Source: Promethearchaeota archaeon
Lineage (GTDB): Archaea; Asgardarchaeota; Lokiarchaeia; Sigyniarchaeales; SOKP01
Direction of reading: 5' to 3'
NCBI GenBank assembly: GCA_018238625.1
Contig: JABCSY010000005.1
Span: 1-64,000, forward strand
Length of the DNA stretch: 64,000 nucleotides
Shown here: piece after piece, positions 1 to 64,000 of the stretch
How the letters are laid out: each line of letters opens with the position of its first letter
How positions within the stretch are numbered: the first letter of the stretch is position 1
The notes under the pieces: model-generated
What the model was told of the DNA's origin: nothing
The model's database searches: none
The model's input: the letters and a program-made list of their open reading frames with translations, nothing else
Position numbers and translations under genes: made by a program

Positions 1-1
1 A

Positions 2-256
2 TGGATAAATTTTCCAAAGTGGATATCTGGAAATACGTTTGATAAAACTTCTCAATTATGGAATGATTTTGATACCATTGTTGATTTAAGAAATGAACTT
101 GTTCACTTCAAGGATTATGATTTTAAAGAATTCGTTGACCATCCATGTGGTATTAAAGTTGTTGGATTATATGAAATCGTTAATAAAAATAATGCAGAAT
201 TAGCATATAAAACTGCAATAAAAATGATGGATGAATTAAAAAAATTATTACGATAA
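2..256 (+). CDS. HEPN-domain protein, 3' part (truncated by window start)
   Basis: Frame +2 is open to TAA 254-256: ...WNDFDTIVDLRNELVHFK..., with an RxxxxH HEPN motif (RNELVH). Not in the ORF track. Confidence 0.6.
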   Translation, partial: WINFPKWISGNTFDKTSQLWNDFDTIVDLRNELVHFKDYDFKEFVDHPCGIKVVGLYEIVNKNNAELAYKTAIKMMDELKKLLR

Positions 257-363
257 TTGTTGAGGGGATAGATACGGTCAAACCAAATTTTTCAGAAGGA
301 CAATTACAACAATTAGTTAATAATGAAATTGTAATAAACTTACTTCAGAGCGAAAATAAATAT

Positions 364-798
364 GTGATTCCAAAAATACCTAGTCTTCCTGAAGAATACA
401 AACTGGGATGGGATACAGGATTTTATTTTCCGTGGTTAGGAATACCCCATAATCCAAAGCATAAAGGATGTAATTTCTTTCTCCAATATAAGATTTCAAG
501 TGAAATAGGGAAAAAAGGTAATCAATATTCATATTGGAGTGCACCATATTATAGATTCCAAATACCATATACAACAAAAGAGAATGGAAATTATGTTTAT
601 GATGATTTTCAATACTATAGTAATATTCATAAAGTAAAATTCTTTACGGATCTGACAAAAAATTATGATAATTTTATCGAATTGGTTTTTTTATTAGAAG
701 GTCTTTTGCAAAGAAAGATAGATTTACTCACAATTGAAGCTCTCAATCCTTATATGAAGCCCAAAATATTAAAGGAGGCTTATTTTGAATCGATCTAA
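364..798 (+). pseudogene. Chimeric ORF ending in the C-terminal half of an MNT (minimal nucleotidyltransferase) antitoxin
   Basis: C-terminus YDNFIELVFLLEGLLQRKIDLLTIEALNPYMKPKILKEA fits MNT antitoxins and overlaps the downstream DUF86 start. The GS...DxD catalytic motif is absent and the N-terminal part looks unrelated. Confidence 0.55.
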
Positions 799-1129
799 CG
801 ATTATTTGGACAAAATCAATCACATTAATGATGAACTTAAATATTTAATAACCATATCAAAAGAATTAACGCATGATGAGTTTATTAAAGATGAAACGCT
901 AAAAAGAGCATTTGTTAGAAGCTTGGAGATTATTGGAGAAGCAGTAAAAAGAATTCCTAAACAAATATGTGAACAATACAGACAGATCGAATGGAATAAA
1001 ATTGCGGGAATGAGAGATAAACTAATCCATCACTATTTTGGGGTTGATTATGACTTAGTTTGGGATATAATTGAAAACCATATTCCAAAATTAAAAGAAA
1101 CAATCAAATTAATTCTTAATGGAGAATAA
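785..1129 (+). CDS. HepT-like (DUF86) HEPN RNase toxin
   Basis: RSLEIIGEA and W..IAGMRDKLIHHYFGVD motifs, with RxxxxHxY intact. Confidence 0.9.
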   Translation: MNRSNDYLDKINHINDELKYLITISKELTHDEFIKDETLKRAFVRSLEIIGEAVKRIPKQICEQYRQIEWNKIAGMRDKLIHHYFGVDYDLVWDIIENHIPKLKETIKLILNGE

Positions 1130-1153
1130 CTAATATTAAAGAAGTGAAAAAGA

Positions 1154-1999
1154 TTGAATTTTGAAACGATAAATTTTGAACTGAAACCAAATGGCATTGG
1201 TATTATAATGCTCAATCGTCCAGAGAAATTAAATGCTATTTCTTTTCAAATGGAGGAAGACTTGCATGAATTATTAGACCATTTAATGACAAATTTGGAT
1301 TGTCGTGTAGTGATTTTTGGGGGAATGGGACGCGCATTCTGTGCTGGAACTGATTTACAAGAAGGATTAATTTTAAATACAAAGAAGATCCCCGTAGGCT
1401 ATGAAAAATACTACTTTTTAAACGTTCCAGAGCCGTTAAAAAAGAAAATGTATCATCAATGGCGTATAAGTCAAATTTACGTGAAAATGCGAAAAATAAG
1501 TCAACCAATAATTGCAATTGTACACGGAGCAGCAGCAGGCGGAGGATTTGGATTCGCAATGGCGGCAGATATGCGGATTGCCAGCGAAGATGTAAAATTT
1601 ATTAACGCCTCCATTAATATTGGACTTACTGGTGCAGATGTAGGAGGTAGTTATTTTCTTCCTCGACTTATTGGAATGTCAAGAGCAGCTGAAATATTAT
1701 ACAGTGGGAAGATTGTTGACGGTATTGAAGCTGAAAAAATAGGATTAGTTCTAAAAGTTGTTAAAAAGGAAAATTTGTTAAAAGTCGCAATAGAAAAGGC
1801 AGAAGAATTGTTAAAAAAAAGCCCGTTGGGATTGAGAATGACCAAACAAGCGATTAATTTATCTTTAGATTCCCCAAGCTTAGAAACCATACTACAATTT
1901 GAAAACTCTTCAATAGTTTTAACATTCAGTTCAAAAGACGTAAATGAAGCTTCTGCAGCCTTTTTTGAGAAACGAGATCCTAAATTTCCATTACGCTAA
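1154..1999 (+). CDS. Enoyl-CoA hydratase/isomerase (crotonase) family protein
   Basis: LNRPEKLNA, AFCAGTDL, GAAAGGG...AADMRIA and C-terminal AFFEKRDPKF. Confidence 0.92.
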   Translation: MNFETINFELKPNGIGIIMLNRPEKLNAISFQMEEDLHELLDHLMTNLDCRVVIFGGMGRAFCAGTDLQEGLILNTKKIPVGYEKYYFLNVPEPLKKKMYHQWRISQIYVKMRKISQPIIAIVHGAAAGGGFGFAMAADMRIASEDVKFINASINIGLTGADVGGSYFLPRLIGMSRAAEILYSGKIVDGIEAEKIGLVLKVVKKENLLKVAIEKAEELLKKSPLGLRMTKQAINLSLDSPSLETILQFENSSIVLTFSSKDVNEASAAFFEKRDPKFPLR

Positions 2000-2030
2000 A
2001 AGAAAAAAAAAATAAAGAAGAATAAATATT

Positions 2031-2531
2031 TTATTCTTTAATTTGCAATTTGTATTTAATTGGAGTAGGTCCATCGAAATTATAAATAACTGGGCAATGA
2101 GTAAATACTTTTTCCATCATTTCTTCTACTTTTTCTTTAGGAGCATCTGCTTTAATTCTAATGATAGGTTCAAGCTTATCATAACCTGGAGGTATATTAT
2201 CATCAATTCCAAAAATACCTGCGAGATTTAGGTGACCTCTTGAATTCACAGTCATTGATTCGATTTTTATATCCATAATTAACGCCCAAAATCGAGTTAC
2301 TGCTATAATACATGCGCCGATCGATCCTAAAATTGCTAATAATGGTGATGCTCCTTTATCTGTACCATCTAAACCTATAGGAGCATCAATTAAAACTTCG
2401 TGTTTTGAAGCCCCCATAGTAACTTTGGTTTGCATCCCCTCATGTAGCATTTCACAACTTATATTAAAATTTTTTTCACCGTTTTTAACATCTTCTTTTA
2501 TTGCTTCGTAAGTTTCTTTAAAACTTGGCAT
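2031..2531 (-). CDS. OsmC/Ohr family protein
   Basis: DAP..LDGTDKGASP, GAC and HCPV Cys pair. Confidence 0.88.
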   Translation of the reverse strand: MPSFKETYEAIKEDVKNGEKNFNISCEMLHEGMQTKVTMGASKHEVLIDAPIGLDGTDKGASPLLAILGSIGACIIAVTRFWALIMDIKIESMTVNSRGHLNLAGIFGIDDNIPPGYDKLEPIIRIKADAPKEKVEEMMEKVFTHCPVIYNFDGPTPIKYKLQIKE

Positions 2532-2635
2532 TTTTTATCACTTTTCCTTTTATTATGCTATTTATATTAAATCATTATTCATAATTTAAAATATTAAATA
2601 ATAGAATTTAGAATTTGATTTAAATTTTCTCTCAT

Positions 2636-2716
2636 TTGAATAGCGAATATAACTGGTTTTTTTACAAGGAACAAAACCACATCGCCATCAACAGCAACCT
2701 TGTATTGTTAGACCAG
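2636..2716. other. Imperfect palindromic / structured non-coding element downstream of the LRR gene
   Basis: Nested complementary arms CTGGT/ACCAG and TACAAGG/CCTTGTA. An alternative fold on the minus strand pairs TTGATGGCGA with TCGCTATTCAA. Confidence 0.4.
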
Positions 2717-2735
2717 AAAAAATATAATAATAAAC

Positions 2736-3323
2736 TTAAATCTTTTTCTTTTGATTCTTAATACAGAACCTAACAAATAGTTTTGGATTGTTAGCATATC
2801 CATTACTGCTAATTCCCCCGCAATTCTCTAAGACTTCGTGAGGAATGGGATTGTTTCCGATTCTTAATTCTATTAAATTTATGAGGTTCTCGAGTCCCTT
2901 GACTTCAGAAATGTTATTTCCAAAGAGATTTAATTTTCTTAATTCAATTAGCCGTTCTAAACCCTTTATTTCTGATATTTGATTATCTTCGAAAGATAAA
3001 TTTTGCAGGTTATTTAATTTGGAAAGCCCCTTAATTTCTTCAATTTTATTTTCAGAAAGAAATAGCGTATCTAATTTGGCCAAAGGATATAAATTCTTAA
3101 TTTCTTTTATCTCGTTTCCATAGAGATTCAATTTTTCTAAATTTATTAGATTATCCAAATCTCTAATTTCAGAAATCTTGTTATTAAAGAGATATAAAGC
3201 CTTTAAATTTAAAAGCCCTTTAAGCCCAATTATTTTTGATATTTCTTCAATTCCGTGATTACCCAAAATTAAAGCGTTATCAGAAACTTCGAATTTCTGT
3301 CCTTGGTAGGTTATAAATTGCAT
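2736..3323 (-). CDS. SDS22-like leucine-rich repeat protein
   Basis: 22-aa repeats LxxLxLxxNxIxEIxGL. Confidence 0.92.
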   Translation of the reverse strand: MQFITYQGQKFEVSDNALILGNHGIEEISKIIGLKGLLNLKALYLFNNKISEIRDLDNLINLEKLNLYGNEIKEIKNLYPLAKLDTLFLSENKIEEIKGLSKLNNLQNLSFEDNQISEIKGLERLIELRKLNLFGNNISEVKGLENLINLIELRIGNNPIPHEVLENCGGISSNGYANNPKLFVRFCIKNQKKKI

Positions 3324-3416
3324 TTTATCTTAACTTTTAATTCATTTTACTAAAGCTTACTATATAACTTTTTATTAAACGAAGTATAAAATAATTTATA
3401 TTTAGAAAGGTGAATT

Positions 3417-4772
3417 ATGTTGGAAGAAGTTAAAAAAGCGCCAAAATTAAAGAGAAGAGTGTCATTATTCGGCGTAACCGTCTACGGCGTTGGGAATGTC
3501 TTAGGGGCCGGTATATATGCCTTAATAGGCGAGGTTGTAGGAATTACTGGAAACCTCTCTTGGTTGGCCTTCGTATTAGCTTCGATTACTGGAGCTTTAA
3601 CAGGCCTATCATACGCTGAGCTTTCTTCTATGTATCCTAAAAGTGCTGCTGAATTTGTTTACACTGAAGAGGCTTTTAAAATTCGAATTTTATCGTTTCT
3701 ATTAGGGTGGATAATTATCTTTTCAGGTATACTCTCAGCGGCAACCGTCGCGTTAGGTTTTGCCAATTATTTGGCTGCTTTAATTGGAATTCCATCGATC
3801 ATACTTACAGTAATATTTGCTGCTTTACTAATAGTAATTCTTAGCCTTGTAAACTTCATTGGTATCAAAGCTTCCACGTGGACTAATATCTTATTTACGT
3901 TTATTGAAGCAGCCGGGCTCATTTTAATCATTATAATTGGTATCCCACATTTTGGATCGGTCAATTATTTAGAGCTCCCTATAGGAAGTTCGTTTACCGT
4001 AGTTTTTTCGGCGGTTGCTTTAATATTTTTCGCCTACATTGGATTTGAAGATATCGCAAACATTGCTGAAGAAGTCAAGAATCCCACTAAAAACCTTCCT
4101 AAAGCTATAATTTATTCGATTATTATTACCACTGTTTTGTATTGTTTAACTGCCATCTCAATAGTTAGCATATTGCCCTATAGTGAAATCGCAGACTCTC
4201 CAGCCCCTTTGAACGCTGTAACTACTGCTGTTTTAGGTCCTATTGGAGGGATAATAATGTCTTTTATAGCACTATTCGCTACGGCAAATACCGTATTAAT
4301 AATGATGATTGTCACCTCGAGAATGATGTACGGTATGGCTAGAGATAAAGCGTTGCCAGAAGGCTTAAGCAAAATATCACCAAAATATAGAACGCCTGCT
4401 TTAGCCGTTTTAATAACAATGATTTTAACGATGGTGCCGCTATTTCTTGGAGATATCTCTATAGTTGCGAACGCTACTGTTTTTGGCGTACTCATTACCT
4501 TTTTCTTGGTGAACCTTAGCTTAATAGCTTTAAGAAGGAAGAAACCTGACCTTGAAAGACCTTTTAAACTAAAGCCTAATTTTGGATGGGTGCCGATAAT
4601 TGCGCTCTTAGGTTGTATCGTCTGTTTCGGATTACTCTTTACGTTTAACCTATTAATCGTTGTTATACAATTGATTATCGTTTTATGTGGAGTAGTAGTT
4701 TTTTACGCAATGAAATCAAAAATAGAAACAAAGACAAGTCGATTCATTCAAAAAATAGATACTGATAATTAA
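3417..4772 (+). CDS. APC family amino acid permease
   Basis: G.GIYAL, SYAELSSMYP, FAYIGFE...AEEVKNP; about 12 TM segments. Confidence 0.92.
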   Translation: MLEEVKKAPKLKRRVSLFGVTVYGVGNVLGAGIYALIGEVVGITGNLSWLAFVLASITGALTGLSYAELSSMYPKSAAEFVYTEEAFKIRILSFLLGWIIIFSGILSAATVALGFANYLAALIGIPSIILTVIFAALLIVILSLVNFIGIKASTWTNILFTFIEAAGLILIIIIGIPHFGSVNYLELPIGSSFTVVFSAVALIFFAYIGFEDIANIAEEVKNPTKNLPKAIIYSIIITTVLYCLTAISIVSILPYSEIADSPAPLNAVTTAVLGPIGGIIMSFIALFATANTVLIMMIVTSRMMYGMARDKALPEGLSKISPKYRTPALAVLITMILTMVPLFLGDISIVANATVFGVLITFFLVNLSLIALRRKKPDLERPFKLKPNFGWVPIIALLGCIVCFGLLFTFNLLIVVIQLIIVLCGVVVFYAMKSKIETKTSRFIQKIDTDN

Positions 4773-4775
4773 AAA

Positions 4776-4919
4776 TTAACTATATTTTTCTTTCCATTTT
4801 TTTTGTTTTTCTTCTGTATCTCCTTTCATTTTGCAAACTTTGTGAATTTGATCTTGCATTTCCCATTGTTTTTCTAACTCGTCTTCAAGATCGTCTTCTC
4901 TATTATCATCATCGTCCAT
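4776..4919 (-). CDS. Small 47-aa protein with acidic N-half and basic C-half (not in ORF track)
   Basis: MDDDDNREDDLEDELEKQWEMQDQIHKVCKMKGDTEEKQKKWKEKYS*, preceded by a GGTGA RBS-like motif. Confidence 0.55.
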   Translation of the reverse strand: MDDDDNREDDLEDELEKQWEMQDQIHKVCKMKGDTEEKQKKWKEKYS

Positions 4920-5065
4920 ATAAGTTCACCATACTTAATAATCATTGAACATGCTTAAATTTTTACTTTTCGATAAATATTGTCAGAACTAAAAGTTTTT
5001 AAGAACAATTATGATCTTTTAGATTATTATAATCCAATAATATAATATCATAAGGTCATAGAGTT

Positions 5066-6340
5066 ATGATTTCAAAATATCAAGTAACAGTTATTCCACA
5101 AGAAGATTATAATTCTCCGGAGATTTCTGAAAAGCTCGGAGAATATTTTGATAAAAATGGATATCTTTTTGAAGAAAAATCCGTATTAATAAAACCTTCA
5201 TTTGTCTTCCCTATTGGTGATTCCCAAAAAGCAATTGCGATTAACACACACGTAAACTTGGTTGCAGGTATTGCAAAAGCACTATCAGATCGTGGTGCCC
5301 GAAAAATTTTAATTGCTGAAAATCGTACTATGGGAACGGCAAGATATGCTTTTAATAGAGTAGGAATTAAGAAAGTAGTAAAAGGAATTAGAAATGTCAA
5401 ATTTTGTTATTTGGATGAAAAGAAAAGAAAAAACATCTTTGTAAAAGAGCCATTTATTAGCAACCATGTAATCAAGTACCCAAAATTATTGGTAGATGGA
5501 TCAATTGATTATTTCATTTCTGTCCCTAAATTGAAGGGAAACCTCTATACAGATGTTACTTTAAGTGTAAAGAATAATTTTGGCTTAATCTCAAAAAAAG
5601 AACGATTAAAATATCATGACGACCGATTACATGATCATCTTTCTGACATCGCGCTTATTCGCCAGCCAGATTTAATCATCACTGATACTATTATATCGGG
5701 TGAGGGAAATGGGCCCGCTGAAGTGAAGCCAATTAAAACCCAAATGATGATTGTTGGTGATAATTGTTTGGCGGTTGATGTTACATGTTGTTATTTAATT
5801 GGAAAGGATCCTAAAGAGGTTCAGCATTTGAAAAATTTAGCTGAAAGAGGAATAGGCCCTTTAAACATTAATGATATTGAGATAGTTAACAGAGATTATT
5901 TAGAGGTTAAAAAATGTAATTTTGTCGATCAAGATAGGAGTCTTAAAGTGCATCCGTCTCTAACTATTTATCAAGGGAAAGAAGTTTGCATCTCTGGTTG
6001 CCCTGCATTCCTGAGATCTTATTTAGATGCTTATGGAAAAAATTTAGGATGGGAAATTCTGAGTGGAATGACAATTATCGTGGGAAAAGATCTCAATATT
6101 CCTGAAAAAGAACTGGAAAAGTTGGAGAAACGAAAAACAATAGTATATGGAGATTGTGCGGAGCAATATAAGAAGTATGGTGTGTTCTTTAAGGGGTGTC
6201 CACCGGATTATGTCAAAGCAATGTTTAAGATTTCAACACGTACCACATTACCTAATATTCCCTACTTTAAATATATGTCATACCCAAAATACTTAACAAC
6301 ATGGATAGTGCACCTGTTTCAGAGGATTTTAAGATTCTAA
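5066..6340 (+). CDS. DUF362 domain Fe-S protein
   Basis: VLIKPS, FISVPKLK, TLSVKNNFG, GEGNGP, AVD motifs; C-terminal CISGC/GDC/GCPP. Confidence 0.85.
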   Translation: MISKYQVTVIPQEDYNSPEISEKLGEYFDKNGYLFEEKSVLIKPSFVFPIGDSQKAIAINTHVNLVAGIAKALSDRGARKILIAENRTMGTARYAFNRVGIKKVVKGIRNVKFCYLDEKKRKNIFVKEPFISNHVIKYPKLLVDGSIDYFISVPKLKGNLYTDVTLSVKNNFGLISKKERLKYHDDRLHDHLSDIALIRQPDLIITDTIISGEGNGPAEVKPIKTQMMIVGDNCLAVDVTCCYLIGKDPKEVQHLKNLAERGIGPLNINDIEIVNRDYLEVKKCNFVDQDRSLKVHPSLTIYQGKEVCISGCPAFLRSYLDAYGKNLGWEILSGMTIIVGKDLNIPEKELEKLEKRKTIVYGDCAEQYKKYGVFFKGCPPDYVKAMFKISTRTTLPNIPYFKYMSYPKYLTTWIVHLFQRILRF

Positions 6341-6391
6341 CCTATCGTTGCTTCCTATTGCATCTAAAATCGTGCATGATATCGAATTCTT

Positions 6392-7525
6392 TCACTCTTT
6401 TTTCAACGCTTCTAAAAGATAATCGGTTATGTATTTAGTTTTATATTCAGATTGAGTTTTGTAATTTACGTACCTATAATTGAACACGCATAAGGGACAC
6501 GATGTAATTATCTCTTGAGTTTCTAATTCGTCAAAAATTTTCTTACCGATTTTTATAGATAAACTACTATCAACCCCTCTAATTCCAGAACCAGCCCCAC
6601 AACACGCAGTTAATTCTCGATTTGCCTTGAGCTCGTTAACTGTAGAACACAGATTTAATAATTCTCGGGGTTCGTCGTAAACATCAATGTTTTTAATTTT
6701 TCTTCCTGTCCTACAAGAATCATGGTAAGTAACTGTATCGTTAGATTGCTCAAATTTCAATTTACCATTCTTTTCTAATTCGTGAATAACTTGGATGACG
6801 TGCTTAACTGGAATATCGTAATTTTGAAGGTATTTTGGATAAAGGTTATTAAATGCGTAAAAGCACCCGCCACAAGTAGTAATAATGTTTTTAATACCGT
6901 GTTGCTTGAAGAGCTCAAAATTTTCACTAAAGATTTTTAAAGCAAAGTCTAATTTACCCGCGGAATAAGCGTATTCTCCACAACAAGGTTCCTTTTCAAA
7001 TATCTTAAAATCGAAATTACCTTCTTTTAAAAGCTCGTAAGAAGCGCTTGCGCTTTCCTTTACTCGAAACGATGACATGCAACCCAAGAATAACAACGTA
7101 TCTGAATCTCCTGCCTCAAAAGTTTCAGATTTCCTATACTTTTCTGGCATCCAGTCCAGTCTTTCTTCTCGCTTACCACTAACGGAATTATCTTGTTCTT
7201 CAATATTTTTTATTATTTTGTTATGGTTTTCAAGAGGACCTAAACCCATTTCTACTAGCTTTATTTTGGAAGAGTGTATTGCGTCAGCAATGTGAATGCT
7301 TTGTTGACATATAAGATCGCACAATCCACATAGCGTACAAGTGTAGATGCTCTTAACCTCCTCTTGAGTAACATCCTGATTACTAAATATTTTATCAACG
7401 ATTTTCAACCTCCCATTTGGGGATAGAAGTTCGTTCTGAGTAACTGCGAAAGTATCGCACACATCCAAACATACCATACAATCAATACACGATTGTACCT
7501 CTGCTATTATCTTTTCTTCGTCCAT
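6392..7525 (-). CDS. Fe-S oxidoreductase, HdrD/GlpC-like (two 4Fe-4S motifs plus two CCG domains)
   Basis: CxxCxxCxxxC twice, CCGE, CGGC, YHDSC, CCGAG, SCPLC. Confidence 0.9.
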   Translation of the reverse strand: MDEEKIIAEVQSCIDCMVCLDVCDTFAVTQNELLSPNGRLKIVDKIFSNQDVTQEEVKSIYTCTLCGLCDLICQQSIHIADAIHSSKIKLVEMGLGPLENHNKIIKNIEEQDNSVSGKREERLDWMPEKYRKSETFEAGDSDTLLFLGCMSSFRVKESASASYELLKEGNFDFKIFEKEPCCGEYAYSAGKLDFALKIFSENFELFKQHGIKNIITTCGGCFYAFNNLYPKYLQNYDIPVKHVIQVIHELEKNGKLKFEQSNDTVTYHDSCRTGRKIKNIDVYDEPRELLNLCSTVNELKANRELTACCGAGSGIRGVDSSLSIKIGKKIFDELETQEIITSCPLCVFNYRYVNYKTQSEYKTKYITDYLLEALKKE

Positions 7526-8283
7526 TATTCATCAAGATAGTCGTATAATTTATCTATAATACAATAACCCATAATATCGTCTCTTAAATAAATTTGAAAA
7601 GGTAAATCCAAATTTCTATAAGGCTTTAATATGCTTAATAATATAATATGTTCTGGTTTTTGAAATTTTTCTTTATATTCATCACCAACCCCTTCAGAAT
7701 ATTGATATTGTTGCAGCACAAAGTTTCCTGTAAACTCATTTTTTCTCAGAAACGAAATGATTTTATCGATGTCGCTTGGTTTCATTAAATTTTCTACGTA
7801 AGTGGTCCTTACTTCAAAATCAATATCCTCGCGTTTATTAACGAGGTTAAAAGTCTCAATTATAGGATCAGCATCCATTAGACTCCCCGTAATCTTCCTT
7901 AATCTTTTCTTGTTTAACGGTCCTTTTAAATCTAAAGCTATTCTGTTGATATATGGTAATAATTTGGATATCATTATAGGATTCGTCCCATTTGTGTCTA
8001 TACTGATGTATTTTCCAATTTTTTTTATTTCTTCGCACAATTTAAGTAAATCTTTTTGGAGCGTAGGTTCTCCACCTGAAATGCTAACTCCACTCACTAA
8101 CATATTACTTTTGATTTGTTCCAGCAATTTTGAAACCCCCATCTCCCTTCCTACGCTTTCGTGCAATAAATACTTATTATGACAAAAACTACAGTTTAAA
8201 TTACAACCTACGGTGAAAACCACCATTGTAGATTTGTTTGGGATGTCTTTAGTTGATATATCGATAATTCCACCGACTCTCAT
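7525..8283 (-). CDS. Radical SAM activase, anaerobic ribonucleotide reductase activating protein-like
   Basis: GCNLNCSFCHN, SGGEPTLQ, DTNG, EVRTT; abuts the Fe-S oxidoreductase start. Confidence 0.85.
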   Translation of the reverse strand: MRVGGIIDISTKDIPNKSTMVVFTVGCNLNCSFCHNKYLLHESVGREMGVSKLLEQIKSNMLVSGVSISGGEPTLQKDLLKLCEEIKKIGKYISIDTNGTNPIMISKLLPYINRIALDLKGPLNKKRLRKITGSLMDADPIIETFNLVNKREDIDFEVRTTYVENLMKPSDIDKIISFLRKNEFTGNFVLQQYQYSEGVGDEYKEKFQKPEHIILLSILKPYRNLDLPFQIYLRDDIMGYCIIDKLYDYLDE

Positions 8284-8412
8284 TAATAATTACCAATTTG
8301 TTGTTTTGATTTAATTAATATCCTAAAACATGTTTTTTAAAATGTACATCAAATTTAAAAAATAATCTTTTATTTTAGATGTTATTAGGTATTATATTAA
8401 TTAAATCTAAAT

Positions 8413-9642
8413 GTGATGAATTTGGAAGGACATATTAATTTTGAGGATTTGAATTTTGAGTATGGATATTCGTGTATGCCAAATAGATTGCACTTCTATA
8501 CTAAGGAAGAAAACGAATTTCGAATGGAAGTTCGAGAATGGTGTAAAAAACATGTTGAACCAGTTGTTGAAAAAATAGATAGAGAGAGGAACAAAGAATT
8601 AGCAGTAGAAGTGTTACGCAAAATGAAACCCTACTTGAATATTATTATCCCAAAAGAAGTTGGGGGTCTTGGGAAAGGTATTTTATATCGAACAATCTTT
8701 GGTGAAGAACTTTCAGCTTTTAGCTACGCTTTGGCAAGTATCTTTGGCGCTTCATCTTGTTTATTCGCAGGACCGATTATAGAATTCGGAACCCAAGAGC
8801 AAAAAGAGAAATATCTCACGGGAATAGCTGATGGAACGAAAATAGGTGCTATTGGCATAACGGAACCCACAGGTGGTTCTGACGCAATTGGGGGGATGAG
8901 ATTAAAAGCGATAAAGGAAGGCGACCACTATATTCTCAACGGCGAGAAATGTTTCATAACAAACGGTAGCGTTGCCGATTACATATGTTTGTACGCAAAA
9001 ACCAATGATCAAGTTAAGGCGCATCAAGGTATTACCGCGTTTATATTCGAGACGGACACTCCCGGTTTTGAGGTAGTTAAAGATTATAAGCACATGGGGC
9101 GCAGAGGAATGCCTAATTCTTATCTTCGATTTAATAATTGTGAAGTACCCGTTGAAAACATACTTCAAAGGGAGAATGAAGGCATAGAAGTGTTGTTGTT
9201 TGGTCTAGACGGTGAAAGAACTTTTACTGCTTCTCAATACCTTGGGCTTGCAAGAAGCGCCTTAGAAGTTTCTTATAAATATTCCCATAAACGAGTACAA
9301 TTTAAGAAGACAATTTACTCTTTTGAGGGTATTTCTTTCAAACTCAGTGAAATGTTTATGGATATAGAACTGAATAGGATGGCAATAGCACAAATTGCTA
9401 GAATGCTTGATGACGGACATAATTGCAGAGCGTTGGTAGCAGCTGTTAAAGCTCGGATTGCCGACGCTATGGTAAGAATAACTCAAGATGCAATTCAAGT
9501 TGTTGGCGGTCTTGGATACTCCGAAGAATATCCTCTAGAACGTTATTACCGGGATGCAAAAATTGGACAAATCTCAGCGGGTACTGTAGAGATTATGAAA
9601 TATATCATTTCAAGAGAAATGATAAGAATGTGGGGCAAATAA
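8413..9642 (+). CDS. Acyl-CoA dehydrogenase
   Basis: ITEP.GGSD, LNGEKCFITNG, R.QF, GGLGY.EEYPLERYYRDAK. Confidence 0.95.
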   Translation: MMNLEGHINFEDLNFEYGYSCMPNRLHFYTKEENEFRMEVREWCKKHVEPVVEKIDRERNKELAVEVLRKMKPYLNIIIPKEVGGLGKGILYRTIFGEELSAFSYALASIFGASSCLFAGPIIEFGTQEQKEKYLTGIADGTKIGAIGITEPTGGSDAIGGMRLKAIKEGDHYILNGEKCFITNGSVADYICLYAKTNDQVKAHQGITAFIFETDTPGFEVVKDYKHMGRRGMPNSYLRFNNCEVPVENILQRENEGIEVLLFGLDGERTFTASQYLGLARSALEVSYKYSHKRVQFKKTIYSFEGISFKLSEMFMDIELNRMAIAQIARMLDDGHNCRALVAAVKARIADAMVRITQDAIQVVGGLGYSEEYPLERYYRDAKIGQISAGTVEIMKYIISREMIRMWGK

Positions 9643-9709
9643 GTTAAATAGTAATCTCTCCACATAAATCAACTTTTGAAATTCTTTTATTTTATCTTAT
9701 TTAATAAAT

Positions 9710-10609
9710 TTACGAGTATTCTTCTTTTATAAGTTTTTCAACGCGAGATAAAGGCAGAGAAAATGGTCCCATTGATTCCATTTTAAGAGAAGTTAAAGCT
9801 GCGGAGAATCTCAAGGATTCCTCTGGATTTTTAGTTATTCGAGAACCCAAATAGCTGATAAACGCTGTATCGCCCCTCCCTGTCCTTCCTATGCTCCCTT
9901 TATTTTTCCAAGGAAAAAAGTAAGAGTTGTTATTAACGCTTACATTGACTCCTTTTTCGTGTGTAATAAGAACTTCTTTCGGTCCAAATTTGTTTAGTAG
10001 TTTTGCTGCTTTCCGTACTGAAGATAGGTTTGTAAGGACTTTCGCTTCGGTTGTGTCAAGTTTTAAGAAATTTACTTTAGATATTATCTCAATCTTTTCT
10101 TTTTCGGTTAAATCGTAGTATTGTATTTTGTTATCCTTTAAGCCTCTAATAAATCCTTGTATATCAAGACCCAATTTTCCACTATATATTTCAGACAAAT
10201 ATTCTAACAGTTCTAAGTCGATTTCGCCCGCAAGAATCGGACCTATAACGAAATATTTCGTATCAATTTCAGGAATCTCTTCTTTAGTAAATGCACCTGC
10301 AAAACCTAAAGGTTCGTAACTTCTAAATTCCATATTTTGAGATAAATATATATTTTTAATCCCTGATGTTTCTTTAGCGGGATTCGCAAAGTACTTAATA
10401 TTGTTTTTATCAAAAATACCTAAATCGGGGAAATCGTCGCTTTTCAAACGCGTAATAATCGCTACTTTTAAACCCATTCGGCTTCCTGCGATTCCACCGT
10501 AAAACACAGCCCCTCCTAACGCTGTTTTGCTCACACCATCAATCACTATAATATCTTTCGCAAAATGACCAATTATAACGATATCTGATTCAAATACTTT
10601 TCGAAGCAT
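9710..10609 (-). CDS. PfkB family carbohydrate kinase
   Basis: GH.AKD, LGGAVFY, DIQGFIR, GRTGRGDT anion-hole motif. Confidence 0.88.
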   Translation of the reverse strand: MLRKVFESDIVIIGHFAKDIIVIDGVSKTALGGAVFYGGIAGSRMGLKVAIITRLKSDDFPDLGIFDKNNIKYFANPAKETSGIKNIYLSQNMEFRSYEPLGFAGAFTKEEIPEIDTKYFVIGPILAGEIDLELLEYLSEIYSGKLGLDIQGFIRGLKDNKIQYYDLTEKEKIEIISKVNFLKLDTTEAKVLTNLSSVRKAAKLLNKFGPKEVLITHEKGVNVSVNNNSYFFPWKNKGSIGRTGRGDTAFISYLGSRITKNPEESLRFSAALTSLKMESMGPFSLPLSRVEKLIKEEYS

Positions 10610-10716
10610 AATGATTGGTATTAAAATAATAAGAAAACATCTAATCTGAATTAGAAAATTAAAATTCTCTAGTTAAGTTATAAAAAAAAGGAAATAATAA
10701 AAACTTTTAAACGAGT

Positions 10717-10947
10717 TTATTCATAAGCAAATAACGGGTTAACTTTTGAATTATTAAAATAACTATCTAAGATTCGTTCTTCAATCTTGTAAATACTTGA
10801 AGCTTTGGTTAAAAAGCAATTCCAATCGTAACATTTTCGATCGTCCTGAAATACTACTCCATGACTTATCGAATTCTGATTGCAATCGTGGTATAACGCA
10901 TGATGTTTTCCACATTTTTCACATTTTATCAATTTTTTTAACATCAC
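10717..10947 (-). CDS. Small putative zinc-binding hypothetical protein
   Basis: CEKCGKHH..YHDC. Confidence 0.5.
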   Translation of the reverse strand: MMLKKLIKCEKCGKHHALYHDCNQNSISHGVVFQDDRKCYDWNCFLTKASSIYKIEERILDSYFNNSKVNPLFAYE

Positions 10948-11215
10948 CTTTTATTTTTGTGGGAATTTTTTCCTTATTATTATATTATTGTGAAAGTATA
11001 TTTAAAAACTTTTTCATATTTTTTTCCATTTCTTTCATTTTTGTTTTAGAAAATAAAGTTTTATTAAGAAAAATGTTTAGATTGAATAACATTTCATGAA
11101 CAAATCACTAAATCACATTAAAAAAGTATCAAATATTTGAATTTTTTTCAGCTAAAAATAACCAAAATCGACAAAAATAGGGAAATAATCCAATTTTTTT
11201 TTCAAAACATTTATA

Positions 11216-11260
11216 TATAACTGTTGTTATACAATCCTTGTAATATAACAAATGTTATAT
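11216..11260. promoter_or_regulatory. Pair of palindromic operators TATAAC-N4-GTTATA upstream of the TetR gene
   Basis: TATAACtgttGTTATA at 11216-11231 and TATAACaaatGTTATA at 11244-11259. Confidence 0.7.
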
Positions 11261-11280
11261 ATATAAAAAGGATAAAAAAA

Positions 11281-11865
11281 ATGCCACCAATAAAGTATTT
11301 TACTCGTACCCACATCGTTGATGCTGCTTTTAATGTAATTAATAGTCCTGATGTTCAAGATTTAACTGCAAGGCGAGTTGCAGAATATTTAAATTCATCT
11401 ACTCAACCTGTATACAGTTATTTTAATTCGATGCATGAATTAAAACGAGCAGTAATGGAAAAAATAAAAGACATGTTAATAGATTATGCCAAAAAAAATC
11501 ATACTGAATATACATTTCTTAACATCGGATTAGGAGTGTTATTGTTCGCTAAAAAATATCCATATTCTTATCGAGCTTTATTTTTAGAAGGAAATATCTA
11601 TAAAGATCTCATTTTAGATTTTATAACGACTCTTGAAATTCTAATGGCTAAAGATAATACAATGACTTTTTTGAATGTTGAGCAACAAAAAAGCCTTTTA
11701 GATAAGATGGTGATTTATACTCATGGACTAGCATCATTAATTTGTGCTGAAATGATTGAAGATACGACTCAAGAAGCTTTACTAGGTAAATTAATGGAAG
11801 TAGGTGGCAGTTTGATTGATCATACAATCCAAAATATAAAAAAATCTGGAAAAAATTTGAAATAA
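11281..11865 (+). CDS. TetR/AcrR family transcriptional regulator (ATG 11281 preferred over TTG 11224)
   Basis: LTARRVAEYLNSSTQPVYSYF HTH; C-terminal HGLASL. Confidence 0.88.
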   Translation: MPPIKYFTRTHIVDAAFNVINSPDVQDLTARRVAEYLNSSTQPVYSYFNSMHELKRAVMEKIKDMLIDYAKKNHTEYTFLNIGLGVLLFAKKYPYSYRALFLEGNIYKDLILDFITTLEILMAKDNTMTFLNVEQQKSLLDKMVIYTHGLASLICAEMIEDTTQEALLGKLMEVGGSLIDHTIQNIKKSGKNLK

Positions 11866-11890
11866 CTTTAAAAGAGGATCGAATTTAAAA

Positions 11891-13006
11891 ATGACAAAGG
11901 AAAAAAAGGCAGTAATTATTTATGGTAGTCCAAGACGTACAAAATCTGCTTCCTATCATCTTGGGAAAAGCTTTATCAAAGGTTTACAAAGGGGGGGTTT
12001 TGAAGTGGAAGAAATCATGTTAGCCAATCAGAAAATACATCATTGTGTTGGTTGTTACACATGTTGGACCAAGACTCCCGGAGAATGTATTCATAATGAT
12101 GATATGAACGCATTGAGATTAAAATTGCGGAATGTTTCTATCACGATATATGCCACACCTTTATATATATTCAGTGTGCCGGGAATTGTAAAAGATTTTT
12201 TGGATAGACAATTACCTGAGTTTGAACCTTACTTAATTGAGAGAAATGGGATCACATCTCATCCCTATAGATATGAGTTAGAGGGTTTTCAACGGAGAAT
12301 GTTCCTGATCTGCGTTGCGGGATTTCCTGAACAATCTCATTTTGATGCTGTGGTACAGATGTTTAAGAAGAAAACAACAACAGCGGGAGAAACTTATATT
12401 GGAGATATATTAATCGGAGGGTCAGAATTAATAAGCAAGGATAACAGTCAACAATCTTTCAAAAAACTTTATGAATATGTAGAAAATGCTGGATATGAAG
12501 TAGCGACAATTGGTAAGATATCGGAAAAGACTAAAAATTTAATTAAGGAAGTATATGAATTTAAGCCTGAGGAGCTTGAAGTGTTTCGAAGTATGGCTAA
12601 CAAATACTGGGATTCAACGATTCCAAGAGATTATGATAAAGAGGATATTTCAATTTCTGAAGAAAAAATTCCATTGAAGCTCTCAGATGGAGGGATGGAA
12701 GCAACTTTTGCTGGAATGGCAATGGTATACAACCCAAATATCATCAAAGGGTTAACAGGCGTTTTTCAGTTCCACCTTGATGATGAAATTTATTACTTAG
12801 CCTTTGATGGTAATAAATGTAAAGCATATAAAGGGTCTTATCCTAAACCATTAACGACAATAATCTCACCTAAAGATGTATGGATGAAAATTTCGAATGG
12901 CGAGCTTGAAGGGCGACAAGCTTTAATGAGAGGATTATTTCAAGTAAAAGGAGATATGAACCTATTAATTAGAATGAACGAAATGTTTGAATCGACAAAA
13001 ACTTAA
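11891..13006 (+). CDS. Flavodoxin-like (NADPH-dependent FMN reductase / iron-sulfur flavoprotein) fused to SCP2 sterol-binding domain
   Basis: YGSPR, CVGCYTCWTKTPGECIH.DDM, ATPLY; C-terminal ALMRG...VKGDM SCP2 motif. Confidence 0.85.
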   Translation: MTKEKKAVIIYGSPRRTKSASYHLGKSFIKGLQRGGFEVEEIMLANQKIHHCVGCYTCWTKTPGECIHNDDMNALRLKLRNVSITIYATPLYIFSVPGIVKDFLDRQLPEFEPYLIERNGITSHPYRYELEGFQRRMFLICVAGFPEQSHFDAVVQMFKKKTTTAGETYIGDILIGGSELISKDNSQQSFKKLYEYVENAGYEVATIGKISEKTKNLIKEVYEFKPEELEVFRSMANKYWDSTIPRDYDKEDISISEEKIPLKLSDGGMEATFAGMAMVYNPNIIKGLTGVFQFHLDDEIYYLAFDGNKCKAYKGSYPKPLTTIISPKDVWMKISNGELEGRQALMRGLFQVKGDMNLLIRMNEMFESTKT

Positions 13007-13050
13007 AATACACTCCAATAAGATAAAAAAAATAAAGTGGAAATTCAAAT

Positions 13051-13596
13051 CTATTTAATCTTAGGTTTTTTAAATTGGTATTTCTGTAATAATAAAAATA
13101 TTGCTAAAATAATTCCAATCGTTAAAGGTATTAACCCTTCTATAACATAGTGAGATGAATAACTTGTTTGAATTGTTCCATATATTTCTAATAAAGTTTC
13201 AGCAGTTATAATAATATTTATAACACCAATAAAAGGTTGATTTAGATAAAGGGTTTTATAGACTCCACTAATATTCTGCACCGCGTAACAAGGGAGATAT
13301 CCTCCTTGTTCATTAATCCAAGCACCGTAGTCGTTATCATTAAGTACTAATATTGAGAAAGAACTGTTAACTGCCCCTAGACTAATAGTCAGTTTTTGAT
13401 TATTTGAAAACATTGGATAATTATAGTGTATAGTATATGTTACACCTTCTGCTATACCAAATTGGCCTAAATTCTCAATCACAACTGTATTTGGGAACGG
13501 GATACTCATAAATGAAATTCCAAGAAATGAGAAAATTATCCCTATCACCATAATAATTGTATTTTTCTGCTTTTGTTTAGATTCCTTCTCAATCAT
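13051..13596 (-). CDS. Hypothetical membrane protein (N- and C-terminal TM helices)
   Basis: Two hydrophobic segments flanking a beta-rich region. Confidence 0.7.
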   Translation of the reverse strand: MIEKESKQKQKNTIIMVIGIIFSFLGISFMSIPFPNTVVIENLGQFGIAEGVTYTIHYNYPMFSNNQKLTISLGAVNSSFSILVLNDNDYGAWINEQGGYLPCYAVQNISGVYKTLYLNQPFIGVINIIITAETLLEIYGTIQTSYSSHYVIEGLIPLTIGIILAIFLLLQKYQFKKPKIK

Positions 13597-13670
13597 AAGA
13601 AATAATTACCTCTCTTTTATTGTAATCTAAATAGAAAGAAGAAATAAACTTATTTAAATAATGTGAATGA

Positions 13671-13732
13671 TTTTGAAACTTGTAAATAAGAGGTAACTAC
13701 GCGTTCTTTATGCGATATAAATATTGAAAATC
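13671..13732 (+). repeat. 62-bp dispersed direct repeat, copy 1 (copy 2 at 17523-17584)
   Basis: 6 mismatches in 62 bp by manual alignment; corresponds to the 3' end and downstream flank of the alpha/beta hydrolase gene. Confidence 0.85.
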
Positions 13733-13915
13733 TGGGAAATCTTCGCTTTTTAACCGTGTGATAATCGATACTTTTAAACCCATTCGACTTCCGGCAATTT
13801 CCCCTAAATATACAGAACCTTCTAATATTGATTTGCTCACTCCATCGATTTCTATAATATCTTTTGCAAAATGTCAAATTATAACGATATCTGACTCAAA
13901 TACTTCTTGAACCAT
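13697..13915 (-). pseudogene. Degenerate 5' fragment of a pfkB paralogue
   Basis: MVQEVFESDIVII*HFAKDIIEIDGVSK...IAGSRMGLKVSIITRLKSEDFPD aligns with the N-terminus of 9710-10609; in-frame TGA and truncation. Confidence 0.9.
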
Positions 13916-14285
13916 AATGACTGATACTAAAATTAAATAGATGTTTAAGAAATTATCTTTTTAAAATTATAACATTAAAATTTTTTTGATAATTGATTAG
14001 AAAAAAGGTAAGTACTAAGTTTTTTGATCCTTAATTATCTTTTTCTAACCATAACATTTATATCTTCTAGTACATTCGTTATAGGATGGGTCTATGGCGA
14101 GTATTCTCTAATTTTCTCCAATTTTATAGAATTGTTCGATTCTTACCTCAAAATTTAGACAAATACAGTGAAAATTTTCTATGAAATCAGAACGTTTTTA
14201 ACAATAGAATAATCAAAAAAATTATACTTAAAAATTTATTAATGAAAAAAAAAGGATATATTTAAATACCCAATAAAAATTTTTT

Positions 14286-15896
14286 ATGGGGGGAAAAAGC
14301 ATGAAACGAAATAAATTTAAATTAGCTTTATTAATCTCGTTGACCATTTTTTTTGGTGGCTTCACGGCGATTTATCTCTATAATAACAACAATTTATTGA
14401 AGGATAGTGTTGTCGACGATTTAGAGAGCTTTTCAGAAGAATTAAAAATTTCTGTTTGGAATTGGACCTCGACCGAGGTGGTCTCCACGGAAAGCACTGG
14501 TTATTCTTATGAACCAACAATAGCAACGGACGGTTCCGGAAACGCGCATGTTACGTGGGAGGATGATACGGATTATGGCGGTTCGGGAACGGATCGTGAT
14601 ATATTCTATAAGCGCTGGAGCGCGACCACGGCGGCCTGGACCACAACCGAGGTGGTCTCCACGGAAAGCACTGCCGGTTCTTTTAGACCAACAATAGCAA
14701 CGGACGGTTCCGGAAACGTGCACATTGCGTGGTATGATGATACGGATTATAGCGGTTCGGGAGCGGATGTGGATATATTCTATAAGCGCCGGAACGCGAC
14801 CACGGCGGCCTGGACCACGACCGAGGTGGTCTCCACGGAAAGCACTGCCGATTCTTATTACCCAACAATAGCAACGGACGGTTCCGGAAACGCGCACATT
14901 GCGTGGCAGGATTATACGGATTATGGCGGTTCGGGAAGTGATGCGGATGTATTCTATAAGCGCTGGAACGCGACCACGGCGGCCTGGACCACGACCGAGG
15001 TGGTCTCCACGGAAAGCACTGCCGGCTCTTATGAACCAACAATAGCAACGGACGGTTCCGGAAACGCGCACGTTGCGTGGTATGATTATACGGATTATGG
15101 CGGTTCGGGAGCGGATCCTGATATATTTTATAAGCGCTGGAGCGCGACCACGGCGGCCTGGACCACGACCGAGGTGGTCTCCACGGAAAGCACTGCCGGT
15201 TCTTTTAGACCAACAATAGCAACGGACGGTTCCGGAAACGCGCACATTGCGTGGGATGATGGTACGGATTATGGCGGTTCGGGAACGGATGAGGATGTAT
15301 TCTATAAGCGCCGGAACGCGACCACGGCGGTCTGGACCACGACCGAGGTGGTCTCCACGGAAAGCACTGCCGGTTCTTTTAGCCCAACAATAGCAACGGA
15401 CGGTTCCGGAAACGCGCACATTGCGTGGGAGGATGGTACGGATTATGGCGGTTCGGGAACGGATTATGATATATTTTATAAAAAATTCACGTCAACTCCG
15501 TTAAATCCATCCATAATTATAAATAATGGAGATGCGAGTACAAATTCCACCTTAGTGACTCTCGCGCTCTCGGCGGATGGTGCGACAGAAATGTGCTTTA
15601 GAAATGGAACTACTGGTGCTTGGACTGATTGGGAACCTTATGCTACAGCAAAACAGTTGTATCTAGAAGGCACTACAAATAATACGGAATATTCAATCTG
15701 TGTTAAGTTTCGAAATGCAATAGGAGAAACTTCGCCAGTTTGTGATAGCATTCTGTATACTTTAGAAAAAGTTGGTGAAGAAGGACCTCCATTTGCGATT
15801 ATCGTTGCTATTATCGCAGCAATTGCAGGTGGAGGATTAGCTGTTTCTATAACAACAATATTATTGATTCGAAAACGTCGGAGAAAAGTACAATAA
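14286..15896 (+). CDS. Membrane-anchored surface protein with six 58-aa repeats (probable 6-bladed beta-propeller), a beta-sandwich-like stalk and a C-terminal TM anchor
   Basis: N-terminal signal/TM segment; repeats TEVVSTEST..S..PTIATDGSGNAHIAW.D.TDYGGSG.D.DIFYKRW; C-terminal TM followed by RKRRRK. Confidence 0.85.
   Translation: MGGKSMKRNKFKLALLISLTIFFGGFTAIYLYNNNNLLKDSVVDDLESFSEELKISVWNWTSTEVVSTESTGYSYEPTIATDGSGNAHVTWEDDTDYGGSGTDRDIFYKRWSATTAAWTTTEVVSTESTAGSFRPTIATDGSGNVHIAWYDDTDYSGSGADVDIFYKRRNATTAAWTTTEVVSTESTADSYYPTIATDGSGNAHIAWQDYTDYGGSGSDADVFYKRWNATTAAWTTTEVVSTESTAGSYEPTIATDGSGNAHVAWYDYTDYGGSGADPDIFYKRWSATTAAWTTTEVVSTESTAGSFRPTIATDGSGNAHIAWDDGTDYGGSGTDEDVFYKRRNATTAVWTTTEVVSTESTAGSFSPTIATDGSGNAHIAWEDGTDYGGSGTDYDIFYKKFTSTPLNPSIIINNGDASTNSTLVTLALSADGATEMCFRNGTTGAWTDWEPYATAKQLYLEGTTNNTEYSICVKFRNAIGETSPVCDSILYTLEKVGEEGPPFAIIVAIIAAIAGGGLAVSITTILLIRKRRRKVQ
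14463..15482 (+). repeat. 174-bp tandem repeat, about 6 copies, GC-rich
   Basis: ACCGAGGTGGTCTCCACGGAAAGCACT starts at 14472, 14646, 14820, 14994, 15168 and 15342. Hand count gives 102/180 GC over 14821-15000. Confidence 0.97.
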
Positions 15897-16383
15897 TTAA
15901 ATTTTTCACTCTTTTTTTTCTTTATACATTCCAATTAAGACTCTTTGCTTTTTTGGTTAATTTGCCAAATGAATGATAAATTATAAACTTATTCATCTAA
16001 TTTCGTAAGTTAAGTTGATGATTGGCATAAATTTTGGAATTTTATAGAAATTACCAATATTTTATAAATAATTAGAAGGTTAAGCGGCAATTCAAGGAAT
16101 TAAATAAAAGAGAGCGCCTTAGTGTAATGCCCACTTATGTCCGGACAAATGAGATGATAAGGGTCCTCCCGAAGTGCTTTTTACCCGGATGTATATCTTG
16201 CAACGCAAGTTATTCAATATCTTGGACTTGAAGCAATTTACAGGAAAATAATTTTAATATGGTGGCAAAAAAATAATATTTTTCAATTAAAAGCCATAAG
16301 ATCATATTATAAAAAATAACTTTGAAAGTCAAGAATTATTAAAATTATTCTTTAATTTTTAAACCTTGAGAGACTTTTTAATT

Positions 16384-16670
16384 ATGGCAGAAAATAAAAG
16401 AATTGGATTTCGTATTGTTGGTACGATAAGAAGCATAAAAGGGCTCTGTAAAGCATGTCATAAAGTCGGAGATGAGATAGAATTAAGCGGACACAACACA
16501 TGAGGATTATGCGGATTTTTTATCGTGATATTTTTCCATATATTTTAATGCCTTAGTTTGGAGGTTCATTCCAAAAATGGAGTGGGGATGCCGATATTGT
16601 GGAGTTAGAATGTATAGATAATACAAATACCGTAAAAATAGAATTAAGAAGGATAAGAAATAACGACTAA
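16384..16670 (+). pseudogene. TIGR04076-family small Cys-rich protein pseudogene
   Basis: MAENKRIGFRIVGTIRSIKGLCKACHKVGDEIELSGHNT*GLCGF, then a frameshift in a T-run, then YRDIFPYILMP*FGG...VELECID...VKIELRRI. Confidence 0.75.
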
Positions 16671-16759
16671 GTAAAAGAATTTAAATTATTAATTTTAAAT
16701 AATTTTAAAAATTGAAAAAAAGATATAGTTATTTATAATATTATTGGAGCTAAAAGAAA

Positions 16760-17548
16760 ATGCCGTTTTTTGAAAATGAAGGCGTGAAAATACATTATGA
16801 AATCGAAGGAAACGGTCCGGATTTGATAATGATCCATGGATTCGCCACAAGTATCAAAATCAATTGGAAATTAACAAGCTGGATTAAAACTTTAAAAGAT
16901 AATAACAGGTTAATTTTGATAGATTGCCGCGGTCATGGAAAGAGCGACAAACCCACGGATCCAGCTCAATATGGCAAAAAAATGATGGAAGATATTGTGA
17001 AATTGATGGATCATTTGTCTATTGGAAAAGCAAATTTCTTTGGGTATTCCATGGGCGGAAGTATAACCTTCGGCTTATTACTACACGAACCTAATAGAGT
17101 TAAAAGCGCAGTATTAGGGGGATTTATTCCTTCTCAAATTAACCGTGAACAGTTGGAGCAATCTAACAAACCTATGATCAATGCCTTTAGTGCTGAAAGC
17201 GTTGAACAAGTAAAAAGCCCCATAGCTAAGCAGTTTCGTAAGTTCGCTGAATCAACTGGCGCAGATTTGAAAGCTTTAATTGCTGTCATGGAGGGGTTCG
17301 CTCGCGATGTAGACGATATTTTTTCGTCTTTCTCAGAAATGAAATTAACGTTCAAAAAAATTAAAGTACCCGTGTTATCTGTCTTAGGTTCTGACGATGC
17401 ATTGATGCCTAACAAAACTTTAATCGCAGAATTGATCCCAGGAGCTTGTCATTTTCAGATCCAAGGTAAAGATCACTCAACCGTACTTTTTGATCCAAAG
17501 TTTCACATGGTTGTTAAAGCTTTTTTGAAATTTGTAAATAAGAAGTAA
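16760..17548 (+). CDS. Alpha/beta fold hydrolase
   Basis: MIHGF, DCRGHGKS, GYSMG nucleophile elbow, GSDD, GKDH. Confidence 0.92.
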   Translation: MPFFENEGVKIHYEIEGNGPDLIMIHGFATSIKINWKLTSWIKTLKDNNRLILIDCRGHGKSDKPTDPAQYGKKMMEDIVKLMDHLSIGKANFFGYSMGGSITFGLLLHEPNRVKSAVLGGFIPSQINREQLEQSNKPMINAFSAESVEQVKSPIAKQFRKFAESTGADLKALIAVMEGFARDVDDIFSSFSEMKLTFKKIKVPVLSVLGSDDALMPNKTLIAELIPGACHFQIQGKDHSTVLFDPKFHMVVKAFLKFVNKK

Positions 17549-17584
17549 CTAAGCGTTCTTTATGGGATATAAATATTAAATATC
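17523..17584 (+). repeat. 62-bp dispersed direct repeat, copy 2
   Basis: Matches 13671-13732. Confidence 0.85.
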
Positions 17585-17605
17585 AAACAAAGATTAATAC
17601 AAATA

Positions 17606-17812
17606 ATGAATAAACGAATTAAGGAAATTTTAAAAACCCTACCGCTCTTATTTGTCTTTTTAATCGCAACAATTTTCTCAGTTACGTTTCTTGCAACGGG
17701 GAACTTTAGTAATTGGGTTGAGTATCAGATTGTTATAATTATAATGGTTACCTTAATTTATATTACGGGTTTTTTTTTCTTCACAATTTTTCATTACGTT
17801 ATTCGAAATTGA
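17606..17812 (+). CDS. Small two-TM membrane protein; stop codon supplied by the IS end
   Basis: Two hydrophobic helices; TGA 17810-17812 lies within the terminal TTGA of the IS. Confidence 0.6.
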   Translation: MNKRIKEILKTLPLLFVFLIATIFSVTFLATGNFSNWVEYQIVIIIMVTLIYITGFFFFTIFHYVIRN

Positions 17813-19142
17813 ACAACCATAACCTAAAGGTTATGGATTCGTAGGTTAGACTTTCAACACTACCGGATGGTTCAAGCACCCTCTATCCCCTATCCACTTG
17901 GATTTAGGGACTCCTTTTTGTAGAATGTTTCTTGAAGCGTTCACATCGGCGTTTAGAACAACTCCGCAATCTTTACAAACGTATAGTCCACGATACTTGC
18001 GATTTGACTTGCGTACGACTCCACACGAAGAGCACATTTGCGAAGTATATTCTTCGGTGATTCTCACTACTTTAATTCCAACCATCTCAGATTTATATTC
18101 AATTTGCTGGACAAGTTTTAAAAACGGCACGGAAACAAAGTTCTGGTTGTTTCTTTTCCCTATCTTAATTTTCTGCTTCCACCCCTCGTTATATCCGATA
18201 ACAATCGTTCCGATATCGTTAGAGATGCAGTGATTGACTATTTTTCGGGAAGTCTTGTGAAAGAAATCCCTTATTTTATTGTTTCGCTTTCGATGAAACT
18301 TCAAAATGCGTCCCGTGACATTCGTGTCGTTGCACTTTTTCGCCATGGACTTGTATTTTGACAGTTGCTTGTTGTAGAATTGATTGATTGACTTTACAAC
18401 ACCGCCCTTGATAATCAATGGCTTGTTTCCAATGTTATCTGACGCAGTTACGATATTGTTAAGTCCTAGATCGATTCCTAATGCGTTATTTTCGTTCAAG
18501 TGCAAGTCTTTTGGCTCGTAATCGTAGATTAATTCAATATTGTATCGATCTCCGAAAGGAACGATGCGAACGCCTTTTACGCTTTTTAACGCGGTTTTTA
18601 TTTTAGGAAAACCTAAGTTCTCCATCTTTTGTGTGAGTAATACGTGTCCATTCTTTAGCCTACATTGTAAGGAAGTGAAATAGACTACATTATGACCGTT
18701 TTTACGCTTGTAACGAGGAAGCTTTGGTATTCCCTTAAATTTAGACCGTTCGCTTTTCCAAACCTTGATTGCTTTAAAGAAACTCTTGAAATTTCTATCT
18801 ACTTGTTTTAGGACTTGCTGTGGCGGATGAGACCCGCACGATTCTTGTAGTTTTCTATACGATTCGTGAGTTTTTAGCAATTTCCACAACTCGTTATATC
18901 GAATCCAATGATGGTCCTTGAAAAATCGTTGTCGCACGGTATATGTCGCCACATTAAACAGGTTTTTAGAAAGAAAAGTTATCTCATCCAAAAGATTTAA
19001 TCGTTTGAATTGAACTTGTTGAACGAGTTGCATTAATTATAACGTGGAGTATTTCGTATTTAAAGAAATAGGGGTATAATTTTTACTGATTAATGCAAAT
19101 TTAACACAACTCTAAAGGGATGCGTTTTCTTTTGCGAAAGCG
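17809..19142 (-). mobile_element. IS200/IS605-family (IS1341-type, tnpB-only) element
   Basis: On the minus strand: target TTTAT (19147-19143), left-end hairpin AACGCATCCC-TTTA-GAGTTGTGTT, tnpB, right-end hairpin CCATAACC-TTTA-GGTTATGG, terminal TCAA. No tnpA. Confidence 0.85.
17846..19033 (-). CDS. tnpB: RNA-guided endonuclease TnpB
   Basis: GIDLG (RuvC-I), IVIGYNEGWKQ, TEEYTSQMCSSC...CKDC zinc finger, NADVNAS (RuvC-III). Confidence 0.95.
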   Translation of the reverse strand: MQLVQQVQFKRLNLLDEITFLSKNLFNVATYTVRQRFFKDHHWIRYNELWKLLKTHESYRKLQESCGSHPPQQVLKQVDRNFKSFFKAIKVWKSERSKFKGIPKLPRYKRKNGHNVVYFTSLQCRLKNGHVLLTQKMENLGFPKIKTALKSVKGVRIVPFGDRYNIELIYDYEPKDLHLNENNALGIDLGLNNIVTASDNIGNKPLIIKGGVVKSINQFYNKQLSKYKSMAKKCNDTNVTGRILKFHRKRNNKIRDFFHKTSRKIVNHCISNDIGTIVIGYNEGWKQKIKIGKRNNQNFVSVPFLKLVQQIEYKSEMVGIKVVRITEEYTSQMCSSCGVVRKSNRKYRGLYVCKDCGVVLNADVNASRNILQKGVPKSKWIGDRGCLNHPVVLKV

Positions 19143-19154
19143 ATAAAAATCGAA

Positions 19155-19877
19155 TCAACTATTTACTGCTTTAATTATAGCGTTGGCTATTGCTTTGACT
19201 AAAATATTGGTACGATCAAAATCTAAGCGGATTTGTTTTGCGACTTCGATTTGAATAGCGCTAACTTTACTTCTGTTGTAAAACTGATGCGTAATGTATC
19301 CTCCTGAATATGATAGATTAAAATCTGTTAGGGCTAATCCATCGTCCAACACAAAGAATTTAGATATTTCGTATTGTAATTGAGCACAGCCCCAATATCT
19401 ATTACAATCTTGTTCTTTTGAATTTTCAAGAAGATCAAGAGTTTTGCCAAAGATGTGGCCAAATATCACGTCAGGATATCCCTTGTAAGGTTTTGTGAAC
19501 CCGTGAAAGTCAATTATCAAAGCTCTATTGTGCTTTGAAACGCACTCTTGAGCAAAATTATTTAATTGGTCTTGATACGCGCGAAAGATGTTTTGAGCTT
19601 CGGCAGAAGAATGATTAAAAGCGCTTTTAGAGTGAGGTGGTCTGTTTAAATCAATTTTACTTCTATGAATTTTACTTAAGATGGAATAAATATCGATGTT
19701 TTTTACTTTAAGTTGTTTGATTATTAATTTTGCTATGAAGAAAGTGTTCTTATCGGCAATTTTCACCCCAGTAGTTTTGTTTAATATCCTTTTTGGCTTT
19801 TTATAGCCTCCGTGAGGGCACGATAAGATTACTGGTGTGTTACCTTTTTCGACTTCAAAATATCTACTTAAATCCAT
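19155..19877 (-). CDS. N-formylglutamate amidohydrolase-like protein
   Basis: ILSCPHGG, RSKIDLNR, IDFHG, YSGGYIT, AIQIE. Confidence 0.8.
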   Translation of the reverse strand: MDLSRYFEVEKGNTPVILSCPHGGYKKPKRILNKTTGVKIADKNTFFIAKLIIKQLKVKNIDIYSILSKIHRSKIDLNRPPHSKSAFNHSSAEAQNIFRAYQDQLNNFAQECVSKHNRALIIDFHGFTKPYKGYPDVIFGHIFGKTLDLLENSKEQDCNRYWGCAQLQYEISKFFVLDDGLALTDFNLSYSGGYITHQFYNRSKVSAIQIEVAKQIRLDFDRTNILVKAIANAIIKAVNS

Positions 19878-20142
19878 TCAATATAAAAAATTAACATCGA
19901 ATTATAAAGTTTGATAAAATGCTACGAAGTTCACAACTAAATTTTTTTAACGCGTATTTTAAGCTAAAAGAGATTCGAATTTATTTATGTCGTTAACTAT
20001 TCTGAGCTTACTGTTAAACTCGTTGCAGTTTATCATTAATATAATAATAAAAATTTTCATAATGTTTTTTAAATTTGTTACTTTTTATTTATTACATTTA
20101 AGTAAAATTAGATGTTACCATTTAACTAAGGTAAGGGATAAT

Positions 20143-20430
20143 ATGACTATTGACGATTTGATAAATTTTTTAAAGAAGAAAGGTTTTAGAGATACTTTGG
20201 AAGTCCTTATTCAATTTAAGGGTTATAAAACGGATAAGCATACTTTTTACAACGAATTGAATAAATTTAGCTATTATAATTCGTTTTTCCGGGTAAAAGA
20301 AGACTTAATTGACAAAGGACTTATCTCAATTGAATTAAATAACAAGAAAAAGTATGTTCAACTAACCGATAAAGGTTTAGATGTGTACAATAAGTTAGTC
20401 GAAATTAATAAACTGATAAATAACAAATAA
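20143..20430 (+). CDS. Winged-helix DNA-binding protein (probable start ATG 20143)
   Basis: LIDKGLISIE...YVQLTDKG wing motif; the upstream in-frame extension is low-complexity AT sequence. Confidence 0.7.
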   Translation: MTIDDLINFLKKKGFRDTLEVLIQFKGYKTDKHTFYNELNKFSYYNSFFRVKEDLIDKGLISIELNNKKKYVQLTDKGLDVYNKLVEINKLINNK

Positions 20431-20525
20431 ATTGTAGACTTCGTTTAGTACTAAATCTCAAAAACCTAGAAAATATTTTTTTTCTTTTATCCTTTTTCAG
20501 ATAAAAGAATTTTGTTTTCGAATTT

Positions 20526-21170
20526 GTGAGCAAAAAAATTATGATTTTCAAGAAGCTGGTTGTTGGACCTTTAGCTACCAATTGTTACATCTTTGGTTCT
20601 AACGAAACAAAAGATATCGTTGTAATAGATCCCGGTGGAGATGGAAACGCTATTATTAACCTTATCGAACAAGTAGGAGGAAACCCTATCGCGGTTTTAC
20701 TGACTCACGGACACTTCGATCATACTACTAGAGTTGGACAAATTATGCGCCATTTTCAAATACCATTGATGTATAGTAGAAAAGAACACGAATCTGGGAC
20801 TTTCCAAAAGGAAGCTAATCGGTGGTTAGCCGAGGGTGATTCGATAAATATTGGAGAAATTAACCTTCGCGCTTTAGAAACGCCTGGTCATAGCCCAGGG
20901 TCGTTATGCTTTTATTCTTCAGATGTCAAGGAATTTAACGGCAAAAAAATTGACGGTATTTTATTTTCGGGCGATTTATTATTCAGAGGGAGCATTGGAA
21001 GATCGGATTTCCAGGGAGGCGATCAAAATCTTTTATTCGCAAGTATTAAAAATAAAATTATGTTCAATAAATCCCTCACTGACGATTTTCTCGTCTGCCC
21101 CGGACATATGGGATTGACTTCAATAGGGGAAGAAAAAGCACATAACATGTTTAGGAAATATTTTCTTTAA
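20526..21170 (+). CDS. MBL-fold metallo-hydrolase (glyoxalase II-like)
   Basis: THGHFDH, TPGHSPG, SGDLLF, PGH. Confidence 0.92.
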   Translation: MSKKIMIFKKLVVGPLATNCYIFGSNETKDIVVIDPGGDGNAIINLIEQVGGNPIAVLLTHGHFDHTTRVGQIMRHFQIPLMYSRKEHESGTFQKEANRWLAEGDSINIGEINLRALETPGHSPGSLCFYSSDVKEFNGKKIDGILFSGDLLFRGSIGRSDFQGGDQNLLFASIKNKIMFNKSLTDDFLVCPGHMGLTSIGEEKAHNMFRKYFL

Positions 21171-21255
21171 TAACTTGATTTAATAACTAGTTTTTAGTTT
21201 AAAAAATTTAAAAAGAAAACTATAACTGATAAAATTAAAACAATAAAAGATTGAT

Positions 21256-21540
21256 TTACTTTAGGATAATTAGAATAAGTTGTTCTTCCAAAGCTATCAT
21301 AGTCTCGCCCTTTGATGTCTCTAAACGTATGAATTTCAGGCCACCTTCTTTTAAGGCTTTAACGACTTGCTGTCCCTTCCCAATTAACGATGTTACATAA
21401 GCAGATATTTCTTCGCTTATTTCAATATTCATGTTAGAATCTATTGGTAAACCGCTCGAGTCGCAAATGATAACCCCACGAATTCCCTCGCGTTCTTCAA
21501 ACTTTCGTATGATCTCTTTGACTTCTCTTCTATTAATCAA
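21256..21540 (-). CDS. Roadblock/LC7 domain protein (dynein light chain roadblock-like)
   Basis: GIRGVIICDSSGLPIDS...LKFIRLETSKGETMIA. Confidence 0.88.
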   Translation of the reverse strand: MINRREVKEIIRKFEEREGIRGVIICDSSGLPIDSNMNIEISEEISAYVTSLIGKGQQVVKALKEGGLKFIRLETSKGETMIALEEQLILIILK

Positions 21541-21858
21541 TTTAACTTCTCTCTCATTATTTTTTTATCTGATTTTAAGATCTATAACCTATAATATTTA
21601 ATTATTATAATAAAGTAAAGGCTTAAAAATTATTACTAAAATAATAAAAATAAGATTTTACTTAATTAAATCAAATCAACGAATTGCTATTTAAGATCTA
21701 AACTTTATTTTTTCGCTTTTTTTTTATATTTTTGATAAATTTAAATTTCTTTAAAATATATATATATTTAAGAGTTTATTTAGACTAACTTGAGTAATCT
21801 AATACAGAATTCAAATTTACATTGATAAATATAAATATAGATAAAGAGTAGTATTTTT

Positions 21859-22212
21859 ATGGTAGACAAAAAAGTTATTGAAAAAAAATTAGCAGAATTA
21901 TTTGACATAGTTCCTGAAACAGAAGGCTTAATAGTCTCTGATCTGGACGGTAAAGTTATTATCGGACAAACGATTACAGATATGAATCACAGCGCGATAG
22001 CAAAAACTTGCGTCGCCATAATAAAATATTCGAGCACTATGGGTGATAATATCAGTAAAGGAGGATTTCAAGCTGCTACTATCGATCTAGAAAACGGTTA
22101 TGCTGTAATCGTCAAGTCAGACGCAATACTCCTAATTGCTTTAGCAGGATTAGATGGAAAGGCATCTTTAAGTCTTCTAAAAAGAAACCTAATTTCAATT
22201 TCAAAGATATAA
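21859..22212 (+). CDS. Roadblock/LAMTOR2/MglB-like protein
   Basis: VPETEGLIVSDLDGKVI..., IDLENGYAVIV, SLSLLKRNL. Confidence 0.8.
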   Translation: MVDKKVIEKKLAELFDIVPETEGLIVSDLDGKVIIGQTITDMNHSAIAKTCVAIIKYSSTMGDNISKGGFQAATIDLENGYAVIVKSDAILLIALAGLDGKASLSLLKRNLISISKI

Positions 22213-22273
22213 TTTTATTTCCTCTTTTTTAGAAAATTTGCTAAAAGAAAGTTAAAAAAAGTAGATTTGATTT

Positions 22274-25200
22274 TTATTTTTTATCTTTAAGACCTTTTTC
22301 TTCTAATAAAGAATCTAAATCTGTTGCTGGCTTTTCTGTCTTAATTTCTTTTTGTTTCTGTTTTTTAGACAATTTTTTACTCGCTTTTTTTGCCGGCATT
22401 TTTTTGGGTTCTTCTTTGGGTAATTCACTTACACTAACATATCTTCCTCTTCTTGGTTTTTTCTTAGAAGGTTCTTCGATAGGAGTTTCAATTTTCTCCG
22501 TAGTTCTTTTGACATATAAGTACATTACGCCCCATAATAACGCAAAAATACCGATCATAATTAGCGTAAAGAAAACGGTGATGTAATTTGCAAGAGGTAT
22601 GTCGTAAATTTCAAATGTTTTTATCGTTTGAACGGTTATGTTCTCATGTGTTAATTCGTTCGTTGCTTCTATTAATACTGTAATCGTCATCTCATTTATA
22701 GCAGGAACATCTATAGATATTAATAAGTCTGTAGATTCTCCGGGTTGGAAGTTATTTAATATTAAATAATTTATCTCAACAATGCTATGCGTTAAAGAAG
22801 GTGCGATTATAATAGATATCCTTGAACTCGAAATAGCTAGTATTGAATCGCCAATATTAGTTAATGTTATTTTCATTGTTGTTTTACCGTTTCTAGTAAT
22901 CTGATTTACGTTCGATACAATTCCCAAAGATATGTTGTTAGATACTTTGTACAAAGACACAGAGATATTTTGCGAATTCTCTAAAATATACTGTTCTCCT
23001 TGCCAAGTGAGCCTAAATAGAAGGTCATCTTCACGTAGTAGCGATAGAGTATCAATCTCAAAGCTTGTAACTCCATTAGCACCCGAAATTTGAGATGAAA
23101 CGTTTTCCCATAAACCACTATCAAAATATTGGCAAGTAACATTCTTATTTGAAATTTCTTCTCCGAATTCGGTAGTTAACACAGAACTAATGTTAAATTT
23201 TTGTCCGTAAATTGGTGTTTGAGGATTAATTATAATATCAGAGAATTTGCTATTTACTTTCAAGGAAAATGAATCGATAAATTGATTATAACTGCTTACG
23301 AAGTTTTTGTCATATATGTTTACGACAAATGTTGTTTGATTAGGCATGTATTGGCACACATCTCTTTCAAACGGTTTTAATATCGAAGCTCCTGTAATTT
23401 CCTCGTCGTATTTTAAAGTTATGATATAACCTTCAAATTCATTTTGAGTGCTATTTATTATCAATGAGTACTCATTACTTTCAAAAGTATCAACTTCATG
23501 ACTTTCTCCTGAGTATTCAAAATAGACCGTAAATATTGTTTTAGCTCCTCCTTTTCTAACGGGCGCGTTTACTCCTTGCCAAACTCCGTCTGCTTGAAGA
23601 GTTGGTATTGTAAGACTTACGGAAAAGTCTTGCGTGTCAGCACCGTTAGGTGTTCCACTTGTTTTTAGACTTTCTACATCAGTGTACTTCTCAGCAATTA
23701 TCCATTCTTCGTTAACCAGAGACACTAATTGAACTTTTAATTTTACATCCAAATCGATAAAATCGTGCAAATTTTGAATTGTTACGCCTATTTTGATATC
23801 TTCATTGGGATTAAGAAGAGTTTCATTTTGCAAAAAGGTTTTTACTAGTATTGGTATCTCTTCGCCGTTTATTTCATAAATAAATTGTTGATTTATGTCA
23901 GAGTTATTAACCGCGTAAAAATCTGGATAATAATTATCATCTGTTACATTTATTGTACCAATCAACATTGAATAACTTTCATAAACTTTGTCTACAATGC
24001 CGTCAAGGATGTTTTGGTCTAGGATTGGTTCGTAAAATAAACTATTCATATTAATGCCATAAGTGTCAATATATAATTTCAGTTTCTTACATCCAACTGC
24101 GGAACCATTCTCCCAGAAATAGCCTAAATAATAATTTCCAAGGAGAGGTGTATCTTTGGTAACATCTAAAATAGTTTGGTTATTGAAGTCATATACAAGC
24201 GTAGTACCTTTAATCATTCCTGCTCCTGAATTCATTTCTCCTCCTGGAAATATGGTGCTATTATCTGGATAAAACAGTTTAACATTTGCATTGCCACTTG
24301 TGGGTGGTATACCGTTGGGACCTTGGATATCAACGCCTACAGATATATTATCTCCATACATAAATCCATTTGTCTCCCATAAAATTCCATTGTAATTAAT
24401 GTAACTATGCATCTCATCTATGAGGTTACTACTCGTTAAATTAAGAGAGTAGATTCCGTCAATGCCTTTAACTACGGCGCTAGTAATAGCTGTAAAATCA
24501 TACGATGGGTTAGCGTCAAAATTAGTCTCTCCTCCTGTGCTATTTACCACCTCTCCGTAAATCTCATCGTAATTTGGATTAATTAAGCTTTTTGCATCCC
24601 AATCGTTGGGATATACAAACCAAAATTCAAGGAAGTTCCAATTATCAAGATTAGCATCACTTAAATCTAAAGTGTAATTTAAATCCCATCTCGGAGTTGT
24701 ATCGTACGATACCTCATAATAACTATTCGCGTTTTCTACCCAATAACCCTTTACTGTATAAGTAACATTGAATTTAAACCCTGAAATAATGCTACTATTC
24801 CATGTGAGATCTATTTGTAAATTATTTGAAATACTTTCAATTTCGACTGTAAAGTTATTGTTCCATTGCCCTTTTCCCCAAGTTAAGGATGAGCTTACAT
24901 CATAAGGGGGCTCGCTGATAATTTGATCTTCTATTGAAATATCTTGTATTCTTAGCGTATCTTGACTATCGTCAGGATTAATAAAGTCAGAAGGCATATA
25001 TCCGCGCGTTACGTTCAATTTAAAAACTGTTGCATCTAATTCTTCAGATTCGTAGCCTGGAGTCACTTGTTTTTTGGCAACATTCCAGGTTAGACCATCG
25101 TCATTAGTCGTTCTTAATTGATGATCTACAGTAGAATTTGGATCGCCAAAAGTTTGTCTGGGAAGCGTTACTAAACTAAATATTTTATCTGTATGGTTTG

Positions 25201-26440
25201 ATTTAATTACTATGAAATAATTATAGAGTTTTAGATTTTGAGTGTTCGCTTGGTTAAATTCGAAATAGGATAAAGAATCTCCATTATAATTGCTAATTAT
25301 TATTGAATCGATTAATTTTGCGTTGTCAGGTTTTAAATTATTTGATATTAAATTAGCTTGAGTTCTCGTTATTGTTGCATTAGCTTCGTATAAAGTTATA
25401 TTTAGTTCTGCGGAAAGGGCTTCAGTAAGGTTTAATGTTCTTATCCAAGCGTAAAAACCGTTTACTGCCGAACTCTTTCCCTTCAAATCAAACTCTAAAG
25501 CGACATATTCATTATTGGTAATAGGTAAATCAAATACATAAGTAGAATCCAATTTGAATTCTCTTAACGAAAGGACAAAGTCATTGCTATCAAATCTTTG
25601 TAAGTAGAATTGTATCTTACTAATATCGGAGGAGTTAATATAGTTTAAGTTTTCGTTAACGAATCGGTTTTCAATTGTTTTAGTGCTATTTATAAACACC
25701 GTTTCCGTAACGTTTTTCCAAGTGGAGTCAGATATATCAAACATTTTTAAGGTTAAATAAGCATCCTCATCGATACTATATGAAAAAGTTGAAATTAAGC
25801 CTAATATGAAAGATCTATTAAAATCAAGATCATCCCCTAGTACATTAAAGATTGTATTAGCAAAACTTGAAGAAATTGTGAAATTTAAAATTCCGTTCGA
25901 AGAGTTTAATTCGATATATGTACTAGGATTTTCATCAACAAGCCAGTCTAAATCTATAGGCTCATTGAGAACCTCTCCAGTATTTACATTCATTGAGGAG
26001 TCACCAGTATTATAAGTGAATTTTATGAAATCGCTTGCGTCTAACGCGCTTGTATCTTCTATTACGTGATCTGTTGTGTAATTATTCTGGAAAGTGAAGT
26101 TTAAATTTCCATAAGTGAGATATGTCGTATCAGATACCGACATAGAAGGGATATCAAAAGATCCTTGATTATTATCGTTTGAATACGAACTATTTAAAGC
26201 GTAAATTCTAACATCTTGTGGGTCTCCTGAACCCGTAGTGTAATAATCTGTTAGGTACGGATCAATTTCAGACGAAAGAGGGTTGTTATCGTCATTTAAC
26301 AAATTTGTTAGTTTGTTATTACTACTATCTAAATATAAACCATTAAAAATCTGAATATTCACTAAAAGCATAGAAATTATGAATATGCTAACAAAAAAAA
26401 TTCTTTTAACATCCTTTTTTCGTCGAATCAAATAAACCAA
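22274..26440 (-). CDS. Large (1388 aa) extracellular protein with N-terminal signal, C-terminal TM and Lys-rich cytoplasmic tail
   Basis: Many NxS/T sequons and beta-rich acidic sequence; TM near the C-terminus followed by a basic tail ending DLDSLLEEKGL. Confidence 0.8.
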   Translation of the reverse strand: MVYLIRRKKDVKRIFFVSIFIISMLLVNIQIFNGLYLDSSNNKLTNLLNDDNNPLSSEIDPYLTDYYTTGSGDPQDVRIYALNSSYSNDNNQGSFDIPSMSVSDTTYLTYGNLNFTFQNNYTTDHVIEDTSALDASDFIKFTYNTGDSSMNVNTGEVLNEPIDLDWLVDENPSTYIELNSSNGILNFTISSSFANTIFNVLGDDLDFNRSFILGLISTFSYSIDEDAYLTLKMFDISDSTWKNVTETVFINSTKTIENRFVNENLNYINSSDISKIQFYLQRFDSNDFVLSLREFKLDSTYVFDLPITNNEYVALEFDLKGKSSAVNGFYAWIRTLNLTEALSAELNITLYEANATITRTQANLISNNLKPDNAKLIDSIIISNYNGDSLSYFEFNQANTQNLKLYNYFIVIKSNHTDKIFSLVTLPRQTFGDPNSTVDHQLRTTNDDGLTWNVAKKQVTPGYESEELDATVFKLNVTRGYMPSDFINPDDSQDTLRIQDISIEDQIISEPPYDVSSSLTWGKGQWNNNFTVEIESISNNLQIDLTWNSSIISGFKFNVTYTVKGYWVENANSYYEVSYDTTPRWDLNYTLDLSDANLDNWNFLEFWFVYPNDWDAKSLINPNYDEIYGEVVNSTGGETNFDANPSYDFTAITSAVVKGIDGIYSLNLTSSNLIDEMHSYINYNGILWETNGFMYGDNISVGVDIQGPNGIPPTSGNANVKLFYPDNSTIFPGGEMNSGAGMIKGTTLVYDFNNQTILDVTKDTPLLGNYYLGYFWENGSAVGCKKLKLYIDTYGINMNSLFYEPILDQNILDGIVDKVYESYSMLIGTINVTDDNYYPDFYAVNNSDINQQFIYEINGEEIPILVKTFLQNETLLNPNEDIKIGVTIQNLHDFIDLDVKLKVQLVSLVNEEWIIAEKYTDVESLKTSGTPNGADTQDFSVSLTIPTLQADGVWQGVNAPVRKGGAKTIFTVYFEYSGESHEVDTFESNEYSLIINSTQNEFEGYIITLKYDEEITGASILKPFERDVCQYMPNQTTFVVNIYDKNFVSSYNQFIDSFSLKVNSKFSDIIINPQTPIYGQKFNISSVLTTEFGEEISNKNVTCQYFDSGLWENVSSQISGANGVTSFEIDTLSLLREDDLLFRLTWQGEQYILENSQNISVSLYKVSNNISLGIVSNVNQITRNGKTTMKITLTNIGDSILAISSSRISIIIAPSLTHSIVEINYLILNNFQPGESTDLLISIDVPAINEMTITVLIEATNELTHENITVQTIKTFEIYDIPLANYITVFFTLIMIGIFALLWGVMYLYVKRTTEKIETPIEEPSKKKPRRGRYVSVSELPKEEPKKMPAKKASKKLSKKQKQKEIKTEKPATDLDSLLEEKGLKDKK

Positions 26441-26600
26441 CCGTATTTATCAATATTTTAGTTTTTAAAATTATCTAAGAATATTAAAATTTGCTAATTT
26501 ATTTTAAACTTATCAGTTAGAATACGATATGACAAAATATTATAAATGTTCAAAACATTTTTATTATCTAAATTAATCGTGAAGTTGGTTAAATAGGATC

Positions 26601-27959
26601 ATGAGTGAAAAATTAATACTTAATGAAATTGACCAAAATAAAGAAGAATATGTCGAGTTTTTTAGGAAAATTATACAAGCTGACTCAATTAATCCACCCG
26701 GCAATGAAAAAAATGTTGCTATTATTATTGAAGAATACTTAAAAGAACAAGGAATAAAAACTGAGATTTTTCCATTTGGGGATAATCGAGCGAATTTAAT
26801 TGCTTATTTAAACGATAATTTTACCGGAAAGAATCTTTTATATAACGGACACATGGACGTAGTCCCTCCCGGTTCAGAGGAAGATTGGAAGTACCCCCCT
26901 TTTTCGGCATTCGTTAAACGTAATAAGCTTATAGTTAGTAGAGGTGCTGCTGATATGAAGGGCGGATTGGTTGCGATGGTTATAGCGCTGAAAATCTTAA
27001 AATCGTTGAAAATCGAAGTTTCAGGCAACTTAATTTTAAACGCCGTAGCAGATGAGGAAACTGGAGGAAAATTGGGGGCCGCGTGGTGTATAGATAATCC
27101 TCTAAAGACGATCAAATGTGATTTTGCGATTATTGGGGAACCTTCGGGGCTTAGTCCTCTTCCAAAAGCAATATTTTTAGGCGAAAAAGGACATCTTCAA
27201 GTAAAAATAACTACGAATGGAATTTCTGGTCATGCGTCAATGCCTTCAATGGGTAAAAATGCAATATATATGATGAGTGAAATTATTGAAAATTTAAATA
27301 AAATTGACGAGTACATACCTAAAAGTAAACCGCCTATAGAAATGGACAAACTTAAAAAATTGATTGGGGTAGCTTTTCCAAGCGAAGAGATTCTGGAAAG
27401 AATTATGAACGACCAACCTATGCTGCAAAGTGTTATCCAATCTCTTGTTAAATTCTCTAAAGCGTTAACGATGATAAAAGGAGGTATTAAAGAAAACGTA
27501 ATTCCTGATTCATGTGAAGCTGTAATTGATTTCAGACTTTTACCAGGGCAAAAAGTTGACCCGATAATGAATGGTCTAAAGAAGTTAATCGAAGAAGACT
27601 TAGGATACTTAGTTAAAAATCAAATACTTAGTGCTTCAAAAGATGTTTGTGTTGTTTTAGAAATCTTTAACTCCTCTGAGGGATCTTACTGGAAGCAATG
27701 GGAAAAGTCTCAAGATTTAAAAGAATTTTATAATATTGTTGAAACTATTTATGAAAAGAAACCATTTTATTTTCTTTTACCCGCTTCTGCTGACGCACAT
27801 TACTTACGTAACGATGGGTATTGTCCTCAAACAATCTTGTTTGGACCGGGTAGCGCGGGAACTGCTCACGCGGTTGACGAATATATAGAAATTCAAGACT
27901 TTATCAATTCAATTAAAGTGTTTGCGCTTTTTGCTTATAATTTTTTAAGTAGTAAATAA
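26601..27959 (+). CDS. M20 family metallopeptidase (ArgE/DapE-like)
   Basis: NGHMDVVP, RGAADMKGG, DEE, GEP, AHAVDEY. Confidence 0.92.
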   Translation: MSEKLILNEIDQNKEEYVEFFRKIIQADSINPPGNEKNVAIIIEEYLKEQGIKTEIFPFGDNRANLIAYLNDNFTGKNLLYNGHMDVVPPGSEEDWKYPPFSAFVKRNKLIVSRGAADMKGGLVAMVIALKILKSLKIEVSGNLILNAVADEETGGKLGAAWCIDNPLKTIKCDFAIIGEPSGLSPLPKAIFLGEKGHLQVKITTNGISGHASMPSMGKNAIYMMSEIIENLNKIDEYIPKSKPPIEMDKLKKLIGVAFPSEEILERIMNDQPMLQSVIQSLVKFSKALTMIKGGIKENVIPDSCEAVIDFRLLPGQKVDPIMNGLKKLIEEDLGYLVKNQILSASKDVCVVLEIFNSSEGSYWKQWEKSQDLKEFYNIVETIYEKKPFYFLLPASADAHYLRNDGYCPQTILFGPGSAGTAHAVDEYIEIQDFINSIKVFALFAYNFLSSK

Positions 27960-27984
27960 ACGAAAAAAAAACGGAAAAAGAATT

Positions 27985-29160
27985 TTGCACGATATAAAGA
28001 TAGAAGATTGCGTTGTGCTCATAGATTCTTCTCGATCTATGTTAAGAAAAGACTTTAAGCCTAATCGACTTTTTGTCGCCTTAGAAAGCGTTAAAAACTT
28101 TATTAATGAGAAATTTACGATCGATCCCAAAGATAGAATTGCAGTGCTCTCTATTGGGGCAACTATAAAGAAACTGAGTTCCTTTACACACGAAGAAGAA
28201 AAATTGATTAACTCTTTAAAGAAAATTCATGTCTCTGGGATTGGTACACTAGACGAAGGATTAGCTTTTTCTTTGCAAATCTTAGTAAAGGAGATGCGGA
28301 AGTTAGGCGGAAAAACGTATAGAATTTTTATTGTCTCCGATAATAAATTGAAGCTTAGCAATAAAATTCAAAAAATAGTCGATATTGCTAAAGGATTGGG
28401 GATATATATTGACGCTTGCCAATTAGGCAAAACGGAAGACTATTCTCAAAGTATTTTGAAAAAGATTGTAAGACTTACAGGCGGAAAATTTGGATTTTTC
28501 AACAATTCAAAAGCGGTGTTAAATGCGGGAAGGTCATTCGCGCCAAAAAAGGAACCTAAAATAACAACTGACTATTTTGGACCAAATAAGAAAAACGAGT
28601 TAGCCCCTCTGATAAGCGATATAGCTTTACCATTGAGGAGACCAAGCTTATTAGATATTAGGCTAATGATGAGTAGTAAAGAAAGGGGGCAAGAAAAATG
28701 TCAGATTTGTCACTCCGTTAAGGCACCAATAACAGGAGCGGATTTCTTTAGCGAAGGAAGGTATTGTCCATCGTGTGAACGCCCGATGCACCTTTCTTGC
28801 TCAGCGATGTGGGCTAAGAAAACAGAATACAGAGAAATGGTTTTCAGGTGCCCTTTCTGTTATTTCTTGTTAGAACTTCCCCTATCTGCAGCAAAATTGG
28901 TCGAGGATAAGCCTGACAACGAGCCTAAAATAAAATTGATCGATGAAAGCGGTATAAACACTACAAGAATGAGATTAATTCCAGAGTCTCAAATCGATGA
29001 TATCGATGTGTCTTGTACTTTTTGTCATAGTATCTTTTTAGGAGATTATAAAGCGTTTCAGTGCGAAAAATGTGGAGCTTATTATCACGAACCTTGTTTA
29101 AATAAAATGAACGATGAGATTAAAGCTTGTAGAAACTGTGGGGCACAGATTAGCTTTTAA
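27985..29160 (+). CDS. vWA domain (Ssl1/p44-Rpn10-like) plus two RING/PHD-type zinc fingers
   Basis: LIDSSRSM..KDFKPNRL (DxSxS); CxxC...CxxC...HxxC...CxxC twice. Confidence 0.85.
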   Translation: MHDIKIEDCVVLIDSSRSMLRKDFKPNRLFVALESVKNFINEKFTIDPKDRIAVLSIGATIKKLSSFTHEEEKLINSLKKIHVSGIGTLDEGLAFSLQILVKEMRKLGGKTYRIFIVSDNKLKLSNKIQKIVDIAKGLGIYIDACQLGKTEDYSQSILKKIVRLTGGKFGFFNNSKAVLNAGRSFAPKKEPKITTDYFGPNKKNELAPLISDIALPLRRPSLLDIRLMMSSKERGQEKCQICHSVKAPITGADFFSEGRYCPSCERPMHLSCSAMWAKKTEYREMVFRCPFCYFLLELPLSAAKLVEDKPDNEPKIKLIDESGINTTRMRLIPESQIDDIDVSCTFCHSIFLGDYKAFQCEKCGAYYHEPCLNKMNDEIKACRNCGAQISF

Positions 29161-29348
29161 AAGGAAAAAAATTTAATTTGAGTTTATATCTAAGCTATTT
29201 AAAATATATTATAATAACAAGAATCGTTCAGTTTGTTACTCTCAATCTCATAAATTTGAAATAAGAGTGTGAATTACTTTAGTATAATTATAACAATTCT
29301 AATTGATAATTAACTATAACCTAACTATAATTTAAGAGGTAATACGAA

Positions 29349-31397
29349 TTGTCCAATACTAAAAAAAATAAATGGGTAATTACTTCAGCTTGGCCTTATG
29401 TAAATAGCATGCCCCATTTAGGAAACATGATTGGAAGCGTATTATCAGCCGATATATTTGCAAGATTTTGTAGGCTAAAGGGAGATGAAGTTGTATTTGT
29501 TTCGGGTTCAGATTCACATGGAACGCCCATCGCAGTTGCAGCTAAAAAACAAAATACATCAGCTCAAGAATTAGCCTTGAAAAATCATACCATAATTAAA
29601 GACTTATTTAAAAAATGGCAAATCTCATACGATAACTACACTATAACTCATAACCCTACACACATTGAGTTTGTAAGAAATTTCTATATGGATATTCAGA
29701 AAAACGGATACATTTTTGAAAAGGAATTAGAATCGCTGTATTGTGAGCACGATAAACTTTTTCTTCCCGATAGATTTGTTGAAGGGATTTGCCCGCACTG
29801 TAAAGCAGAAAGTGCCAGAGGAGATCAATGTGATAAATGCCAAAAATTACTAACCCCATTAGAGTTAAAAAGAGCTCGCTGTGTGATATGCGATAATCCA
29901 CCCGTGCTCCGTAAAACGAAGCATTGGTATTTAGATTTGCCCAAATTACAAGGTGAGTTGGATTGTTTTATAAAACAAAATCAACTAATTCCACAGAATG
30001 CTCGACAAATGTGTTTGAATAGCATCTCAGAAGGAATCCCACAAAGAGCCATTACTAGAGATTTAGAATGGGGGATTCCTGCCCCTTTTAAAGGAGCTGA
30101 AGAAAAAACTATTTACGTTTGGTTTGAAGCCGTCTTGGGCTATATTTCCGCCGTAAAGGAATGGGCGGAAAAGAGTATTAAAGATCCAAGTAAGTTTGAT
30201 TATTTTTGGAAGGACCCAGAAACTAAAACAGTCTTTTTTATTGGAAAAGACAATATAATATTTCATTTGATTATATTTCCTATTTTATTGTTATCCTATA
30301 ACAAAGATAAAAACAATGGACAAAAATTAATACTCCCTTACAATGTTTCTTCTACAGAATGGTTAATGTATGAAAACGAGAAGTTTTCTAAATCGAGAGG
30401 AGTAGGAATATGGATCGATGAGGCTTTAGAAGTTGCACCACTTGACTACTGGCGATTTACTTTAGTTTACAATCGTCCAGAAACTAGTGATACTTCGTTC
30501 TTATGGGCTGAATTTGAAAACAACATTAAAACATTAAACGATAACATAGGAAATTTCATTCATAGAATTCTAACTTTTATTGACAAACAATTTAATGGAA
30601 TTGTACCCCATAAATTAGAATTCGACGAAGTTGACAAAAAATTTATCAAGCGCATTAATAGCATTAGTTATGAAATTGGAGAAAGTATTAAAGCGTTCAA
30701 GTTAAGAAAAGCTTTAAGGGATATTGTTAATTTTGGAAAAGAAGGAAATGTTTATCTTAACGAAAAAGCTCCGTGGCATTTGATCAAGAAAGATAAAGAA
30801 GCTGCTGGGAATGTGTTCAATATATGCATTCAAGCAGTTTATGCGTTTGGTGTTTTACTGAGTCCATTTGTTCCGGGAACAGCAGAAAAGATTTTGTCGT
30901 ACTTAAATATTTCCACTTCAAAGGACTTGAAATGGGATAGCATAAACGAAAACGCCGTAAAAGAAGGGCTAAAAATTAAAAAACCTGAACCTCTTTTTCA
31001 AAAACTCGACGTTCAAGAAATTCAAGATAAACTTCAAAAATTAAAAGAACAAAAATCAAAGGTAGGTGGTAAAGAATTGGTTTCGTACGAAGATTTTAAA
31101 AAACTAGATATAAGAGTGGCACTTGTAGAGGATGTAGAAAAAGTCCCTAAAGCAGACAAACTATATAAACTGTCTATTGCTTTAGGAGACGAAAAGAGGA
31201 CTTTGGTAGCAGGGTTAGCAGAACATTACAAAGTAGATGAATTGAAAGGAAAAAAAGTAATAATACTAGCCAATTTAGAACCGAGAAAGCTGAGAGGTAT
31301 TTTAAGCGAAGGAATGTTACTTGCGGCGGTTGATGGAGATGTCGTTTCTGTTCTAACACCTGATAAAGACATTCCACCTGGAGCAAAAATAGAATAA
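29349..31397 (+). CDS. metG: Methionine--tRNA ligase with C-terminal tRNA-binding OB domain
   Basis: PHLGN, zinc knuckles, YVWFEA, GKDNI.FH, KFSKS, NLEPRKLRG..SEGMLLAA. Confidence 0.98.
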   Translation: MSNTKKNKWVITSAWPYVNSMPHLGNMIGSVLSADIFARFCRLKGDEVVFVSGSDSHGTPIAVAAKKQNTSAQELALKNHTIIKDLFKKWQISYDNYTITHNPTHIEFVRNFYMDIQKNGYIFEKELESLYCEHDKLFLPDRFVEGICPHCKAESARGDQCDKCQKLLTPLELKRARCVICDNPPVLRKTKHWYLDLPKLQGELDCFIKQNQLIPQNARQMCLNSISEGIPQRAITRDLEWGIPAPFKGAEEKTIYVWFEAVLGYISAVKEWAEKSIKDPSKFDYFWKDPETKTVFFIGKDNIIFHLIIFPILLLSYNKDKNNGQKLILPYNVSSTEWLMYENEKFSKSRGVGIWIDEALEVAPLDYWRFTLVYNRPETSDTSFLWAEFENNIKTLNDNIGNFIHRILTFIDKQFNGIVPHKLEFDEVDKKFIKRINSISYEIGESIKAFKLRKALRDIVNFGKEGNVYLNEKAPWHLIKKDKEAAGNVFNICIQAVYAFGVLLSPFVPGTAEKILSYLNISTSKDLKWDSINENAVKEGLKIKKPEPLFQKLDVQEIQDKLQKLKEQKSKVGGKELVSYEDFKKLDIRVALVEDVEKVPKADKLYKLSIALGDEKRTLVAGLAEHYKVDELKGKKVIILANLEPRKLRGILSEGMLLAAVDGDVVSVLTPDKDIPPGAKIE

Positions 31398-31398
31398 G

Positions 31399-32643
31399 TT
31401 ATAATTTTAAAGAGAATACAGGGTTTAATCGAGCTATTATTTCTCCAAGGTCCAATTGAAGCGTTTTTAGAATTACATCTCGCCCTCTATATTCGAATTG
31501 TAATTCCTTAACGTTTCGAACGATCTTTAATTTGTTACTATCTTTTACTAATTCGCAAGCAAAATATCGCTGGTCTTTATACTCTAAAACTTTTTGTACG
31601 CGGCTAACATCGGGCAACATGTACCCTCCACCGTGGGGTAATACATTAGCATTCGTTAGTAGGTCTAATAGCTCTAGATTCTCTGCTCTTTCTAAAAAAT
31701 TGTTATTCTTTAAAGTTCTCTCTGAAAAGTTCTTTTTCCCTTTAAATAAATAGCACGCTACATCAGCTCTTAATGCTGTAGGAAAAACATTTGTCGGAAC
31801 TAGCTCACAATTAACATCAGTACAATTACTTCCTAAGTACATGTTGTTATAATCTTTTAAAAATTGGTGAGAAGCATTGCATATTATCTCATAATCGGTA
31901 CCAAATAACTCGTTTGCAATGATTTCTCGCTTTTTGTTCGAAAAGTTAATTGCTTTTTTGTTATAATCAAGATATTCTTTTGCGTCGGAATCTAACAAAA
32001 TATATTGCTTTCCAAATTTTGTTTGCTCCGTTATAGCACGTTCCTTTAATGTTTTTGAAACATCGATATATAGACCTATCCCATATTTATCGTCGCGAAA
32101 TTCCGGTGCTGAACCGTGAATCATGAACATATAAGGTGGAAAATCAATGTCTGAAAGAATTTTAGTTTCAAAACAATTTATAAAGTGATTAGATACGCCA
32201 TAATCCCAATTTATTAAAACTTCATTATCATATAACTTTAAGCTCTTTACTTTATCTATCGTTTTAATAAGATCGTAAGGATCTGGTATTTCTTTTAATC
32301 CTCCAACTAGTATCCCACAACAATTTGGTTTTACATTTAGAAAAATTATCTTGTCGTTACCATCCCCCCAATTTAGTCTCCCACCGTATCCTAACCCTGA
32401 ATTCCAACGGAAGTTGTTTCTTGAGATAGTTTCGTCTGGAGACGATATAAACGTAGCTTTAGGTTCAAATCCATGTTTCTCTTGAATAATTTGAAATTGT
32501 GCTAAACCATATTTCATGTTAGCCTTACATAATTTCGAAGCACCATCGTTTAACCCAGTCGAAAAAATGTGTTCTTTTGCTCTTTTAAGCAAATCTATTT
32601 TAGATAATTCTGAAATTTTGTTGGATATCCTCATTGAACCCAT
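31399..32643 (-). CDS. Divergent RtcB-fold (RNA ligase-like) protein
   Basis: Ordered motifs SPD, PNCCG, SNHF, MIHGS, SHQ, PHGGG, ARLNP..SLK parallel RtcB MPD, DINCG, GNHF, IHSGS, HN, HGAGR, L.P...KG. Confidence 0.7.
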   Translation of the reverse strand: MGSMRISNKISELSKIDLLKRAKEHIFSTGLNDGASKLCKANMKYGLAQFQIIQEKHGFEPKATFISSPDETISRNNFRWNSGLGYGGRLNWGDGNDKIIFLNVKPNCCGILVGGLKEIPDPYDLIKTIDKVKSLKLYDNEVLINWDYGVSNHFINCFETKILSDIDFPPYMFMIHGSAPEFRDDKYGIGLYIDVSKTLKERAITEQTKFGKQYILLDSDAKEYLDYNKKAINFSNKKREIIANELFGTDYEIICNASHQFLKDYNNMYLGSNCTDVNCELVPTNVFPTALRADVACYLFKGKKNFSERTLKNNNFLERAENLELLDLLTNANVLPHGGGYMLPDVSRVQKVLEYKDQRYFACELVKDSNKLKIVRNVKELQFEYRGRDVILKTLQLDLGEIIARLNPVFSLKL

Positions 32644-32733
32644 TCTACTTAATAATTAAGTATTATTATATATATATATATACGATCGTTTAGTCAGATA
32701 TTTAGAAAAAGAGATGTTATTTTTAACATAATT

Positions 32734-33372
32734 ATGAGCGATGTTAACGGCAATGTTTTATACGATTCAGTAAAGGGAATAAAGAAGGAAGGAGAGTTCG
32801 TAGGGTCTATAATTACTCGTTGCAACGACGATAAGGATTCTATTATATTTTCTGATAATTTAAAAATATCTAACTCAGAAGGGATTTTCATATCTAACGG
32901 ATTCAAAGTTGGATTCAAATTGATTTACAACAAAAAATCCGCTTTCTCTCGAAAAATAGATGAACTAAACATTAAAGATGCCTCGTCAATCGAATACTCT
33001 ATACTTATTCCTGAGGATGTTATGCAAGTTTACGATGAGGGTCAATTCTCTGACGCTTTTCCCTATACATTAAATAAACTTAATACAGCAGCTCTTTATT
33101 TAGATGATTATGAATATGGAATTAATCATTTGAATTTCTTTAAAGAAGAAATGCTTAGAAACCCCGTTGCTTTCGTAGGAAATGGAATTTTATTGGCCGA
33201 TAGAGTAGTTATTGATGAGAGAAGTGATCCGGTATTCTATGATTGTTTAATAGTTGGAAGAGATGAAAATAGTAATTTATCAGTTTCTTATGAACCATTA
33301 ATGACGGTTAAGAAATCCCTAACAAATGTTAAATGGATTATAATCTTAGGCATAGAAGAACTAAAGCTATAA
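32734..33372 (+). CDS. Hypothetical protein (possible PAS/Cache-like fold)
   Basis: 212-aa ORF; C-terminus VSYEPL...WIIILG is reminiscent of Cache-domain ends (weak). Confidence 0.6.
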   Translation: MSDVNGNVLYDSVKGIKKEGEFVGSIITRCNDDKDSIIFSDNLKISNSEGIFISNGFKVGFKLIYNKKSAFSRKIDELNIKDASSIEYSILIPEDVMQVYDEGQFSDAFPYTLNKLNTAALYLDDYEYGINHLNFFKEEMLRNPVAFVGNGILLADRVVIDERSDPVFYDCLIVGRDENSNLSVSYEPLMTVKKSLTNVKWIIILGIEELKL

Positions 33373-34610
33373 AAGGAAATTCACCCAACATGATTCTATA
33401 CGAAAATAAAAGGAAAAAATTAATCAATGTGCTAAAATGGGGAAATAATCCTTTCAAAAAGTTTGTTTGTACTGGTGAAATTAGAGAAGAGCTAGAACTG
33501 GTTAAATCTAGAAAAAGTTTGATTAAGACAATTAAAAAAATTGCAGAAGAAGATAACAACTTTATACTTCCAATCATAGGGGATGTAGGGGGCGGAAAGA
33601 CGCACCTGTATTGGGCTCTAAAGAATTCTCTTTATTATTATAATACGATTTATATTTCACTTGAATATATATATAAAAAGTTTTTTTATAATATTTATTC
33701 TGAATTTATCGAAAACTTAGAATTAGCTCCTTTAAAATTCATTATTAATCGATTATGTGACGAATGGGGCGCGCTAGAACGAAGATTTGGTTTTTTCCAC
33801 GTAGCAAATCTTGAAAAAATAAAAGGTTTTGCGTTTAAACTGTTATCAAATAAATATAGCGAAATGGAAACTGAGATCTTAACTGACATCATATCTGGTA
33901 TTGTGGCTCATCAATTAGATCCCTACAAAAAGATTGAAGCTGAAAGGTGGCTATTAGGGGAACTCATGGATGCAAAAGAACTGTCAAGCCTAAATATATC
34001 GCACGATCTCCGAAAGGGTAAAAATGCTTTTATGATGTTAAGATTATTGATTGAAAATTCAAAATCAGGAACGATCTTGTTTATAGACGACTTTGAAAAA
34101 ATTATTTCCATAACGGAACCAAAAGACGAATCTGCTGAAGAAATCTACGATCCTAGTTGGTTGTACGGACCTGAAAAGTCGCCAGACGATATTGCTGCTG
34201 AAAAAGTATTTAATAAAATCGTTCAATTACAGCAAATAGAGAGTTTACGCATAATTATAACGCTGAAATCTATCGATTCTTTAGAAGAAATAAAAAAAAA
34301 ATATCAAGAACAGAACTCGGAGCTTTTATTTTCAATAAAGGAACCTCTCTTTCTTTTAGATTTTAACGAGGAAGACATATTTGAATTCTATAAAGAAAGC
34401 ATGAGGCATTTTTACGAGAATATAGGGATTAGCGATTTTATTGAAGCTTTTCAAAATCCATACTTCCCCTTAAATAAAAGAATCTTGAGAAACATATTTG
34501 AAAATACAAAGGGTAACCCGAGGGAAATTATTAAAGCTCTAATCAAAATCTTTAACGAGATCATTTATTCAAACGAAAAGCTGGAGATCATATTAGAAAA
34601 CTACGAATAA
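33333..34610 (+). CDS. P-loop AAA+-type ATPase (probable start 33390)
   Basis: Walker A GDVGGGKT, Walker B ILFIDD.E, C-terminal GNPRE; AERWLLGE resembles DUF2791/BrxD-type ATPases. Confidence 0.8.
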   Translation: MDYNLRHRRTKAIKGNSPNMILYENKRKKLINVLKWGNNPFKKFVCTGEIREELELVKSRKSLIKTIKKIAEEDNNFILPIIGDVGGGKTHLYWALKNSLYYYNTIYISLEYIYKKFFYNIYSEFIENLELAPLKFIINRLCDEWGALERRFGFFHVANLEKIKGFAFKLLSNKYSEMETEILTDIISGIVAHQLDPYKKIEAERWLLGELMDAKELSSLNISHDLRKGKNAFMMLRLLIENSKSGTILFIDDFEKIISITEPKDESAEEIYDPSWLYGPEKSPDDIAAEKVFNKIVQLQQIESLRIIITLKSIDSLEEIKKKYQEQNSELLFSIKEPLFLLDFNEEDIFEFYKESMRHFYENIGISDFIEAFQNPYFPLNKRILRNIFENTKGNPREIIKALIKIFNEIIYSNEKLEIILENYE

Positions 34611-34629
34611 ATTAATTTATTAACAAATC

Positions 34630-35364
34630 TTAAACTTTTTTCTTTAAAATTCTTTGAAACGACTTAATTTCGGTTTTACATAATATTTTGTATTCTTCTT
34701 CCCATTTCGAGGAATTAATTTTTTCTATAAACGATTCTAATTCACTTATTGAATCAAAATACTCTAAAATTAAAACTCTAACAATAAATTTGTTTAAAAT
34801 TGTATAACCTTTTGAAATGTTTAGCAACTCAAATAATTCATCCCAAGTTTGAACGCTTCTTTTCAATATCATTAATCCCATTTCAAGAATTTCATCGTTG
34901 TTTGTATCTAAAATCCTTAGGAGAGTTAGTACAACTTTTTCGGGAAGCTCCTTTAATATCATTAAAATGCTTAAGGCGCTTTTTTTTATAGGCGCGTAAT
35001 CTTCGTTTAACGCGTGTTCTATTATTTGATAAATCTCATTGTTGTATTCGTGGTTTTGCAAAATAACGAGAAAGGATTGAATTATTTCGTTTCTAACCCA
35101 TCTGTCTGAGTTAAAGTAGCTTTCGACCAAGAAATTCAAATATTTTCTGTTTAAGACTGTTTTGCTCCCAATCACACCTATGAGAAAAATCAAATTCAAT
35201 TTTATTTTATTTAAGATTATTGAGTTCAGCGAATCTAAAAAATAATCTACTATAACTAAAGATTTTTCGCTCGGGTTCTTGCTTAATTCTATTAAAATGT
35301 CGTTAATTTCTTGCGAATTCGGATTATCTTGAATCTTTAGTAAAGTCTTTTCGATATCTTCCAT
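34630..35364 (-). CDS. HEAT/ARM-repeat-like helical protein
   Basis: SDRWVRNEII, ALNEDYAPIKKSAL. Confidence 0.65.
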   Translation of the reverse strand: MEDIEKTLLKIQDNPNSQEINDILIELSKNPSEKSLVIVDYFLDSLNSIILNKIKLNLIFLIGVIGSKTVLNRKYLNFLVESYFNSDRWVRNEIIQSFLVILQNHEYNNEIYQIIEHALNEDYAPIKKSALSILMILKELPEKVVLTLLRILDTNNDEILEMGLMILKRSVQTWDELFELLNISKGYTILNKFIVRVLILEYFDSISELESFIEKINSSKWEEEYKILCKTEIKSFQRILKKKV

Positions 35365-35414
35365 AAAAATTCTTAAACTTAATTATCTTTAAAATTTACC
35401 TACATTTTGACTTT

Positions 35415-36758
35415 TTAATCGTCAAACTTCTCTGTTTCAGGTATATATAGATCCTTTATCTTCAATTTCTTTTCTTGCAAAAAATTCTGGAATTCAGAAT
35501 CACTTATTCTATTTGAATCGAGGGCGCCACTGTTAACCAAGTAATCTTTAAAATCTGAAACGATAATAATAACTTCTTCTTGGTTGAAAATTTTCTTTAG
35601 TATCAAACCATTTTTCTTCAATGAATATTCGGCGTAATACCAATAAAAAACGAGCGTTATTAATAAAACTAGAAAGTTATTCACTAAATTAACCTGACTA
35701 CGATTCGTATAAGTCCCCGAAATTGAACCTGCTCCAGTTATCATAACAATTTGACCTTCCATATAGATCAATGTAAATGCAAATAGAAAAAACGCTAAAT
35801 TATTGGGGTTAAAAAGACGGATTTTGTAAGTCCTACTTCCTAAACCTCTTATAACTAAAATTGCTGTAAAGACCATCAAGAAAACGTCAATAACTACCCG
35901 AAAAGAGTCAATTCCTGTTACTTGAGTTACGCTCCTAAAAGAATTTATAAAACTAAAGGATCTAAACCAAATAATTAACCAAATTAAAACGTAAAAAATT
36001 GATGAAAAAACGTTAAGAGTATCGTTTTTTTTACTTTTAATGAAAAGCGAAAATAAGCGGTAAGAGATTACTAATATCACGCCAAACATAGCTACATTCC
36101 ATCCGTAAAACCACCATAGAGGTGTTATAGGGTCGCTTGGAGCTTGAGGTTCGAAAAATTGACTGAATGCAAAAAAAGTTCCTAACTGAGTTATTATTGG
36201 AATAGAAATTGCCAAGATTAAAAATAATACGCTTATGTAATTATTTTTATTTGACCGCACCTCTGGTAAAATTTTCCTGTTGGCTTTAAGAGACATATCC
36301 TCGAAACTAGTTTTTAGAAAAAATATTTGAGCCATGTTCCAACCAAAATAAGTAATTATGTAAAATCCAGGAAGAATATAATCCCAACCTAAAAACTGAA
36401 TCGGAAGTTGCGTGGAGGTGCCATATAAGAAATACATTAGTATAATACTAAAACTCACACTAAAAACACTTAAGAAAATTAGAATTTTGTATTGATCCAT
36501 GCTTTTAGAGAATAAATATGTTTCTAGTTTGGGATAAATACCAATAAACATTAAAATTATAAACGAAAGTGAAAAAGTGGTGGCTAGAAATAAGCCAATA
36601 TCACCTAAAGCTGTGCTCCCTAGAAAATTAAGCACAATTAAGATAAGTACTTCAATAAAGAAGATTATAGTGTAAGCAATGTGACTCGGATTAAATATTT
36701 TATAGAAAAATTTGTCTAGCTTATCTTTAAGTCCTAACTTCCTATTATTTTCACTCAT
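35415..36758 (-). CDS. Polytopic membrane protein of unknown function
   Basis: About 10 hydrophobic segments. Confidence 0.75.
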   Translation of the reverse strand: MSENNRKLGLKDKLDKFFYKIFNPSHIAYTIIFFIEVLILIVLNFLGSTALGDIGLFLATTFSLSFIILMFIGIYPKLETYLFSKSMDQYKILIFLSVFSVSFSIILMYFLYGTSTQLPIQFLGWDYILPGFYIITYFGWNMAQIFFLKTSFEDMSLKANRKILPEVRSNKNNYISVLFLILAISIPIITQLGTFFAFSQFFEPQAPSDPITPLWWFYGWNVAMFGVILVISYRLFSLFIKSKKNDTLNVFSSIFYVLIWLIIWFRSFSFINSFRSVTQVTGIDSFRVVIDVFLMVFTAILVIRGLGSRTYKIRLFNPNNLAFFLFAFTLIYMEGQIVMITGAGSISGTYTNRSQVNLVNNFLVLLITLVFYWYYAEYSLKKNGLILKKIFNQEEVIIIVSDFKDYLVNSGALDSNRISDSEFQNFLQEKKLKIKDLYIPETEKFDD

Positions 36759-36999
36759 AGTTGATTTTTTCCTATTTGTTTAATATTAATATTCCAATTC
36801 TATATATATGATTTTCTTTTGCTTACGAGATGGATATTTAACGAAAAAACTTTAAACAATTGACTGACTCGCCTCAATTCGTAAACATTATTGTAAAAAT
36901 GTTTTGAATACTTATTCAAATATATATGAAAATTTAAATAGCTGTGTTAGGATGTAGTGTATATTTATCTTATAACAGATTTACAAAAAAAAAATTAAA

Positions 37000-38865
37000 G
37001 TGAAAAGAATGAAATCAAAAAACACAAGAAATACTGTATTAATTTCTGTTTTATTAACAATACTCGTGATAAATCTTGGATTCGTTTTTACTAATTTATC
37101 ATTTTCAAAAGCAACAAACCAAATTACCTTTCTTGAGGGCTTAAAAACATCGGCAACTCATAATAGCACAATAGCGATTGATGATGCTAATCCTGCTAGT
37201 GATTGGGCAACTTGGAAAGCCGCGGGTCTTTGTACTGGTTCTGGGACATCTGGAGATCCTTACATTATAAGTGGTGATACATTTAATACGACCACTGGTA
37301 GTGAATGTTTGTCTATTCATAATTCTAGAAAACACTTTCGAGTTCTTAATTGTGAGTTTATAATATCTGGTTTTAGTGTAGGAATTTGGCTCGATAATAC
37401 CACGAACGGGTTAATTGAAGGTAATCAATTGCCAAGGAATATATTTTATAATGTATATGTTGATAATTGCAGCCAAATAATTTTAAGGGATAATAATTGT
37501 TCAGCAAGCGGAATTGGTATAGTTGTTGTTAATTCAGATTACATAGATTTATATTCCAACATTGTTAATGACAATGGAGCTTATGGGATTGTCTTTGATA
37601 ATTGCGAGATTTGTATTATTGAAGATAATGACCTAATAGAAAATGATGACGATGGGATATACCTTGACGGTTGCGATTTCGTTACAATTAGAACCAATAC
37701 TATTATAAATAATACTATTGGCATTAATAACGAAATCTCAAATAATACGCAAGTATTAGGTAATACAATTACAAATAACGGTAATCATGGGATTCGAATT
37801 TTTCAGAGTTATTGGTGTGAAATTACAGGAAATACAATCACAGAGAGTATTTCTGATGGAATCAGAGTTGAACAAAGCGATCATAATCTATTTGAATCAA
37901 ATATGGTAAACGACAATTTCTATGGAATCCATCTTATAACACACTCAGATTTTAATACAATTTCGAAAAATACAGCCAATGATAATCAAAATAATGGGAT
38001 TTATCTATCTTTCTGTGATTTTAATACAGTTGATCAGAATACAGCCAATGATAATGGAAATCAGGGGATATATCTAAGTAACTGTGATTTTAATGTCGTT
38101 GATCAAAATGCTGCTAATCATAATGGCGGTGAAGGAGTTTGGCTTGCAAACAGTGATCATTCAAGTGTATCTAAGAGTATTACTTACAATAACACAGGAA
38201 ATGGCGTCAGGCTTAATACTGGAATAAATATTACCTGTATTGACAATGTAATCTATAATAACCTTGGAAACGGTATTAGATTATTTAATATTGACGATGG
38301 CGAGGTGAGGGGAAATAATGTGCATCATAATGGTGAAGATGGTATCAGACTTCTTTCAAATTCTGAACGAAATGTAATTACTGGAAATATAGCATCTTTT
38401 AATAATTTAAGTGGAATTTCCTTGTTGAGCAGTTCTAATGAAGCTCTAATCAACAACAATGACGCATCTAATAATGAAGAGCATGGAATATCCGTACAGT
38501 TGTGTACAAATGTTGCTATTACCAGTAACATAGCAAACAATAATAAAATGAATGGTATTAGTCTATTTTCTTCTGACGGTAATTTTATCTTTAGCAATAC
38601 AGCGAGTGGAAATGTGAACGGAACTAATCTAATTTCCAGCGATAATAATATAATTAGTGGAAATTTGCTTTATGGAAACGATTATTGCATGAATGAAACA
38701 GATAGCTACCAAAATGTATACTCAGACAATATCTGTACTGCGCCTATAACGCCCAGCCCAGGACTAGATCCCTTTATCCTTGGATTGATTATTGGATTAG
38801 CTATAGGATTAGGTGCTCTTGCAGCAGTAATAATTCTAAGTTTAACTCGAGGAAGGAAGAAATAA
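37000..38865 (+). CDS. Right-handed parallel beta-helix (NosD/CASH-like) surface protein, paralogue 1
   Basis: GSGTSGDPYII motif, N-rich 22-23 aa coils, C-terminal TM LDPFILGLIIGLAIGLGALAAV. Confidence 0.88.
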   Translation: MKRMKSKNTRNTVLISVLLTILVINLGFVFTNLSFSKATNQITFLEGLKTSATHNSTIAIDDANPASDWATWKAAGLCTGSGTSGDPYIISGDTFNTTTGSECLSIHNSRKHFRVLNCEFIISGFSVGIWLDNTTNGLIEGNQLPRNIFYNVYVDNCSQIILRDNNCSASGIGIVVVNSDYIDLYSNIVNDNGAYGIVFDNCEICIIEDNDLIENDDDGIYLDGCDFVTIRTNTIINNTIGINNEISNNTQVLGNTITNNGNHGIRIFQSYWCEITGNTITESISDGIRVEQSDHNLFESNMVNDNFYGIHLITHSDFNTISKNTANDNQNNGIYLSFCDFNTVDQNTANDNGNQGIYLSNCDFNVVDQNAANHNGGEGVWLANSDHSSVSKSITYNNTGNGVRLNTGINITCIDNVIYNNLGNGIRLFNIDDGEVRGNNVHHNGEDGIRLLSNSERNVITGNIASFNNLSGISLLSSSNEALINNNDASNNEEHGISVQLCTNVAITSNIANNNKMNGISLFSSDGNFIFSNTASGNVNGTNLISSDNNIISGNLLYGNDYCMNETDSYQNVYSDNICTAPITPSPGLDPFILGLIIGLAIGLGALAAVIILSLTRGRKK

Positions 38866-38945
38866 ATCCTAACCTTTTTTTTTAATTTTTTTCTTAATTA
38901 AATCTAATTGTAATAATGCATGAAAGCATGTCTTGTTATGGTTAC

Positions 38946-38989
38946 ATTTTTCAATTAGGTAATTTTATTCCTCAATCATATTTAAATAC
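38946..38989 (+). promoter_or_regulatory. Conserved 44-bp promoter block, shared with 41588-41631
   Basis: ATTTTTCAATTRGGTAATTTTATTCCTCAATCATATTTAAATAC with 1 mismatch; contains TATA-like TTTAAATA. Confidence 0.75.
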
Positions 38990-39048
38990 TGAAATAATCT
39001 TAATACCATATTAACACAAAATATAACAAAAAATAGAGAATGAAATAA

Positions 39049-40836
39049 ATGAAATCAAAAAACACAAGAAATACTATATTAATTTCTGTTTTTATAGCAA
39101 TACTCGCAATAAATATTGGATTCGTTTTTACTAATTTACCATTTTCAAAAGCAACCAACCAACCAACCTTTCTTGAGGGTTTAAAAACATCGGCAACTCA
39201 TAATAGCACAATAGCGATTGATGATGCTAATCCTGCTAGTGATTGGGCAACTTGGAAAGCTGCAGGTCTTTGTACTGGTACAGGGACATCTGGAGATCCT
39301 TACATTATAAGCAATGATTTGTTTAATACAACTACTGGTAGTGAATGTTTATCTATTCGAAATTCTAGAAAACACTTTCGAGTTCTTAATTGTGAGTTTA
39401 TAATATCTGGTTTTAGCGCAGGAATTTGGCTTGATAATACCACGAACGGGTTAATTGAAGGTAATCAATTGCCAAGGAATATTTTTGCAAATATTTTGGC
39501 TAATAACTGTAGTCAAATAACTCTAAGGGACAATAATTGTTCAGCAAGCGTATATGGTATAGCTATTAGTAATTCAGAACATGTAAATTTATATTCTAAC
39601 ATTGTTAATGACAGCTTCGGTGATGGTATTAACCTTGATAATTGCGAGAGTTTTATTATTGAAGATAATGATGTAATAGAAAATGATGGTAATGGGATAA
39701 TCCTCGATGATTGCGATTTCGTTACAATTAGGACTAATACTATTATAAATAATACTATTGGCATTGATAACGAAATCTCAAATAATACGCAAGTATTAGG
39801 TAATACAATTACAAATAACGATAATCATGGGATTCAAATTTTTCAGAGTCATTGGTGTGAAATTTCAGGAAATACGATTACGGAAAGTAGTAATGATGGA
39901 ATCAGAGTTGAACAAAGCGATTATAACATGTTTGAATCCAATACGGTAAACGATAATTACTACGGAATCCATCTTATGACATCATCAGAATTTAATACAA
40001 TTTCAAAAAATACAGTCAATAATAATCAGGACGATGGTATATTCTTAGATAATGTGGATTATAATCTCATCGATCAAAACATTATCAATCACAATGGAGG
40101 CGAAGGATTTTGGACTACAAATGGCGATCATATGATAATATCGGGTAATACAGCTTATAATAACACGGGATTTGGTCTACGATTCAATACGGGCAATAAT
40201 ATTACCATCACCGATAACGAAGCATATGAAAATACTCAAACTGGAATAAGGTTGTATTCGATAGATGATTCAAAGGTTGAAAATAATTTTGCGCATCATA
40301 ACGATCAGGATGGTATCAGAATAAGATCTGGAAGCGAAAGAACTGTCGTAAAAGGGAATGTAGCTATATTTAATAATTACAGCGGGATCTACATCTTTGA
40401 TAGCTGTGACCATATTACCGTATACCAAAATACCGCATCCAACAATGAAGAGCACGGAATTTATCTCGAAGGTTCAGTTAATGTCGTTATCACCAATAAT
40501 ATTGCCAATACAAATAAAATGAACGGAATCTATCTGAGAACAAGCGATGGCAATTCTATCATAGGTAACACAGCTAATGGCAATGTCAATGGTACTAATC
40601 TACAATCAAGTGATAATAATGTTATAATTGGGAACACGTTTCTTAATAATGTTTATTGCTACAATGAAACTGCCAGCACAAATAATCTCTTCTCAGACAA
40701 TATTTGTACAGCTCCATCGGTACCTGCAGCTGGATTAGACCCCTTTATCCTTGGATTGATTATCGGATTAGCTATTGGATTAGGAGCTCTAGCAGCAGTA
40801 TTAATTATAAGTTTAGCTCGAGGAAGGAAAAAGTAA
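39049..40836 (+). CDS. Parallel beta-helix surface protein, paralogue 2
   Basis: Same architecture; N-terminal part nearly identical to paralogue 1. Confidence 0.88.
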   Translation: MKSKNTRNTILISVFIAILAINIGFVFTNLPFSKATNQPTFLEGLKTSATHNSTIAIDDANPASDWATWKAAGLCTGTGTSGDPYIISNDLFNTTTGSECLSIRNSRKHFRVLNCEFIISGFSAGIWLDNTTNGLIEGNQLPRNIFANILANNCSQITLRDNNCSASVYGIAISNSEHVNLYSNIVNDSFGDGINLDNCESFIIEDNDVIENDGNGIILDDCDFVTIRTNTIINNTIGIDNEISNNTQVLGNTITNNDNHGIQIFQSHWCEISGNTITESSNDGIRVEQSDYNMFESNTVNDNYYGIHLMTSSEFNTISKNTVNNNQDDGIFLDNVDYNLIDQNIINHNGGEGFWTTNGDHMIISGNTAYNNTGFGLRFNTGNNITITDNEAYENTQTGIRLYSIDDSKVENNFAHHNDQDGIRIRSGSERTVVKGNVAIFNNYSGIYIFDSCDHITVYQNTASNNEEHGIYLEGSVNVVITNNIANTNKMNGIYLRTSDGNSIIGNTANGNVNGTNLQSSDNNVIIGNTFLNNVYCYNETASTNNLFSDNICTAPSVPAAGLDPFILGLIIGLAIGLGALAAVLIISLARGRKK

Positions 40837-40926
40837 TAATTCTCACTTTTTTTTATTTTTTAATTTTAATTTTTTACATACAAATTTAATTGATATACTT
40901 ATTATTTTTATAACTTCTGTGGTATT

Positions 40927-41247
40927 ATGACTGTTAAAACAACGGTAACAATTGATAGTGATCTACGCAAAATGATTAAGAAACTAGCTGCATGGTTAGA
41001 TATATCCCAAGGAGAAGTGATCAAACGAGCTATAGCGGAATATGAAAAAATCATTATTAATAAAGACATTCCAGGTACAAGCAATGCTAGTATTAAAAAG
41101 GAAATAGATAAAATCCTTCAAGCAGCAACGGATGCGGTTTGGAAAGATGACATAAAAACTAAAGAAATCCAAGAAAAATTAAAGAAAGGTCCTAGTTCTA
41201 TTGATGAAATTATTCTAAACAATTGGGATTTTGGGTTGGAAATTTGA
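40927..41247 (+). CDS. Ribbon-helix-helix (CopG-like) antitoxin
   Basis: KTTVTIDSDLRKMIKKLAAWLDISQGEVIKRAI, directly upstream of a PIN gene. Confidence 0.75.
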   Translation: MTVKTTVTIDSDLRKMIKKLAAWLDISQGEVIKRAIAEYEKIIINKDIPGTSNASIKKEIDKILQAATDAVWKDDIKTKEIQEKLKKGPSSIDEIILNNWDFGLEI

Positions 41248-41261
41248 GTAAAAGAATAATT

Positions 41262-41465
41262 ATGGAGAATGAGGAAAAATTAAAAAAGATCGCAATTGAT
41301 TCTAATATCTTCCGCAATCTAAATTTTATTAATTATCTGAGAATAAATAAAACGAAAATCCAAGTTTATATTCCTTCCATTGTGAGTTTCGAACTTGGCT
41401 ATTATTTTCTCACTAAAGGTATTACTTGGGAAGATTTCCTCAAAGAAATACAAACCTTGATTTGA
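41262..41465 (+). pseudogene. Truncated PIN/VapC toxin (N-terminal half)
   Basis: IAIDSNIF...IPSIVSFEL; stops after 67 aa, lacking the C-terminal acidic residues. Confidence 0.75.
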
Positions 41466-41587
41466 TATCTTATAGTAAAAACCACTTTAAGTGGCTTAAG
41501 CGGATTTCAATCCAATCACCAGAGGAATTTGTTTTAGAAAGGAGTAAAAAGTAATAATTTTTTAAATAAGTATTGAAAACATAGTTA

Positions 41588-41631
41588 ATTTTTCAATTGG
41601 GTAATTTTATTCCTCAATCATATTTAAATAC
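41588..41631 (+). promoter_or_regulatory. Conserved 44-bp promoter block, second copy
   Basis: Matches 38946-38989. Confidence 0.75.
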
Positions 41632-41689
41632 CAAAATTTTCATAATACCATAACACCAAATATAATATAAAATTAGAGAGTGAAAAAAA

Positions 41690-43201
41690 ATGAAATCTAT
41701 AAACAAACAGTTTGTCCTTTTAATCACGATATTATTAGCGTTACCAATAGTAAATATCAATCTCAGTATGTCAAACCTAGCATCTGTACAAGATCTTGGA
41801 CACAAAGACTTTTTTGAAAACTTAAAATCCTCCACAATACATAACAACTCTATCTTTATCGACGATGATAATCCATTAATGGATTGGGCAAATAGAAGCG
41901 CTGAAGGAATCTGTACTGGCTCGGGGACACTTGCAGATCCTTATTTAATAAGTAATGATGTTTTTGACGTTGCACCAGACGCAATCGCTCTATATATACG
42001 AGATTCACGAAAACATTTTAAAGTTGTAAATTGTGATTTTATATCGGCGACAATGGAAGCAATTTTTCTGTTTAATACTACAAATGGTATATTCGAAGGT
42101 AACCAAATAACTGGTTTTAACTATGGAATAGATGTTAATAATTGTACAGATCTTACATTTAGAAATAACAATTGTTCATCAGGGGATATTGGTTTTCTTA
42201 TTCAAAATTCAAAAGATTTATCATTTATCTCTAATGATGCTAATGGAAATCTTTTTGATGGTTTTGATCTCAATAGCTGTGATAATAGTTTATTTGAAGA
42301 TAATACTGTGAACGAAAACGGTGATAAAGGATTTGATGTTTTCACATGTAACTCAATTATTTTTCGAGATAATACGGCTAACAATAATGATGATGATGGA
42401 ATTTATATTAATAACTGTGATTATAATCAACTTATAGATAACACATGCAATCATAACGGAGACGAAGGAGCGTTTGTAACAAATAGTGATCACATTATTT
42501 TCTCTGGTGGAACGCTTTACAATAATACCGGACATGGATTACGTGTAAATGTTGGAAGAAATATAACGCTTTCTGGTAACCATGTTTACCATAATTACGA
42601 AAACGGAATCAGATTGTACAGCGTAGATCAATCCTTAATTGAGAATAATAATGCGCATGACAATAATTGGGATGGAATAAGGATAAGAAATGGATGTGAG
42701 CAAAATATAGTACAAAACAATTTAGCTCGATATAACAATCTGAGTGGTATTTACCTATATAGCTCTACTTCCAACAATTTAATATACGATAATACTGCTT
42801 CTTATAATGAAGAACATGGCATTTCTCTTGCATCAGCAGATGATAATATCCTTTTAGCTAACGAGGCAAATAACAACGATGAGAATGGTATTCATTTACT
42901 TAATAGCATTGGGAATACTCTTATGAGTAACACTGCGAATAACAATAATAATGGAACTTATCTGGAAACAAGTAATAATAATATTGTATTAAATAATATA
43001 TTTCTAGGAAACGACGTTTGTTACAACGAAACAGGCAGTACTGGTAATATTTTTAAAGATAATATATGTACTTCTGCAGAACTCCCTACAGTTCCATTAG
43101 ATCCTTTCATTCTAGGATTAATCTTTGGTCTAGGCATCGGTCTTGGAGCTTTGGCTGCGGTATTGCTAATATTCTTTTTACGAGGAAGAAAGAGGGAATA
43201 A
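41690..43201 (+). CDS. Parallel beta-helix surface protein, paralogue 3
   Basis: GSGTLADPYLI, N-rich coils, same C-terminal TM anchor. Confidence 0.88.
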   Translation: MKSINKQFVLLITILLALPIVNINLSMSNLASVQDLGHKDFFENLKSSTIHNNSIFIDDDNPLMDWANRSAEGICTGSGTLADPYLISNDVFDVAPDAIALYIRDSRKHFKVVNCDFISATMEAIFLFNTTNGIFEGNQITGFNYGIDVNNCTDLTFRNNNCSSGDIGFLIQNSKDLSFISNDANGNLFDGFDLNSCDNSLFEDNTVNENGDKGFDVFTCNSIIFRDNTANNNDDDGIYINNCDYNQLIDNTCNHNGDEGAFVTNSDHIIFSGGTLYNNTGHGLRVNVGRNITLSGNHVYHNYENGIRLYSVDQSLIENNNAHDNNWDGIRIRNGCEQNIVQNNLARYNNLSGIYLYSSTSNNLIYDNTASYNEEHGISLASADDNILLANEANNNDENGIHLLNSIGNTLMSNTANNNNNGTYLETSNNNIVLNNIFLGNDVCYNETGSTGNIFKDNICTSAELPTVPLDPFILGLIFGLGIGLGALAAVLLIFFLRGRKRE

Positions 43202-43219
43202 ATCTTTTTTCATCAATTT

Positions 43220-43975
43220 TTATTTATCTTTTTTTTTTAATATTTTTCCTACTACCCCAACATATATAGTAGTTTCATTTTTTCCATCGATTTCGAGTAA
43301 TTGATTTAACTCATCATCATATAAAGCACCAATCGTACAAGCTCCTAAACCAAGCGCTTCAGCAATCAGATAAAAATTCTGTCCAATGTGCCCAGCATCT
43401 AAATAAATGTATCTATAACACCTCTGTAAATACTTCCATTGAGAGCGATCAATTACAGCGGTCCAAATAAAGTTCACAGCTGAAGTATAAGCCATATTTT
43501 GACCAAGACACCCCTCAGCCACATTACTTCTAAAATCTCCTTCTTTTAATAAATCTAACGAATGTTCTTGAATGTTATAATGGTAAACTCCTTTTTCTAA
43601 ACTGGTAACTTTATTAACTACAGGGTAGATTTCGATGGGATATAAACCGCCCGCCGATGGGACCGTTCTAAAAGCATACTGAGGAAAAGTCCTGTTTAAC
43701 CCCGCCATTCCAAACAAGAGCAAACTGAGATCTATTAACGATAATGGTTTTTCAGTGAACATCCTTGTTGAGTGCCGATCTTTGATTACTCTCCAAAAAT
43801 CAATCGTTTTCTCAAAATCAGGTTTTGGAAGTTCGATTTGTGTTATTGCGTTCGGATATGTCTTATATGTTTTCGGCTTTCTCGACCAATCTAAAACGTG
43901 TTGGGGCATTTTGCTTCTAACATATTTGGATTTTTGCTGAAAATTATTTCCATAATGTTCTGAATCTTTTTCCAT
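43220..43975 (-). CDS. SagB/ThcOx-family nitroreductase-like flavoprotein
   Basis: RHSTR, RTVPSAGGLYP, LDAGHIGQNFYL. Confidence 0.9.
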   Translation of the reverse strand: MEKDSEHYGNNFQQKSKYVRSKMPQHVLDWSRKPKTYKTYPNAITQIELPKPDFEKTIDFWRVIKDRHSTRMFTEKPLSLIDLSLLLFGMAGLNRTFPQYAFRTVPSAGGLYPIEIYPVVNKVTSLEKGVYHYNIQEHSLDLLKEGDFRSNVAEGCLGQNMAYTSAVNFIWTAVIDRSQWKYLQRCYRYIYLDAGHIGQNFYLIAEALGLGACTIGALYDDELNQLLEIDGKNETTIYVGVVGKILKKKDK

Positions 43976-44033
43976 AAGTTAAATGATTAAAACATCATTA
44001 AAAACTTTAAAGTAATAAATTAAAAAATTGGTT

Positions 44034-44627
44034 CTAACGGCTAAAAAGCTTCCATTGAACGAAATCCTCATCATATTCCTCGAACTTGAGACCTCGTATG
44101 AAATTGTAAGATGTTTTATTATCTTTATACACCTTACATCGTAATTCTTTCACTCCCTTCTTCTTAAAATAATCCCAGCTTGCTAAACCTAACATTGTTC
44201 CTAATCCCTTTCTTTGTAATTCTGGAAGTATTCCCAAACCCGCGATAACACTAATTTTTCTATCTGTTCCTGTAAAATAGATCAAGGCAAATCCACTGTC
44301 TTTTCCATCAATTTTAGCGATTAGGAAGATTACATTTTCATCTTTGAGCATTTTAACTATATTTTCTTTATCTAAAGGTCTATACGGCATTGGGGCCGAA
44401 TGCCATGCGAGATCATGAAGCTTGATTAAACTATCAATATCTTCCATGTTTGCTTCCCGAATCTCAGTTTTTAGTATCCCTTGAGATACTTTCTGTTTAA
44501 TACTTTGTTCAAATTCAGGAGTTATATTTGACACTAGAAGACGCATCTGAATAAAGTCAATATCTTTATTACCTAAACTTTTTATATCAGCTGATAATTT
44601 ATGGATAAAAGATTTTATTCTTCCCAT
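44034..44627 (-). CDS. GNAT family N-acetyltransferase
   Basis: ILPELQRKGLGT motif A; N..SYNF..LKF. Confidence 0.85.
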   Translation of the reverse strand: MGRIKSFIHKLSADIKSLGNKDIDFIQMRLLVSNITPEFEQSIKQKVSQGILKTEIREANMEDIDSLIKLHDLAWHSAPMPYRPLDKENIVKMLKDENVIFLIAKIDGKDSGFALIYFTGTDRKISVIAGLGILPELQRKGLGTMLGLASWDYFKKKGVKELRCKVYKDNKTSYNFIRGLKFEEYDEDFVQWKLFSR

Positions 44628-44724
44628 TTATCTCATCTTAAGATATTATCTTCAAATATTATTCTCGAATCATATCAATATAATAAGTTGATCTAGGTTT
44701 TTAAAATATTTAAATATCCATCCT

Positions 44725-44888
44725 TAAATGTTTATGTTTAGTCTTAATGAAATCAGTTGTTCATAAAATAAATAAAAAAATAAAAAGTAAATAAAAGTTT
44801 TGTAGTTTTATTTTACTGACTCAAAATACATTAACCATTGCTCGTCATCTTCGAGAAAATCGGTTCCTAAATGTTTATGTTTAGTCTT
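44725..44888. repeat. 21-bp exact direct repeat TAAATGTTTATGTTTAGTCTT (44725-44745 and 44868-44888)
   Basis: Read directly; encodes KTKHKHL on the minus strand in both copies. Confidence 0.85.
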
Positions 44889-44921
44889 TGCTAAGTCACG
44901 TGGAACTGATGTATCTGACAT
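44808..44921 (-). CDS. 37-aa peptide at the end of the sulfur-relay operon (not in ORF track)
   Basis: MSDTSVPRDLAKTKHKHLGTDFLEDDEQWLMYFESVK*; co-oriented, 63 bp after dsrE2. Confidence 0.55.
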   Translation of the reverse strand: MSDTSVPRDLAKTKHKHLGTDFLEDDEQWLMYFESVK

Positions 44922-44984
44922 TTTTTTACCATCTTTTTTACTATTTAATTATCTCGAATAAAAAAAAAAAAATTAGAATAGTAT

Positions 44985-45410
44985 CTATAACGATACCACT
45001 TTTGCTCCTTCGCTAATTTCCATGAAACCTGCTGCTCCAATTGGATCCTCAACAAAGTCCCACATTTGTTCCCTTTTTATACCCATTAAATCCATAGTCA
45101 TTTGACATGGGTAAAGCTTTAATTTACCGTCTTCAACTGCGTCCTTGATTAATTCCCAAGGATTATCAATCCCAAATTTCTTTAATCTTTTCCTAAACAT
45201 CATAGCACCCATCCCCTTCATTGCGGTTGGCATGCCATTTGCTTTAGGCTTAAACTTTCTTTTTAAGAGGCTTAAACCCCAAAAGGTAAAGAAAAAGTTC
45301 ATTTCTTCGTCCATTGCTGCTCCAGTAGTTCCAAGAATAGTCGCCATCATAAATTTTTCGAAGGATTTATCACTTACAATAAAACTCATTTTTTCAGCCA
45401 TTTTAAACAC
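44985..45410 (-). CDS. DsrE2 (DsrE/DsrF/DrsH-like) sulfurtransferase
   Basis: FFTFWGL, LYPCQMTMDLMG, GAAGF. Confidence 0.88.
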   Translation of the reverse strand: MFKMAEKMSFIVSDKSFEKFMMATILGTTGAAMDEEMNFFFTFWGLSLLKRKFKPKANGMPTAMKGMGAMMFRKRLKKFGIDNPWELIKDAVEDGKLKLYPCQMTMDLMGIKREQMWDFVEDPIGAAGFMEISEGAKVVSL

Positions 45411-45513
45411 TTTTTTTTTCTGTTTTTTTTTTATATTTTTTTTATTTTCAATAAATTTTTAACTAAATTCTCTTGATATGGTATTAAAAAATCTTAATTA
45501 TTGTCTCGGACTA

Positions 45514-45864
45514 TTACATCCAAGATACTATTTTTAACTTATTGTCTAAAAGATCTATTAAGTCGTCGTATTCAATAGGTTTAATTTTTTCGTGCGTTTG
45601 TTCCAAGTTTATTCCACGAGCCTTCAAATCGGGAATCATCGCATATAATGTAACTTTCAAGCTGAGAAGCTCTTCCATTGCTTCTGTAATTCTACCTCTC
45701 TTATTAATGCCAATAACCCCATCGTGGATTAAAACTATTCCAATTTGGCTCCCTTTTTTAATCTGACCTTTCAATATAGGTAATAATCGCTCTAAATGGT
45801 TCCCTGTAATTTCGCTAAACCCAAATAAATATAAAAATTTAAATTCACTTAATTCTTGCGTCAT
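45514..45864 (-). CDS. DsrH/TusB family sulfur-relay protein
   Basis: VLIHDGV, DLKARGI, IEYDDLIDL, terminal SWM. Confidence 0.85.
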   Translation of the reverse strand: MTQELSEFKFLYLFGFSEITGNHLERLLPILKGQIKKGSQIGIVLIHDGVIGINKRGRITEAMEELLSLKVTLYAMIPDLKARGINLEQTHEKIKPIEYDDLIDLLDNKLKIVSWM

Positions 45865-45879
45865 TTTTATATTCCTCCG

Positions 45880-46248
45880 TTAAAACCTAAAGCAGGTGTC
45901 TGCTTGTTCGATTAAATCGATTAATTCGTCAATACTAATGACTTTTAAATTCTCGTATTCTATTAAATCTTCAAATGTTAAGCCAGCATCTTTTAACGAT
46001 TTATCTAAAACATATAATTCTAAGTCAGATAAGTCTGCTATTTCAAGAAACTCATCTACGGGGTCCATACCAACGACTGTAGGCTTAGCGTGTTTGTTTA
46101 AAAGATAAACCGCGTCTCCAGTGAAAACTATTTGGCAATTGATAGATTCTCCAAGAGCTACAAATCCCGAACCAATCCGAATCGCTTCAGCAGCAGAATT
46201 CTTGCCCGTAGGTGATTGATCGGCTATAATTACAACAGATTCTACCAT
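45880..46248 (-). CDS. DsrF/TusC family protein
   Basis: QSP.G...AAEAIR, VFTGDAVY, LYVLDKSL...GL. Confidence 0.8.
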   Translation of the reverse strand: MVESVVIIADQSPTGKNSAAEAIRIGSGFVALGESINCQIVFTGDAVYLLNKHAKPTVVGMDPVDEFLEIADLSDLELYVLDKSLKDAGLTFEDLIEYENLKVISIDELIDLIEQADTCFRF

Positions 46249-46253
46249 AGTTT

Positions 46254-46622
46254 TTAACCCCCCGTTCCGAAAACAATTAATTTATCTGAATCGATCGCCC
46301 AATTTGAGAAATCTCCTAATCCCTCTTCGGTAGCTCCATCTATGAAATTGCTTTCATTTAACCCTGTAAGACTAACCCAAGTACTACAACCGACAACTGG
46401 TATATTGTTTTCACCGCAAAAATCTTGTAACTTCTTTGGAATGTTCCTGATTGTAGTGCCACTGCTAATGTCTTTCTTTAGGTTGTATACTCCCGAGCCG
46501 TAAAAGAATAATCCCTTGACCGTATTTCCCTTCCTAATAATAGCTTTGCAAATCTCAATTAAAGAATCAACAGCTTCAAATTTATAGGGTTCTGTGCTAA
46601 TAAAGAAAACATATTTAGACAT
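46254..46622 (-). CDS. DsrE/TusD family sulfurtransferase
   Basis: EPY, FFYGSGVYN, VGCSTW (active Cys), GLGDF...SDKLIVF. Confidence 0.85.
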   Translation of the reverse strand: MSKYVFFISTEPYKFEAVDSLIEICKAIIRKGNTVKGLFFYGSGVYNLKKDISSGTTIRNIPKKLQDFCGENNIPVVGCSTWVSLTGLNESNFIDGATEEGLGDFSNWAIDSDKLIVFGTGG

Positions 46623-46651
46623 AATAATATCCTTACTCCATATAATGCGTT

Positions 46652-46885
46652 TTAAGCCTTTTTAATGACAAAAATTAAGTTTCCATTATCTTCTCGAAGT
46701 TCGACTAATTCGTCGCCTATTTTAGTAAGAAGCGCTGGAATGTCCTTCTTCGCTCCAACATCGTCAACGATTACTTCTATTATTTGTCCTGAAGTCAAAC
46801 TTTTCAATTCTTTTTTAGTTTTCAAAACTGGTAACGGACATTTTAAACCAGTATAATCAACTGTTTTATCAGCCATTTTTTTCAC
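46652..46885 (-). CDS. tusA: Sulfurtransferase TusA family protein
   Basis: VDYTGLKCPLPVLKTKK, DD.GAKKDIP. Confidence 0.92.
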   Translation of the reverse strand: MKKMADKTVDYTGLKCPLPVLKTKKELKSLTSGQIIEVIVDDVGAKKDIPALLTKIGDELVELREDNGNLIFVIKKA

Positions 46886-47026
46886 TTTTAATAGTTATTT
46901 TATCTATTTTTTTTTATTTTGATATCAAAATAAATTAATTTATGATATCTTTGTAGTAAAGAAATATGAAATAATATTTAAATAGTAGTTTTCTTAACTA
47001 TAATATATTGATTTATTAATAAAAAA

Positions 47027-47054
47027 TCACTAAAGTAAAGTGAGATTTTAGTGA
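47027..47054. promoter_or_regulatory. Inverted repeat TCACTAAA-N12-TTTAGTGA between tusA and the divergent Lrp gene
   Basis: Perfect 8-bp arms in the divergent intergenic region. Confidence 0.4.
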
Positions 47055-47171
47055 AAAAAATATAAGTAATAAAAACTTAATAAAGCTTTAGAGAACTAAA
47101 TTTCTAAAAAAATGTAAAAAAATAAGAAAAAAATAGTTAAAAATAATTTAAATTAAAATGGGCTTAATAAC

Positions 47172-47672
47172 ATGACAACAACAAATATAAATCGTTCAGA
47201 GATTGACGAATTTGATAGGAACATTTTAGATTTACTACAAAATGATGCAAAAATTACAATAAAAGAGATTTCTGATAAAGTTGGAAAAAGTCCGACTGCT
47301 ATAAGGTCTCGAATAGTAAGGTTAGAAGAAAAATATATAAAAAAATACGTAGCTTTAATAGATTGCCGTCAATTAGGATATCGCGAAATGGTAATAGCTT
47401 CATTACGAGTAAACTCTTCTCAGCCTATAGAACGCATTAAGGGACATATTGAAAGTATGGAAAAAATTAAGTATGCTTATGTGGTTACTGGAGAATATCC
47501 TTTATTTATTATGGCAAAATGTCTAAATCATCAAGATTCCATGGGTCTCATTGAAACACTCCGCAATCTTCCAGGAGTAGAAGAAGTTAAGACCCAAATC
47601 GTATTAGATCGTATTAAAGAGGACCATACGATCATAATTCCTGAACCAATAGACAAGGATAAAATTTATTAG
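47172..47672 (+). CDS. Lrp/AsnC family transcriptional regulator
   Basis: IDEFDRNILDLLQNDAK HTH; VTGEY...A RAM domain; LPGVEEVKTQIVL. Confidence 0.92.
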   Translation: MTTTNINRSEIDEFDRNILDLLQNDAKITIKEISDKVGKSPTAIRSRIVRLEEKYIKKYVALIDCRQLGYREMVIASLRVNSSQPIERIKGHIESMEKIKYAYVVTGEYPLFIMAKCLNHQDSMGLIETLRNLPGVEEVKTQIVLDRIKEDHTIIIPEPIDKDKIY

Positions 47673-47793
47673 GATTATGTTATACTTAATAAAGTAAACG
47701 GGCTAATTATCTGGCAAGAATTAAAATCCTGGAAGAGTTTTCTAAAAAAATCAATTTGATACAAAAGATTTAACATTTGGGCAAAAAGCAAAT

Positions 47794-48063
47794 TTATAAT
47801 TTTCTCAACTTTTTAACCTTTTCTTTGTTAATTTGCTTTATTTCCTTAGTTAACTTAAGAAGGGAGGCATTCAATTCACCTCTTTTGGCCTTTAGTACAG
47901 ATAAATTCGAGCCATGAGTTTTTTTTGATTCATGTCTTATTCCTTGTTCAACTTTACTTAATTCTTTGTGCTTAGATGCAAGTTTTGATTCAAGTTCTTT
48001 TAACTTTTTATTGTATTCAGAATGAACTTTTCTAGATAATTCATATCTTGAATTATTTGTCAT
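47794..48063 (-). CDS. Basic coiled-coil protein, paralogue A
   Basis: 89 aa; 58/89 identical without gaps to 58000-58269. Confidence 0.8.
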   Translation of the reverse strand: MTNNSRYELSRKVHSEYNKKLKELESKLASKHKELSKVEQGIRHESKKTHGSNLSVLKAKRGELNASLLKLTKEIKQINKEKVKKLRKL

Positions 48064-48353
48064 AAAATATTCAGATTTATACTTTTATTTAATACTTAAT
48101 TTAAAAGTAGTTAATTTGATTAGATTAAGTTTTATTTTAATATAAGTTTAGAGGAACACAATAGGTATATTAATTGTTTGTGTAATTCTTAATATCTCTT
48201 TTTTTCTTTTTTCATATATTTTCTCTTATGATTAAGACAAGAATTTTATTTTTTATTTAACCAATTTGTCCAAAATGCGATTTAAAATAATGGAAATTTT
48301 AAATACTTCTAAGAATTTAATTATTGAATTTAATTAAAATATTAAATAAAAAA

Positions 48354-49646
48354 ATGAGTGAACGAGAACAAGTCGAATTTAAGAATTATTATATTGCTAT
48401 TTTTAATGTGAATTACCTTTTCCAAGGAATCAATCAATCTTTGTTTGCGGTAATTATACCAATTTATTTGATCCAATTTATTGGAGTGATCGACGCTTCG
48501 CAACTCGCGTTTCTGGGATCAATAATTATGTTACCCTGGATTTTTAAAATTTTTTATGGAATTATTGGCGATAAATTTGGGTTAAAAAAAATAGGGAGAA
48601 GGCGACCTTGGATAATAAGCATGGTATCGTTTTCGGGAGTATTATGGATCATTTTAGGATTACCTAACGTGATTACAGCTGAAAATTCCATTTCTGTTTT
48701 TACGATTATGGGTATTCTAATCTTTTTTGGAGTTGCTTTCGGTGATACAATTATCGACGGTTTATTGCTGGATATTACACCAAAGGAAAAATTGGGACGC
48801 GTATCAGGGTTAAATTGGGGTCTAAGGTCTGTAGGAGCTATAGCGGGAGGCCCATTATTTGCTCTATTAGTAGTTTATGGCGGCTTAGAAGTACCGATGT
48901 TATTTATCATTGTAGGAATTTTTACTATTCTGTGTTCGTTTTTAACTTTTTTCATAAAAGAACCTACAGTATACCCAGAAGCCAAAATTGGTAAGCATCT
49001 CAAGGAAATGTTTAACAATAAAAGAGATTGGAAAACATACGGATTTGCTTTATTCGCTTCTATTATTGATTCTGTTGGTATTTTGTTTGTCTCAATTTTC
49101 ATCTTAATAAACATGGGTTTATTAGCTTCAAGTGGGACGTCCCTTTCACTACCTAGCGGAGACTTAAATATATACTTAGTAAATGGCTACATAACTATGA
49201 TAATTGCTATTGGGGTGGTGATTGGAGCAATACTTGGAGGGCAGATCGCTGATCGAATCACAAGAAAAGTTAGCGTTTATATTGCTTACATAATAACGAC
49301 CATCTCTTTATTGCTGATGATGGTTCCATTAGAATGGCCTATTTTATTGATCTTTTCGACGCTTGTAGGATGTGCAATTGGGTGGCGTCATTCTAGTTAC
49401 GCTGCTGTAGTAACTGAAATTTCAAAGCAGCATCCCGAGATGAGTAGTACTTATTACTCATTATGTAATGCTTTCGCAAATTTAGGTAGCACGCTCGGAA
49501 TGTCTTTAACCGGAATTATTTTAGGGGCCACGGCCTCGTATCTAATAGTGTTTCTATTTATGGCTTTAATCTCTAATATAGGCCTTGCTGGTTTCTTAAT
49601 GTTAAAAAAGGAAGATTACGAGCATAAAGCAATCAAAGAGAATTAG
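48354..49646 (+). CDS. MFS transporter (AmpG/BT1-like; probable start 48354)
   Basis: LPWIFKIFYG..GDK...GRRRPW, D..IDG, GGQIADRI.RK; about 12 TM segments. Confidence 0.88.
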   Translation: MSEREQVEFKNYYIAIFNVNYLFQGINQSLFAVIIPIYLIQFIGVIDASQLAFLGSIIMLPWIFKIFYGIIGDKFGLKKIGRRRPWIISMVSFSGVLWIILGLPNVITAENSISVFTIMGILIFFGVAFGDTIIDGLLLDITPKEKLGRVSGLNWGLRSVGAIAGGPLFALLVVYGGLEVPMLFIIVGIFTILCSFLTFFIKEPTVYPEAKIGKHLKEMFNNKRDWKTYGFALFASIIDSVGILFVSIFILINMGLLASSGTSLSLPSGDLNIYLVNGYITMIIAIGVVIGAILGGQIADRITRKVSVYIAYIITTISLLLMMVPLEWPILLIFSTLVGCAIGWRHSSYAAVVTEISKQHPEMSSTYYSLCNAFANLGSTLGMSLTGIILGATASYLIVFLFMALISNIGLAGFLMLKKEDYEHKAIKEN

Positions 49647-49805
49647 AAACACTAATTAATTCCCCTTTTTTTTATTTAGCGTTTAATTTAAAATCGAGAA
49701 GATGAAAGGTTCGTTATTTTTCAATTATTATTGGGAATTGAACCTTTAAATAATCTTTTTATATTAATATATTCAGATAACAAAATATGAGGGATTTTTC
49801 TAAAA

Positions 49806-50018
49806 ATGAGACCTCGATGTGAAAAATGTGGAAAACGGATCCAGCGAATTCATAGAAGGTTAATTCATTTCTATCCAGATTATTGCCCTTCATGTGGAAC
49901 AAAAATTAGCTTAAAACAAAAAAGTGATTTGAGATATTATGAAACTATTGTTTGCATAGTAGTATTTACTATATTTGCTATAGTGATGATGACTTTTACC
50001 CAACTTGGTTTAATTTAA
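49806..50018 (+). CDS. Small zinc-ribbon protein with C-terminal TM helix
   Basis: CEKC...CPSC plus a hydrophobic tail. Confidence 0.7.
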   Translation: MRPRCEKCGKRIQRIHRRLIHFYPDYCPSCGTKISLKQKSDLRYYETIVCIVVFTIFAIVMMTFTQLGLI

Positions 50019-50035
50019 AAATAGAAAGAAAGCAT

Positions 50036-50764
50036 CTAATTTATATATTTTAATAGAACATCTAAATCTGCTAGTTTGTCAATAGGTTTAATAATTATAT
50101 CGTCTGCTTCGGTAATTGTTAATATCTCTTTTATCTCCTTTTCTGAAACAACAGCAGATATCAAAACTATAGGAATTGCTTTATATAGCATCTTAGATTT
50201 TAGCATCTGGCACAATTTGGTTCCGTCAATATTGCTAGTTTTTAAATCTATATCTAATAAAATGGCTTGAGGAGTAGAAGTTTTCAAAATATCAAGTCCT
50301 TCTTCGGAAGTTTCTACAGATTTAATATCTACGTCTTTTCTCTTAAAATAGGTGTCAACTGTTTTGCGTTCTAATTCGTTATCTTCAATATATAAAATAT
50401 CAAAGTTTTTTATATATCTAATCAACTTAGGTTTTTCATAATGTCGTTTTATTAAATTTTCTAAATCTACCAAGGCGTTTTTTATATTTTCTATATTTTC
50501 AATTAACTTTTTTGGTTCATTTAGAAAACTACCTAACATTAGAATTGATACTTTAAGAGGTGAAAGTTTCTGTTTTAACTCTTCGTGAAAAGTCGTGTGT
50601 AATTCAAAAGAATCAATAGCTTCCCTAATGGAACTATTAATAGATTTTTCATCGTACTCTTTTTTTTCGATGTCTTTTTGTAACATCTGATAAACATTAT
50701 CGATATAAGAATTAACGGAATTTCTTATTATTTTTGCTTGATTTTTAATGCTATTCTGTTCCAT
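50036..50764 (-). CDS. Response regulator (C-terminal receiver domain); frame extends upstream without an ATG
   Basis: ILYIEDN, ILLDIDL, IVLISA, IIKP. Confidence 0.88.
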   Translation of the reverse strand: MEQNSIKNQAKIIRNSVNSYIDNVYQMLQKDIEKKEYDEKSINSSIREAIDSFELHTTFHEELKQKLSPLKVSILMLGSFLNEPKKLIENIENIKNALVDLENLIKRHYEKPKLIRYIKNFDILYIEDNELERKTVDTYFKRKDVDIKSVETSEEGLDILKTSTPQAILLDIDLKTSNIDGTKLCQMLKSKMLYKAIPIVLISAVVSEKEIKEILTITEADDIIIKPIDKLADLDVLLKYIN

Positions 50765-50907
50765 GAATAGTTTTAGTTTACTGTCGAGCGCTGAATCTAC
50801 GTAAGTATACCATTTAATTTGCTTTTTTTCTTTTTCTGTTTTATTACTTTGATTGATACTATTAATTGATTTACACCATCCAAGATTACTATAAACAATA
50901 CTTTTTT

Positions 50908-52524
50908 TTATAATGCTTCAGGAATTTGAATTATGAAATTACTTCCTTGAGTATAATCCCCTTTAATTTTATCTTCAACCCAGATTTCACCCTCGCATAA
51001 ATCTAAAAGCTTTGCAACGAGAGAAAGTCCAAGCCCCATACCTTTAGATCCTATCGGTTTTTTAACATTTCTTTTAAATATAATATTCTTTTTAGTATCA
51101 TTAATGCCAATACCATTATCTTTAAATTCTAATTTGATATGTGATTTCTGATTTTCCATCACTCTTGAAATATTAATTTCAATCTCTACAGCATCATTTT
51201 TATTATAAAGTACAGAGTTTATAAGAATATTTTCAAATACATCAAGTAATAGGTCATTGCAAAGTACGTAAATTTTATTTGCCTCAGATTCGATGTTAAC
51301 AATTATTTCTCGTTTTTGGAAATTTACTTTTACATATTGGGTAGCACTTCTTATTTTCTCAAAAATCTCTATAGGTTTTAAAGGTATTTCAGATTCTTCA
51401 ATGTCTGATAGTTCTCTTATATTATTTATTAACTTTTTCCCTCGTTTAATCTGTTGCTCAATTGCTTTAAAATATTCAAGCATATCATTATTTTCAATAT
51501 TTTTTTTTAACAAGGTTTCACATAATTCTATGGAATTTCCAATCGTGTGAAACATGTTAGAAATATCATGCGTAAACAATCCCTTATAACAATCTGCTCT
51601 ATTATATACCTTTCGATATTTTATTTCTGAACTTTCTAGTTTGATCGTTCTTTCTTTTATTCGAATTTTTAGATCTTTCCTTAAACCGTCTAACTCAATT
51701 TCAGCTAATTTTCGCTCTGTAATGTCTTTAATAAACGTTTGAATAAGGCTCTTTTTACCTATTTTGACAAACGAGGATTCCAATGTTATCCAAAATCTTT
51801 TACCATCGCCTCTAAAGATTTCGAATTCTACAGGTTTTAAATAACCTTCTTTAAGTAATACTACAAATCTTTCTTTAAGGACTTGCTCTATATTTTCAAA
51901 TCTGGGATCTCCCTCACGGCTGAACATTTGAAGTACTTCTCTGAAAGGTTTCCCTATCAAGTCAGAAGGCTTAAATACTGACAAAAACTTATTCATTGGT
52001 TCATTGCAATCAAGGATTATTCCTTTTAAATCTACAAGCCAGATTGCGTAAGGTGTGCTATTAAATAAATTTCGATACATCTCTTCGGATTCTTTTAATT
52101 TCTGTTCTGCCTTTTTGCGCTCGGTAATGTCGCGGTCGATACCCCTATACCCTAAGAGCTCTCCGTTTCCATCGAGGATTGGCTCACCGCTCGTTTCAAG
52201 AATTATTTGCCTTCCGTCCTTATGGATGTTTATATTTTCAAGCCATGTAAGAGATTTTTGAGATTCAACTGCTGCTTGGAAAAGTTTACGTACTCGCTCC
52301 GCCTCGTTTGAGGGCATTAAATCAAAAGGAGTTTTTCCAATGATTTCTTCTGGCTCATATCCTAATATGGCTTTAATTTTTGGACTTGAATAAGTATAGA
52401 CTGAATTAGTATCCACTTCCCAAATCCAATCACTAGTAGTTTCGACCAAAGAGCGAAATCTTTCTTCACTATCGCGCAATTTTCGCTCCGTCTGCTTGCG
52501 CTCGGTAATCTCTTCATGCAGCAT
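50908..52524 (-). CDS. PAS-PAS sensor histidine kinase
   Basis: DITERK PAC ends, H-box THDISN, N-box NILINSV.YN, DNGIGI, GMGLGL. Confidence 0.92.
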   Translation of the reverse strand: MLHEEITERKQTERKLRDSEERFRSLVETTSDWIWEVDTNSVYTYSSPKIKAILGYEPEEIIGKTPFDLMPSNEAERVRKLFQAAVESQKSLTWLENINIHKDGRQIILETSGEPILDGNGELLGYRGIDRDITERKKAEQKLKESEEMYRNLFNSTPYAIWLVDLKGIILDCNEPMNKFLSVFKPSDLIGKPFREVLQMFSREGDPRFENIEQVLKERFVVLLKEGYLKPVEFEIFRGDGKRFWITLESSFVKIGKKSLIQTFIKDITERKLAEIELDGLRKDLKIRIKERTIKLESSEIKYRKVYNRADCYKGLFTHDISNMFHTIGNSIELCETLLKKNIENNDMLEYFKAIEQQIKRGKKLINNIRELSDIEESEIPLKPIEIFEKIRSATQYVKVNFQKREIIVNIESEANKIYVLCNDLLLDVFENILINSVLYNKNDAVEIEINISRVMENQKSHIKLEFKDNGIGINDTKKNIIFKRNVKKPIGSKGMGLGLSLVAKLLDLCEGEIWVEDKIKGDYTQGSNFIIQIPEAL

Positions 52525-52814
52525 TAAGAACCAAATTAATTATTTAAATTCTTCTTCAAAATTCCCTAATTTAATATTTAAGGAAGTCAAAAACACCTAC
52601 CCTTTAAATATTGTAATTTTCTTCTTAACTGGAAAAATAAATATAGCTATTATACTAAATTGTTAAAAGTCTATATATATATTTACTTTTTTTCTATAAA
52701 TATTAACACCTTTATAAAATAAAAAGAAGTTAGGTTAATGTGTTGTTTGATGAGCTAAGAACTAACCAGCAATTCTTATTAATCGATTGATGTTAAAATA
52801 ATTAGCTCTTTTGA

Positions 52815-52889
52815 TTTTACTAGTAATTCGTAAATTTTACCACTAAAATCTAAGATTTACCAGTATTTCTTTAACTTTTACTAACAATA
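52815..52889. promoter_or_regulatory. Phased array of four TTTTAC-N2-GTAAAA-like sites, 20-21 bp apart
   Basis: Sites start at 52815, 52835, 52855 and 52876. Confidence 0.55.
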
Positions 52890-53151
52890 TTCGAAAGAAT
52901 CTTTATATTCAATATTAAATATTAGAAATTTGATCATTCTCAATAATTATAATAATTCTTATTGATAATGAAGTTTGAGAGATGATTAGAGGGCGAATGA
53001 AAAACCTATTTAAAAATAGTTTTTTCCAAAAGAAATGTGTGAAAATACTTTTAGATCTAAAATTATAAGAAGAAATTTTCAATAATAACTTGAACTTAAG
53101 TTTATATTTCCTCATTTTCTTCTAATACAAAAAAAAAGAAAAATAATTAAA

Positions 53152-53505
53152 ATGGATAAGAATAAGGATTACTATAAAATTCTCGAAGTCGAAGAAGACG
53201 CTTCCGAGGAAGAAATTAAACTGGCTTATCGGAGATTAGCGAAAAAATATCATCCCGACCTTAATAAAACCGATCCAAAAGCTAAGGAGAAGTTTATTGA
53301 ACTACTTGAAGCTTACGATACATTAAGCGATCCCCAGAGAAGAGAAGTTTATGACCAAGCCGGTTACAATCCAAGAAACATTGATTTAAGCGATATGCTT
53401 TGGAGATATGATTCTACTCGATTTAGAGAAATGCTAAGACAAATATATACGAACCATTATAGAACTCCGTACAATAAACCTCCTCCTGAAGGAATGTATA
53501 CCTAA
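53152..53505 (+). CDS. J-domain (DnaJ-like) protein
   Basis: DYYKILEV...[15 protein letters not shown]...[11 protein letters not shown]. Confidence 0.92.
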
Positions 53506-53612
53506 ATGACATCTATATTGCAGCAGTTACATTGGAACATGATGCTGAGTTAGCAACCGATAATGTCAATCATTATCAACGAGTTTCACAATTAAAGATT
53601 ATAAACATATAA
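53502..53612 (+). pseudogene. C-terminal fragment of a PIN/VapC gene
   Basis: [36 protein letters not shown] matches the PIN C-terminal pattern D..IAA......L.T.N..H; no start codon. Confidence 0.75.
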
Positions 53613-53781
53613 ACATGCTTTCAATCTATTTTTATGAATTTTATAACAAAAAAAAAAAGTAAAGTAATTATCAAACATCACCTTTCTTCCCATTTTTAAA
53701 AATTTTATAAATCAATTTTATCGAAAATGTAGACATAAAAAATTGCCTTTTTCTGGGATATTTTCAATTAATTTGAACAAT

Positions 53782-53836
53782 TTTTACTAGTAGCATTCAT
53801 ATTTTTACTGGTAAAAATAAGATTTTACGGTTAATT
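53782..53836. promoter_or_regulatory. Phased array of three TTTTAC-N2-GTAAAA-like sites
   Basis: Sites start at 53782, 53803 (ATTTTTAC-TG-GTAAAAAT, perfect arms) and 53823. Confidence 0.55.
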
Positions 53837-53955
53837 TCAGTGTAATCTTTATATTCCAGATTCATCTAGAGATATTTGATCAATATCAATAATTACATAT
53901 TAATTTTTGATCATTTTTGATCAGCATTTAATTTGTAAAAAAAGGTAGAAATTAT

Positions 53956-55314
53956 ATGAATAAAGCAAAATGTGTAAAAATTAGCTTATTACTGACAGCA
54001 TTATCACTATCGATATGCATTCCCATGTTTGCCATATCTGTAACCGCGAAGAAACAAGTATATACTCGCAACATTCCTGTTTACATCAATGACGCCGTTC
54101 CTGGTTGTTCTTGGGCAGAATGGAGCGTAGAACCATGGCTAAAAGGTTCTGGTACCGAAGAAGATCCCTACATGATTAAAGACTTAGTCATTGAGGTAAG
54201 TGGATTTCAATTTGCCATGATGATTCAAGACTCAGATGCGTATTTCAAAATAATGAAGTGTACTTTTAGTAATGGCGGTATAGTAGGAGAAAGATCTGCA
54301 GGATTCATTTTAATCAACACTCAAAATGGTGTCATCTTCAAGAACAACTTTATTGGTAACGATGGAGCGGGAATCGCCGTAATTGGGTCGTTACATAACG
54401 TGATCCAAAAAAACCTCTGTAGCGAAAATGGAGTTGGGATTTACATCGAATGGGGTATGTTTACTACTATTAAACAAAACGATTGTAAGAATAATTTTGA
54501 TTCAGGAATTGTTATTGCATCAGCCCACAAAAACGTAATAGAGAAGAACGACTGCTTTGAAAACGCTAACGCTGGTATTGCATTAATAAATGTGGGCGAA
54601 CCAGATCATTCCCCCAAAGACAACATCATTTACAAGAATAACCTTGAAAACAATCTACTTGGAATTTATTCATCTGACGCGGATATGAACGATGTCTTGA
54701 GAAACACGATTGCAGAAAACTTCTATGGAATCTCGTTTGGCCTTGGATCCGAAGGAAATACCGTGTACCACAATAATTTCATAGATAACGACAACCAGGC
54801 AATTGATTTTCAACCAACCGCGAACAATTGGCATCACCCCTACATGCTCGAAGGAAATTTCTGGTCGGACGCTCCTTTTGGATACGACTTATATCCGATC
54901 GTAGAAGAAAACGGTTGGGAAGTTATGACTCCTATCGAAGAAGAGATTTTAGATCCTTTACTACCTAATCGATTAGGAGGAGATCGCATAGTAATCGCGA
55001 GCGAGACGAGTTATATCCGTTATGGGGTCTTGCAATTGTTTTCAGAAAGAGTCGAAGGAGAAGCGTACCCTCCATACACGGTTCGGATCAATGGAGAAGA
55101 AGTTCTAGATTCTGTATGGCTCTTCAAAGAAGAAACTGATTATGGAGAACCAGGTTTGATGCAATTATACTACATAAAAATACCTCCATATTATCTAACT
55201 GAGGTAATGGGACTTACTCTTGGATATCACGAATATTTAGTGGAAATAAGTTGGTATAATAGCGGGGAACTGCAAGTAGCAAGCTTTACTACAGGTTTCA
55301 CCTTAATTGAATAA
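53956..55314 (+). CDS. Secreted parallel beta-helix (NosD-like) protein without TM anchor
   Basis: Signal peptide, GSGTEEDPYMI, N-rich coils, VYHNNFIDN...GNFWSD. Confidence 0.85.
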   Translation: MNKAKCVKISLLLTALSLSICIPMFAISVTAKKQVYTRNIPVYINDAVPGCSWAEWSVEPWLKGSGTEEDPYMIKDLVIEVSGFQFAMMIQDSDAYFKIMKCTFSNGGIVGERSAGFILINTQNGVIFKNNFIGNDGAGIAVIGSLHNVIQKNLCSENGVGIYIEWGMFTTIKQNDCKNNFDSGIVIASAHKNVIEKNDCFENANAGIALINVGEPDHSPKDNIIYKNNLENNLLGIYSSDADMNDVLRNTIAENFYGISFGLGSEGNTVYHNNFIDNDNQAIDFQPTANNWHHPYMLEGNFWSDAPFGYDLYPIVEENGWEVMTPIEEEILDPLLPNRLGGDRIVIASETSYIRYGVLQLFSERVEGEAYPPYTVRINGEEVLDSVWLFKEETDYGEPGLMQLYYIKIPPYYLTEVMGLTLGYHEYLVEISWYNSGELQVASFTTGFTLIE

Positions 55315-55340
55315 CGGTCTTCACGGCCGCTTTTTTTTTT
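55315..55340 (+). terminator. GC hairpin followed by a T-run
   Basis: CGGTC-TTCAC-GGCCG then a run of T directly after the stop codon. Confidence 0.55.
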
Positions 55341-55400
55341 CATATATTTCCAAAAATCTAAGTATTATAGGAATAAGAAAATTTAAATCTCTATTTCTAA

Positions 55401-55529
55401 TTAAGTAGCATCACTTAACGGTTTTAGATTTACTGCAACTTCAATTCCCTTATTTAAACCTAATTTTTCTAAAGATCTTATTATTCTAATTTTGAACGAT
55501 TTCTGTTTAATTTCGATGAGAACTACCAT
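55401..55529 (-). pseudogene. TOBE-like fragment (42 codons)
   Basis: MVVLIEIKQKSFKIRIIRSLEKLGLNKGIEVAVNLKPLS resembles the TOBE pattern IT..S...LGL..G..V...K. Confidence 0.4.
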
Positions 55530-55607
55530 GAACTACCATGGGAGATACGAAAAAAACTATAATATTTTTTTTGTATAATTTATCAAGGATCAAAATTTCC
55601 TATCAAT

Positions 55608-56240
55608 ATGCCTTATACTTATTTAGGACCCGCATATCGTATCGAATCTGAACGTTTAGTTATTAGGTGCTATAATCCTAAAGATGCGCTTCACTTACAA
55701 AAAGCAATCCAAGAAAGTCTTGAACATCTTCGACCGTGGATGCCATGGGTAAGAGACGAACCCGAAGAATTGAAGGTTAAGATAGAACGCCTTAGATTGT
55801 TCCGTGCCGATTTTGATTTAAGTAAAAATTATGTGTACGGCGTTTTCGATCCTAACGAGACTGAATTAGTGGGAGGGACCGGACTCCATCCCAGAGTTGG
55901 ACTAAACGCGTTTGAAATTGGGTATTGGATTCATGTGAACCATATCAATAAAGGATATGCTACAGAGATCTCTGCTGCTCTCACTAAAGTAGCATTTGAG
56001 GTAGAAAACGTAAAGCGAGTAGAAATTCACTGTGATCCAGACAATATAAAAAGTGCAGCAATTCCAAAAAAATTAGGATATGTATATGAAGCCACTTTAC
56101 GAGGTAGAACTGAAACAATTGAGGGGGTGCCATCAGATTCAATGATATGGTTGATATTGAGGGAGGAATACTTAAAATCTCCTGCTGCTAAAGCGAAAAT
56201 AGTAGCTTATGACGTATTCGGTAATCTAATTATCTCATAA
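55608..56240 (+). CDS. GNAT acetyltransferase, RimJ/RimL family
   Basis: IESERL, HLRPWMPW, EIGYWI....NKGYATE, N.KSAAIPKKLGY. Confidence 0.92.
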   Translation: MPYTYLGPAYRIESERLVIRCYNPKDALHLQKAIQESLEHLRPWMPWVRDEPEELKVKIERLRLFRADFDLSKNYVYGVFDPNETELVGGTGLHPRVGLNAFEIGYWIHVNHINKGYATEISAALTKVAFEVENVKRVEIHCDPDNIKSAAIPKKLGYVYEATLRGRTETIEGVPSDSMIWLILREEYLKSPAAKAKIVAYDVFGNLIIS

Positions 56241-56476
56241 TATAATAATTTCTTGTGAAGTTCGAGCTTTAGCTCATTTTCTTAATAGTGTTTTCATACT
56301 TTTTAGTACTATAATCATCAAATTTGACGAATCTTTGATCATATATCAAGACATTTAGGAGTCTGACATATAAAGATTGGACTCCTTTAACAATTTAAAA
56401 TGATGTAATGAAAAAGTATTATAATTTACTATCAAGTAAAACTATAATTTGCAATAAAAAATAAACATTAAAAATT

Positions 56477-57871
56477 TTGATGAATAACATGAATGAAACT
56501 ATTTTACAAAATTTCGAACAAGAAACAATAGATGAACGTAAGTCGAATTATTTTCAAATAGATTTTCTGAAAGCATTAATGATTTTCTTAGTAATCTTCG
56601 ATCATTTCGTAGCTTGGACGATTAAAAGTGAAATTGGTGTCGCATTATGGGAACGGATTTCTATTCCAGTATTTTTGGTGGTCATGGGGTTTAACATGGG
56701 ATTATCGTTTAAAGGAAAGGAGAATTTATCATTAAAAGAATTATATTCCTGGAGTTATTTCAAGAAAAAATTCTTACGCTTTGTTGTTCCTTTTCTTATT
56801 TTGTACGCAGTGTCAACGTTTATTGGTTTGTTTATGTATGGATTCGATTTTATAGCAATGTATGATAATCAATATTACCCGAATCACGGTATTATTAACT
56901 TGTTTTATTTGATAATGCCTTTTTGGGGACCAGGTAATTGGTTCATTCCCGTTTTACTTCAATCAATTCTGGTCATACCATTACTATATTGGGGATTTAC
57001 TAAAAAACCTGTACTGACGTTAATACTAACCTTTATCGTTGAAATTGCTATGCAAATTACAGTATTTTTCTTTATTGGAGATATCTATATTGGAGGGATA
57101 ATATCTTGGGAAAAAGTACATATCTTATCATTGTTTATGAATAGTATCTTATTCTATATTTCTGCAGTCGGTTTGGGTATGTGGTTTTCTTTTGGTCATA
57201 AACTTACAATTAAAAGAAATTGGTTTATGTGGATAATATCTTCAATTAGCTTAGTATATATTATAGCTTACCAATTTTTAAACTTACGATTGAGGCTCGA
57301 TGGTATTCCACTTTTAAGAGGTGATTATCATTTCTTAGTTTTTCCTTATTCTGCTATGCTTGTTTTGCTAGCACTCCGGTTTTTACCCCAAAAATCTGAC
57401 TGGCGTATTTCAAAGTCTATCTCTTTGATTGGTAAATCGACATATCACATATTGCTAACCCAAATCCTAGGATATGGGATGATTACTGCTTGGTGGGGGA
57501 CTCACTACGGAATGGACGTCCCTTTCAATCCCTTTGACTTAATAGATTTAGTAACGCTATGGATTATCTTTATTGGTTTTGGTATACTCTGGTATAAAAT
57601 TGATCGTCAAGAAGATCTAATTAGAAGAATTTTGTATTATTTCAACTTTTTCATTGTGTTTGTTTCAATGCTTTTTTTATCTTTCTGGATGCAAGGCTTC
57701 TGGGTGCCAATACCTCTTATGATCATTAATATCTACGCAATCGCAGCTTTGATTATTCATTATGTCATTAAAAAATCGTTAACTACACCTATACTAAGCG
57801 TGTGTACGGGATTTCTCGTGATAAACTTTATTTTGGTGATCCTTCAAGTCGGAGTTACTTTACCAAGCTAA
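56477..57871 (+). CDS. Acyltransferase family 3 (OafA-like) membrane protein
   Basis: IDFLKA..IFLVIFDH, IPVFLVVMGF, WFIPVL, IGKSTYHILL.Q. Confidence 0.85.
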   Translation: MMNNMNETILQNFEQETIDERKSNYFQIDFLKALMIFLVIFDHFVAWTIKSEIGVALWERISIPVFLVVMGFNMGLSFKGKENLSLKELYSWSYFKKKFLRFVVPFLILYAVSTFIGLFMYGFDFIAMYDNQYYPNHGIINLFYLIMPFWGPGNWFIPVLLQSILVIPLLYWGFTKKPVLTLILTFIVEIAMQITVFFFIGDIYIGGIISWEKVHILSLFMNSILFYISAVGLGMWFSFGHKLTIKRNWFMWIISSISLVYIIAYQFLNLRLRLDGIPLLRGDYHFLVFPYSAMLVLLALRFLPQKSDWRISKSISLIGKSTYHILLTQILGYGMITAWWGTHYGMDVPFNPFDLIDLVTLWIIFIGFGILWYKIDRQEDLIRRILYYFNFFIVFVSMLFLSFWMQGFWVPIPLMIINIYAIAALIIHYVIKKSLTTPILSVCTGFLVINFILVILQVGVTLPS

Positions 57872-57999
57872 TTACTTTTCAATAAATTCTCTCTTTTTTT
57901 TTGTTTCTTTATTTTTAAAATCGAGTGAAATCTAAAAGATTTGAAAGATCAATGATGCAATCTTTTGTTGAGATTAGACGACTTCCTTATAAAGATAGC

Positions 58000-58269
58000 T
58001 TATAGCTTTCTCAACTTTTTAATTTTTTCTTTATTGATTCGTCTTATATCCTTCTTTAACTTTAAAATGGAAGCATTCAACTCCATTCTTTTTACCTTTA
58101 ATGAAGAAATGTTTGAGTTATAAATTTTTTTTGATTCATGTTTTATTCGTTGTTCGATTTGGTTTAATTCCTTATGCTTTGCTGCTAGTTTTGACTCTAA
58201 TCCTTTTAACTTTTTATGGTATTCAGCCTGAATTTTATTAACCAAATTGGATTTTGAGGAATCAGTCAT
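58000..58269 (-). CDS. Basic coiled-coil protein, paralogue B
   Basis: Paralogue of 47794-48063. Confidence 0.8.
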   Translation of the reverse strand: MTDSSKSNLVNKIQAEYHKKLKGLESKLAAKHKELNQIEQRIKHESKKIYNSNISSLKVKRMELNASILKLKKDIRRINKEKIKKLRKL

Positions 58270-58333
58270 AATGCAAACCGAATTTCAATTTAACTTTAGT
58301 AAAAGATTTTCATAAATTAATTTAGGATTATTA

Positions 58334-58381
58334 TAAATATAGAATTTTCTAAATATAGTATTTTCTAAATATAGAATTTTC
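58334..58381. repeat. 16-bp tandem repeat x3 (TAAATATAGWATTTTC)
   Basis: Units start at 58334, 58350 and 58366. Confidence 0.85.
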
Positions 58382-58710
58382 TTTAAAAGGTTGGAAATTG
58401 ATGTGAAGTAATGTAATCAGGTTTGGTTGACATCTTAATTAATTTCTATCGTCTAATCTATAATATTAATCCAATATTAAGTGTGTGGAGATGATTAGCG
58501 CTAGATTAGGTGATGCTAATATCTCTTCAAAATGAAAAGAACCACTATAAGATCCTTTTTCTACATAAGTAAAAGGGCACAAAAAATGGAGAAGCTCTGA
58601 ATTGGAGCTAAGAATAGCTAATGTGGGAGAAAAAATTGATCAATTTTATTCTAAAAAAAGTCAAAATTAGGAGAAATCTGCTTGGTTTTTTATCTTAAAA
58701 AATAATAAAT

Positions 58711-59190
58711 TTACTTCTTTTCTTTAATTAAATCATCTCCTAAGAACTTATGAACGAATTCAAGAGCACTTTTGTTATCCTCCCAGGTGAGTAAATCCAT
58801 AGCTTCTTCGTATTTACACCATTTCCAACGGTCGTGTTCAATAAGATCAATTTGAGGTGGACCTGGTTCATTTAGCTTAGCAATAAAAAGATATTCAGGG
58901 ATTTCTTTAGTGTCCTCCGGATAGATGTCTTTCCATTTATCTTGCATTGGGATTATGTAAGATATGTCTGTTTTAATTAGTGTAAAAGATTTATAGCCCG
59001 TTTCTTCGAATAACTCTCTTTTGGCGCCTTCAGAGATAGTTTCGTTACCTTCAGGGGCTCCAGTAACTCCTTGCCAAACGCCCCCTCGGCTTATTAATCT
59101 TTTTAGCATTAAATACTCCCAACCATTGGGGGTTTTTCTAACGGGATAGACTAACACCTGTATAGGAATTCTCATTTTTTTCACTAACAC
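58711..59190 (-). CDS. NUDIX hydrolase (NudB-like)
   Basis: WQGVTG..E.NET...GAKRELFEETG, EHD..KW. Confidence 0.9.
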   Translation of the reverse strand: MLVKKMRIPIQVLVYPVRKTPNGWEYLMLKRLISRGGVWQGVTGAPEGNETISEGAKRELFEETGYKSFTLIKTDISYIIPMQDKWKDIYPEDTKEIPEYLFIAKLNEPGPPQIDLIEHDRWKWCKYEEAMDLLTWEDNKSALEFVHKFLGDDLIKEKK

Positions 59191-59204
59191 TTATATTATT
59201 ATTT

Positions 59205-60200
59205 TTATACTCGAGCTGTTTTACGATTTACCAAAATAATTCCTACTATAACTAATAATAAAGCAAATGGATAAACAAAAACATCGAACTGTTCTTGTAA
59301 AAATAAAGCAGAAAATAATACTCCAAATAAGGGAACCAACGCTTGAAATATTGCCGCTCTACTAGCATTTAAACGTTTAACACCTTCTAAGTAGAATGTG
59401 TACGCTACGATCGTAGAAAGAAATGCGAGATACGAGATACCAATCCACACTCGAGGGGGAATGGTTAAGTAAGTTGCTGGAATTATGAATTCTGGATTAA
59501 TAATTAATGCTATAGGAGTAGTTATCAAAAATCCAAATAAAGAAATCCAAGTCATGATCCAGATAGAGCTTGGTTGATAGGATTCAGCGTTTTCGCGAGT
59601 TTTATTTAGGAAAAATCGAGAAATTACCGTATAAATTGCGTAAGCCAATGCTGCTAATAGTATCATAATATCCCCAAGAATTCGATTCTCAACATTTACA
59701 TTCGGAGAAAACCCCACAACAATGGTTACTGCTGTGAATGCTAATAACGAGCCAAACATCTTTCGCCACGCAAATCGCTCAGTTTTTAAGAAAGAACTTG
59801 AAAGAATAACCACCCAAACTGCGTTTGTTGCGATCATAATACTCGCATCACTAGCACTGGTAAGTAACTCCCCTGTTAAATAACCCGCTTGATAGATTGT
59901 CACTGATAATAATCCCATTATAGCTAAAATCTTCCAGTGCTCTTTAGCGAACTTCCAATTTAAAGTTCCTTCCTTAAATCTAAGAATAAGAAAAAAACAT
60001 ATGACAGCTAGGAAATATCGAATCACTGCAATCATAAAGGGAGGGATAGTCGCTCCTCCAACTTCTTCTGAGACTAACCATCTCCCTAATGGCCACGAGC
60101 CCCCCCAAATAATAGAAGTTACGATCATTAATATATATGCAACGATTTCCTGCTTTCTATTAGCATCGGGGGTCGAATCCACCTTTTTTTCACTCCTCAA
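59205..60200 (-). CDS. DMT/EamA family transporter
   Basis: IWGGSW, two EamA repeats, about 10 TM segments. Confidence 0.9.
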   Translation of the reverse strand: MRSEKKVDSTPDANRKQEIVAYILMIVTSIIWGGSWPLGRWLVSEEVGGATIPPFMIAVIRYFLAVICFFLILRFKEGTLNWKFAKEHWKILAIMGLLSVTIYQAGYLTGELLTSASDASIMIATNAVWVVILSSSFLKTERFAWRKMFGSLLAFTAVTIVVGFSPNVNVENRILGDIMILLAALAYAIYTVISRFFLNKTRENAESYQPSSIWIMTWISLFGFLITTPIALIINPEFIIPATYLTIPPRVWIGISYLAFLSTIVAYTFYLEGVKRLNASRAAIFQALVPLFGVLFSALFLQEQFDVFVYPFALLLVIVGIILVNRKTARV

Positions 60201-60284
60201 TGTGATAGTTTATAACTATAATTATGATAAAATAAAGTTTTAGTTAAATTGAAATTAAAAGAAAGCATCCTAAAATAGATAATT

Positions 60285-61031
60285 ATGGTTGCTAAAATTG
60301 TAGACGATTTTTACATCAGAAAGAAATCGAAATTCATGAGAAGTTTTAACGAACGTTTAGCCGTAGTAAATGAAGAACTTCGCAAGAAATTTGATGACAA
60401 GAAGTCTGAAGAACTTATGAGTCAAATGAAAGCGGAATTCGAGAAAATTTTACCGGATATTCCCTATATTGGTGGGCAAAAAAACCCTACTACTTTAGTA
60501 CTCGTTAAATGCGTGTCTGATCTCGCAATATTTCGCATATTAGAGAAAATAGGATTTTCGTTCAAAGAAATAGGGGAGTTTCATTACAATTATGTAATGG
60601 CGGCCCTTAAACTTAGAAAAGAAGCTTTAGAAAAGGCGGGTAGAGATCCATCGCAATACCCTTTCGATCCCGTATACATGGATTACCAAAAAAAATTAAC
60701 TGAAGAAACCCAAATGAAGCTCTATCCAGACGATTGGGTAATGGATTTCATAGAGAGAGAGGGAGATTCTTTTGAATGGGGTTGGGACATTACGGAGTGT
60801 GGAGTACAAAAAGCATTCAAAAAGCTGGGTGATGAGAAATACCTTCCATTCATTTGTTTAGGAGACCACTATGAAGCTGAAGGTTTAGGATTTGGCTTTT
60901 CTCGTACTCAAGCTCTTGGATTTGGTGCTCCGTTCTGTACGCATAGGTTTGTAAAAAATTACAAAACGCCTAGTGCTTGGCCACCTTATGATTTGGAAGA
61001 ATTTGATTCTAAATATTTTCAAGAAAAATAA
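60285..61031 (+). CDS. L-2-amino-thiazoline-4-carboxylic acid hydrolase family protein
   Basis: IPYIGG, DITECG, FIC.GD, RTQAL..GAPFC..RF. Confidence 0.8.
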   Translation: MVAKIVDDFYIRKKSKFMRSFNERLAVVNEELRKKFDDKKSEELMSQMKAEFEKILPDIPYIGGQKNPTTLVLVKCVSDLAIFRILEKIGFSFKEIGEFHYNYVMAALKLRKEALEKAGRDPSQYPFDPVYMDYQKKLTEETQMKLYPDDWVMDFIEREGDSFEWGWDITECGVQKAFKKLGDEKYLPFICLGDHYEAEGLGFGFSRTQALGFGAPFCTHRFVKNYKTPSAWPPYDLEEFDSKYFQEK

Positions 61032-61053
61032 TAACAATTTCTTTTTTTAACGA

Positions 61054-61075
61054 TCGTGAAAGTGTGCTTTCACGA
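61054..61075. terminator. Perfect 9-bp hairpin downstream of the gene
   Basis: TCGTGAAAG-TGTG-CTTTCACGA. Confidence 0.45.
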
Positions 61076-61465
61076 ACTGTTGTTGTAGAAACTTCTATTG
61101 ATAATTTAAAGCAACATTAGAAAATTAATCAAAATGTAAACTTTAATTAAATATTGTCATAAATAAATGAAATGCTTTTTTAGATTAATCTAAATCTTTT
61201 TTATTATACTTAGAAATTTCATAAGAAAGTTCCGACAAAAAACTAACTATGTTATTTAGGCGTTTTAAGTGTTAAATTAATTGTTCTATTGTTATATTTA
61301 CAGAGTTCAGTAATCCGACTTATTTTTAATTTTTGTGTGTAAAATCTTTTCCCATTTGTCGTAGGACATTTTAGAAAACCCGCAGAGATCCTTAACTTTT
61401 TAAATAAGTTCTATAACTATTACTGTAGTTTAAAATTTTTTGTAAAATTTCAATCGAGGAGACGC

Positions 61466-61717
61466 ATGTTTCTAAATTTTAACGTTGAAAGGGTTCAAAT
61501 TGAGGAATTCAAACACCAACTACAGTGGTTTGAAAACGAATTTGACGAAATATTTCAAAACAATTCTGTTAAACTCACTGAATACGAGAAAAATTTAGCT
61601 AATGCGCTGTTGAATAAGTTATCCGAGTCAATTAATCAATGTAAGGACGAAAAGCTTCTCTACGATTTAGTTTCGACCCTCAATTCTATCGAAAAAAAGC
61701 ACCCTGAGTTGTTTTAG
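61466..61717 (+). CDS. Hypothetical helical protein
   Basis: 83-aa ORF with a GAGGAG RBS-like motif upstream. Confidence 0.7.
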   Translation: MFLNFNVERVQIEEFKHQLQWFENEFDEIFQNNSVKLTEYEKNLANALLNKLSESINQCKDEKLLYDLVSTLNSIEKKHPELF

Positions 61718-61865
61718 GCTTTTTTTTGCTTATTATCTAATTTTGTATAAGTATTATTTCGCTATATATTTTTGATTTGTAAAAATTTGGTCCTTATTGT
61801 TTTTTATTTATTTACGTAAATGTTATTGTAACCAAAAAAATAAATTTTGGTCAAAGTGAAATCTA

Positions 61866-64000
61866 ATGAAAAAAATGAAAAAAAGATTAAATTTAATTTT
61901 TTTAATAACTATAATTGCTGGAAGTTCGATTACTTTTTTGAGTTTAATCAATAACCCTATTTTTGACATTGAAAAAGATTCAGAAGTTAATCAAGAAAAG
62001 GAGAAAAATGAGGATGTCTTTAATCCAGAAACATCTACACCTGATTGGGGTTCTATTGATAAACCTCAACCATTAGTAGCTGGCACTCAAGATAACACAT
62101 GGGATGAAACTAATCTAAGGAATAACGATAGTCTAGTGGACTCTACAAATTTTGCTCAAGGTAGTAGCTATTCTCTTCTTAGAGATACTTGTAACCCTTG
62201 TACGGTTCCCAGTTATACTGGAGAATATGGAAGCACCCCTGACGGACTATGGTGGTTTACGGACGCATATAAAGACGACGATGGAGATTACCTTTTCCTT
62301 AGAGCTACCAGGGGGATTTTTTTTAATGAAAATGAATACCCTGGATGGATACATATGACATGGGGCGAATATGCACCTATACCTGAGGAAATATGTCCTC
62401 ATATATATTCTATATCAATTGATTATGAAGTGTGGGTAGACTCCTCTCCAGGAATCTTAGATGAGTCAACTGACCTTAATCTTTGGGTATGGGCTGATCG
62501 TTACAGCCCATTGCTCTTGATCCATCAAATATATACAATAGAAGCAACACCAGCTCATAGGAATCATTATGAAGATACTTGGACTATTACTTCCGGACCA
62601 GTCTTTGATTGGGTTAAAGGTGGTGGCTTTATAAAGCATGTTAGTGTACAAATGTATTGCAATGAAGAAATTGGAACTTATACTTGGCTTAATGTTGACT
62701 ATATTAAAATCAATTATAATTACTATAAATTTGACGTTGATTTTGAATATGTGCTAGATTACGGAACTACTGATTTAGATTTTGTAACAGAATTTGAATT
62801 ACAAATTGATATGGAGGAAACAGTCCCATTTGCAACTGCCTATCTGTTTGATTATGGTTTGTCTGCATATATAGAAGTTGGATTTGTTCAATCTATAGGA
62901 TTAAATACAATTCTAATCAATACAGATGCAGATCACTATTTTGACAGTTCTGGTGAGATGAAATTAAAAATAGCTAGATATGACTATCATGATGAGTGGC
63001 CGTCTTCGGGTTATCAAATCAAGGTTGATATGGTAAAGGTCAATATACTACCTCCAGATCCCCCGCCGAATGTAGAAGTCGATCAAGGGATACACCATAT
63101 TTACTTAACATGGGATACACCCGAAGATTACGGTGTTCCAATCACGCATTATACTGTTTATAGGGGCTTAGTTGAAGGGGGTGTTAAAGACTTTCTTGGA
63201 ACAACAACTACAAATTATTATAATGATACTACAGCTACAATTAATGTTAGATATTATTACGTTATTAGCGCCACTAACATTGTTGAAGAAGGCGCAAATA
63301 GTTCAGAAGTGTCAGGTAAGGCTTATGATCAACCATTCATAGAATTTTTAGACCCAATAGACGGTGATACAATTATATTTCCTTATAATAAAACTGATCA
63401 GTTTGCGCATTGGGTAATGTTCGATTTTAAATATGATTGGGTTGAACTTGATGACGCGGAACTAGTTATAGGTGTAATTAATCATGGAAGTGTGTGGGAT
63501 AAAAATCGCACATTGATTTTTCCATACCAAGATGGTCCTGTTACAGTAACTTTAAACGGTTACAATAATAGTATTTTAGTAGCATCCCATATAATTAGTC
63601 TTACATTTGTAAGAATAGAATTTGAAATAGAAGAGATGCTTGATTTTGGAACAGAAATACATGGTGATAAGCTTTATTTGATTCTTCATGACCCACACGG
63701 AGATCAAAGTTATTCTGGTTTTACTGAAACTTCTACATTATCTATAGGTTTTGGTTATAAAATTACAAACGAAATAGCTGGCCACATAGCTATAGGTGCA
63801 GAATTCGATCTTTTTGGTGTAGAGCTTGGAGCATCTATAGAAACTACCACTACAGAAACTGAAGAAGAGGGCTTTGATTTTCGATTAGAAATGACAGAGA
63901 CTACATCCATTACATCCAATAAATTAGGCGATAATCCTGATTATATCGGACCTGGTTATGGAGATATATATTGGGGTGAGTCGTGGATCTATAAATGGGT
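61866..64000 (+). CDS. Large secreted protein with a fibronectin type III domain, incomplete (runs off the window)
   Basis: Frame is open from ATG 61866 to the window end (manual translation); signal peptide; FN3 PP.PP.V......IYLTWDTP..YG.PITHYTVYRG...YYYVISATN...EG..S at about 63050-63320. Confidence 0.88.
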   Translation, partial: MKKMKKRLNLIFLITIIAGSSITFLSLINNPIFDIEKDSEVNQEKEKNEDVFNPETSTPDWGSIDKPQPLVAGTQDNTWDETNLRNNDSLVDSTNFAQGSSYSLLRDTCNPCTVPSYTGEYGSTPDGLWWFTDAYKDDDGDYLFLRATRGIFFNENEYPGWIHMTWGEYAPIPEEICPHIYSISIDYEVWVDSSPGILDESTDLNLWVWADRYSPLLLIHQIYTIEATPAHRNHYEDTWTITSGPVFDWVKGGGFIKHVSVQMYCNEEIGTYTWLNVDYIKINYNYYKFDVDFEYVLDYGTTDLDFVTEFELQIDMEETVPFATAYLFDYGLSAYIEVGFVQSIGLNTILINTDADHYFDSSGEMKLKIARYDYHDEWPSSGYQIKVDMVKVNILPPDPPPNVEVDQGIHHIYLTWDTPEDYGVPITHYTVYRGLVEGGVKDFLGTTTTNYYNDTTATINVRYYYVISATNIVEEGANSSEVSGKAYDQPFIEFLDPIDGDTIIFPYNKTDQFAHWVMFDFKYDWVELDDAELVIGVINHGSVWDKNRTLIFPYQDGPVTVTLNGYNNSILVASHIISLTFVRIEFEIEEMLDFGTEIHGDKLYLILHDPHGDQSYSGFTETSTLSIGFGYKITNEIAGHIAIGAEFDLFGVELGASIETTTTETEEEGFDFRLEMTETTSITSNKLGDNPDYIGPGYGDIYWGESWIYKW

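Follow-up and report, generated by a model that had tools for sequence, protein, structure and literature searches.

The pairing of a homogenized repeat scaffold with scrambled loop codons has its best-known example in the intracellular immune receptors of fungi. In the available text on HET-D and HET-E (HNWD/NWD) of Podospora anserina, the WD40 repeats are described as undergoing concerted evolution, with four codons per repeat under positive diversifying selection (PMC1805685). The main text of Pereira and Lupas (2022) describes highly repetitive propellers as 'continuously amplified from single blades' (PMC9218822). For Asgard archaea, the accessible part of one account reports 36 membrane-tethered 'WD40' propeller–fibronectin proteins of 5–9 blades in the cultured Promethearchaeaceae member Nerearchaeum marumarumayae, and proposes them as globular densities lying 12 nm above the membrane on a surface without an S-layer (10.1101/2025.07.22.663070). 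Cultured Promethearchaeaceae are described there as lacking an S-layer, bearing globular surface densities and partnering closely with bacteria. A literature search, mostly of open-access text without supplements, found no account of hypervariable blades in Asgard surface propellers. Here we analyse such a case in a 64,000-nucleotide stretch of Promethearchaeota DNA (the window). The best reading, and in our judgement a probable one, is concerted evolution of the blades combined with diversifying selection on a top-face binding surface.

The repeat array lies inside a single open reading frame (ORF), probably 14301–15896 and 531 residues long, of which an in-frame start at 14286 gives the longest version (Table 1). 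The start at 14301 is preferred because the homologue at a related locus, L012, begins at the matching ATG, its earlier ATG lying in another frame; P0002, a near-identical allele found elsewhere, likewise begins at the equivalent Met. Identity between the window and L012 begins about 56 bp 5' of the ORF and is lost further upstream, and the conserved block in this region is a putative archaeal promoter. Past the stop codon, a T8 tract is a possible archaeal terminator, and homology with a further locus, L001, extends to about 15954. No nucleotide match between the window and L012 was found beyond the gene itself, and the hydrolases encoded downstream in the two are unrelated (21% identity, E = 0.35).

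From N to C terminus, the protein is predicted to comprise a helix acting as signal or anchor, a propeller of six SBBP-type blades, an Fn3-like domain and a helix that spans the membrane. The Pfam SBBP model (PF06739) matches with 31.7 bits against a gathering cut-off of 20.5 (E = 1.5e-7), and AlphaFold2 returns six repeated three-plus-one strand units, mostly at pLDDT above 90 (pTM 0.70), followed by a β-sandwich and terminal helices; both support the surface-anchored propeller proposed in an earlier note on this DNA. The predicted fold is a closed propeller of four-stranded blades, in which the three strands of unit 6 together with the first strand of unit 1 would form a velcro closure. Foldseek matches are six-bladed propellers (sialidases, Pizza6 and PknD). 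A sequence search of solved structures gave nothing for the propeller part; the family profile matched the 'Fn3-like protein' of PDB entry 3mpc (E = 8e-5), and L012 carries about five copies of the Fn3-like domain. The terminal hydrophobic helices, predicted to act as a signal peptide or signal anchor at the N terminus and as a membrane anchor at the C terminus, suggest a surface location. A PVV-CTERM sorting model matches the C terminus weakly and below threshold (E = 0.009, 15.7 bits, cut-off 27). Pfam and NCBIfam scans of the window protein revealed no NACHT or NTPase domain, and the Pfam scan gave no match to the BNR family at E ≤ 1. Among relatives, most carry a precomputed PF06739 label, and the BNR_4 label (PF15892) also occurs.

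Table 1 Features of the propeller gene and its flanks in the window
Feature	Position	Strand	Basis
Conserved upstream block, A-rich, with TATA-like element (about 14256–14268)	14243..14285	+	L012 alignment
Surface propeller protein CDS (predicted)	14301..15896	+	ORF list; longest ORF from 14286
N-terminal hydrophobic helix, residues 3–35	14307..14405	+	AlphaFold2 helix 3–35
Blade unit 1	14463..14636	+	Repeat anatomy
Blade unit 2	14637..14810	+	Repeat anatomy
Blade unit 3	14811..14984	+	Repeat anatomy
Blade unit 4	14985..15158	+	Repeat anatomy
Blade unit 5	15159..15332	+	P0002 has two units in its place, both different
Blade unit 6, truncated after codon 50	15333..15482	+	Departs from the repeat there
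Hypervariable codons, all units (offsets from unit start)	+36..+41, +45..+50, +96..+98, +102..+104, +132..+134		
Fn3-like β-sandwich stalk (predicted), residues 405–485	15513..15755	+	AlphaFold2 strands; PDB 3mpc match
C-terminal hydrophobic helix, then basic tail	15792..15890	+	AlphaFold2 helices 498–530; sequence
T8 tract past the stop codon	15912..15919	+	Sequence

Tandem Repeats Finder places the array at 14463–15481 (period 174, 5.9 copies, 90% matches, 1% indels, score 1633), and a second repeat search recovers five in-register 300-nucleotide copies at 174-bp spacing that are 89–94% identical. The 174-bp unit is in frame with the ORF 14286–15896, bearing out the earlier description of near-identical repeats within one gene. 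Mean identity between blades of the window protein is 0.81 in protein and 0.91 in DNA over 50 codons, with a pS of 0.081; in L012, blade-to-blade nucleotide identity is 0.87. Both arrays are young, and the window blades show the near-identity in protein and DNA that defines highly repetitive propellers.

The array also stands apart in base composition. It was described earlier as GC-rich in AT-rich surroundings, which is correct, although the GC content is 55% rather than the figure of about 57% given then; the whole window has 32%, and the N-terminal and C-terminal parts of the same ORF 29–31% and 39%. GC3 of the array is 0.56, whereas the 24 other ORFs of the window span 0.23–0.43, and the GC-rich stretch ends exactly at the limits of the repeated unit. 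The scaffold is common, nearly base for base, to genes of other Promethearchaeota genomes, and the arrangement of AT-rich ends, GC-rich array and identically placed hypervariable codons is seen again in the complete gene of L012 and the partial ones of L001 and L006, which come from independent assemblies. Antisense ORFs run across the array at 14442–15419 and 14683–15048, which we take to be by-products of the GC-rich repeat. We rejected GC-biased conversion as a general cause of such arrays, given that GC3 is only 0.28–0.30 in other young arrays of L012 and 0.21 in that of L002, whose blades are 80% identical. RNA structure was likewise rejected as the source of the synonymous conservation (sense unit, z = 0.06; antisense unit, z = −1.93, 10 of 200 shuffled sequences doing as well), as was a known RNA, Rfam giving no match in 13000–20000. 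The GC-rich scaffold is a property for which the model of concerted evolution offers no account.

Variation within this scaffold is concentrated at a few positions. In 822 blades from 120 family proteins, unit positions 13, 14, 16, 17, 33, 35 and 45 have entropies of 3.2–4.1 bits, near random, and the other positions are conserved. Within single proteins, entropy at these seven is 2.0–2.2 bits, against 1.57 at the next highest position. Comparison of the window units recovers exactly the three variable spots noted earlier, and it is the same positions that are hypervariable across the whole family. Of the 21 columns that make up the seven hypervariable codons, 14 are variable in the window; outside them the figure is 15 of 129 (Fisher p = 2e-7). 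The clustering is not due to chance. For this test the seven highest-entropy positions were chosen from 809 blades of other proteins, a set from which the window protein and its near-identical variant had been excluded. The codon at position 45 differs in all six window blades (CGT, GTG, GCG, CCT, GAG and TAT), as had been reported. Hypervariable positions are enriched in Tyr, Trp, Ser, Asp and Gly and poor in Lys, Pro and Ile (Y 13%, S 10%, D 9%, E 8%, G 8%, N 7%, W 4.6%). Identity between blades at these positions is 0.12 within and 0.09 between proteins, near the random expectation, and the seven positions also vary in members with old, diverged arrays.

To place these positions on the fold, we used the strands assigned by DSSP in the AlphaFold2 model (unit positions 15–22, 28–34 and 46–53, plus a segment at 1–7). 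The seven positions occupy the last part of the D–A loop and the first of strand A, together with the end of strand B and the two ends of the B–C loop. Each is thus at the beginning of strand A or C or at the end of strand B, and all seven are predicted to share one face, at the D–A/B–C loop end and opposite the stalk. Strand topology thus points to a single face for the variable residues, the arrangement that the earlier note had left to structure prediction. In the model, the chain would exit the propeller on the face opposite the hypervariable loops, which suggests that the variable face points away from the cell.

The gene is one of thousands of family members in Asgard archaea. Of the 7,999 candidates that were scored, 858 proteins match at E ≤ 1e-3, named members coming from Heimdall-, Hel- and Promethearchaeia; cluster representatives number 39,279 at E ≤ 1e-3, a figure that takes in matches to the Fn3-like part alone, and 2,612 at E ≤ 1e-30. 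The ESM Atlas gave low-score leads only (0.75–0.78). Seven blades are found in 102 of 120 family proteins, six being the exception. P0002 has seven and is otherwise one residue apart outside blades 5 and 6, with two different blades where the window has its single blade 5. Of the polymorphism across reads or strains that the earlier note anticipated, an allele-level difference limited to blades 5/6 is seen.

An assembly error could give the same difference in blade number, and the count of six may itself be such an effect. That the array is wholly or partly an artefact, with repeats from several strains or paralogues collapsed or made chimeric, is nonetheless extremely unlikely. This explanation draws on the rarity of six blades among relatives, the seven blades of P0002, the contig ends that cut the array in at least 5 of 15 related archaeal loci (L001, L006, L009, L011 and L014) and the caution on assembly voiced in the main text of PMC9218822. 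However, the longest run common to two blades is 73 bp, below common reads and k-mers, so the array should be resolvable by assembly. Blade 5 of the window carries residues absent from both blades 5 and 6 of P0002 and is therefore no simple hybrid of the two; in addition, the ORF is intact and the same layout recurs in the independent assemblies named above.

Rates of change differ sharply between the two classes of codon. Differences per site within the window are 0.425 at hypervariable codons and 0.043 at scaffold third positions; between the window and L012 they are 0.586 and 0.069. Non-synonymous divergence at the hypervariable codons lies far above synonymous divergence, with pN of 0.47–0.61 against pS of 0.056–0.092 in the scaffold and 0.195 in the flanks, values obtained by counting and not from a likelihood site model. 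For the window against L012, hypervariable pN is 0.61, and pS is 0.195 in the N-terminal parts and 0.196 in the Fn3-like domain. The tandem copies of the Fn3-like domain within L012 served as a control and show scattered changes, with pS 0.196 and pN 0.114. Within the young arrays, scaffold pN is about equal to pS (0.035 versus 0.056; 0.063 versus 0.091), which is at odds with simple purifying selection.

Differences fixed throughout an array are also observed. Codon 22 is ACG in all six window blades and GTG, GTA or GCG in all seven L012 blades, mostly a two-base difference, and codon 28 distinguishes five of six window blades from all seven of L012. Protein-specific scaffold residues common to all blades of one protein occur elsewhere in the family (for example, P0032 and P0042). 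Such fixed differences are expected equally from gene conversion and from recent re-amplification of one blade. Comparison of 714 blades, made at the protein level only and with top hits biased toward the query, placed the nearest scaffold neighbour in the same protein for 94, plus 61 ties (chance, 0.8%), in the same-numbered blade of another protein for 217 and in a different blade of another protein for 342. These mixed counts suggest that the likeness of blades within a protein is largely plain conservation of a consensus. In older family members, blades show saturated synonymous divergence (pS 0.6–0.7), so homogenization is not continuous everywhere.

The window blades are mosaics. Blades with the same residue at a hypervariable position also use the same codon for it in 87 of 96 pairs. 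Of 120 informative site pairs, 59 violate the four-gamete test. As these pairs are incompatible with a single tree, the pattern fits shuffling or gene conversion, consistent with the exchange among blades that had been proposed. The motif sharing between units 1 and 4 and between units 2 and 5 is real, but the three-blade doubling read from it does not hold: units 3 and 6 do not pair, being the second-least alike pair (75% amino acid identity), the sites do not fit one tree and P0002 has seven blades. No paralogue or donor blade was found within the 64 kb by repeat search or with an nhmmer blade profile.

These observations bear on the alternative that there is no ongoing homogenization, a single GC-rich blade having been amplified recently in place in each lineage and then subjected to ordinary positive selection, which we consider unlikely, though deserving of weight. 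All-blade fixed differences between close homologues are read as independent amplification in the main text of PMC9218822; the arrays of the window and L012 are young, the GC-rich stretch stops exactly where the repeated unit does, and L012 holds two further young tandem arrays. Against this, hypervariable codons that were identical at the start would have accumulated 0.43–0.53 differences per site while scaffold third positions accumulated 0.04–0.07, so that an extreme ratio of rates is needed. The mosaic sharing of motifs and blades 5/6 of P0002 point to exchange after amplification, and a synonymous variant at column 9 (A in unit 2, the same-numbered blade in both the window and L012) hints that the array predates their split.

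A sharp contrast in rate between adjacent codons could also reflect a dedicated mutator, DGR-type or other, encoded elsewhere in the genome and using a consensus blade as template. We regard this as very unlikely, although whole codons are replaced, as at position 45, and the sequence examined is 64 kb of a genome. No RT domain was found at E ≤ 1e-5 in 46 of the 50 window ORFs of at least 120 residues (all but the propeller ORF and three that are antisense or overlapping), nor at E ≤ 1e-8 in 113 of 115 ORFs of at least 180 residues from 15 related loci. A blade-DNA profile run with nhmmer (E ≤ 10, filters off, both strands) detected the six blades and nothing else in the 64 kb; in the related loci and their flanks it returned the arrays alone. 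The earlier statement that the window holds no RT or template thus stands at higher sensitivity, and the targeted, DGR-type mutagenesis offered as one source of the variation finds no support in the window or in the 15 related loci. Moreover, all three positions of the variable codons vary, with third positions comprising 67 T, 15 G, 9 C and 7 A (n = 98), unlike the classical AAY template design. Among same-residue pairs, the proportion with different codons is no higher at hypervariable sites (9 of 96) than at scaffold sites (195 of 3,242), which gives no sign of mutation being locally elevated, and the same positions vary in old, diverged arrays. The propeller is not known as one of the usual folds of DGR targets. 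A paper on Asgard mobile elements does not mention DGRs (0 occurrences; PMC11529989).

On the reading of concerted evolution with diversifying selection, the product of the gene would sit on the cell surface of a Loki-type Asgard archaeon (Promethearchaeota) and bear a propeller of 58-residue SBBP-type blades. Intragenic gene conversion or unequal crossing-over would keep the scaffold DNA nearly identical, probably with exchange among paralogues, and diversifying selection would hold the seven loop positions of each blade different. The outcome would be a ring of 42 variable, Tyr/Ser/Asp-rich residues here, or 49 in the usual form of the family. This ring is a candidate variable ligand-binding surface, and the several such genes in a genome may differ in specificity.

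The same variability may instead serve escape, the propellers forming an exposed coat without an S-layer on which viruses or predators dock. We consider this explanation less probable, yet a serious contender. The variable face is exposed and membrane-distal by topology, the family of paralogues is very large, and residue identity at hypervariable positions is near random both within and between proteins. The coat of relatives is irregular and non-crystalline and is made up of globular densities, as described in the available text of 10.1101/2025.07.22.663070. The residue make-up set out above argues in the other direction, as do the conserved Asp-rich loops that the variable residues would surround on the canonical ligand face. 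Enrichment in Tyr, Trp, Ser, Asp and Gly is typical of binding sites rather than of arbitrary surface. No relative of the protein was found in a phage collection, which says little either way.

The antibody-like variable surface suggested by the earlier note thus fares well as regards the surface propeller, the predicted gathering of hypervariable residues on one face and the mosaic blades, and badly as regards targeted mutagenesis and the three-blade doubling. A stronger version, in which Loki- and Heimdall-type archaea maintain a germline repertoire of antibody-like receptors, each with 42–49 top-face residues diversified by a dedicated DNA-level process of which the invariant, compositionally foreign GC-rich scaffold is a working part, seems to us doubtful. 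The scaffold could then be the homology substrate for cassette-type conversion, drawing on paralogous arrays or on other strains, or alternatively the landing site of a targeted mutator. If true, these archaea, which lack an S-layer and to which eukaryotes have no closer known relatives, would wear a coat that can be programmed to recognize partners and viruses.

Membrane-tethered propellers that form so large a family, and whose predicted outer face is near-random and rich in aromatic residues, are a concrete candidate for the globular surface densities, and also a candidate for the recognition of partners, glycans or viruses. They would extend the fungal device to another domain of life and another cellular location, the Asgard cell surface. 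With its very regular scaffold, the family could also serve structural and binding studies as a natural library.

Finally, we compare the locus with known systems. In fold, the best structural matches are bacterial sialidase/BNR (Asp-box) six-bladed propellers (for example, 2ber and 1eut; E about 1e-12, TM 0.47–0.48), but identity is 10–12% and the blades are uniform here and not in sialidases. Targets of DGRs resemble the window gene in having a few codons randomized in an otherwise invariant stretch of a surface-exposed (here putative) binder; they differ in fold, and here no RT or template was found in the window or the 15 related loci, third positions vary and the sites recur in every blade. 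The Nerearchaeum marumarumayae proteins, from the same clade, share the order of signal sequence, propeller, fibronectin-type domain and membrane segment, a likeness of architecture; the accessible part of that account is silent on repeat identity, hypervariable positions and DNA composition. The propellers of PMC9218822 share blades near-identical at the nucleotide level, nucleotides fixed per propeller and a variable number of blades. The main text of that study, however, stresses amplification and gives no fixed set of diversified positions ('hypervariable', 'SBBP', 'Lokiarchae' and 'Heimdall' have 0 occurrences each). The closest parallel in mode of evolution is HET-D/HET-E. In the text available for these proteins, the DNA of the blades is almost the same both inside one gene and from gene to gene, gene conversion or unequal crossing-over is invoked, a few codons per repeat are selected (four there, seven here), those of the fungal proteins lying on the interaction face, and repeat number varies between isolates. 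They are, however, cytoplasmic NACHT–WD40 receptors whose WD40 blades are about 42 residues long and which have RIP as a further mutator, whereas the window protein is archaeal and predicted to be extracellular, with a 58-residue SBBP-type blade, no NTPase domain, an Fn3-like stalk and a membrane anchor. The window protein probably works like the HNWD type but is not a member of it.

The window gene encodes a predicted membrane-tethered propeller whose repeated blades have kept a nearly uniform DNA scaffold around a small set of rapidly changing codons. In the alignment with L012, the closest complete homologue (seven blades), similarity starts approximately 56 bp 5′ of the ORF that holds the repeat array. 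The first ATG of this ORF is out of frame in L012, and both the L012 homologue and P0002, a near-identical seven-bladed allele from another public assembly, begin at the equivalent of the methionine at 14301; we therefore take the gene to start there. The array has 55% GC and a GC3 of 0.56; outside it, the same gene has a GC3 of 0.35 (N-terminal part) and 0.23 (C-terminal part), and 24 other window ORFs range from 0.23 to 0.43. The sequence details of the earlier note were confirmed, among them its three variable spots and the six codons, all different, at unit position 45. Antisense ORFs crossing the array, in L012 of 383 and 170 aa, probably exist only because the repeat is GC-rich and free of stop codons.

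Coordinates of the propeller gene, its modelled parts and other features (window positions unless stated)
Feature	Position	Strand	Details
ORF	14286–15896		contains the array in frame
Propeller gene	14301–15896		531 aa
Tandem array	14463–15481		174-bp unit, 5.9 copies, 90% matches
Antisense ORFs	14442–15419; 14683–15048	−	325 aa; 121 aa
N-terminal helix (AlphaFold2)	residues 3–35		then low-confidence linker
Six repeated blade units (AlphaFold2)			pLDDT mostly >90
Beta-sandwich (AlphaFold2)	residues 405–485		
C-terminal helices (AlphaFold2)	residues 498–530		basic tail after C-terminal helix
Composite stretch	13671–13933		directly upstream of propeller gene; two partial copies joined
Source of part one	17523–17584		3′ flank of hydrolase gene; 62-nt copy, 90% identical
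Source of part two	10422–10627		5′ end of gene 9710–10609; 206-nt copy, 82% identical
TnpB-type ORF (IS200/IS605 family)	17846–19033	−	395 aa; OrfB_IS605 and Cas12f1-like TNB domains; 2 kb downstream of propeller gene
Right-handed beta-helix (NosD-like) proteins	37000–43201; 53956–55314	+	four, three in a row
Long ORF	22274–26440	−	1,388 aa; no Pfam match at E ≤ 1e-5
Small leucine-rich-repeat protein	2736–3323	−	
Small leucine-rich-repeat protein, L013	2088–3101 (L013)	−	near propeller gene of Promethearchaeum MAG
Fn3-like array and second SBBP array, L012	11374–12700 and 14959–16049 (L012)		

The protein matches Pfam SBBP (PF06739) above the cut-off, and an AlphaFold2 model was built from an alignment of 69 sequences. 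Searched against solved structures, the family profile matched the 'Fn3-like protein' chain 3mpc over the sandwich (E = 8e-5) and nothing over the propeller part; Foldseek returned generic six-bladed propellers at 10–20% identity (sialidases, the designed Pizza6 and PknD). The match to the PVV-CTERM sorting model is below threshold. Three of the seven N-x-S/T sequons occupy an equivalent place in blades 2, 3 and 5, a site at which the family consensus keeps N-A-S/T, and the sequons may, judging by sequence, be glycosylated.

We aligned 822 blades from the 120 best family proteins to the blade profile. Unit positions 13, 14, 16, 17, 33, 35 and 45 have an entropy of 3.2–4.1 bits and 19–20 residue types, and within single proteins still reach 2.0–2.2 bits (next highest position, 1.57). 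Identity between blades at these positions is 0.12 within and 0.09 between proteins; for the scaffold it is 0.71 and 0.66. When positions were ranked independently on 809 blades, leaving out the window protein and P0002, 14 of 21 window columns in the top seven codons vary versus 15 of 129 elsewhere (p = 2e-7). Position 25 replaces 13 in seventh place in that ranking, with variation between proteins and not among the blades of one protein. By residue, the hypervariable positions carry Y (13%), S (10%), D (9%), E (8%), G (8%), N (7%), R (5%) and W (4.6%); K, P, C, M and I are scarce.

DSSP assigns strands in the model to unit positions 15–22, 28–34 and 46–53, with short strand pieces within 1–7; these are the predicted strands A, B, C and D of a four-stranded antiparallel blade. 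Positions 13 and 14 end the D–A loop, 16 and 17 open strand A, 33 closes strand B, and 35 and 45 lie at either end of the B–C loop. The structure prediction proposed in the earlier note thus places the variable residues at one end of the strands and, by this topology, probably on one face. The strand end bearing the D–A and B–C loops is the usual ligand-binding face of propellers. In the model the chain passes to the Fn3-like stalk and membrane helix from the opposite face, where strand C of the last blade ends; the variable face should therefore be turned outward.

Divergence of hypervariable and scaffold sites (differences per site)
Comparison	Hypervariable codons	Scaffold third positions	Scaffold first + second positions
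Within window	0.425	0.043	0.038
Within L012	0.531	0.066	0.071
Window versus L012	0.586	0.069	0.086
Within older L002 array	0.58	0.258	0.085

Nei–Gojobori counting between the window and L012 genes gave pS 0.195 and pN 0.053 for the N-terminal part, 0.196 and 0.055 for the Fn3-like domain, and 0.092 and 0.077 for scaffold codons. The pN of hypervariable codons is 0.61, so that their rate of change exceeds that of synonymous sites in this gene several-fold. The Fn3-like tandem array of L012 (276 bp, 4.8 copies, 87% matches), of similar age, served as a control: its pS is 0.196 and its pN 0.114, with changes scattered. The neighbouring L012 gene on the other strand encodes a second SBBP propeller (156-bp unit, 5.1 copies, 85% matches), and domain-sized tandem amplification seems common among the surface proteins of that genome. 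Of 96 blade pairs with the same hypervariable residue, 87 also agree in the codon; a different codon for the same residue occurs in 9.4% at hypervariable positions, close to the 6.0% (195/3,242) in the scaffold. This codon sharing weakly favours copying and selection over a locally raised mutation rate.

The window and L012 scaffolds are nearly the same at the base level: their consensus units share 91% identity and differ mostly in hypervariable codons. Codon 22, however, is ACG in 6/6 window blades and GTG, GTA or GCG in 7/7 L012 blades, and scaffold residues specific to one protein and common to all its seven blades are frequent in the family. Array-wide fixed differences would need conversion or unequal crossing-over, or else re-amplification from one blade, which Pereira and Lupas (PMC9218822) prefer for other propellers. 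Re-amplification could account for the fixed differences, but taken alone it sits poorly with the mosaic pattern of the blades (59 of 120 informative pairs incompatible) and with P0002, an otherwise near-identical gene with changed blade content. P0002 differs from the window protein by one residue outside the array; blades 1–4 and the last blade are identical, and a single window blade is replaced in P0002 by two, the changes falling mainly on hypervariable positions. Window blade 5 cannot be derived as a simple hybrid of this pair. Across the family, a nearest-neighbour test of blades had a mixed outcome, and blade-to-blade synonymous divergence in old arrays is saturated (pS 0.6–0.7); homogenisation is thus episodic or lineage-specific.

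The earlier note had also offered targeted mutagenesis, while seeing no RT or template repeat in the window. The latter observation held: no RT domain was found in the 46 ORFs searched of 50 window ORFs of at least 120 aa, and a DNA profile of the blade found no further copy on either strand of the window or related loci. In 15 related loci, 113 of 115 ORFs of at least 180 aa were likewise searched without finding an RT domain; the remaining two, antisense ORFs inside the L012 array, were set aside. L016–L019 were kept out of this search because only their Fn3-like part matched. Third positions of hypervariable codons also vary, which speaks against a DGR-like process; we regard such an origin of the variable codons as very improbable, and it is kept alive mainly by a visible genome of only 64 kb. 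Because the longest exact run common to two blades is 73 bp, the array is resolvable in assembly; its layout recurs in independent assemblies, and the hypervariable pattern is not an assembly artefact. The six-blade count may be one: six blades are unusual, and contig ends are a frequent location of family arrays (at least 5 of 15 loci).

The GC-rich scaffold is common to the window, L012, L001 and L006 (GC3 0.41–0.56); older arrays in Heimdall-type genomes have a GC3 of 0.19–0.29. Its borders are those of the repeated unit, hypervariable codons mostly end in T as host codons do (67/98), GC enrichment is absent from the other young arrays of L012, and no RNA-structure signal was found in the repeat. 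A foreign blade lineage may have been imported and have gone on to fill the array; alternatively, conversion bias may act only in the most active arrays, or the DNA itself may be under selection.

A word-indexed search gave 858 proteins at E ≤ 1e-3 among 7,999 scored candidates, the named ones from Heimdallarchaeota, Helarchaeota and Promethearchaeia. An exhaustive profile search gave 39,279 (E ≤ 1e-3), 16,571 (1e-10) and 2,612 (1e-30) cluster representatives, counts that take in very large proteins matched over many stretches and, at 1e-3, Fn3-only matches. Exactly seven blades are detectable in 102 of the 120 best family proteins, against six in the window protein. Searching genome contigs yielded 19 loci, the window's own genome not among them, the closest (L012, L001 and L006) all from Promethearchaeota MAGs; paralogues are often several per contig, and L015 has two adjacent genes. 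The Fn3-like stalk domain alone (L016–L019) has relatives at 29–46% identity in a Methanophagales MAG and bacterial MAGs (Desulfobia, Chloroflexota, Treponemataceae), and is thus a widely shared module.

As a whole, the window is ordinary chromosomal DNA: it encodes methionyl-tRNA synthetase and carries metabolic genes and further families of surface proteins. The composite stretch upstream is a relic of rearrangement bracketing the propeller and hydrolase genes. The NosD-like proteins, paralogues with long stretches 85–89% identical and an internal 69-bp repeat, are another expanding surface-protein family, also found near propeller genes in L007, L008, L009 and L015.

Highly repetitive, hypervariable WD40 and TPR arrays occur in bacterial NLR-like proteins, and further studies reportedly exist on the fungal HET-D/E system and on oligomeric propellers. 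We found no description in the literature of hypervariable blades in Asgard surface propellers. The proposed mechanism matches that of the fungal HET-D/E WD40 repeats, which Paoletti et al. (PMC1805685) showed to evolve in concert, to vary in number and to have four codons under selection on their interaction face. The window protein departs from HET-D/E architecture, being predicted to be extracellular and having no NACHT domain. Its architecture matches the membrane-tethered propeller–fibronectin proteins of a cultured relative, which are surface-density candidates there (10.1101/2025.07.22.663070).
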